Shown here: positions 1 through 24,000 of the stretch, piece by piece | Numbering within the stretch: position 1 is the first letter of the stretch | Layout of the letters: each line of letters begins with the position of its first letter | NCBI RefSeq assembly: GCF_002117935.1 | Contig: NZ_BDJE01000011.1 | Location: 8,425-32,424 of the forward strand | Direction: 5' to 3' | Source: Nocardioides sp. PD653-B2 | GTDB lineage: Bacteria > Actinomycetota > Actinomycetes > Propionibacteriales > Nocardioidaceae | DNA length: 24,000 nt | Notes under the pieces: model-generated | What the model was told of the DNA's origin: nothing | Database searches by the model: none | The model's input: only the letters and a program-made list of their open reading frames with translations | Made by a program: the position numbers and the translations under genes

Positions 1-399
1 GTCGCCGGGCACGTGCGCGTCGTCCGCGAGGGGCGGACCCCGGTGGCGACCGGCGAGAACATGCACACGCTCTACGAGTTCCACACCCTGATGGCCGCCG
101 GGGGGCTGACCTACCCCGAGCCCGACGTGACCAACTGCGGCGGGATGACGATCTTCCGCAAGATCGGTGCGCTGGCCGAGGCGCACAACCTGCCGTTGAC
201 GTCGCACGGCGCCCACGACCTCACGGTCCACCTGCTGGCGGCAGCCCCGAACAGGACGTTCATGGAGTCGCACGGGTTCTCCCTCGACCGCTACCTGGCC
301 GACCCGATGGTGATCGTGGACGGCTACACCACGGCGCCGGAGCGGCCCGGGCACGGCATCGTCCTGGACTGGGACGCGCTCGAGGCGCACCGCCGGTGA
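1..399 (+). CDS. Enolase-superfamily protein (mandelate racemase/muconate lactonizing enzyme family), C-terminal part. The 5' end lies upstream of the window.
   Basis: Frame 1 is open from base 1 to TGA 397-399. The sequence GGMTIFRKIGALAEAHNLPLTSHGAHDLTVHLLAAAPNRTFMESHGF resembles the C-terminal barrel domain of MR/MLE-type acid-sugar dehydratases/cycloisomerases. GC3 is high. The stop overlaps the next start (GTGA 396-399). Confidence 0.65.
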   Translation, partial: VAGHVRVVREGRTPVATGENMHTLYEFHTLMAAGGLTYPEPDVTNCGGMTIFRKIGALAEAHNLPLTSHGAHDLTVHLLAAAPNRTFMESHGFSLDRYLADPMVIVDGYTTAPERPGHGIVLDWDALEAHRR

Positions 400-1085
400 G
401 CGGCGACCGTCCCGGCCGTCGCCTGGTCCTCTGGGACATCGACGGCACGCTGCTCTCCAACGCCGAGTCCGAGGAAGTGCTGTTCGTCGGTGCCCTGGAG
501 GCCGTGCTCGGGCCGGTCGCCGAGGTGGTGCACCCCTACCGGCACGGCAAGACCGACCTGCAGCAGGTGACCGAGTACCTCCTCGCGAACGGAGGCACGC
601 CGGAGCACGTGAGCGCCGGGAGCCGGGCGCTCATCGAGGTGTCCGAGACGCACTTCGCGACCCCGGGGGAGAGGGTGACGCTGCCCGGGGTCCCGGAGCT
701 GCTCGACGCTTTCGCGGCCCGCGGCCACGTGAACGCGCTGCTGACCGGCAACGGCCCGGAGCGGGCGCGCCTCAAGCTGCGCTCCGCCGGCCTGGACGTG
801 GTGGCGTTCGACTTCTCGTGGAGCTTCTTCGGCGCCGACAGCGTGGCGCGCCCCGACCTCGCCCGGGCGGCTGCCAAGCGGGCGGCCGAGGGTGGCCTCG
901 TGCCGGTGATCATCGGTGACACGGTGGCGGACGGCGTGGCAGCGGCCGAGGCGGGCATCGACTTCGTCGGCGTCGCGACCGGCGTGTACGACGTGCAGCA
1001 GCTCGCCGAGGTCGCGCACCTCGCGGTCGTCGACGACCTGGCCACCGGCGCGACGACAGTCCTGGACGTGATCGCCGGCCGGTGA
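396..1085 (+). CDS. HAD-superfamily hydrolase (phosphoglycolate-phosphatase-like)
   Basis: 229 aa. HAD motif I is LVLWDIDGTLL (DxDGT). A later LLTGNG and the motif IV-like IIGDTVADGVAAAEAG are also present. The GTG start overlaps the upstream stop. Confidence 0.8.
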   Translation: MSGDRPGRRLVLWDIDGTLLSNAESEEVLFVGALEAVLGPVAEVVHPYRHGKTDLQQVTEYLLANGGTPEHVSAGSRALIEVSETHFATPGERVTLPGVPELLDAFAARGHVNALLTGNGPERARLKLRSAGLDVVAFDFSWSFFGADSVARPDLARAAAKRAAEGGLVPVIIGDTVADGVAAAEAGIDFVGVATGVYDVQQLAEVAHLAVVDDLATGATTVLDVIAGR

Positions 1086-1102
1086 CCCGGGTCGAGGGTC
1101 GA

Positions 1103-1504
1103 TCAGCTGCTGGCGACCTTCTCGGCCTTCTCGGCCAGGCGTGCGCCGAACTTCTCCAGGTCGACGACGAAGCGCTCGTGCGACCCGGTGCACACGGTGT
1201 CGATCCCGTCCGTGGCGACGATGTCGAAGACGATGCGGCGGCGGTCCACCTCGGTGACGGTGGCGGTGCAGGTCACCGTCTGGCCCTTGAGGGTGGCGGC
1301 GGAGTGCGCGATGTCGATCGTGGTGCCCACGCTCGACTGGTGCTCGGGCAGGTGCGGGGCCAGGGCCTCGATCGCGGCCGCCTCGAGCAGCAGCACCAGG
1401 TCCGGGGTCGAGAAGATCTGGTAGTCGCCGCGGGTCGTGCAGTACTCCTCGGTGATGAGACGCTCGAGCGTCCCGGTGGTGCCGACGGTGATGTCCTCGA
1501 GCAT
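1103..1504 (-). CDS. Hotdog-fold thioesterase (FlK/4HBT-like acyl-CoA thioesterase)
   Basis: 133 aa. It shows the pattern YQIFSTPDLVLLLEAAAIEAL ... GTTIDIAHSAATLKGQTVTCTATVTEVDRRRIVFD, typical of small hotdog thioesterases. A purine-rich SD (GAAGGAAG) lies about 5 nt upstream of ATG 1504. Confidence 0.65.
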   Translation of the reverse strand: MLEDITVGTTGTLERLITEEYCTTRGDYQIFSTPDLVLLLEAAAIEALAPHLPEHQSSVGTTIDIAHSAATLKGQTVTCTATVTEVDRRRIVFDIVATDGIDTVCTGSHERFVVDLEKFGARLAEKAEKVASS

Positions 1505-1550
1505 GGTGCTTCCTTCGCTGGGTGGATGGTGCGGGGGTAGGGGCGGTGGT

Positions 1551-2477
1551 TCAGAGGATGGCGAGGGGGTTCACCGGCGAGCCGGTGCCTCCGGGGATCC
1601 GGAGCGGCGCCATCACGAAGAGGAACTCCCACCGGCCGACCGCGGAGCAGGCGTCGGCGAGATCCTCCAGGTTCACGTTGTCGATGAGCGGCAGGCCCAT
1701 GGCCGTGAGCGCGAGCGCGTGGATCGGGCTGTCGACGGACTCGACCGGGCTCGGCCGGCAGTCGCTGTCGCCGTCGCCGCCCAGGACCGCGGCCCCGGTG
1801 GTGTGCAGCCACTCCATGGACTCCGGCGCCAGGCCGGCGCTGAGGTCGGAGGGGTCCCACGGCCCGACCTCGGTGCGCCGGCGCCGGTGGCCGGTGCGCA
1901 CCAGCACGATGTCGCCGGGGCGTCGCTCGGTGCCCTGCGCCTCGAGCGCCGCGACGAGATCCTCGGGGCCGGCGGCCGAGCCGGGCTCGAGCCACCCGAC
2001 TCCGGCCGCACGGGGCAGGTCGACCAGGACTCCGCGGCCCACGACACCATCGCGGAGCTGGTCGACCGTGCCGAAGCGCCCGCCCCGGCTGTCGACGGTG
2101 TCGGCGGACCCGATCCCGTTGTAGAGCTGACCGCGGAAGCTGCAGTGGCACAGCGCGTCGACGTGGGTCACCGACTTGCCGTGGAAGTCCACGCCGACGA
2201 AGTCGGTGTTGACCCGCGGCTCGCCGTCGCCGACGTCGGCCTGCTGGGTCATGTAGTGCAGGGCGGGCCGGCCGTTGTCCGGCCCGCTGTGGGTGTCGAG
2301 CTCGTGGGAGAGGCTGACGGTCACCCCGGACCGCACCGACGCCGTGGCGGTGCGACGGGTCTCGTCGTCGAGGAGGTTGAGGGTGCCGCGCTGGTCGTCT
2401 GCTCCCCAGCGTCCCCAGTTGGAGACCCGGGCGAACAGCGCCTCGAACGCCCGCGGGTCCACGCTCAGGCGTTCCAT
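1551..2477 (-). CDS. Putative-cyclase family metal hydrolase (kynurenine formamidase / isatin hydrolase-like)
   Basis: I trimmed ORF 1551-2846 to ATG 2477 (MERLSVDPRAF...). The upstream 123 codons are Arg/Pro/Gly-rich read-through lying over the MaoC gene. The protein contains FHGKSVTHVDALCH, a variant of the HxGTHxDxPxH metal motif of this family. Confidence 0.7.
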   Translation of the reverse strand: MERLSVDPRAFEALFARVSNWGRWGADDQRGTLNLLDDETRRTATASVRSGVTVSLSHELDTHSGPDNGRPALHYMTQQADVGDGEPRVNTDFVGVDFHGKSVTHVDALCHCSFRGQLYNGIGSADTVDSRGGRFGTVDQLRDGVVGRGVLVDLPRAAGVGWLEPGSAAGPEDLVAALEAQGTERRPGDIVLVRTGHRRRRTEVGPWDPSDLSAGLAPESMEWLHTTGAAVLGGDGDSDCRPSPVESVDSPIHALALTAMGLPLIDNVNLEDLADACSAVGRWEFLFVMAPLRIPGGTGSPVNPLAIL

Positions 2478-2893
2478 TCCACGTCGAACATCACCAGCTC
2501 GGCCTCGCCCTCGACGACGACCTCGCCGCCGTTCTTGGAGACCGTGGTGTCGACGTACACGCGCCGGCGCGCCTCGTCCTTGCCGGTGACGACCGTCTCG
2601 ACCAAGATGTGGTCGCCGATGTGCACCGGCCCCTTGAACCGCAGGTTCTGCGAGACGTAGGCGCTGCCGACACCGAGCAGCTGGGCCAGGGTCGCGCCGA
2701 TGTAACCGCCGCACTGCATGCCGTAGGCGATCCGGCCGCCGAAGCGGGTCGAGGCGGCGAACTCCTCGTCGAGGTGCAGGGGCCCGCGGTCGCCGATCAG
2801 CCCGCCGTACATGATGACGTCGGCGTCGGTGATGGTCCGGGTCCACACCTCGCGATCTCCGATGCTGACCTGATCGACGGTGATGACCTTCAC
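2465..2893 (-). CDS. MaoC-like (R)-specific enoyl-CoA hydratase/dehydratase (hotdog fold)
   Basis: I trimmed ORF 2465-4342 to GTG 2893 ([13 protein letters not shown]...), giving 142 aa. YGGLIGDRGPLHLDEEFA matches the hydratase-2 motif [YF]-x-x-[LIV]-x-G-D-x-x-P-[LIV]-H-x5-[AS]. The start overlaps the acyl-CoA synthetase stop (GTGA 2890-2893). The 3' end overlaps the cyclase start by 13 nt. Confidence 0.8.
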   Translation of the reverse strand: MKVITVDQVSIGDREVWTRTITDADVIMYGGLIGDRGPLHLDEEFAASTRFGGRIAYGMQCGGYIGATLAQLLGVGSAYVSQNLRFKGPVHIGDHILVETVVTGKDEARRRVYVDTTVSKNGGEVVVEGEAELVMFDVEWNA

Positions 2894-4539
2894 TGGTCGG
2901 CCTCCTGGAGGACGGTTCGTAGCGAGATGCCGGCGGCCTTGCGGTCCCAGGTCGTCGGGGTGATGCCCTCGTTGCGGAGCTGGACCTTCTGCGGCTTCCC
3001 GGTGGGGGTGCGCGGCAAGGCGTCGAGGTAGCGGAGGTAGCGCGGCACCATGAAGTGGGGGAGCTCGGCCGCGAGGTGTCGGATGAGGTCGGCCTCGCCC
3101 GGCACGGCGCCGGCCTCGGGCACCACGCACAGGAGCACGTCGTCGTCGCCCTCGAACTCCGACGGGACGCCGACCGCGGCGCACTCGGCGACCCCGGGGT
3201 GGGTGAGGCCGGCGGCCTCGACCTCGAAGGAGGAGATGTTCTCGGCCCGGCGGCGGATCCGCTCCTTGACCCGGTCGACGAAGTAGACGTAGCCGTCCTC
3301 GGCGATGTAGCCGAGGTCGCCGGTGTGGAACCACAGGTTGCGCCACGTCTCGATCGTGACCTCGGGCATCCGCAGGTAGCCCTGCATCATCGTGAACGGC
3401 CGGCGCGGGCGCAGCACCATCTCGCCGGTGCGCCCCGCGGGCATCTCCGCGTCGGTGTCGGGATCGACGATGCGCAGCTCGAAGTGCTCCTCGCGCAGCC
3501 GGCCGCACGACCCGATCCGCAGCGGCTCGTCCAAGGGCTGCCAGATCGGGATCGTCACCTCGGTCATGCCCCACGTCTCGATGCCGCGGATCCCGAACCG
3601 GCGCTGGAAGTCCAGCGCGAGGTGCGCGGGGAACGGCGAGGCCATGATCCGCGTCATCGGGTTGTCGGCGTCGTCCGGCGACTCGGGCAGCTGGTAGACC
3701 ATCTCGACGAGCGGCCCGTGCAGCAGCGCCACGGTGCAGCCGTGCTCGCGCACCCGGGGCAGGAACGCCTCGACCGAGAAGCGGGTGTCCAGCACCACCC
3801 GGCCGCCGGTCATCATCGAGCCCATGATCCCGATGAACTTGCCGGCGACGTGGAACAGGGGGATGAAGCAGTAGAACGCGTCGTCGGCATGGAGCCCGGC
3901 GCCCTCGACGCCCAGCCGCGAGAACAGCCGGGTCTGCCCGTGCGGCATCATCACGCCCTTCGCGGGCCCGGTGGTGCCGGAGGTGTAGACGACCGACGCG
4001 ATGTCGTGGGGGCCGACCTGGACGCCGGGGTCGGTGTCGGGGCCGAGGAGGTCGTCGAAGTCGACCACCGTCCAGCCGGGCACCGACGGCAGGTCGCCCG
4101 AGCCGGCGGACCGGTAGACGACCACGGTCGTCAGGTGCGTGAGCGCGGCGCCGACCTCGACCAGCCGCGGCAGCAGCTGCTCCTCGACGAAGGCGATCTT
4201 GGCCTGGGAGTTCTGCATGACGTGCTCGAGCGACCGGCCGCGGTACCCGGTGTTGATCGCCACCTCCACCGCCCCGGCCAGCGAGATCCCCAGCCACGTG
4301 CAGATGGAGTCCGGAGCGTTGTCGGCCATGATCACGACACACTCGCCGCGCGCGACGCCGGAGGTCAACAGCCCGTTGGCGACCGAGCAGGCGCGGCCGT
4401 AGGCCTCGCCGTAGGTGACGGCGGCACCGTCGACGTTGCGGAAGAACTCACGACCGGCGTCGTGCGCCGCCCGGCGCCTGAGCAGGTCGGGGAGCAGGTC
4501 GTCGACGGCCGGTTCCACCGCGGGGGCCCCGGCGCTCAC
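2890..4539 (-). CDS. AMP-dependent acyl-CoA synthetase/ligase
   Basis: 549 aa. It carries the AMP-binding signature [17 protein letters not shown], then [36 protein letters not shown], and the C-terminal [10 protein letters not shown] lysine motif. Confidence 0.9.
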
Positions 4540-5516
4540 AGGTTGACGGCCGACATGTCGGCGTACCGATCTCCCGCGACCGCGTCGATCGGCACGATCT
4601 CCTCCAGTCGGGTGACCTGCTCGGGCGAGAGGCGCAGCGTGGTCGCCCGGGCGTTCGCCTCGAGGTTGCGCACCCGCTTGGTGCCGGGGATGGGGACGAC
4701 GTCCTCACCGCGGGCCAGCACCCAGGCCAGGGCCAGCTGGGCCAGGGTGCAGTCGAGCTCGGCGGCGATCTCGCGGCAGGCCTCGACGAGCGCCACGTTG
4801 CGGTCCAACGCATCGCCCTGGAAGCGCGGCGAGCTCCGGCGCCAGTCGTCGGCGGGCAGGTCCGCGGCGGAGGTGATGGCCCCGGTGAGCAGGCCTCGAC
4901 CGAGCGGGCCGTACGCCACGAAGCCGATGCCCAGCTCGCGGCAGACCGGGAGCACCTCGGCCTCGACGTCACGGCTCTGGAGTGAGTACTCGCTCTGGAC
5001 CGCGGTGATCGGGTGCACGGCGTGGGCGGCCCGGATCGTCTCCGGTCCGGCCTCGGAGAGTCCCAGGTGGCGTACCTTGCCGGCGGCGACCAGCTCGGCC
5101 ATCGCGCCGACGGTCTCCTCGATCGGCGTGTCCGGGTCGACGCGGTGCTGCCAGTACAGGTCGATGCGGTCCGTGCCGAGGCGTTGCAGCGACAGGTCGC
5201 AGGACTGCCGCACGTACTCCGGGCGCCCGTTGATGCCGTGGTTGCGGCCCTGGGAGTCGCGCACGAAGCCGAACTTGGTCGAGAGCACGACGCGGTCGCG
5301 TACGCCGGCCAACCCGTGCCCGACGACGGCCTCGTTCGCGAACGGGCCGTAGACGTCGGCGGTGTCGAAGAGCGTCACGCCCAGATCCACGGCACGGTGC
5401 AGCGTGGCGCGGGACTCGGCGTCGTCGAAGTCGGTGCCGTAGGTGCCTGACATCGACATGCAGCCCAGGCCGATCGCGGACACCTCGAGCCCGGCGCCGA
5501 GCGTGCGGGTCTCCAT
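4536..5516 (-). CDS. Aldo/keto reductase (NADPH-dependent oxidoreductase)
   Basis: I trimmed ORF 4536-5930 to ATG 5516 ([24 protein letters not shown]...). [12 protein letters not shown] and the later AKR-type sequence run throughout. The stop overlaps the acyl-CoA synthetase start (GTGA 4536-4539). Confidence 0.9.
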
Positions 5517-5524
5517 CGGTCCGC

Positions 5525-5848
5525 TCACTTCCCGGCCGGCTGGTCGGGGGCGGGGAACGCCGACTCGACCTCGCGCACGACCATGGAGTCGATGAAGGCT
5601 GCGGGGCGGTCGCCGATCACCTCGGCCCGCTCGTCGGTCGCGCGGTAGCGAGCCTCCTGCTCCTCCGCGCTGCCCTCGCCGGTCAGCTCCCGGACCCAGG
5701 TGAACGTGTTGGTCTCGCGGTCCACCCACGCCGTGCGCACGGGCAGCCCGTACTTCTCGTGCAGGGGCACCACGGCGCCGTGGAACAGGTCCAGCCATTC
5801 GTCCATGAGGTTCGGCTTGATCTGATAGGTCCGCAGTTGGAAGACCAC
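5525..5848 (-). CDS. NIPSNAP-family protein (dimeric alpha/beta-barrel)
   Basis: I trimmed ORF 5525-5920 to GTG 5848 ([34 protein letters not shown]...). This is the canonical NIPSNAP opening (x-LRTY-x-xKP). It is the first gene of the minus-strand operon. The longer ATG 5920 start would run through the operator-like region. Confidence 0.65.
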
Positions 5849-5908
5849 GTCTGTCTCTTCTCGTCGGGAGGGTGATCGCGGGTGGTGGCGTTGCGGCGAA
5901 CCGTACCC

Positions 5909-5960
5909 TGCATGCAACATATGCAGGCACGTTGCATGTTACGCACTTTGAGCGTAACCT
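5909..5960. promoter_or_regulatory. Operator-like TGCA-rich array in the divergent NIPSNAP/kdgK intergenic region, with a candidate kdgK promoter
   Basis: TGCATGCA palindrome at 5909-5916. 14-mer TGCAACATATGCAG at 5913-5926. TGCA tetramers start at 5913, 5922 and 5933. GCGTAACCT at 5952-5960. Candidate -35 TTGCAT (5932-5937), 17-nt spacer, -10 TAACCT (5955-5960). The 14-mer and the 9-mer recur at 8510-8532. Confidence 0.45.
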
Positions 5961-6019
5961 TCGGCTCGAAGAGGCGTCAAGGGCGCACGTCGGTCGGTCG
6001 TCGGCACAGGAGGAGAAGC

Positions 6020-6988
6020 GTGAGGTCGGTGGACCGCGTCCCCTCGTTCGTGACCGTCGGCGAGACGATGGCGGTGTTCATCCGCGATCCTGACGGACCC
6101 GCCGACCGTTACCAGCTCACTGCGGCCGGCTCCGAGAGCAACGTGGCGATCGGCCTGGCGGGGCTCGGCGTCCGGGCCCGATGGCTGTCGCGTCTGGGCC
6201 AGGACGACCTCGGACGCTTCGTCCACGACTTCGTCGCCGGCTACGGCGTCGAGGTGGAGGTGGCCTGGGACGCGACGCGGCCGACCGCGTCGTGCGTCAA
6301 GGAGGTGCAGGCCTCCGGCTCGCGCATGCGGTACTACCGCAGCACGAGTGCGGCGCGCCGGCTCGACCTGCTCGACCTCGCAGCCGTCGGTGACGCCGAC
6401 CACCTGCACCTCACCGGAGTGACGCCGGCGCTCTCGTCGGAGGACCGCGACGTCGTCCGTGCCGTGCTGGACCGACGCGAGGGGACCGGCCGCACGAGCT
6501 TCGACGTCAACTACCGCCCCCAGCTCTGGGCCGGTGCGGAGCAGGCAGCCGCGGAGCTCGTGCCGCTCGCGCAGGCTGCCGACATCGTGTTCATCGGCGA
6601 CGACGAGGCACGCTGGCTCCTCGGCACCGACGATCCCGCCGAGGTCGCCGACCTGCTGCTGCGACGTGAGGACCAGGAGCTCGTGCTCAAGGGCGGTGAG
6701 GGAGCGGCCATGCTGCTCACCCAGGACGGGGACCCGGTCGTCGAGCCCGCGCACCGCGTTGAGGTCGTCGACCTCACCGGCGCCGGTGACGCCTTCGCCG
6801 CCGGCTACCTCGCAGCACGCTTCTGGGGCTGGTCGCCCCGTGCGAGACTCCGCACGGGCCACCTGCTTGCGTCGCGGGTGATCGGGGTAGTCAGTGACAT
6901 CGGGCCACGGCTCGACGACACCGAGCTCGCCGACCTCTCCCGCACGACGGGGGAGCGCCTTCCGGAGACGATCGGAGGACGCGCATGA
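6020..6988 (+). CDS. kdgK: PfkB-family sugar kinase, most likely 2-dehydro-3-deoxygluconokinase
   Basis: I trimmed ORF 5882-6988 to GTG 6020, which is preceded by the AGGAGGAGAAG SD at 6008-6018. N-terminal [10 protein letters not shown] and the PfkB signature [14 protein letters not shown] are present. The gene sits next to a KDPG aldolase gene. The stop overlaps the iclR start (ATGA 6985-6988). Confidence 0.75.
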
Positions 6989-7725
6989 GTCAGACGCTCG
7001 ACCGTGCCCTGCAGGTGCTGGAGTTCGTCGGTGAGCGGCCGCGCCGCATCGGCGACATCGCCACCCGCCTGGACGTGCACCACTCCACGGCACTGCGGTT
7101 CCTGCACACACTGCGCAAGCACGGCTTCGTGCAGGAGCTTCCCGACCACAGCTACCGGCTGGGACCCACGATGTTCCGGCTCGGCTACCAGGCGCTCGAA
7201 GGCATCGAGCTTCGATCGGTGGCGCGGCCGGCCATGGAGCGCCTCCGCGAGCTCACCGGCGAGACCGTCCACCTCGGCTCGCTCGAGGATGGCAGCGTGC
7301 TCTACGTCGAGAAGGTCGAGGCCAACCACCCGGTGCGGATGCACTCCAGGATCGGCGCCGTCGCGCGGCTGCACTGCACCGGCGTCGCCAAGGGGATCGT
7401 CGCGTTCCTGCCCCAGGCCGACCGCGACGAGCTGCTCGACGGCTACGAGCTGGTGCGGATGACCGACCACACGATCGTCGACCGAGTCGCGTTCGAGGAG
7501 GAGCTGGCGCTGAGCCGGGAGCGTGGCTACGCCCTCGACGCCGAGGAGAACGAGCCGGGCATCCACTGCATCTCGGCGCCGGTGTTCTCCGGCGAGGGGC
7601 GGGTCGTCGGCGCCTTCAGCGTGACCGCCCCGACCTCGCGCGTCGACCGTCAGACCCTGCTGGGCTTCGCCCCGGCCCTGGTCGAGGCGACCCGGGACAC
7701 CTCCCGCCAGCTGGGGTGGCAGTGA
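6985..7725 (+). CDS. IclR-family transcriptional regulator (KdgR-like by context)
   Basis: 246 aa. The N-terminal winged-HTH sequence is LDRALQVLEFVGERPRRIGDIATRLDVHHSTALRFLHTLRKHGFV. The C-terminal IclR effector domain contains LHCTGVAKGIVAF ... EENEPGIHCISAPVF. Confidence 0.9.
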   Translation: MSQTLDRALQVLEFVGERPRRIGDIATRLDVHHSTALRFLHTLRKHGFVQELPDHSYRLGPTMFRLGYQALEGIELRSVARPAMERLRELTGETVHLGSLEDGSVLYVEKVEANHPVRMHSRIGAVARLHCTGVAKGIVAFLPQADRDELLDGYELVRMTDHTIVDRVAFEEELALSRERGYALDAEENEPGIHCISAPVFSGEGRVVGAFSVTAPTSRVDRQTLLGFAPALVEATRDTSRQLGWQ

Positions 7726-8351
7726 GTACGTCGGTGCAGGCGCCCCTGCGCACGACCGCGATCCTGCGCGGCTTCGGGCCCGAGCGCTCCCGCGACCACG
7801 CCGAGGAGTGCTGGGCCGCAGGCATGGACCTCGTGGAGGTGCCGGTGCAGGGCGAGCCCGGTTGGGCCTCGCTGCAGGCGGTCGCCGAGATGGCGGGCGG
7901 GCGGCTCTTCGGGGCCGGGACCGTGCTCACGGTCGAGGACGCCCGGCGGGCGCTCGACCTGGGCGCGTCGGTGATCATCGCGCCCAACACGGACGCCGCG
8001 GTGATCGACGTGGCTGTGGCTGCCGGAGCGATCCCGATGCCCGGTGTGCTCACGCCCACCGACGTGGGCACGGCGGTCCGGCACGGGGTGCGCACGGTGA
8101 AGCTCTTCCCGGCCTCCGTGGTCGGTCCCGGCTGGATCCCGGCGCTGCGGGGCCCGTTCCCAGGCGTCGGCGTCGTGGCCGTCGGCGGGGTGAACCTCGG
8201 CAACGCCGCTGAGTACCTGCGCGCCGGCGCGGTCGGTGTCGGCTTCGGTGGCTCCGTCACGGACCTCCTGCGCTCCGCCGACCCGGCCGCCGTGGTCGAG
8301 GAGCTGCACGAGCTCGCCGACCTGAGCGCCAGCCGGCACCGCGCCAGCTGA
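7716..8351 (+). CDS. eda: 2-dehydro-3-deoxyphosphogluconate (KDPG) / 4-hydroxy-2-oxoglutarate aldolase
   Basis: 211 aa. It contains AILRG..., EVPVQGE, GAGTVLTVEDARRALDLGASVIIAPN, VKLFPAS (Schiff-base lysine context) and AVGGV. An alternative GTG start at 7722 would make a GTGA overlap with the iclR stop. Confidence 0.85.
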   Translation: MAVSTSVQAPLRTTAILRGFGPERSRDHAEECWAAGMDLVEVPVQGEPGWASLQAVAEMAGGRLFGAGTVLTVEDARRALDLGASVIIAPNTDAAVIDVAVAAGAIPMPGVLTPTDVGTAVRHGVRTVKLFPASVVGPGWIPALRGPFPGVGVVAVGGVNLGNAAEYLRAGAVGVGFGGSVTDLLRSADPAAVVEELHELADLSASRHRAS

Positions 8352-8380
8352 CCCGCCCGAGCCGGCCCCGCCCGAGCCGG
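8352..8380. repeat. Tandem direct repeat, 2 x CCCGCCCGAGCCGG with 15-nt period, immediately after the eda stop
   Basis: CCCGCCCGAGCCGG at 8352-8365 and again at 8367-8380, read directly. It is followed by GC-rich complementary arms (CCCGAG 8371-8376 / CTCGGG 8392-8397) that could form a T-tract-less terminator hairpin. Confidence 0.7.
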
Positions 8381-8468
8381 GCCGCGGGCGCCTCGGGGGG
8401 TCGAGGTCGGGCGGGGTCCGGCCGCCGGATTCGCCCGCGAATCGGACGTGCTGACGTCATGATGTCTC

Positions 8469-8498
8469 TTGACGCTGTGGTCGCCGTCACCGTAGAGT
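8469..8498 (+). promoter_or_regulatory. Candidate sigma-70-type promoter for the etfB operon
   Basis: TTGACG (8469-8474), 18-nt spacer, TAGAGT (8493-8498; actinobacterial TANNNT). It lies about 64 nt upstream of the etfB GTG at 8562. Confidence 0.45.
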
Positions 8499-8532
8499 CT
8501 GCAATATGCGCGTAACCTCTGCATATGTTGCA
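8499..8532. promoter_or_regulatory. Operator-like TGCA-rich array overlapping the predicted etfB transcription start
   Basis: The sequence is CTGCAATATGCGCGTAACCTCTGCATATGTTGCA. GCGTAACCT at 8510-8518 and CTGCATATGTTGCA at 8519-8532 are exact copies (direct and reverse-complement respectively) of motifs at 5952-5960 and 5913-5926. Confidence 0.45.
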
Positions 8533-8561
8533 CAGTCCCTCTCGCTGCGGGTGGAGCTCTC

Positions 8562-9314
8562 GTGAAGGTGCTCGTGTGTGTCACCCAGGCCCTGGAGGTC
8601 TCCTCCTACCTGGAGTTCACCCCGGACGGCACCGCCATCGACGCGGCGTTCGTCTCCGGCAGCCTCAACGAGGCCGACCAGAACGCCGTCGAGGAGGCGC
8701 TCGCGCTGACCGCCGACGACGGTGAGGTGGTCCTCGTCAGCGCCGGTGGCGACGAGGCGGAGGAGGCGCTGCGCGCCGGCCTCACGATGGGGGCGCACCG
8801 CGCCCTTCGCGTGGCCCTCTCGCCGGCCGAGCTGGCCGACAGCCGCACGGTGGCCGCCGCGCTCTCCCAGGCCGTGGCGGACGAGCAGCCCACTCTGGTG
8901 CTGACCGGCGTCCAGGCCTCCGACACCGGCGGGCAGTCGACCGGGCCGGCCCTCGCGGCCGCCGCGGACCTGCCCTGGGCGACCGTCGTCCGCTCGCTCG
9001 CCAGCGACGGCCGCACGCTGACCGCCCGGCGCGAGTTCGAAGGCGGTGTCTCGGAGCTGGTCCAGGTCGACCTGCCGGCTCTCGCCACGGTCCAGGTCGG
9101 CGCGAACCAGCCGCGCTACGGGACCTTCAAGGACAAGATGCGTGCCAAGAAGGCCGAGATCGCGGTCCTCACGCCCGTCGACCTGCCGACCCCGCGGGTG
9201 GTGCTCACCAGGATGAGCGCCAACCAGGCCGGTGGCCGGACCGTCCAGATGGTGCAGGGCGGACCCGCCGAGGTCGCCGCCCGCATCCTGAGCATCGTTC
9301 GTGAGGTGCAGTGA
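8562..9314 (+). CDS. etfB: Electron transfer flavoprotein, beta subunit
   Basis: 250 aa. MKVLVCVTQALEVSSYLEF... and LNEADQNAVEEAL are typical of the EtfB/FixA N-terminus. It is followed by etfA, whose start codon (GTG 9311 or ATG 9314) overlaps the etfB stop. Confidence 0.9.
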   Translation: MKVLVCVTQALEVSSYLEFTPDGTAIDAAFVSGSLNEADQNAVEEALALTADDGEVVLVSAGGDEAEEALRAGLTMGAHRALRVALSPAELADSRTVAAALSQAVADEQPTLVLTGVQASDTGGQSTGPALAAAADLPWATVVRSLASDGRTLTARREFEGGVSELVQVDLPALATVQVGANQPRYGTFKDKMRAKKAEIAVLTPVDLPTPRVVLTRMSANQAGGRTVQMVQGGPAEVAARILSIVREVQ

Positions 9315-10252
9315 TGACCCGCTTGCTCGTCGTCGCCGAGATCGTTGACGGCGCCGTCTCCCCTCTGACCGCGGAGGCCGTCTCGGCCGCCGCCTCGCTC
9401 GGCGGGGACGTGATCCTCGCCGTCGTCGGCCCCGATGCCGGTGCGCTCGCCGCCCAGGCCGCGCCGGCGGGCGTCACCGAGGTCGTCACCGTGACGGCGC
9501 CCGGCACCGACCGCGACCACGAGCAGATGCTGCACGCGGTCGCGGCGCTCGTCGCCGACGTCGCCCCGGAGGTCGTGGTCGCCGGCTTCACGATCCGCTC
9601 CACGGCGTGGGCCGCCGCTCTCGCCGAACGCCTCGACCTGGCGTTCGTGCCGGACGTCGTGTCGCTGACCGCGGCCGGCGGCGAGGTCACCGCGGAGCGC
9701 TCCATCTACGACGGCCGGGTCCGCGCCGAGTACGCCTTCCCGACGGGCCGTCCCGTCGTCGCCCTGGTCCGCGCAGGCTCCTGGCCGCCCGCCGAGCCGG
9801 CCGCCGCGGCCGCGACCCGGGCCCTCGAGGTCGATCTCCCTCCCTCGCGCGTCCGCGCAGGCGAGCTGACCCGGCCTTCCGGCGACGTGGACCTGACCGG
9901 GTCCGACGTCATCTTCGCGGTCGGTCGCGGTGTCGGCTCGGAGGAGAACATCGCGGCCTTCGCCGACATCGCGCGTCGCCTCGGCGCGGGCCTCGGCGCC
10001 TCGCGCCCGATCATCGACGCCGGCTGGCTGCCCGCCGTCCACCAGGTCGGCCAGACGGGCGTGACGGTGAAGCCCAAGGTCTACGTCGCGCTGGGTATCT
10101 CCGGCGCCCTGCACCACCTCGCCGGCATGCAGCACAGCAAGACGATCGTCGCGGTCAACACCAACGAGGACGCGCCCATCTTCGGGTACGCCGACGTGGG
10201 TGCGGTCGCGGACATCCACGAGGTCGCCGAGCAGCTGCAGGCGCTCCTCTAG
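9311..10252 (+). CDS. etfA: Electron transfer flavoprotein, alpha subunit
   Basis: 313 aa. The C-terminal FAD-binding signature is GASRPIIDAGWLPAVHQVGQTGVTVKPKVYVALGISGALHHLAGMQHSKTIVAVNTNEDAPIF. The start is GTG 9311 (GTGA overlap) or ATG 9314. Confidence 0.9.
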   Translation: MMTRLLVVAEIVDGAVSPLTAEAVSAAASLGGDVILAVVGPDAGALAAQAAPAGVTEVVTVTAPGTDRDHEQMLHAVAALVADVAPEVVVAGFTIRSTAWAAALAERLDLAFVPDVVSLTAAGGEVTAERSIYDGRVRAEYAFPTGRPVVALVRAGSWPPAEPAAAAATRALEVDLPPSRVRAGELTRPSGDVDLTGSDVIFAVGRGVGSEENIAAFADIARRLGAGLGASRPIIDAGWLPAVHQVGQTGVTVKPKVYVALGISGALHHLAGMQHSKTIVAVNTNEDAPIFGYADVGAVADIHEVAEQLQALL

Positions 10253-10290
10253 CACGACGACGGACCATCTGGTCGGGACAGGGAGAACTC

Positions 10291-11919
10291 GTGAGCACAG
10301 ACGTGGCGGACGTCCTCATCATCGGCGCGGGCGCGTCGGGCGGCGTGGCGGCGAAGCATCTCGCCGAGGCGGGCTTCAGCGTGGTGGTCCTCGAGCAGGG
10401 GGACTGGGTCAACCAGAGTGACCTGCCGGGGCTGCGACCGGAGTACGAGGTGCTGGGCGGCGGCCCGTGGCACCCGAACCCGAACGTGCGCCAGCGTCCC
10501 GAGGACTACCCGATCAACCTCGACGACTCCGCCGCCGTGATCGGCATGTTCAACGGCGTCGGCGGCAGCACCGTCCTCTACGCGAGCTGCTGGTGCCGCG
10601 CGAAGCCGTCGGACTTCCGGGTGCGCACCCTCGACGGGGTCGCCGACGACTGGCCGGTGAGCTACGAGGAGCTCGAGCCGTTCTACCGCCAGGTGGAGTA
10701 CGACCTCGGCATCTCCGGTCAGGCCGGCAACCCGGCGTACCCGCCGGGCTACGCCCCGCCGCTGCCCAGCCTGCCGATCAACATGGCCGGACGCGTGATG
10801 GCGCAGGGCATGAACAAGCTCGGCTGGCACTGGTGGCCCGGCTACAACTCGATCCCCTCCCAGGACCACCTCCACCAGAAGAAGTGCGAGCGGTACGGCG
10901 TCTGCATGTATGGCTGCCCTCAGGGGGCGAAGGGCTCGACCGACGTCGCGCTCTTCCCGGATGCCCTCGCCCATGGTGCGCGCCTGGAGACCCGCGCCCG
11001 GGTCGCGCGGATCAGCCTCGACGAGAACGGCCTCGCGAACGGGGCGGTCTACTTCCAAGACGGCGTGGAGAAGTTCCAGCCGGCCAAGCTGGTCCTGGTG
11101 GGCGCCAACGGCATCGGCACGCCGCGGCTGCTGCTGATGTCGGAGTCCGCAGGCCACCCCGACGGGCTCGCGAACAGCTCCGGACTCGTGGGCAAGCGCT
11201 TCATGACCCACCCGTTCGGCACCTCCGTGGGGCTCTACGAGGAGGACCTCGAGGACTGGGTGGGCCCCACCGGCGAGGCGATCGAGTCCATGCAGTTCTA
11301 CGAGACCGACCCCTCCCGCGGCTTCGTGCGCGGCAGCAAGTGGCACATCATCCCGTCCGCGGGCCGGCCGCTCGGCATGATCAACCGCTTCACGATGGGT
11401 GAGGGCGGCGTCGCCGACGAGCCCTTCTGGGGCGAGGCGTTCACCGAGCGGATGAAGGCGTCCGTGGGCCACCTGATCGAGTGGATGATCATGCCCGACG
11501 ACCTGCCCGAGGAGCACAACCGGATCACGCTCGACCACGAGAAGACCGACTCCGACGGACTGCCCGGCGCGAAGGTCGCCTACGTCACCGGCGAGAACAC
11601 CCGCAAGCTGGTCGACTGGAACCTCCAGCGCAGCCTGGAGGCACACGAGGCGGCCGGAGCCACGAAGGCCTGGATCACCAACCGCAACAACCCGTCCTGG
11701 CACAACATGGGCACCGCGCGGATGGGCGACGACCCGGAGACCTCGGTGGTGAACAGGTGGGGTCAGGCCCACGACGTCCCCAACCTGTACGTCATCGACG
11801 GCAGCCAGTTCGTCACCGCCACGGGCGTCAACCCGACGGCGACGATCTGTGCGCTGGCGAAGCGGACGGCGGCATACCTGGTGGAGAACCGGCGCGAGCA
11901 GAAGGTGTCGACGGCATGA
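10291..11919 (+). CDS. GMC-family FAD-dependent oxidoreductase (sugar/polyol dehydrogenase large subunit)
   Basis: I trimmed ORF 9607-11919 to GTG 10291, preceded by GGGAGA at 10281-10286. The N-terminal dinucleotide fold is DVLIIGAGASGGVAAKHLAEAGFSVVVLEQG. The C-terminal GMC domain is WHNMGTARMGDDPETSVVNRWGQAHDVPNLYVIDGSQFVTATGVNPTATICALAKR. Confidence 0.85.
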   Translation: MSTDVADVLIIGAGASGGVAAKHLAEAGFSVVVLEQGDWVNQSDLPGLRPEYEVLGGGPWHPNPNVRQRPEDYPINLDDSAAVIGMFNGVGGSTVLYASCWCRAKPSDFRVRTLDGVADDWPVSYEELEPFYRQVEYDLGISGQAGNPAYPPGYAPPLPSLPINMAGRVMAQGMNKLGWHWWPGYNSIPSQDHLHQKKCERYGVCMYGCPQGAKGSTDVALFPDALAHGARLETRARVARISLDENGLANGAVYFQDGVEKFQPAKLVLVGANGIGTPRLLLMSESAGHPDGLANSSGLVGKRFMTHPFGTSVGLYEEDLEDWVGPTGEAIESMQFYETDPSRGFVRGSKWHIIPSAGRPLGMINRFTMGEGGVADEPFWGEAFTERMKASVGHLIEWMIMPDDLPEEHNRITLDHEKTDSDGLPGAKVAYVTGENTRKLVDWNLQRSLEAHEAAGATKAWITNRNNPSWHNMGTARMGDDPETSVVNRWGQAHDVPNLYVIDGSQFVTATGVNPTATICALAKRTAAYLVENRREQKVSTA

Positions 11920-12377
11920 GCATCACGGACGTGACGATCCAGCCGGCCTCGGCGCCGGTGCTGAGCGAGGAGCAGCGGGCACGGCTGGCGGTGCTGGCCG
12001 ATCTGTTGATCTCCGGTGGCGCGGGGCTGCCCTCGGCCAGTGGGGCGGAGGTGCCGACGCAGTGGATCGACCGGGTCCTGGCGGTGCGCGCCGACCTGGA
12101 CGCCACGGTGCGGGCGGTGCTGGAGCTGGAGGGTGATCCGGGCGAGGTGCTGGCCGGCCTGCGGGCGGATTCCCCGGAGGTGTTCGGGGCGTTCGCGATG
12201 GCGGTCGCCGGTGCCTACCTGATCAACCCGCGGGTGCGTCGCGGGCTGGGCTACCCCGGGCCGGCGCCGATGAAGAACCCGGCGCTGCCCGACGAGGCCG
12301 AGGCCTACCTCGAGGGCGGGATCCTCGACGTGGTCGTCGCCCGCGGACCGATCTACCGCCCCACGCCCCAGGGCTGA
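11916..12377 (+). CDS. Gluconate 2-dehydrogenase subunit-3-family small subunit (partner of the GMC dehydrogenase), without a Tat signal
   Basis: I trimmed ORF 11481-12377 to ATG 11916 (ATGA overlap with the GMC stop), giving 153 aa. LSEEQRARLAVLADLLISGGAGLPSASGAEVPTQWIDRVL matches the usual L-x-x-E-x-x-x-L-x-A-x-x-D-x-L-I-P...A...GV...FID opening of this family. There is no RRxFL twin-arginine motif. Confidence 0.55.
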   Translation: MSITDVTIQPASAPVLSEEQRARLAVLADLLISGGAGLPSASGAEVPTQWIDRVLAVRADLDATVRAVLELEGDPGEVLAGLRADSPEVFGAFAMAVAGAYLINPRVRRGLGYPGPAPMKNPALPDEAEAYLEGGILDVVVARGPIYRPTPQG

Positions 12378-12405
12378 GGCGAGGCCGGCCGCCTGGTCCT
12401 CCCCG

Positions 12406-13359
12406 TCAGCTGGGAGTCGCCCAGGTGAGGAGGCGTGCCGGGTTGCCCACCGTGATCTGGCGGATGGCCTGCTCCTCGAGGCCCTGGCGTCGCAGCCACG
12501 GCACGAACCGCCACGGGATGTAGCTGTAGCCCGGGCCGCCGCCCCAGCTGACCCAGGAGCTGCGCCGCGCCAGGTCGCCCGAGAGCACGACGTGCTCCAC
12601 CAGGCCGTCGTCGACCAGGCGGGCGACGGTCTCGACGCGCTTGGCGTCGGGCTCGTACCAGTCCTTGGAGATGCAGTCGAAGCCGAGCAGGAAGCCCTCG
12701 CGCGCGAGCGCGCGCAGCTCGGGATAGCGCAGCCGGCGGTCGAGGTGGCCCAGGCACACCCGGCGGGGGTCGGCTCCGGCCGCGAGCAGGATCCGCGCCT
12801 GGTCGGGTGCCATCGTCCCCGCGGTGGTGTGGGTCGTGATCGGCGAGCCCGTGCGCCGCTGGGTGATGCCGGCCGCCGTGAGCACCCGCTCCTCGGCGTC
12901 GGTCACCTCGTCGCGGGAGCTGCCCGCCTTGATGATGCCGGCGCGCACCTCGCTGCCGTCCACGCCGACGCTGAGGTCGGCGGTCATCTCCTCGACCAGC
13001 TGCTCGACCGACAGGGCCGGGACGTCGATGACGCCGTCCCAGTAGTCGACCGACACGTGGCCGGTCGTGGCGACGACCTGCACCCCGCTCTGGGCGGAGA
13101 TCGCCCGCAGCGCCCGGACGTCGCGCCCGAACTCCGCGACCGTGAGCTCGATCAGTGCTCCGCCGCCCGCCTGACGGAACACCTCCAGCTCGGCGACCGC
13201 CTTGGCGGGGTCGTCGAGCAGCAGGTCGTCGCCGTCACGGAGCCGAGGCGCGGGCGCGGTCACGAGGTGCTCGTGACACAGCGTCAGGCCGAGCGTCTCC
13301 GGAGCGACGTCACCAAGGACGGTACGGACGAATCCTTGACCACTCATGCCAGATATCAT
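12406..13359 (-). CDS. php: Phosphotriesterase-related protein (amidohydrolase superfamily; Php/YhfV-like, probable lactonase/esterase)
   Basis: 317 aa, collinear with the PTE/Php family. All binuclear-metal ligand positions are recognisable: TLCHEHL (HxH), AGIIKAGSS (Lys), ITTHTT (His), LGHLD (His) and LSGDLA (Asp). An alternative ATG at 13347 (MSGQGFVRTVLG...) is equally plausible. Confidence 0.85.
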   Translation of the reverse strand: MISGMSGQGFVRTVLGDVAPETLGLTLCHEHLVTAPAPRLRDGDDLLLDDPAKAVAELEVFRQAGGGALIELTVAEFGRDVRALRAISAQSGVQVVATTGHVSVDYWDGVIDVPALSVEQLVEEMTADLSVGVDGSEVRAGIIKAGSSRDEVTDAEERVLTAAGITQRRTGSPITTHTTAGTMAPDQARILLAAGADPRRVCLGHLDRRLRYPELRALAREGFLLGFDCISKDWYEPDAKRVETVARLVDDGLVEHVVLSGDLARRSSWVSWGGGPGYSYIPWRFVPWLRRQGLEEQAIRQITVGNPARLLTWATPS

Positions 13360-13360
13360 A

Positions 13361-13380
13361 ACGTCATAACAAGATGACGT
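13361..13380. promoter_or_regulatory. Perfect inverted repeat ACGTCAT-N6-ATGACGT in the AT-rich php / aroE-like divergent promoter region (candidate operator)
   Basis: ACGTCAT at 13361-13367, spacer AACAAG, ATGACGT at 13374-13380. It overlaps the 8-bp palindrome TGACGTCA at 13375-13382. It is embedded in the only markedly AT-rich stretch of this locus (about 13350-13382). Confidence 0.5.
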
Positions 13381-13397
13381 CAGGCGAGGAGGTCCCC

Positions 13398-14330
13398 GTG
13401 CGTCACCTCTACTTTGTCGGTGTCTCGACCACCAGGTCGAGCATCGTCACGATCTTCCCCGCCTGGGCGAAGGTGCTGGGCCTGGATGCCGAGCTCCGCG
13501 GCCTCGACGTGCCGCTGCACGCCCCGCCGGAGCAGCTGCGCGCCGCGGTCGACACCGTCCGTACCGACCCCGACATCGCCGGCGCGCTGGTCACGACGCA
13601 CAAGGCCGGCGTGTACGACGTCGCCGGCACCTGGTTCGACGAGCTCGACGACGCCGCCAAGCTCTGCCACGAGGTCTCGTGCATCGCGGTCCGCTCCGGC
13701 CGGCTGCTCGGCTGGGCGAAGGACCCGATCACCTCGCGGCAGGCCTACACCCAGCTGCTCGGGCCCGAGCCGTGGCGAGACGGCGTGGCTGACGTCGTCT
13801 GTCTCGGCGCCGGGGGCGCGGGTCTCGCGCTGCTCGTCGCCGTCCTGGGCGAGACCCACCAGCCGCGTCGACTGCTGCTCACCGATCGCGACGCCGGCCG
13901 GCTCGAGCTGGCCCGCGAGGTCGCGGCGCGACTGCCCGGGCGGGTCGAGCTGGAGCTGCACCACACCACGGCCGCGGAGCACAGCGACGAGGTCGTCGCC
14001 TCGGCCGCTCCCGGATCGCTCGTCGTGAACGCCACGGGCATGGGCAAGGACTCGCCGGGCTCGCCGGTGAGCGACGCCGTGGTCTTCCCGCGGGGCGCGG
14101 TCGCGTGGGACATGAACTACCGCGGCGAGCTCGACTTCCTCCGGCAGGCGCGCGCCCAGGAGTGGGAGCGCGGTCTCACCGTCGCCGACGGGTGGCGGTA
14201 CTTCCTGCACGGGTGGACCGAGGTCATCTCCGAGGTCTTCGACGTGCCCCTGGACGCCACCCTCTTCGCCCAGCTGGCCGAGGTCGCCGCCACGGCCACC
14301 GGGCGCAACGTCGCGGGGAACGCCACGTGA
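13398..14330 (+). CDS. Shikimate/quinate dehydrogenase-family (AroE-like) NAD(P)-dependent oxidoreductase, divergent member
   Basis: The ORF track starts at ATG 13374, but GTG 13398 has a strong SD (GAGGAGG 13386-13392, 5-nt spacing). It contains ALVTTHKAG (compare AroE NVTxPxK), LLGWAKDPITS (compare G-x-NTD-x-x-G), the Rossmann motif VVCLGAGGAGLALL, and LVVNATGMG. Confidence 0.6.
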   Translation: MRHLYFVGVSTTRSSIVTIFPAWAKVLGLDAELRGLDVPLHAPPEQLRAAVDTVRTDPDIAGALVTTHKAGVYDVAGTWFDELDDAAKLCHEVSCIAVRSGRLLGWAKDPITSRQAYTQLLGPEPWRDGVADVVCLGAGGAGLALLVAVLGETHQPRRLLLTDRDAGRLELAREVAARLPGRVELELHHTTAAEHSDEVVASAAPGSLVVNATGMGKDSPGSPVSDAVVFPRGAVAWDMNYRGELDFLRQARAQEWERGLTVADGWRYFLHGWTEVISEVFDVPLDATLFAQLAEVAATATGRNVAGNAT

Positions 14331-14359
14331 GCGCCGAGCCCCGCATCGGGCGGACCGCC

Positions 14360-15175
14360 TCAGATCGTGAACGGCGAGACCAGGGCTCCGGACGAACGCT
14401 TGTCACGGACGACGTCCATCTCGACGCGCATCCGGTCGGCCCGGTGCCAGGCCCGGAAGCACTCGATCGCGCCGCCGTTGGCGTCGCGGCCGACCGACTC
14501 GACGTAGAGCAGCGGTTCGCCCTGGCCGACGTTGAGGAGCTTGGTCATCATGCCCGCGGCAGCCGTCGCCTCGATGGAGCGGTGGCCGCTCTCGATGCGC
14601 AGCCCGAAGGAGTCCTCGAGGATCCGGTAGAGCGACCCCTGCGAGAGGTCCGCGGCGCGCAGGTGCTCGAGCAGCTGCGGGTCGTCGCGGTTCACGTAGG
14701 ACTTGGTGAAGGCGACGACCTCGTCGTTGACCGCGCGCTGCCGGACGACCTCGATGCAGTGCGCGCCGGCGTCGGCGCCCATCAGCTCCCGGATCCGGCC
14801 GGCGACCTCGATCCGGTCGATCGAGAGCACCGAGCTGGAGACGGAGTGACCGTGGCTGGTCATGTCCTCGAAGAAGCCGACCGTGCTCTCCATGAACTGC
14901 TCGGAGAGCTTCGGCTTGGCCACGAAGGTGCCCTTGCCGCGCATCCGCTGCAGGACGCCTTCGGTCACCAGCTCGCCGACCGCCTGGCGTACGACGGTCC
15001 GCGACACGCCGTACCGCGCGCACATCTCGGTCTCCGACGGCAACAGGTGGCCGGGCTCCAGTCCGTTCTGCGCGATCTCTCGCAGGATCAGCTGCTTGAG
15101 CTGCTCGTAATAGGGCAGTCGAGCATCCCGCTCGATCCCGCCGTGTTCGGCCACGACGCGGACCGTATCACCCAT
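14360..15175 (-). CDS. GntR-family transcriptional regulator, HutC subfamily (UTRA effector domain)
   Basis: I trimmed ORF 14360-15238 to ATG 15175. The HTH region is LPYYEQLKQLILREIAQNGLEPGHLLPSETEMCARYGVSRTVVRQAVGELVTEGVLQRMRGKGTFVA. The C-terminal region of about 150 aa is UTRA-like. It is divergent from the DUF2620 operon. An alternative GTG start lies at 15238. Confidence 0.85.
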   Translation of the reverse strand: MGDTVRVVAEHGGIERDARLPYYEQLKQLILREIAQNGLEPGHLLPSETEMCARYGVSRTVVRQAVGELVTEGVLQRMRGKGTFVAKPKLSEQFMESTVGFFEDMTSHGHSVSSSVLSIDRIEVAGRIRELMGADAGAHCIEVVRQRAVNDEVVAFTKSYVNRDDPQLLEHLRAADLSQGSLYRILEDSFGLRIESGHRSIEATAAAGMMTKLLNVGQGEPLLYVESVGRDANGGAIECFRAWHRADRMRVEMDVVRDKRSSGALVSPFTI

Positions 15176-15275
15176 GCTGAGGTGATGACAGGATGATGAA
15201 TCCCACACCGGGCCGTGGTCCCCGCGCCGACTTGGCACCCCTCACCACCACGTCACCAGCACGAAAGGCCCCCCG

Positions 15276-15683
15276 ATGAACGAGACCCGCTCGATCCGTG
15301 TCGTCGCCGCAGGAGTGGACGCACCGACCATGGCCAGGATCGCCCAGGACGCCGGCGGCGGCCGGGTCGAGGCCGCCGCCCTCGGCGACATGCAGGGCGC
15401 GCGACTGGTGAAGAAGGGGCAGGCCGACTACTACATCGGCACCTGCTGGTCCGGCGGCGGCGGCGCGCTCGCGGCCGCGACCGCGATCCTCGGCGCCAAG
15501 CAGGTCGGCATCGTCGGGACACCCGGGATGGTCGTCACCGAGGAGCGGGTCCGGACCATGGTGGGCGAGGGCCGGATCGCGTTCGGCTTCGCCTACGAGC
15601 AGACCACCACCGCGATCCCGTTGATCATCAAGGAGATCCTGGCCCACCGCGACGCGCAGGAGGGCCGCGCAGGTGACCGGTGA
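15276..15683 (+). CDS. DUF2620-family protein (YhfU-like)
   Basis: 135 aa. It has the core GQADYYIGTCWSGGGGALAAATAILG. I assign it from my recollection of the E. coli YhfU family and from its position next to PRD, mutase, racemase-fold and php homologues. GAAAGG lies upstream of ATG 15276. Confidence 0.55.
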   Translation: MNETRSIRVVAAGVDAPTMARIAQDAGGGRVEAAALGDMQGARLVKKGQADYYIGTCWSGGGGALAAATAILGAKQVGIVGTPGMVVTEERVRTMVGEGRIAFGFAYEQTTTAIPLIIKEILAHRDAQEGRAGDR

Positions 15684-16095
15684 CCTGACGGCCGACGCGG
15701 CCGCCCACGCCCAGATCACCGAGGAGTTCGCCGACCGGCTCGAGATGCTCGAGGAGTCCGGTCAGGTGAGCAAGCTCGCCCGCCGGCTCACCGAGCTCGC
15801 GCTCGCCGACCTCGCCGTCAGCCTCGACCTCCGGTTCACCGAGGAGAACTCCGCCCAGTTCGTGACCCACCTGGCGATCGCGCTGACCCGGATCAACCGC
15901 GGCGACCCCCCGATCGAGCTCTCGGCGGTCGCCGAGGAGGAGATCGCCGAGCGCACCCGCGAACGCGACGCCGTCGCTCGGGTGATGCGCGACTGCGCCC
16001 CGGTGCTCGAGCGCACGGTCCCCGATCCCGAGATCAGCTACATGACCGTGCACCTGTGCAGCATCGTCGACCTCCAGTCCGAGCAGGGCGGGTGA
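15673..16095 (+). CDS. Stand-alone PRD-domain protein (YhfY-like)
   Basis: 140 aa and all-helical in character. Two PRD-type histidine contexts are present: QFVTHLAIALTRI and SYMTVHLCSIV. The GTG start overlaps the DUF2620 3' end by 11 nt. The stop overlaps the next start (GTGA 16092-16095). Confidence 0.65.
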   Translation: MTGDLTADAAAHAQITEEFADRLEMLEESGQVSKLARRLTELALADLAVSLDLRFTEENSAQFVTHLAIALTRINRGDPPIELSAVAEEEIAERTRERDAVARVMRDCAPVLERTVPDPEISYMTVHLCSIVDLQSEQGG

Positions 16096-17294
16096 CCGGC
16101 CGCGCGGTGGTGGTCGTCCTCGACGGCTTCGGTGTCGGGGCGACCCCCGACGTCGCCGACTCCGACGCGGGCTGGCACACCCTGGAGCACGTCGCGGGGG
16201 ACGCACCCCTGCAGCTGCCGACCCTCGCGTCCCTCGGGCTGCACCGGCTCGCGCCTCGCGCGGTCGAGGAGCAGCAGCTGCGCGGCGCCTACGGCCGGCT
16301 CGCGCCGGTGCACCCCGGCGCCGACACCTACCTCGGACACCAGGAGCTCATGGGCGGCGGGTTGTCGCGCGTCGAGTTGAAGCTCATGGAGGACGTCGGC
16401 GAGACCGTCCGCGACGCCCTGGTGGCGGCCGGGCACCGGGTCGAGCCGCTGGTCGAAGGCCAGTCGATGCTGCTCGTCGACGGCGTCGCGGTCGTGCACG
16501 ACAACATCGAGGCCCGGGCCCGCCTGAACATCAACGTGACCGCCACGCTCGACGACATCGGCTTCGACGAGCTCAGCGAGATCGGCTTCGTCGTACGCCG
16601 TGCCGTGAACGTCTCCCGCGTCATCGTGGTCGGCAGCCGCGGCTACGACGTCGACGACATCCGGGCGCACATCGTGGACCGCGGCGAGGGCCAGGTCGGT
16701 GTCGACACCCCCGGCCTCGGGGTCTACACCGAGGACTACCAGGTGCGCCACCTCGGCCTGGAGTTCCCGGTCGAGCGGCAGCTCCCGACGCGGGTGATCG
16801 AGGCCGGCGGCGACGTGGTCCTGCTGGGCAAGGCGGCCGACGTGGTGCGCTGCACCGGCGCGGTGCGCGAGAACCTGGTGCCGACCGCGGAGGTGCTCGA
16901 CGCCGCCGTGCGCCACCTCACCTCCATGGAGCACGGGCTGATCGTGGCCAACGTCCAGGAGACCGATCTCGCCGGACACGAGCAGGACCGCGACCGCTAC
17001 CGGCAGGTGCTCCGGCTCGTCGACGCCAAGCTGCCGCAGCTGCTCGAGCAGCTGGGTCCCGACGACGTGCTGTTCGTCACCGCCGACCACGGCAACGACC
17101 CCACCTCGGGCAGCAGCCGCCACACCCGCGAGTACGTCCCGCTGCTCGCCTACGGTGCGGCGTTCCAACCCGTCGACCTCGGCATCCGGTCCACCCTCGC
17201 CGACGTCGCCGCGACCGTGGCCGACCTCCAGCAGCTCGCGGAGCTGGAGTCCGGAGAGTCATTCCTGAAGGAGATCTCGTGTTCATCGACGTGA
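16092..17294 (+). CDS. Phosphopentomutase-like metalloenzyme (alkaline-phosphatase superfamily; YhfW-like phosphosugar mutase)
   Basis: I trimmed ORF 16056-17294 to GTG 16092. The N-terminus AVVVVLDGFGVGATPDVADSDAGWHTLEHVAG...LQLPTLASLGL is collinear with DeoB (VLDSFGIGA...DT.GH...LNLPNL..LGL). ETDLAGHEQD and VTADHGNDPT are metal/phospho-site motifs. Confidence 0.8.
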   Translation: MTGRAVVVVLDGFGVGATPDVADSDAGWHTLEHVAGDAPLQLPTLASLGLHRLAPRAVEEQQLRGAYGRLAPVHPGADTYLGHQELMGGGLSRVELKLMEDVGETVRDALVAAGHRVEPLVEGQSMLLVDGVAVVHDNIEARARLNINVTATLDDIGFDELSEIGFVVRRAVNVSRVIVVGSRGYDVDDIRAHIVDRGEGQVGVDTPGLGVYTEDYQVRHLGLEFPVERQLPTRVIEAGGDVVLLGKAADVVRCTGAVRENLVPTAEVLDAAVRHLTSMEHGLIVANVQETDLAGHEQDRDRYRQVLRLVDAKLPQLLEQLGPDDVLFVTADHGNDPTSGSSRHTREYVPLLAYGAAFQPVDLGIRSTLADVAATVADLQQLAELESGESFLKEISCSST

Positions 17295-18493
17295 CCCGTC
17301 GCCGCAACCCCGCCCTGATCGACGCGGCGGTCGAGCTGCACCAGGCCGGGCGCATCCCGTCCAACTGCTACGTGGTCGACCTCGACACGGTGGCGCGCAA
17401 CGCCGCCGTGGTGGCGCAGGCCGCGAAGTCCCACGGCCTGACGGCCTACCAGATGACCAAGCAGTTCGGTCGCAACCCGGTGGTGGCCCAGGCCATCGCG
17501 GACGCCGGCATCGACCGCGTCGTGGCGGTCGACTTCGAGGAGGCCCGGCTGTTGCACGCCCACGGCCTGAAGATGGGCCATGTCGGCCACCTGGTCCAGG
17601 TGCCCGAGCACGAGCTCGGGCTCGCCGCCGACATGGAGCCCGACTTCGTCACGGTCTTCGGCTACGACCAGGCCGAGCGGATCAGCAAGGCGATGCAGGA
17701 GCGCGGCCGGGTCCAGGACCTGACGCTGCGGATCTCCGAGCCGGGCGACACCTTCTACCCCGGCCAGCGCGGGGGAGTGCCGCTCGCCGACGCGGTCGAC
17801 GTCGCGCGCCGGATCGACGCCCTGCCCGGCGTCCGCATGCGCGGCGTCACGAGCTTCCCGGTCGTGCTGTGGGACGAGACGGCCGGAGCCTTCGGCGCGA
17901 CGCAGAACCTGGAGACCCTGCGGGCCGCGTCCGAGGCGATCAACGCCGCCGGCATCGACGCGCCCGTGCGCAACACCCCGAGCGCCTGCTGCTCGGCGAC
18001 GTTCGGGATCAAGGCCGCGGCCGGTGCGACCCACGTGGAGCCGGGCAGCTGCCTCACCGGGCAGACTCCGCTGCATGCCGTGAGCGACCAGCCGGAGCTG
18101 CCGGCCATGATCTACGTCTCGGAGATCTCGCACACGACCGCGGACGCGGCGTACTGCATCGCCGGCGGGCTCTACCCACGGTCGAAGGCGCGCACCGCGC
18201 TGGTCTACGACGAGGTGGGCGCCGAGCCGGTCACCGCCGCGGTCGAGCTCGACCCGGCCGAGGCGATCGACTACTACGGCACCCTGCGTCTCGACGATCC
18301 CCGGCGCCTGCGGATCGGCAGCACCGTCGTGTACGCCTTCCGTGCGCAGGTGTTCGTCAGCAAGTGTTTCGTCGCCGTCGTCAGCGGGATCGGGTCCCAG
18401 CCGGTCGTCGAAGGCATCTTCACCAGCACTGGATTCCGTCTCGGGGAGGACCTCCTCCCGGTCGGCGGACTTGACGGAAGGACCGCGCCGTGA
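17279..18493 (+). CDS. Alanine-racemase-fold (fold-type III) PLP-dependent enzyme, YhfX-like
   Basis: 404 aa. It opens MFIDVTRRRNPALIDAAVELHQAGRIPSNCYVVDLDTV and has the lysine context AYQMTKQFGRNP. SD AAGGAG lies at 17268-17273. It overlaps the mutase 3' end by 16 nt. Confidence 0.7.
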   Translation: MFIDVTRRRNPALIDAAVELHQAGRIPSNCYVVDLDTVARNAAVVAQAAKSHGLTAYQMTKQFGRNPVVAQAIADAGIDRVVAVDFEEARLLHAHGLKMGHVGHLVQVPEHELGLAADMEPDFVTVFGYDQAERISKAMQERGRVQDLTLRISEPGDTFYPGQRGGVPLADAVDVARRIDALPGVRMRGVTSFPVVLWDETAGAFGATQNLETLRAASEAINAAGIDAPVRNTPSACCSATFGIKAAAGATHVEPGSCLTGQTPLHAVSDQPELPAMIYVSEISHTTADAAYCIAGGLYPRSKARTALVYDEVGAEPVTAAVELDPAEAIDYYGTLRLDDPRRLRIGSTVVYAFRAQVFVSKCFVAVVSGIGSQPVVEGIFTSTGFRLGEDLLPVGGLDGRTAP

Positions 18494-18768
18494 CTGCCAC
18501 GCGCACCGTGACCATCGCCGACCCCCAGGGCCTGCACGCCCGCCCGGCAGCGGACTTCGTGACCGCGTCGCGCGACTTCGAATGCGACCTGGAGATCCAG
18601 GTCGGGGACAAGTCGGGCAACTGCAAGAGCCTGCTGTCGGTGCTCAAGCTCGGTATCGCGCACGGCACGCTCGTCACCCTCCAGGCGACGGGCGCCGACG
18701 AGGAACGCGCCGTCACCGAGCTGGCCGAGCTGCTCGGCCACCAGGTCCAGGGCACGTCGTCGCCGTGA
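18490..18768 (+). CDS. ptsH: Phosphocarrier protein HPr
   Basis: 92 aa. The active-site His-15 context is TIADPQGLHARPAADFV. A Ser-46-like context, GNCKSLLSVLKLGI, is also present. There are GTGA overlaps at both ends (18490-18493 and 18765-18768). Confidence 0.9.
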   Translation: MTATRTVTIADPQGLHARPAADFVTASRDFECDLEIQVGDKSGNCKSLLSVLKLGIAHGTLVTLQATGADEERAVTELAELLGHQVQGTSSP

Positions 18769-20441
18769 TACTCCAGGGCATCCCGGCCTCGGGCGGTTGC
18801 GCACTCGGCCCGGTCGTCATGCTGGAGCCCGCGGGCGCCGACGTGGACGTCACCGCCAGGAGCACGCGCCCGGTCCCGGAGTCGCTGGACCGGCTCACCG
18901 CGGCGGTGGCGGCGAGCCGCGACGACATCGTCGCGATCGCCGCGACGGCCCGGGAGCGGATCGGTGCGGAGAACTCCGCGATCGTCGAGGCCCAGCTGCT
19001 GGTGCTCGACGACCCCGAGTGGCTCGAACCCGTGGTGGCGGCGATCCGTGGCGGCGCCACCCCTGAGGGCGCCGTGTGGGCGGTCAGCCAGGAGGTGGCC
19101 GGGCTGCTGGCAGCGCTCGACGACCCGTACCTCGCCGAGCGGTCGGCCGACGTCCTCGACGTCGGGCAGCGCGTGGTGGGGCACCTGACCAACCGGCGCC
19201 GGGCTCCCGTGCTCGCCGGCCTCGAGGGCGACGTCATCATCGGCGCCTACGAGCTCACCCCGACCGACACCCTCGCCCTCGACCTGGAGGTCGTGCGCGG
19301 GATCGTCACCGAGGTGGGGTCCCGCACCGCGCACGCCGCGATCATCGCCCGCCAGCTCGGCATCCCCGCCGTGGTGGGGGCGAGCGGGCTGCTCGACGCC
19401 GTGTGCTCGGGCGATGTCGTGCTCGTCGACGGGGACCAGGGCACCTGCACGCTCGACCCCGGCGACGCCGAGGTGGCCCGGGCGCGCTCGGTGGCCGCGG
19501 CGCGCGCCAGCCAGGCCGTGATCGTCGAGCGGGTCGCCACCAGCGACGGCATCGAGGTCGTGGTGCTGGCCAACGCCGGGAGCATCCTCGACGTCGAGCG
19601 CGCGGTCGGCTGGGGCGCGGACGGGATCGGGCTGTTCCGCACCGAGTTCTTGTTCATGCAGTCCCAGGCGCCCCCCGACGAGGAGGAGCAGGCGGCATAC
19701 TACGCCGCGGTGGCCCAGGCCGCCCAGGGCCGACCGGTGACGTTCCGGACCCTCGACATCGGGGGCGACAAGCCGGTGCCGGGGCTGCACGTGGAGGCCG
19801 AGGCCAACCCGTTCCTCGGGGTCCGGGGCGTGCGGCTCACCCTCGCCGACCACGACCTGTTCGCGGCCCAGCTGCGGGCGCTCGCGCGCACCGCGGCGGC
19901 GTACCCCGAGATCAGCGTGATGGTGCCGATGGTCTCCGGGCTCGAGGAGCTCGACGAGGTCCGCGCACTGCTGGCCGAGTGTGCCGGCGAGACCGCGTTC
20001 CGGTTCGGCACGATGATCGAGGTGCCCAGCGCGGCGGTGCTCGCCGCCGAGGTCGCGGACGAGGTGGACTTCCTCAGCGTCGGCACCAACGACCTGACGG
20101 CCTACGTCCTGGCGGCCGACCGGGGCAACACCCGGCTGGACTACCTCTACGACGAGTTCCACCCCGCGGTCCTGCGCACCCTCCGCCTGATCCGCGCCGG
20201 CGCGGGTGCCACGCCGGTGAGCATCTGCGGCGAGCTCGCCGGCGACCCGCGCGCGCTCGCTCTGCTGGTGGGGCTCGGCTACCACCGGTTGAGCGTGTCC
20301 GGGCCGCTGGTGCCGGTGGTCAAGGAGCGGGTCCGCGAGCTCGAGGCCGCCGGCACGGCCGACGGGGTGGCGGCGGTGCTGTCCGCACGGCGTCGCGCGG
20401 ACGTCTCCGCGGCGCTGGACCTGCTCACGCCCCGGGGCTGA
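18765..20441 (+). CDS. ptsI: Phosphoenolpyruvate-protein phosphotransferase (PTS Enzyme I)
   Basis: I trimmed ORF 18342-20441 to GTG 18765 ((M)ILQGIPASGGCALGPVV, the canonical EI N-terminus), giving 558 aa. The phospho-His motif is GSRTAHAAIIARQLGIPAVVG. The PEP-binding domain contains GLFRTEFLF, RTLDIGGDK, MIEVPSA and VGTNDLTAY. Confidence 0.95.
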   Translation: MILQGIPASGGCALGPVVMLEPAGADVDVTARSTRPVPESLDRLTAAVAASRDDIVAIAATARERIGAENSAIVEAQLLVLDDPEWLEPVVAAIRGGATPEGAVWAVSQEVAGLLAALDDPYLAERSADVLDVGQRVVGHLTNRRRAPVLAGLEGDVIIGAYELTPTDTLALDLEVVRGIVTEVGSRTAHAAIIARQLGIPAVVGASGLLDAVCSGDVVLVDGDQGTCTLDPGDAEVARARSVAAARASQAVIVERVATSDGIEVVVLANAGSILDVERAVGWGADGIGLFRTEFLFMQSQAPPDEEEQAAYYAAVAQAAQGRPVTFRTLDIGGDKPVPGLHVEAEANPFLGVRGVRLTLADHDLFAAQLRALARTAAAYPEISVMVPMVSGLEELDEVRALLAECAGETAFRFGTMIEVPSAAVLAAEVADEVDFLSVGTNDLTAYVLAADRGNTRLDYLYDEFHPAVLRTLRLIRAGAGATPVSICGELAGDPRALALLVGLGYHRLSVSGPLVPVVKERVRELEAAGTADGVAAVLSARRRADVSAALDLLTPRG

Positions 20442-20534
20442 CACCCGGAGGTCCCGTGGCCGGGTGGGCCTCGGTGGCCTCTCGGCCGCCAGCGCCCACA
20501 CAGCGCGGTGGACTTCCTGACATCCTGTTTCCCC

Positions 20535-21038
20535 ATGAGCACCGAGGCGTCAGCCGAGCGAGACCTGTTGCTCCACCGATTGGGTGACCAGCATCGCCAC
20601 GTCCTCGACCAGGTCGAGGGTCTCAGCGACGGCCAGCTGCGCCAGCCTGTCTTGCCGTCCGGGTGGTCGTGTCTCGGGCTGCTGCGTCACCTCACGCTGT
20701 CTGATGAGCGCTACTGGTTCGGAGTCGTGATGGCCGGTGAGCCCCTGGACTTCTGGCCGGAGGGCATCAACGCCGACTGGCTCGTCCATGACGACGAACC
20801 CCCGGCGTCGATCGTCTCAGCCTACCGCGCCGCCATCGAACATGCCGACGCGATCATCGCTGACCTCTCCCTCGATGCGCCGCCCGCCCGGCACGAGGAC
20901 TGGTGGGCCGAGTCCGGGCAGTCCTTCCCGGATCTGCGTACGGTCCTGGTGCACGTCCTGGTCGAGACCGCCACCCACGCCGGCCACCTCGACGTCGTGC
21001 GAGAGCTCCTCGACGGCAAGCAGTACCTGTCGATCTGA
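20535..21038 (+). CDS. DinB-family (DUF664 / mycothiol-transferase-like) protein
   Basis: It has a four-helix-bundle DinB pattern: ERDLLLHRLGDQHRHVLDQVEGLSDGQL, LGLLRHLTLSDERYW, and the C-terminal VLVHVLVETATHAGHLDVVRELLDG (His triad). An alternative GTG start lies at 20508. Confidence 0.7.
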   Translation: MSTEASAERDLLLHRLGDQHRHVLDQVEGLSDGQLRQPVLPSGWSCLGLLRHLTLSDERYWFGVVMAGEPLDFWPEGINADWLVHDDEPPASIVSAYRAAIEHADAIIADLSLDAPPARHEDWWAESGQSFPDLRTVLVHVLVETATHAGHLDVVRELLDGKQYLSI

Positions 21039-21079
21039 CGTCGAGTCAGGACGCGCAGATCGCTTCCGGAGCTCGCTGG

Positions 21080-21327
21080 TCAGTCGGGAGGCGACGCGAT
21101 GACGGCTTCGGCGGACTCGGTGCGGTCCAGACACTCGACGACCGTGTCGACATCCAGGCCGTCCGAGCCGTAGAGGTCGGTCGTCCAGGAGTGGCCGCCT
21201 CCGGGCCGCCGTGCGGTTCGCAGGAGGTGCTGAGGTCGATGTGCTGCTGGTCGTGACGAGCGAGGTGCGACAGAAGCGCGGCCGGTGCGCCTCGTTCTGT
21301 CACCACCGCAGGAGAAACCTCGGACAT
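21080..21327 (-). pseudogene. Small ORF with an apparent frame switch (frameshifted gene, sequencing indel, or mis-modelled start). No family recognised.
   Basis: High GC3 runs in the ATG-21327 frame from about 21267 to about 21193. It then moves to the frame ending at TGA 21080-21082 (GGHSWTTDLYGSDGLDVDTVVECLDRTESAEAVIASPPD; 36 of 39 third positions are G/C by my count). The second frame has no ATG/GTG start in its upstream portion. Confidence 0.25.
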
Positions 21328-21366
21328 CTCCGGACAGGCGTGGCGAACGGGGCGTTGCCGTGCCCG

Positions 21367-22311
21367 TCAGGTGGCGGAGCCGACCTCGAAGAGCAGAGCA
21401 GCGCCCTCGAGCCCACGGCGGAGCTCCTCGACGGCGAGGACGCCGGCGCGCTCGACGGCCTCGACCGTGGACGCGCCGCAGTGCGGCGTGAGGATCACGT
21501 TCGGGAGGTCGCGCAGCGGACTGGCGGCGTCCAGCGGCTCCTCCTCGAAGCTGTCGAGGGCGGCCGCGTGCAGGGGACCCTGGGCCAGCGCGACGGCGAG
21601 TGCGTCCTCGTCGACGATGCCGCCGCGGGCCGTGTTGACCAGGATGCTCGACGGCCGCATCCGGCCGAGCACCTCGGCGCCGAACAGGTGCCGGGTGGTC
21701 TCGGTCAGCGGGGCATGGATCGAGATGACGTCCGAGCGTGCGACCAGCTCGTCGAAGGCGACCATCGAGACGTCGGTCTGCACGGCCACCGGGTCGTGCC
21801 CGATGACCTCCATGCCGAGCGCCCTCGCGCGGACCGCCACCTCCTGGCCGATCCGGCCGATGCCCACCAGGCCGAGGGTCCGGCCGGCGAGCTCGAGCGC
21901 GGTCGGGCGCGACCACGAGCCAGCGCGCACCGACCGGTCGAGGCTCGGGATGCCGCGGGCCGCGGCCAGCATCAGGCCGACGGTGAGCTCGGCGACCGAC
22001 GTGGTGGTGGCGCCGAGCGTCCGGGTCACCCGGATGCCCTCGGTACGCGCGGCGTCGAGGTCGACGTTGTCGACCCCGATCCCGAAGCGCACCAGGACCC
22101 GGAGGCCGGTGCCCACGAGCGCCTGCGACGACGCCTCGTCGACGCCGAGGATGGCGCCGTCGCACCCGTCGAGCAGCTCCCGCAGCTCGGCCGCGGTCAG
22201 CGGCCGCTCCTGGGTCGGGTAGCGCACGTCGTAGCCGGCGTCGTGGAGCAGCTCCTGGTGCCGACCGGGGGTCTGGCGGAAGCCCCGCGGGGTCACCGCG
22301 ACGGTGGTCAC
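21367..22311 (-). CDS. D-isomer-specific 2-hydroxyacid dehydrogenase (phosphoglycerate dehydrogenase-like)
   Basis: 314 aa. The NAD motif is LAGRTLGLVGIGRIGQEVAVRARALGMEVIGHDP. NTARGGIVDE and the catalytic tail LTPHCGAST are present. The GTG start overlaps the cupin isomerase stop (GTGA 22308-22311). Confidence 0.85.
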   Translation of the reverse strand: MTTVAVTPRGFRQTPGRHQELLHDAGYDVRYPTQERPLTAAELRELLDGCDGAILGVDEASSQALVGTGLRVLVRFGIGVDNVDLDAARTEGIRVTRTLGATTTSVAELTVGLMLAAARGIPSLDRSVRAGSWSRPTALELAGRTLGLVGIGRIGQEVAVRARALGMEVIGHDPVAVQTDVSMVAFDELVARSDVISIHAPLTETTRHLFGAEVLGRMRPSSILVNTARGGIVDEDALAVALAQGPLHAAALDSFEEEPLDAASPLRDLPNVILTPHCGASTVEAVERAGVLAVEELRRGLEGAALLFEVGSAT

Positions 22312-22898
22312 GCGCGGCGGTAACGCGGGTTCGCGACGATCTCCGGGCCGCGCTCGCCCTCGACCACGATGACGGGGAAGCCCTGCTCGGCGATGGTGGC
22401 GTAGTCGTAGCCCGCGTCGCCGATGTAGACCGCGTAGAACACCAGCGGCTCGTCGCCGGTGTTCACCGAGCGGTGGGCCCAGTGGCCGGGCACGTAGTTC
22501 ACGATGCCCGGGCGCATCTCCTTGGTCTCGGTGGTGCCGTCCTCGAGCGCCATCACCAGCAGGCCCTGGCCGGACAGCGTCAGGTAGATCTCGGCGCGGT
22601 CGCGGGTGGCGTGGAAGTGACCCTTGGTCATGAAGTACTCGTCGCCGACCTTGCCCGGCTGGAGCACCGTGGTCGAGGAGAGGAGGTTGTTGTTCGTCGC
22701 CGGGACCCGGATCTCGTGCACGCTGTACATGTCGCCGTCGGCCGGGGTCGCCGTCTCGACGTCGCTGAGGAAGTAGCCCGCCAGATCGGCGAGACCGCGC
22801 CGCAGGACGACCGGGTCGGGCGTCAGGTCACCGGACTCGAAGTCGATGTACACCGTGAAGGGCACCAGGGCGCCCTCGGGCAGGTCGGTCGTGGTCAT
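22308..22898 (-). CDS. Cupin-type sugar-phosphate isomerase (archaeal-type glucose-6-phosphate isomerase family)
   Basis: 196 aa. The cupin metal motif FMTKGHFHATRDRAEIYLTLSG ... NYVPGHWAHRSVN matches the T-x-G-H-[FY]-H...E-x-Y...H pattern of cPGI. A strong SD (AGGAGGG) lies 6 nt upstream of ATG 22898. Confidence 0.7.
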   Translation of the reverse strand: MTTTDLPEGALVPFTVYIDFESGDLTPDPVVLRRGLADLAGYFLSDVETATPADGDMYSVHEIRVPATNNNLLSSTTVLQPGKVGDEYFMTKGHFHATRDRAEIYLTLSGQGLLVMALEDGTTETKEMRPGIVNYVPGHWAHRSVNTGDEPLVFYAVYIGDAGYDYATIAEQGFPVIVVEGERGPEIVANPRYRRA

Positions 22899-22921
22899 GG
22901 GTCACCCTCCTGGGTGGTCGG

Positions 22922-23995
22922 TCAGGCGGACGCGGCGGCGGAGCGGAACTCCGGGTCGGCCAGGGCGGCACGCAGGATGCGGAGCACGGTCTCGGCTCCG
23001 CCACGCATCGGGTTGACGCGTACGGCGTACCGCTCCAGGCCGGGAGCGGACTTCAGGAACGTGCTGGTCAGGTAGGTGAAGAGCGGCAGGAACTCGAACT
23101 GCGCCTCCTCGCCCACCGACTGGCTGGGTGACCCGTTGCGCCAGGCCGAGCGCAGGAACTCCTCGGCCACGGGACGGTCGAAGAGCAAAACGGCGCACCG
23201 GATCCCCGGCTGCGCGGCGTAGGCGCCGGCGAGGAACGGGTAGTCCTCGCTGCCGACGCCTTCGGTCACCGCCTGGGCGACGTCCAGCACCGTCTGGTTC
23301 TGGACTGCCAGCGCGACCGGCGCGAACACCAGTGCGCGCAGGGCTGCCATCGCGTGCGGACCCTGGATCTGGCAGCCGGCCGAGGACAGGTCGCGGCGGA
23401 TCTGCCCGACCGAATCGCGGTCGGCGAGCACCGCACCGATCGGGTGGGGGGAGAGCAGCTTGAACAGCGACAGCGCCGAGGCGTCTGCCCCCATCTGGAC
23501 CCCGATCCGCGGCGAGCGCATCACTGCGTAGTTGTCGTCGACGAGGATGCGTACGTCGTTCCCGCACACCGACCGCACCAGGTCGATGACCCGGGCGACG
23601 TCGTGGCTGTCCCCCAGCCGCTGCGGGACGTGCTGGAGGTAGACCGATGCGGGGCGGTGCTCGCGCAGGTAGGCCTCGAGGCCCGCGGCGTCGTCGAAGC
23701 TGGAGTAGTCGACGGTGAGTCCCATGTGCCGCATCGCCGGCAGCGTGGTCTTGTAGGGGTGCGCCTCGTGCACGACGATCCGCGAGCCGGGCTCGACCAG
23801 ACCGTTGAGCATCGCGCGGATGGACCCGGTCCCGGCGCCGTGGATCAGCACGGCGTCCTCGGCGTCGAAGAACCGCGCGAGGACCTCCTCGACCCGCGCG
23901 GTCGCCCGGGGCCGTCCGCCGCCGCCGAACCCGACCGTGGCGAGCTCGCGGACCTGGCCGTAGTCCTCGACGAAGACCACGTCGGACCCCATCAC
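22922..23995 (-). CDS. Fold-type I PLP-dependent enzyme, YhfS-like (aminotransferase / C-S or C-N lyase-like)
   Basis: 357 aa and complete in the window. It contains VLIHGAGTGSIRAMLNGLVEPGSRIVVHEAHPYKTTLPAMRHMGL, VDDNYAVM, the lysine context LSLFKLLSPHPIG, and C-terminal VRVNPMRGGAETVLRIL. It is collinear with my recollection of E. coli YhfS. It is the first gene of a minus-strand three-gene operon. Confidence 0.65.
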   Translation of the reverse strand: MMGSDVVFVEDYGQVRELATVGFGGGGRPRATARVEEVLARFFDAEDAVLIHGAGTGSIRAMLNGLVEPGSRIVVHEAHPYKTTLPAMRHMGLTVDYSSFDDAAGLEAYLREHRPASVYLQHVPQRLGDSHDVARVIDLVRSVCGNDVRILVDDNYAVMRSPRIGVQMGADASALSLFKLLSPHPIGAVLADRDSVGQIRRDLSSAGCQIQGPHAMAALRALVFAPVALAVQNQTVLDVAQAVTEGVGSEDYPFLAGAYAAQPGIRCAVLLFDRPVAEEFLRSAWRNGSPSQSVGEEAQFEFLPLFTYLTSTFLKSAPGLERYAVRVNPMRGGAETVLRILRAALADPEFRSAAASA

Positions 23996-24000
23996 CTGCT

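Follow-up and report, generated by a model that had tools for sequence, protein, structure and literature searches.

The interval 12406-23995 of the Nocardioides DNA analysed here (the window is the whole 24-kb stretch) holds a new variant of the orphan yhf cluster known from E. coli, and a dedicated HPr-enzyme I pair within its YhfU-YhfY-YhfW-YhfX operon is the most informative feature. We give about even chances to our explanation as a whole, namely that this interval forms the central part of a catabolic regulon of approximately 40 kb overall, energised by the PTS and directed at an amino- or N-substituted sugar or sugar acid. A previous sequence-only reading had described an actinobacterial, rearranged relative of php/yhfS-yhfZ with a regulator of the HutC type and additional redox enzymes and isomerases, and this description was borne out by our analysis.

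Gene content of the yhf-type operon

Real genes in the 24-kb window were called by GC3 frame plot combined with Pfam, and the homology assignments made earlier (DUF2620/YhfU, YhfY-type PRD, YhfW, YhfX, PTE and YhfS-like PLP protein) were upheld, together with their coordinates. The interval 12406-23995 comprises five transcription units, rather than the four counted previously. One of them is a six-gene operon on the plus strand, in which neighbouring genes overlap start-to-stop by 4 to 16 nt. It begins with a YhfU homologue (DUF2620; 15276-15683; Pfam, E = 1.6e-29), which is 35% identical to E. coli YhfU (BLASTP, 1e-24), followed by a stand-alone PRD protein of the YhfY type (15673-16095; Pfam, E = 1.5e-9) with an invariant His in THLAIALTR and a second His. 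PRD domains are established targets of phosphorylation by HPr and EII proteins. The pairwise BLASTP match to YhfY is only marginal; both proteins belong to one common profile family, in which THLAxALxR is invariant. The next gene, overlapping the PRD gene at a GTGA start/stop, encodes a YhfW-type phosphomutase (16092-17294), a phosphopentomutase-like metalloenzyme of the alkaline-phosphatase superfamily that scores 431 bits against NCBIfam NF009049 (cutoff 254) and is 39% identical to E. coli YhfW (BLASTP, 9e-80). The YhfX-type fold-type-III PLP protein (17279-18493; Pfam Ala_racemase_N and YhfX-like_C) is 38% identical to E. coli YhfX (BLASTP, 1e-93) and matches PDB 4kbx at 1.2e-82.

The operon ends with an HPr phosphocarrier (18490-18768), whose start overlaps the stop of yhfX at GTGA, and a PTS enzyme I of three domains (18765-20441), whose gene overlaps the HPr stop in the same way. 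HPr was recognised by Pfam PTS-HPr (7.5e-26), TIGR01003 (82.6 bits, cutoff 47.9) and the GLHARPA His motif, and enzyme I by Pfam, TIGR01417 (470.9 bits, cutoff 341.7) and the TAHAAIIAR His and CGELAGD motifs. Judged by these motifs HPr and enzyme I are intact, and both are translationally coupled to YhfX. The pair at 18490-20441 had been overlooked before, so that the three extra enzymes (AroE-like, cupin and 2-hydroxyacid dehydrogenase), which proved to be real and conserved over the actinobacterial loci, are not the sole additions. A mycothiol-S-transferase/DinB-family gene (20508-21038, plus strand; Pfam MST, 9.5e-37) was not found in the orthologous loci L005-L016 in the synteny comparison and is therefore probably unrelated to the cluster.

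Enzymes of the surrounding units

The PTE-family binuclear-metal hydrolase (12406-13359, minus strand; Pfam PTE, 3.7e-61) is 34% identical to E. coli Php (BLASTP, 2e-53) and 32% identical to the canonical PTEs. PDB 3pnz (9.5e-54) ranks above Php 1bf6 (1e-44), whereas a canonical-cluster PTE matches Php at 5e-86; the protein is thus closest to the 3pnz subfamily, which we take to be that of the Lmo2620 phospho-sugar lactonases, and is not a strict Php orthologue. NCBIfam NF045706 likewise points to phospho-sugar lactonase relatives, and PMC10971088 (citing Korczynska 2014) describes relatives as such. Divergently placed is an AroE-like NAD(P) oxidoreductase (13398-14330, plus strand), whose GTG start is preceded by a GAGGAGG ribosome-binding site. 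No Pfam match was obtained for this protein, and its assignment as a divergent member of the shikimate-dehydrogenase family comes from a weak NCBIfam match (1.6e-13, far under cutoff) and from PDB 1nvt (2.5e-6) and the 5-ketofructose reductase 7cok (1.4e-5). Its gene adjoins that of PTE in 11 actinobacterial loci.

On the minus strand, the operon AT3-S'-cupin-2HADH includes a YhfS-like fold-type-I PLP enzyme of the S' type (22922-24000; YhfS-like_C domain), 38% identical to E. coli YhfS (BLASTP, 4e-72), which runs past the end of the window; in the identical contig L001 the gene is complete (403 aa) and follows that of a class-III aminotransferase. The designations "homologue of Php" and "homologue of YhfS" hold at the family level but not as straightforward orthology, both proteins representing divergent paralogous subfamilies. 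The operon continues with a cupin-type phosphohexose isomerase (22308-22898; Pfam GPI, 3.6e-25), which matches archaeal cupin phosphoglucose isomerase over its full length (PDB 1x7n, 7.1e-48), and closes with a D-2-hydroxyacid dehydrogenase (21367-22311). Right of the window, contig L001 carries, besides the aminotransferase, a SIS protein similar to NagB-II and to the isomerase domain of GlmS, and a sugar ABC transporter with SBP. To the left of the PTE gene lies a plus-strand operon (8562-12377) identified by Pfam, consisting of ETF-beta (8562-9314), ETF-alpha (9311-10252), a GMC flavoprotein oxidoreductase (10249-11919) and a 153-aa protein without a family match (11916-12377); it is likewise next to PTE in L005, L006 and L008, all Nocardioides loci.

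A common operator

A conserved 16-bp palindrome-like operator, approximately GTNATGAC·GTYATGAT, was found at no fewer than six promoters of this organism and also in five or more genera that carry orthologous loci, and this common element defines one regulon. The pattern had four matches in the window, all intergenic, against 0.29 expected; it was derived from this window, and independent evidence comes solely from finding it again in further genomes and at additional promoters. Across 203 kb of orthologous loci 33 matches were obtained, nearly all at the same promoters. The site upstream of the ETF-GMC operon, GTGCTGACGTCATGAT (8448-8463, plus strand), is followed by a promoter-like site at 8469-8498 and has the same position in L005 and L006. 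Two overlapping sites, GTTATGACGTTATGAT and GTCATAACAAGATGAC (13355-13378), lie in the divergent PTE/AroE-like promoter region and overlap a promoter-like -10 element of the PTE gene. A further site, GTGATGACAGGATGAT (15182-15197, plus strand), between the GntR gene and the DUF2620 operon, is 7 nt upstream of the GntR ATG and is kept in L005-L009, L012 and L013, and another precedes the SDR-YhfT operon of the same organism (L091, 63-78). The operator-bearing units are SDR-YhfT-GMC'-153aa-Ldh_2-MR_MLE-HAD, ETFbeta-ETFalpha-GMC-153aa, PTE, AroE-like, GntR with YhfU-YhfY-YhfW-YhfX-HPr-EI, and AT3-YhfS'-cupin isomerase-2HADH with the divergent SIS-ABC transporter. The doubt whether the units are co-regulated was thereby settled in favour of the sequence-only reading, as the operator is common to all divergent promoters and kept across genera.

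The regulator encoded at 14360-15175 on the minus strand combines HTH and UTRA domains (Pfam GntR, 7.5e-19; UTRA, 2.5e-27), confirming a HutC-type protein rather than YhfZ. Most likely this presumed repressor governs the regulon as the putative operator-binding protein.

Conservation of the PTS genes

The same arrangement was seen by synteny comparison in 11 actinobacterial/Chloroflexota loci, drawn from Nocardioides, Blastococcus, Nanopelagicales, Microbispora, Sphaerisporangium, Arthrobacter and Chloroflexota. Ten of them encode HPr and nine enzyme I; in-cluster HPr and EI are both missing from the Nocardioides locus L015, and EI from L008, suggesting that a cluster can do without PTS genes of its own where a general PTS may stand in. 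In Treponema, Petrotoga, Fusobacteriaceae and Halanaerobiaceae loci, HPr or HPr-EI directly follows the last cluster gene. The PRD protein belongs to the core of the cluster (67 of the 68 canonical loci), with its His 100% conserved, and so gives all the lineages a link to the PTS. An Eda (KDPG)-type aldolase lies within the cluster in L012-L015.

Proposed pathway and alternative explanations

We infer the phosphotransfer route, the enzyme order and the substrate class as follows. The HutC/GntR repressor would bind the operator in the promoters of six units or more. The amino- or N-substituted sugar or sugar acid would enter via YhfT and/or the CUT2-type ABC system, and the dedicated enzyme I and HPr, not an ATP kinase, would supply its phosphoryl group from PEP, probably by way of the conserved YhfY(PRD)-YhfU(Cys loop)-YhfT module. 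YhfW may then move the phosphate, the dehydrogenases and the phospho-sugar-lactonase-like PTE may open or oxidise the sugar, and the PLP enzymes (YhfX, YhfS', AT3) with the GlmS/NagB-II-like SIS protein may remove or move the amino group, the cupin isomerase and the KDPG-type aldolase feeding the products into central metabolism. With so many dehydrogenases and isomerases, several pathway orders are conceivable. The earlier guess of a phosphorylated amino-sugar, sugar-acid or Amadori-type substrate stays reasonable, and it is strengthened by the SIS protein, the class-III aminotransferase and the KDPG-type aldolase of orthologous clusters.

It is possible, if rather doubtful, that the PTS proteins serve regulation alone: HPr~P would phosphorylate the YhfY-type PRD protein and so modulate the regulator or transporter (inducer or catabolite control), and the substrate would be phosphorylated by an ordinary kinase elsewhere, or never by the PTS. 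The PRD domains characterised so far, known HPr/EII phosphorylation targets, are all regulatory (PMC4987338). None of the loci compared yielded an EIIA-type protein, the confident structure model of YhfT matched no solved fold, be it EIIC, another transporter or anything else, PRD-HPr-EI forms an operon of its own in the Chloroflexota locus, and L015 manages with no HPr or EI in the cluster. However, the 68 canonical clusters always contain the phosphomutase and no kinase-like gene, and a full EI gene would be a costly addition for mere regulatory input. A PfkB kinase does lie near (5882-6988), but it is KDG-kinase-like and belongs to a different (IclR) operon without the operator. A tentative case can also be made that YhfU is an RpiB/LacAB-type sugar-phosphate isomerase or epimerase, with its invariant Cys as catalytic base, and not a phosphocarrier or transporter subunit. 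Its confident model (pLDDT 91.5) has an RpiB/LacAB-like fold, RpiB accounts for 17 of the 21 best Foldseek matches (TM up to 0.66), and the invariant loop DYYxGxCx[ST]GGGGAL aligns Cys57 with RpiB Cys66, its Cys-x-[ST]-G part corresponding to Cys66/Thr68; no EIIB chain appeared among the 50 best Foldseek matches, the closest relatives being isomerases, and YhfU is kept approximately 19 kb away from YhfT in this genome. The profile link to RpiB is nevertheless not significant (hhalign E 0.033, probability 1.5%; likewise in the PDB profile search), and the other catalytic and phosphate-binding motifs of RpiB are not visibly conserved in alignments inspected by eye. The Cys-Gly-rich loop, also a hallmark of Cys-type PTS EIIB proteins, counts against an isomerase too, as does the order in almost all 68 canonical loci of a PRD gene, then yhfU and at once yhfT, a pattern typical of transport/signalling modules.

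The view of the locus as a permease-less, re-wired yhf cluster of independent units, with the three enzymes as its only additions, now seems very improbable. The 24-kb window indeed contains no membrane protein and no YhfT remnant, and the three enzymes are real; in the genome, however, YhfT lies approximately 4 kb beyond the left edge, behind the same operator, and its apparent absence is a window-edge artefact. The YhfT operon starts approximately 6 kb left of the window (contigs L087, L088 and L089), its genes linked by a chain of 4-nt overlaps (L087), and ends inside it on the plus strand with the 3' part of the penultimate MR_MLE gene of the enolase superfamily (1-399; Pfam MR_MLE_C, 1.1e-30) and a HAD-family hydrolase (396-1085; Pfam Hydrolase/HAD). 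The permease-less claim is thus refuted by the contigs of the same organism; in other actinobacterial versions YhfT adjoins the PTE gene. An ABC permease also lies approximately 5 kb past the right edge, and the conserved members also include HPr, EI, AT3, SIS and the ETF-GMC operon. Equally hard to credit is a biosynthetic cluster, for instance for an amino-sugar-derived metabolite: aminotransferases, PLP enzymes, dehydrogenases and mutases are also known from amino-sugar biosynthesis, but a HutC-type regulator, an SBP with a sugar ABC importer, PTS proteins, a KDPG-type aldolase and dehydrogenases linked to ETF, all present in the regulon, are characteristic of nutrient catabolism, and no glycosyltransferase, NRPS/PKS or exporter was seen.

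Relation to known systems

Our literature searches turned up no account of what yhfS-Z, DUF2620 or YhfT do. Compared with E. coli K-12, the regulator of the proposed PTS-energised catabolic regulon is 27% identical to FrlR (BLASTP), and the enzyme I and HPr that this variant has of its own suggest the phosphate source of the orphan yhf pathway.

Gene content and operon organization

Because the G+C content of the window is 72%, raw ORF lists are unreliable; coding frames were picked by third-position GC, and families were then assigned with Pfam and NCBIfam. A PTE-family hydrolase (12406-13359, minus strand; Pfam, 3.7e-61) is followed on the plus strand by a divergent shikimate-dehydrogenase-like (AroE-like) oxidoreductase (13398-14330), which had no Pfam match and an NCBIfam match (1.6e-13) far below cutoff. 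The regulator at 14360-15175 (minus strand) combines an N-terminal GntR winged HTH (Pfam, 67.6 bits versus a cutoff of 27) with a C-terminal UTRA effector domain (95.9 versus 23.8), which is the architecture of the HutC subfamily. The sequence-only reading, which had called it a HutC/GntR protein rather than a YhfZ-type one, was right on this point, and no YhfZ homologue (HTH_41 plus YhfZ_C) was found in the actinobacterial loci.

Six plus-strand genes come next: DUF2620 (YhfU, PF10941; 15276-15683; Pfam, 1.6e-29, 102.9 bits versus a cutoff of 25), a stand-alone PRD protein of the YhfY type (140 aa; 15673-16095; Pfam PRD, 38.5 bits versus 23), a YhfW-type mutase (16092-17294; NF009049, 431 bits versus 254), a YhfX-type PLP protein (17279-18493; YhfX-like_C, 91.5 versus 27; PDB 4kbx, 1.2e-82), HPr (18490-18768; TIGR01003, 82.6 bits versus 47.9) and PTS enzyme I (EI; 18765-20441; TIGR01417, 470.9 bits versus 341.7; three Pfam domains). 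The last two had been left out of the earlier gene list. Their translations contain GLHARPA (the His15 motif) in HPr and TAHAAIIAR and CGELAGD in EI, and both look intact. Start-to-stop overlaps, three of them GTGA, join all six genes from DUF2620 to EI, including the adjacent and overlapping yhfW-type and yhfX-type genes; these genes therefore form one translationally coupled operon.

A mycothiol-S-transferase/DinB gene (20508-21038, plus strand) starts 66 nt after EI. It is not conserved in the orthologous loci and was for this reason excluded as a member of the system, and the 330 nt that follow it (21039-21366) hold no convincing gene. The remaining genes are on the minus strand and encode a D-2-hydroxyacid dehydrogenase (2HADH; 21367-22311), a cupin phosphoglucose-isomerase-like protein (22308-22898) and a YhfS-like PLP enzyme (22922-24000; YhfS-like_C above cutoff; PDB 4j8l, 1.3e-66) whose gene runs off the window. 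An Rfam scan of the window gave no RNA-element matches, and no intrinsic-terminator-like sites were found in it.

Relationship to the E. coli yhf genes

As a reciprocal check, the window proteins were compared by BLASTP with the frl/yhf region of E. coli K-12. The PTE matched Php (34% identity, 2e-53), DUF2620 matched YhfU (35%, 1e-24), the mutase YhfW (39%, 9e-80), the YhfX-like protein YhfX (38%, 1e-93) and the full-length YhfS-like protein YhfS (38%, 4e-72). The PRD protein matched YhfY only marginally in pairwise comparison, and a profile built from the two recovers a single family, found in all complete actinobacterial loci and in 67 of the 68 loci outside that group, with an invariant T-H-L-A-x-A-L-x-R motif (His 100%), an invariant Glu and a second His conserved at 90%. 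Because of the five BLASTP matches and this shared profile family, all six homology calls of the sequence-only reading stand.

Two of them call for a closer description. Among PDB sequences, 3pnz ranks above Php for the window PTE (9.5e-54 versus 1e-44), and its NF007373 score (173 bits) is below the cutoff of 486. The PTE of a canonical Clostridium cluster matches Php at 5e-86, whereas actinobacterial and canonical PTEs are only ~32% identical to each other. By these comparisons, the window PTE is a paralogous subtype and not a Php-type orthologue. Similarly, a Chloroflexota locus (L016) carries a canonical YhfS together with the actinobacterial type, the latter beside a class-III aminotransferase (AT3), and the window YhfS-like copy is therefore probably a paralogous subtype as well.

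A shared operator

The divergent intergenic regions have an AT-rich 16-mer in common. A search with the pattern GTNATGAYNNNAYGAY, allowing at most one mismatch, gave four matches in the window against 0.29 expected, all of them intergenic; one (8448-8463), upstream of the ETF-GMC operon, had played no part in deriving the pattern. On the contig that extends the window rightward (L001), an operator lies between the SIS and AT3 genes. The orthologous loci (203 kb) contain 33 matches, nearly all of which recur at one set of promoters, namely between the PTE and AroE-like genes, between GntR and YhfU, and upstream of AT3, of ETF-GMC and, in Arthrobacter, of YhfT. SDR-YhfT is likewise closely preceded by an operator, in the window's own organism as well as in a 97% identical relative and N. 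aquiterrae. As consensus we obtained GTgATGACGTtATGAT, which is palindromic around ATGAC·GTCAT, and the sites are of the ATCATGACGTCATGAT type, putative GntR targets.

At the PTE gene this element overlaps the promoter-like -10 sequence, and at the GntR gene its distance from the start codon is 7 nt; the natural inference from these positions is that the putative operator serves repression and autoregulation by the HutC-type protein. Given its recurrence at promoters in the window and in the orthologous loci, the separate units look co-regulated; a lack of co-regulation was among the outcomes that the sequence-only reading had named as counting against it.

Window edges and the position of yhfT

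Contigs identical to the window over its ends allowed the flanks to be read. L001 is 100% identical to positions 21180-24000 and reaches ~8.3 kb further right. On it, the YhfS-like gene is full length (403 aa) and is preceded in the same operon by AT3; divergent from this operon are genes for a 351-aa SIS protein, the ATPase and permease of a CUT2-type sugar ABC system, an SDR and an OYE flavoprotein. The SIS protein has below-cutoff matches to the isomerase domain of GlmS (2.5e-40) and to NagB-II (1.8e-39). At the left edge, a contig (L089) is 100% identical to positions 1-11069, and the layout further upstream was read from a 97% identical contig (L088) and from N. aquiterrae (L087). The window begins within an operon SDR-YhfT-GMC'-153aa-Ldh_2-MR_MLE-HAD, which is preceded by a gene for a sugar-binding protein.

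These contigs overturned the reading that the locus has no permease. Within the window that reading is accurate: tblastn and a hydropathy scan found neither a YhfT remnant nor any membrane protein. For the locus as a whole it fails. P0191, a YhfT-family protein with an annotation from Nocardioides sp. PD653, is encoded in the same SDR-YhfT-GMC' context and comes from the sequencing-run series (DRR1013xx) that also gave the 100% identical contigs; therefore, a YhfT (PF10797) is present in the organism. Synteny predicts that its gene lies ~4 kb left of the window and ~19 kb from DUF2620. The adjacency of yhfT to yhfU seen in the E. coli-type cluster is thus absent here, and the family member is present under the same operator.

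The GMC oxidoreductase gene and the gene for a 153-aa protein occur as a duplicated pair, at 10306-12368 of the window and at 6876-8931 of L088 (~81% nucleotide identity); the PTE gene adjoins one copy and yhfT the other, and short-read contigs of the organism break there. This duplication suggests that yhfT and the PTE gene were once adjacent and were parted by insertion or duplication. The 153-aa protein (11916-12377, plus strand, in the window) is conserved, with one copy after each GMC oxidoreductase, and had no Pfam match even at E=1; it may be a small subunit of the flavoprotein dehydrogenase. We ruled out that this ORF is a degraded yhfT, as it encodes a conserved soluble partner of the GMC oxidoreductase.

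Two further operons occupy the left part of the window. A six-gene minus-strand operon (1103-5920), between the YhfT operon and a KDG-type operon, encodes an FlK-type thioesterase, a cyclase, a MaoC dehydratase, an acyl-CoA synthetase, an aldo/keto reductase and a NIPSNAP-like protein, and no operator match was found in it. The KDG-type operon itself (5882-8351, plus strand) encodes a PfkB protein (KDG/KDGal-kinase-like), an IclR regulator and a KDPG/KDPGal-type aldolase, and the ETF-GMC operon follows directly downstream of it. In other actinobacteria, a KDPG-type aldolase is located inside the yhf-type cluster itself.

Distribution and gene order

A scan of species-representative genomes with the DUF2620 alignment yielded 80 loci, which were annotated by BLAST and HMM searches against reference proteins. 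The 68 loci outside Actinobacteria are found in Firmicutes, Fusobacteria, Treponema, Petrotoga, Enterobacteria and Pasteurellaceae, among other lineages, and their gene order, YhfZ-(PRD)-YhfU-YhfT-PTE-YhfS-YhfX-YhfW, hardly varies. Inside these 68 clusters, we found no kinase-like gene. Their sole recurrent extra gene (33 of 68 loci) is an amidase-like ORF of 320-400 aa directly after yhfT (e.g., 11812-12948 of locus L084), with borderline matches to the amidase-signature family. It hints at a substrate that may contain an amide, and the actinobacterial regulon has no counterpart of it.

The architecture of the window recurs in 11 loci from Nocardioides, Blastococcus, Nanopelagicales, Microbispora, Sphaerisporangium, Arthrobacter and Chloroflexota: a leftward PTE gene, a rightward AroE-like gene, a leftward GntR gene and a rightward YhfU-PRD-YhfW-YhfX-HPr-EI series, plus AT3, the paralogous YhfS-like gene, cupin and 2HADH. 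SIS, ABC and Eda-type aldolase genes are often added, and yhfT adjoins the PTE gene in Microbispora, Sphaerisporangium, Arthrobacter and one uncultured Nocardioides. Of the 11 clusters, 10 include HPr and 9 include EI; in four non-actinobacterial loci, HPr or HPr-EI immediately follows the final gene of the cluster. In the Chloroflexota MAG L016, PRD-HPr-EI forms a separate three-gene operon (11620-14140). Nocardioides zhouii (L008) has kept HPr and lost EI, and the uncultured Nocardioides (L015), where yhfT still adjoins the PTE gene, has neither; the in-cluster PTS genes are thus not obligatory.

Two individual loci have features of their own. The L016 locus holds both the canonical and the actinobacterial YhfS types (10466-15578) and no PTE gene. 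A contig labelled as a 'Bifidobacterium breve' MAG (L009) carries a Nocardioides-type cluster with a DUF2620 that is 82% identical to that of the window, and it may have been mis-binned.

The DUF2620 and YhfT proteins

DUF2620 is rare, a search of 1.84 billion representatives yielding only 175 clusters (50% identity) at E ≤ 1e-3, and its alignments show an invariant motif, DYYxGxCx[ST]GGGGAL. Its AlphaFold model (pLDDT 91.5) has its best Foldseek matches among RpiB/LacAB isomerases (TM 0.6-0.66), RpiB accounting for 17 of the 21 top matches; for 6fxs_A, TMq was 0.66, E 1.7e-4 and the probability 1.0. On this model, the predicted fold of DUF2620 is of the RpiB alpha/beta type. The DUF2620 profile is not significantly similar to E. 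coli RpiB, and the sole alignment places Cys57 on the catalytic Cys66 and [ST]59 on Thr68; the other RpiB active-site motifs (the Asp-His and His-Asn/Arg phosphate-binding residues) were not evident by eye in the DUF2620 alignments. We rejected a classical EIIB identity, as no EIIB chain was among the top 50 Foldseek matches and a profile search of PDB sequences had no significant match.

Fusions of PTE with DUF2620 (P0218), DUF2620 with PRD (P0208) and DUF2620 with YhfT (P0255) were each seen in one representative protein. They could be real or could be read-through or assembly artefacts, and were set aside as evidence because each is a single representative that mirrors the local gene order.

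The model of YhfT from N. aquiterrae (P0172, 468 aa; pLDDT 91.8, pTM 0.88) consists of two helical halves with a disordered loop between them (residues 231-256). A Foldseek search of the PDB found no significant match (best E 0.085, TM ≤ 0.2), so that YhfT may represent an unsolved membrane-protein fold.

A possible phosphotransferase connection

The analysis established an operator-linked regulon, an intact EI-HPr pair inside the YhfU-YhfY-YhfW-YhfX operon, a universal PRD protein with an invariant His, and a phosphomutase in canonical clusters that have no kinase. In the most likely working of the system, PEP-derived phosphate would enter via EI and HPr and pass to the PRD protein and/or the YhfU Cys loop, in concert with YhfT, to give a phosphorylated intermediate that YhfW would rearrange. 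The substrate would be an amino- or N-substituted sugar or sugar acid, converted to hexose-6-phosphate, pyruvate and triose-phosphate. This substrate class is suggested by the phospho-sugar-lactonase-like PTE, the GlmS/NagB-II-like SIS protein, the cupin phosphoglucose isomerase, the three PLP enzymes, several dehydrogenases and the KDPG-type aldolase. A bolder reading, which we consider possible and rather unlikely, is that YhfT, YhfU and YhfY form a previously unrecognised type of PTS Enzyme II. YhfT would be the membrane protein, with a new fold, YhfU an EIIB-like phosphoryl donor using its RpiB-like Cys loop, and the stand-alone PRD protein YhfY a phosphocarrier or sensor; in Actinobacteria and Chloroflexota, the dedicated EI-HPr pair would feed this module.

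Against a classical PTS permease weigh the lack of an EIIA, the YhfT fold, which is not EIIC-like, and the EI/HPr losses in two Nocardioides loci. EIIA, EIIB and EIIC families were not found by Pfam or NCBIfam among the genes of the window, L001 and L088, and YhfT matched no solved EIIC. One main rival is that PTS input is purely regulatory and acts via the PRD protein. The other is that YhfU is simply an RpiB-like isomerase. Its model superposes on RpiB, and the sequence alignment places its cysteine on the catalytic one, but significant profile similarity is lacking, and DUF2620 differs from those isomerases in its genomic tie to membrane and PRD proteins. On the sequence data, both rivals are plausible.

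Significance of the locus

E. coli K-12 has several operons that have long gone unexplained, and the yhfS-yhfZ/php genes belong to these. In the literature we found no functional assignment for the yhf cluster, DUF2620/SFCGS, YhfT or Php, three proteins of the cluster having crystal structures deposited as 'uncharacterized', and no description of an actinobacterial version. The gene set is already known as an orphan; the actinobacterial variant is new and adds no new category. What this variant contributes is a PTS link, the operon-fused HPr-EI pair that recurs in other phyla; taken with the PRD protein, which is universal, and with the lack of any kinase, this link offers a testable answer on the source of phosphate. 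The conserved operator gives a complete parts list of candidate pathway enzymes, the predicted RpiB-like fold with its invariant Cys loop provides a structural lead for DUF2620, and YhfT appears to add a membrane fold resembling no solved one. If the PTS reading is true, it would define a new Enzyme II type and would explain the phosphorylated intermediates of the kinase-less E. coli yhf cluster; if false, the locus still offers a clearly bounded starting point in the search for the substrate. Its value lies in testable hypotheses on a long-standing unknown.

Comparison with known systems

The E. coli K-12 cluster yhfZYXW-php-yhfUTS (b3376-b3383) shares with the actinobacterial regulon the YhfU, YhfY, YhfW, YhfX and YhfT families as well as PTE-family and YhfS-like enzymes, at 34-39% identity. 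They differ in the regulator (HutC/GntR here, YhfZ there) and in layout, with at least six operator-linked units here against one operon in E. coli, and yhfT ~19 kb from yhfU. In addition, the PTE here, and probably the YhfS, are paralogous subtypes, HPr and EI are fused into the operon, and AroE-like, cupin phosphoglucose isomerase, 2HADH, AT3, SIS, ETF-GMC, Ldh_2, MR_MLE, HAD and SDR genes are extra.

Among phospho-sugar lactonases of the MS53_0025 kind, the window PTE is nearest 3pnz and also matches 3msr/3ovg (8.4e-39); Lmo2620 and Bh0225 are presumably PTE-family phospho-sugar lactonases as well. Its match to the NCBIfam 'phospho-furanose lactonase' model (4e-42, 144 bits) is far below the equivalog cutoff of 630, which leaves room for another substrate, and the genomic context differs. 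According to the passage of PMC10971088 that cites Korczynska et al. 2014, the characterised enzymes hydrolyse pentono-1,4-lactone-5-phosphates.

By analogy, the closest mechanistic precedents would be the PTS-dependent dihydroxyacetone kinase and the Salmonella dga and gfr PTS pathways. In the former (DhaKLM), EI and HPr give phosphate to the substrate without a classical EIIC permease. No DhaK, DhaL or DhaM homologues are present here, the NCBIfam DhaM-like segments reflecting generic EI and HPr similarity only, and the acceptors would instead be YhfY and YhfU. The Salmonella dga (D-glucosaminate) and gfr (fructoselysine/glucoselysine) systems are PTS-dependent routes for amino-sugar acids and Amadori compounds, in which uptake is coupled to phosphorylation, control is PRD-based, and a deglycase or ammonia-lyase works with an aldolase (PMC4987338). 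Their logic resembles that considered here: PTS, PRD, SIS-type or PLP-type deamination and then KDPG-type cleavage. However, dga and gfr use mannose-family EIIABCD permeases, parts not found here, and sigma-54 LevR-like activators, whereas in the present system the membrane protein is YhfT and the PRD is a stand-alone 140-aa protein.

Follow-up and report, generated by a model that had tools for sequence, protein, structure and literature searches.

The ptsH-ptsI pair that closes a six-gene catabolic operon in the soil actinobacterium Nocardioides sp. PD653-B2 is best read, tentatively, as the dedicated PTS front end of the yhf-type gene set around it and not as a housekeeping pair sited there by chance. 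We consider it likely that Enzyme I (EI) and HPr functionally serve the yhf module. The full regulatory reading, in which the relay leads to the stand-alone PRD protein and makes it a phosphorylation-controlled switch on the pathway, is held with more reserve. The yhf genes are still uncharacterized, and the link would tie an orphan pathway to a PEP-driven phosphorelay; we found no literature on it. The operon lies at positions 15276 to 20441 of the window (the whole 24,000-nucleotide stretch that we analyzed) and consists of six co-directional open reading frames:

15276..15683, + strand: DUF2620 (YhfU-like) protein, 135 aa (Pfam PF10941, 1.6e-29)
15673..16095, + strand: stand-alone PRD protein (YhfY-like), 140 aa (Pfam PRD, 1.5e-09)
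16092..17294, + strand: YhfW-type metalloenzyme of the phosphopentomutase family, 400 aa (Metalloenzyme, 3.6e-32)
17279..18493, + strand: YhfX-type fold-III PLP protein, 404 aa (Ala_racemase_N and YhfX-like_C)
18490..18768, + strand: HPr, 92 aa (PTS-HPr, PF00381, 7.5e-26)
18765..20441, + strand: Enzyme I, 558 aa (PEP-utilisers_N, PEP-utilizers, and PEP-utilizers_C)

Read from the sequence, these frames are chained by start/stop overlaps: 11 nt between the DUF2620 and PRD genes (15673-15683), GTGA between PRD and YhfW (16092-16095), 16 nt between YhfW and YhfX (17279-17294), and GTGA at both the YhfX/HPr (18490-18493) and HPr/EI (18765-18768) junctions. The initial annotation had described this chain and had named the six families, with HPr and EI as general PTS components, and all of this held. 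Every reading frame is backed by a GC3 frame plot, the same six starts appear in independent gene calls on public contigs that are 100% identical (L001), and profile-HMM searches upheld each family call. The YhfW-type protein scored 431.6 bits with the NCBIfam model NF009049 ("phosphopentomutase"; cut-off, 254), HPr 82.6 bits with TIGR01003 (cut-off, 47.9), and EI 470.9 bits with TIGR01417 (cut-off, 341.7). The active-site His of HPr lies within GLHARPA. All three EI domains were found, together with the motifs GSRTAHAAIIAR and GTNDLTAY, and a domain search of EI detected neither a GAF domain nor a fused EIIA or HPr.

Six of the eight families of the Escherichia coli cluster yhfZYXW-php-yhfUTS (b3376 to b3383) are present in the window, and YhfT lies just outside. 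Identity to the E. coli proteins is 41% for YhfS, 39% for YhfW, 38% for YhfX, 34% for Php, and 33% for YhfU, with YhfY matched via the shared PRD family. The E. coli cluster is annotated as putative or uncharacterized and has no ptsHI. In comparison, the locus studied here has a GntR/UTRA regulator in place of YhfZ, an appended HPr-EI pair, a displaced YhfT, and an extended super-locus. The surrounding features are as follows:

5882..8351, + strand: PfkB kinase (KDG/KDGal-kinase-like; gene at 5882-6988), IclR regulator, and KDPG/KDPGal aldolase
8562..12377, + strand: ETF beta and alpha subunits, GMC oxidoreductase, and a 153-aa partner
12406..13359, - strand: PTE-family hydrolase (Php/YhfV-like; PF02126, 3.7e-61)
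13374..14330, + strand: conserved 318-aa protein, distantly shikimate-dehydrogenase-like, found in all actinobacterial loci
14360..15238, - strand: divergent regulator with GntR and UTRA domains
21367..24000, - strand: convergent operon of the next three genes
21367-22311, - strand: 2-hydroxyacid dehydrogenase
22308-22898, - strand: cupin GPI
22922 to 133 bp past the window end, - strand: YhfS-like PLP enzyme

The GntR/UTRA regulator is kept at the same position in all actinobacterial loci, and the 318-aa protein had no Pfam match at E <= 0.01. The PfkB, IclR, and aldolase genes are part of the conserved super-locus and are syntenic in loci L008, L009, L011, and L013, and the ETF/GMC oxidoreductase slot is the position of YhfT in L020 and L021. 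Outside the window, a class-III aminotransferase gene lies upstream of the YhfS-like gene, an ABC ATPase and permease are found ~2.8 to 5.3 kb past the right end (L004), and the YhfT membrane protein and a sugar-binding protein are found ~4 to 7.5 kb past the left end (L089, a 97%-identical strain), which puts YhfT ~20 kb from DUF2620. Over ~40 kb, the super-locus includes the aminotransferase, a SIS protein, the cupin, ETF, the GMC oxidoreductase, the KDG-type kinase and aldolase, and the ABC transporter.

As initially reported, the 24 kb contain no EIIA, EIIB, or EIIC: profile searches across the window's 26 genes turned up neither an EII family nor a membrane protein. EIIABC genes just outside it had been considered as well, and no conventional EIIA/B/C was found in ~9 kb on either side (same- or near-same-strain sequence). 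Nor did any conventional EII recur in 64 other (nonactinobacterial) yhf loci. The reported lack of a membrane permease is correct for the window, but YhfT and the sugar ABC transporter adjoin it, and the absence is a window-edge effect. The claim that the locus has no ATP-dependent sugar kinase was mistaken, as the PfkB gene lies within the window.

A neighborhood survey for ptsHI co-occurrence revealed that the link recurs beyond this strain. Of the 15 evaluable Actinomycetota/Chloroflexota loci, 13 have HPr and 12 have EI. The order DUF2620-PRD-YhfW-YhfX-HPr-EI is found in Nocardioides, Blastococcus, Longivirga, Nanopelagicales MAGs, Microbispora, Sphaerisporangium, Arthrobacter, and Streptomyces, with EI identity down to ~50%; in a Chloroflexota MAG (L022), the cluster is rearranged, with PRD-HPr-EI retained. 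Among 80 DUF2620 loci, 17 have HPr, directly after YhfW or YhfX in 16 of them and after PRD in L022. The canonical yhf clusters of Petrotoga and Treponema also carry appended HPr-EI. Their EIs are only 35 to 41% identical to the actinobacterial ones, and that of Petrotoga is closer to Firmicutes EIs (50%). Because these EIs differ in ancestry, the pair was apparently recruited independently in Petrotoga and Treponema, and the sequences imply that HPr-EI joined yhf clusters independently in several phyla. With the link present in such distant phyla, the orphan pathway would thus seem to run on a PEP-driven phosphorelay, most likely via the PRD protein.

In such a relay, PEP would phosphorylate EI, EI would transfer the phosphoryl group to HPr, and HPr~P would most likely pass it to the conserved histidines of the stand-alone PRD protein, which in its phosphorylated form may control the pathway, its presumed target, as a switch. 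The signal may be passed inside the DUF2620/PRD pair, as the two genes are translationally coupled. Among 69 homologs of the PRD protein, T65-H66, R73, and E120 are conserved in 100% and H127 in 93%, and the protein is a credible phospho-acceptor because its canonical histidines are kept. These residues make it a probable acceptor of HPr~P via His66 and His127, and we slightly favor its being the direct one. HPr and EIIB both act as phosphoryl donors to the PRDs of BglG/LicT- and MtlR/LevR-type regulators. The PRD protein has the His...R and E...H signature common to PRD regulators (BglG/LicT antiterminators and MtlR/LevR activators), and hhalign matched it to the BglG PRD (E, 2e-6), with mixed typing (the GlcT model aligns to PRD2 and BglG to PRD1). 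Unlike those regulators, it is a stand-alone protein of 120 to 140 aa with no RNA- or DNA-binding output domain. At the position of the second PRD histidine, E. coli YhfY carries Asn instead. To our knowledge, every characterized PRD is a phosphorylation-controlled switch. The nitrogen PTS (EI-Ntr, NPr, and EIIA-Ntr) is similarly a permease-free EI/HPr-type relay for control and not transport, whereas here EI has no N-terminal GAF domain, there is no EIIA-Ntr, and the pair sits inside a catabolic operon. The private phosphorelay put forward in the initial annotation therefore survives in part: the link is conserved across genera and phyla and the PRD histidines are kept, but its no-kinase premise was wrong and its no-permease premise applied to the window only. 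Of its two proposed acceptors, the PRD protein is credible, whereas DUF2620 is unlike known EIIB folds.

A less likely explanation is that the relay ends on the substrate, with EI and HPr supplying the phosphoryl group of a phosphorylated amino-sugar intermediate. The PRD protein, via His, and DUF2620, via Cys57, would then be noncanonical EIIA-like and EIIB-like carriers. YhfT would serve as a PTS permease of a novel type, or the reaction would be cytoplasmic after ABC import, as with Dha kinase. The EI and HPr genes come last in a catabolic operon and are coexpressed with its enzymes, an arrangement more in keeping with catalytic phosphoryl donors than with a purely sensory role. Nearby are the YhfW-type phosphomutase, the SIS protein (like NagB-II/GlmS-C), and the KDPG aldolase, and NagB lies beside seven nonactinobacterial loci; all of these belong to families whose substrates are phosphorylated. 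In and around the 64 nonactinobacterial clusters, no sugar-kinase family is recurrent, and a compact Streptomyces cluster has an aldolase without a kinase. PRD lies directly 5' of DUF2620 in 38/64 loci and YhfT directly follows DUF2620 in 60/64, resembling an EIIA-B-C order. Cys57, in the motif YY[IL]G[TA]C..GGGGALA, is invariant (122/122 sequences), and a Gly-rich loop at the N-terminus of a helix follows it. The nearest nonorthologous relatives of this EI are actinobacterial EIIA-Man-HPr-EI fusions of the DhaM type (43 to 47% identity). DhaKLM likewise has a dedicated PTS front end within the operon of one cytoplasmic pathway, without a membrane EIIC. In contrast to DhaKLM, the candidate acceptors here are the PRD and DUF2620 proteins, and the analogy, drawn already in the initial annotation, is purely conceptual, because profile searches found no DhaK, DhaL, or EIIA-Man domain in the window or flanks. 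Against a relay to the substrate, the AF2 model of DUF2620 (pLDDT, 91.3) has a predicted RpiB-like fold: RpiB gave the best Foldseek matches (E about 1e-4; TM, 0.6 to 0.69), the top 50 contained no EIIB, and hhalign against GatB and UlaB returned nothing. YhfT matches no solved structure, be it an EIIC or another transporter, and is distant from DUF2620 in this locus, where an ABC importer and the PfkB kinase are present. We also know of no PRD that hands phosphate on to a sugar.

It is unlikely that EI and HPr are ordinary general PTS proteins for EIIs elsewhere, with the yhf cluster as the site of ptsHI or one client among several. Both proteins are fully canonical in domains and motifs and score above generic family cut-offs, yet in Streptomyces, a genus with separate crr-ptsI and ptsH (PMC4398421), a yhf cluster has its own HPr-EI pair, adjoining an IS110 element. 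Related clusters lack HPr and EI (L020 and L021) or EI (L011), and the cluster can therefore persist without its own ptsHI copies. Nevertheless, translational coupling links the pair to YhfX, its synteny extends across Actinomycetota families at 50% EI identity, and it was attached separately in Petrotoga and Treponema.

Least probable is that DUF2620 is a cytoplasmic RpiB-like sugar-phosphate isomerase outside the relay, with HPr targeting another protein such as YhfW, a member of an enzyme family that works via a phospho-enzyme intermediate. RpiB/LacAB is the best structural match, and hhalign pairs Cys57 with the catalytic Cys66 of RpiB, which has the same strand-loop-helix location, but that alignment is weak (E, 0.035; probability, 1.4%), DUF2620 has no Pfam LacAB_rpiB match, the remaining catalytic and phosphate-binding residues of RpiB have no invariant His, Arg, or Thr counterpart in DUF2620, and the near-obligate adjacency of DUF2620 to YhfT would be unusual for a soluble isomerase. 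Most genomes pair DUF2620 with a membrane protein.

Raw open reading frame (ORF) lists for the window were noisy because of its G+C content (72%). The gene set was instead built from a third-position GC frame plot combined with Pfam, giving 26 genes. Six of these form the operon that ends with HPr and Enzyme I (EI):

15276-15683, + strand, DUF2620 protein (YhfU; Pfam)
15673-16095, + strand, PRD protein, YhfY-like (PF00874, 38.5 bits; cut-off, 23)
16092-17294, + strand, YhfW-type metalloenzyme (NCBIfam NF009049, 431.6 bits; cut-off, 254)
17279-18493, + strand, YhfX-type PLP protein (Pfam)
18490-18768, + strand, HPr (PF00381, 90.4 bits; cut-off, 23; TIGR01003, 82.6 bits; cut-off, 47.9)
18765-20441, + strand, Enzyme I (TIGR01417, 470.9 bits; cut-off, 341.7)

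All five overlapping start/stop junctions were exactly as described in the initial annotation, and the same start codons were used in the gene calls made by others on public contigs 100% identical to the window (L001). The family calls of all six proteins were borne out, with the YhfW-type protein and EI scoring above the NCBIfam curated cut-offs. The HPr and EI motifs quoted earlier were also found: HPr carries GLHARPA, the GxHARPA-type active-site histidine motif of its fold, and EI carries GSRTAHAAIIAR and GTNDLTAY. All three EI domains (N-terminal HPr binding, mobile histidine, and PEP binding) were detected by Pfam. Scans for promoters, terminators, Rfam families, and tRNAs gave no matches. 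The syntenic genes of a Nocardioides MAG (L007) encode proteins 94 to 99% identical to those of the window, which places the source organism in Nocardioides or near it.

We next scanned a DUF2620 alignment against one genome per species. The scan yielded 268 relatives; annotation by tblastn, jackhmmer, and all-against-all clustering covered the best 80 and their flanking regions (16 loci from Actinomycetota and Chloroflexota and 64 from other phyla). Among the 15 evaluable Actinomycetota and Chloroflexota loci (L016 is truncated), HPr was present in 13, directly after YhfX or, in the Chloroflexota MAG, after PRD; 12 had EI too. These loci came from Nocardioides, Blastococcus, Longivirga, Nanopelagicales MAGs, Microbispora, Sphaerisporangium, and Arthrobacter, and gene order was kept in the actinobacterial loci while EI identity to the window dropped to 50%. 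Nocardioides zhouii (L011) has kept an HPr gene (13215-13594) that aligns over just 72 of 92 residues and has no EI, which looks like a recent EI loss; a convergent dehydrogenase gene directly follows HPr there. Neither HPr nor EI was found in two Nocardioides MAGs (L020 and L021). Replacement of the pair by a kinase was ruled out in both, as only a KDPG aldolase and a His_Phos_1 gene were present (His_Phos_1 at 10501-11163 in L020 and 13653-14363 in L021). A His_Phos_1 gene also lies upstream of the Petrotoga cluster (L049, 2886-3551). One contig labelled as a Bifidobacterium breve MAG (L014) shares its gene order with the freshwater Actinomycetota/Nanopelagicales loci L012 and L015, and the three have near-identical similarity levels to the window proteins; L014 is probably mis-binned.

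The 64 loci from other phyla have a standard array of YhfZ, PRD, DUF2620, YhfT, often an amidase-like gene, PTE, YhfS, YhfX, and YhfW. HPr follows YhfW in four of them, and HPr plus EI in two (Petrotoga L049 and Treponema L033). The Petrotoga and Treponema EIs are merely 35 to 41% identical to the actinobacterial yhf-linked EIs, which are 46 to 72% identical among themselves, and the Petrotoga EI is nearer to a Firmicutes EI (50%). Because these EIs are so distant from the actinobacterial ones, HPr and EI must have joined yhf clusters on at least two or three independent occasions. An adjacency confined to this strain, which the initial annotation had named as grounds for abandoning a link, is contradicted by the cross-genus conservation and the repeated attachment. 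The repeated attachment is the strongest evidence for the dependence of the module on PTS phosphotransfer. EI and HPr likely serve the yhf-type module functionally. Their link to it marks the module as a client of PEP-dependent phosphotransfer and offers the first concrete, testable handle on the yhf gene set, with PRD His66 and His127 and DUF2620 Cys57 as the candidate acceptor residues.

The PRD protein is a candidate for the next step of the relay. Across 69 YhfY-like proteins, Thr65-His66, Arg73, and Glu120 were invariant (His66 in 69/69), and His127 was present in 64 (93%); in E. coli YhfY, the second PRD histidine is replaced by Asn. By sequence, the conserved residues correspond to the standard PRD phospho-histidine signature, and we lean slightly toward direct phosphotransfer from HPr~P to the PRD protein. 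Typing of the domain as PRD1 or PRD2, aimed at telling HPr from EIIB as the donor, was conflicting: the GlcT model aligns to PRD2, and E. coli BglG aligns via PRD1 (E value, 2e-6). PRD transcription regulators carry a fused CAT or DNA-binding effector domain, whereas in the 140-aa window protein the PRD is the sole detected domain, with neither an RNA-binding (CAT) nor a DNA-binding effector domain. To our knowledge, every characterised PRD is a phosphorylation-controlled switch, and by analogy we tentatively suggest that the PRD protein may be one as well. A purely regulatory relay, if true, would imply a new class of stand-alone PRD switch.

DUF2620 had been proposed as a second acceptor. 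Its Cys57 is invariant (122 of 122 sequences; motif YY[IL]G[TA]C..GGGGALA) and, in the AlphaFold2 model (pLDDT, 91.3), lies where strand 3 ends, followed by a Gly-rich loop and a helix. In a Foldseek search of the PDB, matches 1 to 7 of this model were ribose-5-phosphate isomerase B (RpiB; E values, 1.5e-4 to 4e-3; TM scores, 0.55 to 0.69); 5ifz, 3k7s, 1o1x, and 1nn4 were among the matches, at E values of 1.5e-4 to 1e-3. DUF2620 is thus predicted, on its AlphaFold2 model, to have the RpiB fold. A weak hhalign match (E value, 0.035), confined to the Cys segment, places Cys57 on the RpiB catalytic Cys66; no LacAB_rpiB Pfam match was obtained. Beyond the Cys, the catalytic set of E. coli RpiB comprises His/Asn, Thr, and a phosphate-binding Arg. 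DUF2620 is not a standard RpiB, because its sequences have no invariant His, Arg, or Thr. A Cys-type EIIB fold (Lac/Chb, Gat, or Asc) was rejected, since Foldseek and hhalign gave RpiB instead: no PTS EIIB was among the top 50 Foldseek matches, and hhalign against GatB and UlaB found nothing. DUF2620 is therefore not a recognisable EIIB, although an EIIB-like function is possible.

In 60 of the 64 non-actinobacterial loci, YhfT is the gene immediately after DUF2620, and in 38 of them PRD is immediately before DUF2620. Two loci (L028, a Bacillota MAG, and L036, a Negativicutes MAG) have two YhfT paralogues each. The YhfT model is confident (pLDDT, 90.5), and its best Foldseek match reached only an E value of 0.03 (TM score, 0.12); a profile search of the PDB gave 0 matches, and hhalign against UlaA gave nothing. 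YhfT was rejected as an EIIC, having no sequence or structure similarity to any solved protein.

The surroundings of the operon changed two premises of the proposed relay. The initial annotation had reported no ATP-dependent sugar kinase, but a PfkB protein closest to KDG/KDGal kinases is encoded at 5882-6988, followed by an IclR regulator and a KDPG/KDPGal aldolase; this trio accompanies the cluster in L008, L009, L011, and L013. The reported lack of a permease holds inside the 24 kb but not outside it, where a sugar ABC permease lies to the right and YhfT to the left. On the right flank, contig L004, which matches that end of the window at 100% identity, carries a class-III aminotransferase followed by divergent genes for a SIS protein, a two-domain sugar ABC ATPase, and the permease. 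The left flank, as read from L090 (100% identical) and L089 (97% identical), carries an enolase-superfamily gene and Ldh_2 and then a further GMC oxidoreductase and 153-aa partner, YhfT (466 aa), an SDR, and a periplasmic sugar-binding protein. With these genes on both sides, the window is the middle of a roughly 40-kb super-locus in which seven of the eight families of the E. coli yhf set (YhfS, YhfT, YhfU, Php, YhfW, YhfX, YhfY, and YhfZ) are represented. This arrangement is shared by N. aquiterrae, whose YhfT gene is 20 kb upstream of DUF2620. Replacement of YhfT by the ABC transporter was rejected, as both coexist in L017, L018, L022, and the super-locus of this genome. As reported earlier, no recognised EIIA, EIIB, or EIIC is encoded among the 26 window genes, and none was recognised in about 9 kb to the right and left. 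Searches for Dak1, Dak2, and PF03610 in the window and flanks were also negative. Of the original interpretation, a private relay with the PRD protein as acceptor remains plausible, but the premise of no kinase is wrong and that of no permease is an artefact of where the window ends.

The oxidoreductase pair is duplicated within the super-locus (window 10249-12377 and L089 6876-8934). The second copy (~81% DNA identity), about 1.8 kb beyond the left end of the window, adjoins YhfT. The copy inside the window directly follows the ETF beta and alpha genes (8562-10252), the slot occupied by YhfT in L020 and L021. The ETF genes are conserved with the cluster in L008, L009, L011, L013, L020, and L021, and their position beside the GMC oxidoreductase suggests an oxidative step feeding ETF.

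Rather than controlling a switch, the relay may pass the phosphoryl group on to the substrate, perhaps via DUF2620 Cys57; we consider this rather unlikely. The YhfW-type mutase, SIS (NagB-II/GlmS-C-like), and KDPG aldolase in or near the cluster, and NagB beside seven other loci, belong to families that act on phosphorylated sugars. EI and HPr are at the end of a catabolic operon, and the nearest non-orthologous relatives of the window EI are DhaM-type EIIA-Man-HPr-EI fusions. Of the 121 ORFs that interrupt or flank the 64 other clusters, no two belonged to the same sugar-kinase or EII family, and the compact Streptomyces cluster lacks a kinase. This genome has an ABC importer and a PfkB kinase, however, and DUF2620 is RpiB-like rather than EIIB-like, while YhfT is unlike any solved EIIC. 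If substrate phosphorylation were true, it would imply a new PTS component family with folds unlike any known EIIB or EIIC.

In a bolder and doubtful version, PRD, invariant-Cys DUF2620, and YhfT would together make up either a new, structurally unrelated kind of PTS Enzyme II or a cytoplasmic phosphorylation module fed by the PTS. Phosphate would then pass along the chain PEP→EI→HPr→PRD(His)→DUF2620(Cys)→amino-sugar substrate. Either form, if true, would explain both the kinase-less yhf clusters across phyla and the attachment of their own HPr and EI by lineages of three phyla. The flanks of the 64 non-actinobacterial loci are enriched in secreted beta-lactamase-family (8), NagB (7), and SIS (6) genes, and an amidase-like 345-aa gene lies within 41 of these clusters; these genes point to an amide-linked amino-sugar substrate.

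The remaining alternative, that the window ptsHI pair encodes ordinary general PTS proteins, is improbable. A compact version of the cluster is present in Streptomyces sp. NPDC093250 (L092), with the order PTE, SDH-like, GntR, DUF2620-PRD-YhfW-YhfX-HPr-EI, aldolase-aminotransferase-YhfS-cupin-dehydrogenase-SIS, and, further on, YhfT and a binding protein. Because the housekeeping crr-ptsI and ptsH of the genus are at other, separate loci (PMC4398421), the cluster-borne pair is probably an additional copy, as inferred from genus-level knowledge. The cluster adjoins an IS110-family transposase (L092, 1-293) about 3 kb away, which hints that the whole yhf-ptsHI cluster is mobile.

The window gene set falls within the yhf family of clusters named from E. 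coli, whose genes RefSeq (2026 record) still lists as putative or uncharacterised. Full-text searching of open-access papers and preprints yielded nothing on what the yhf genes do or on a connection with the PTS. The set may work like the dedicated PTS branches DhaKLM and nitrogen PTS. Unlike DhaKLM, it has no DhaK, DhaL, or EIIA-Man, and unlike nitrogen PTS, it has no EIIA-Ntr and its EI has no GAF domain. In E. coli K-12 (L087, 3499910-3512344), the yhf cluster directly adjoins the fructoselysine operon frlABCDR. The GntR/UTRA regulator of the window is 27% identical to FrlR, and the actinobacterial SIS and PfkB proteins have only marginal similarity to FrlB and FrlD.

Elsewhere in the window, the gene calls of the identical contig L090 split one listed long ORF (1551-2846) into separate genes for a cyclase (308 aa) and a MaoC dehydratase (142 aa). 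Their minus-strand block also includes a thioesterase, an AMP-binding enzyme, and an aldo-keto reductase. A 318-aa protein (13374-14330) with no Pfam match at an E value of ≤0.01 and sub-threshold similarity to shikimate dehydrogenase is kept between PTE and GntR in every actinobacterial locus. The gap that separates EI from the convergent operon is variable; in the window it is filled by a mycothiol-S-transferase/DinB-family gene (20508-21038), which is missing from this gap in L009 and L010 and displaced in L007.
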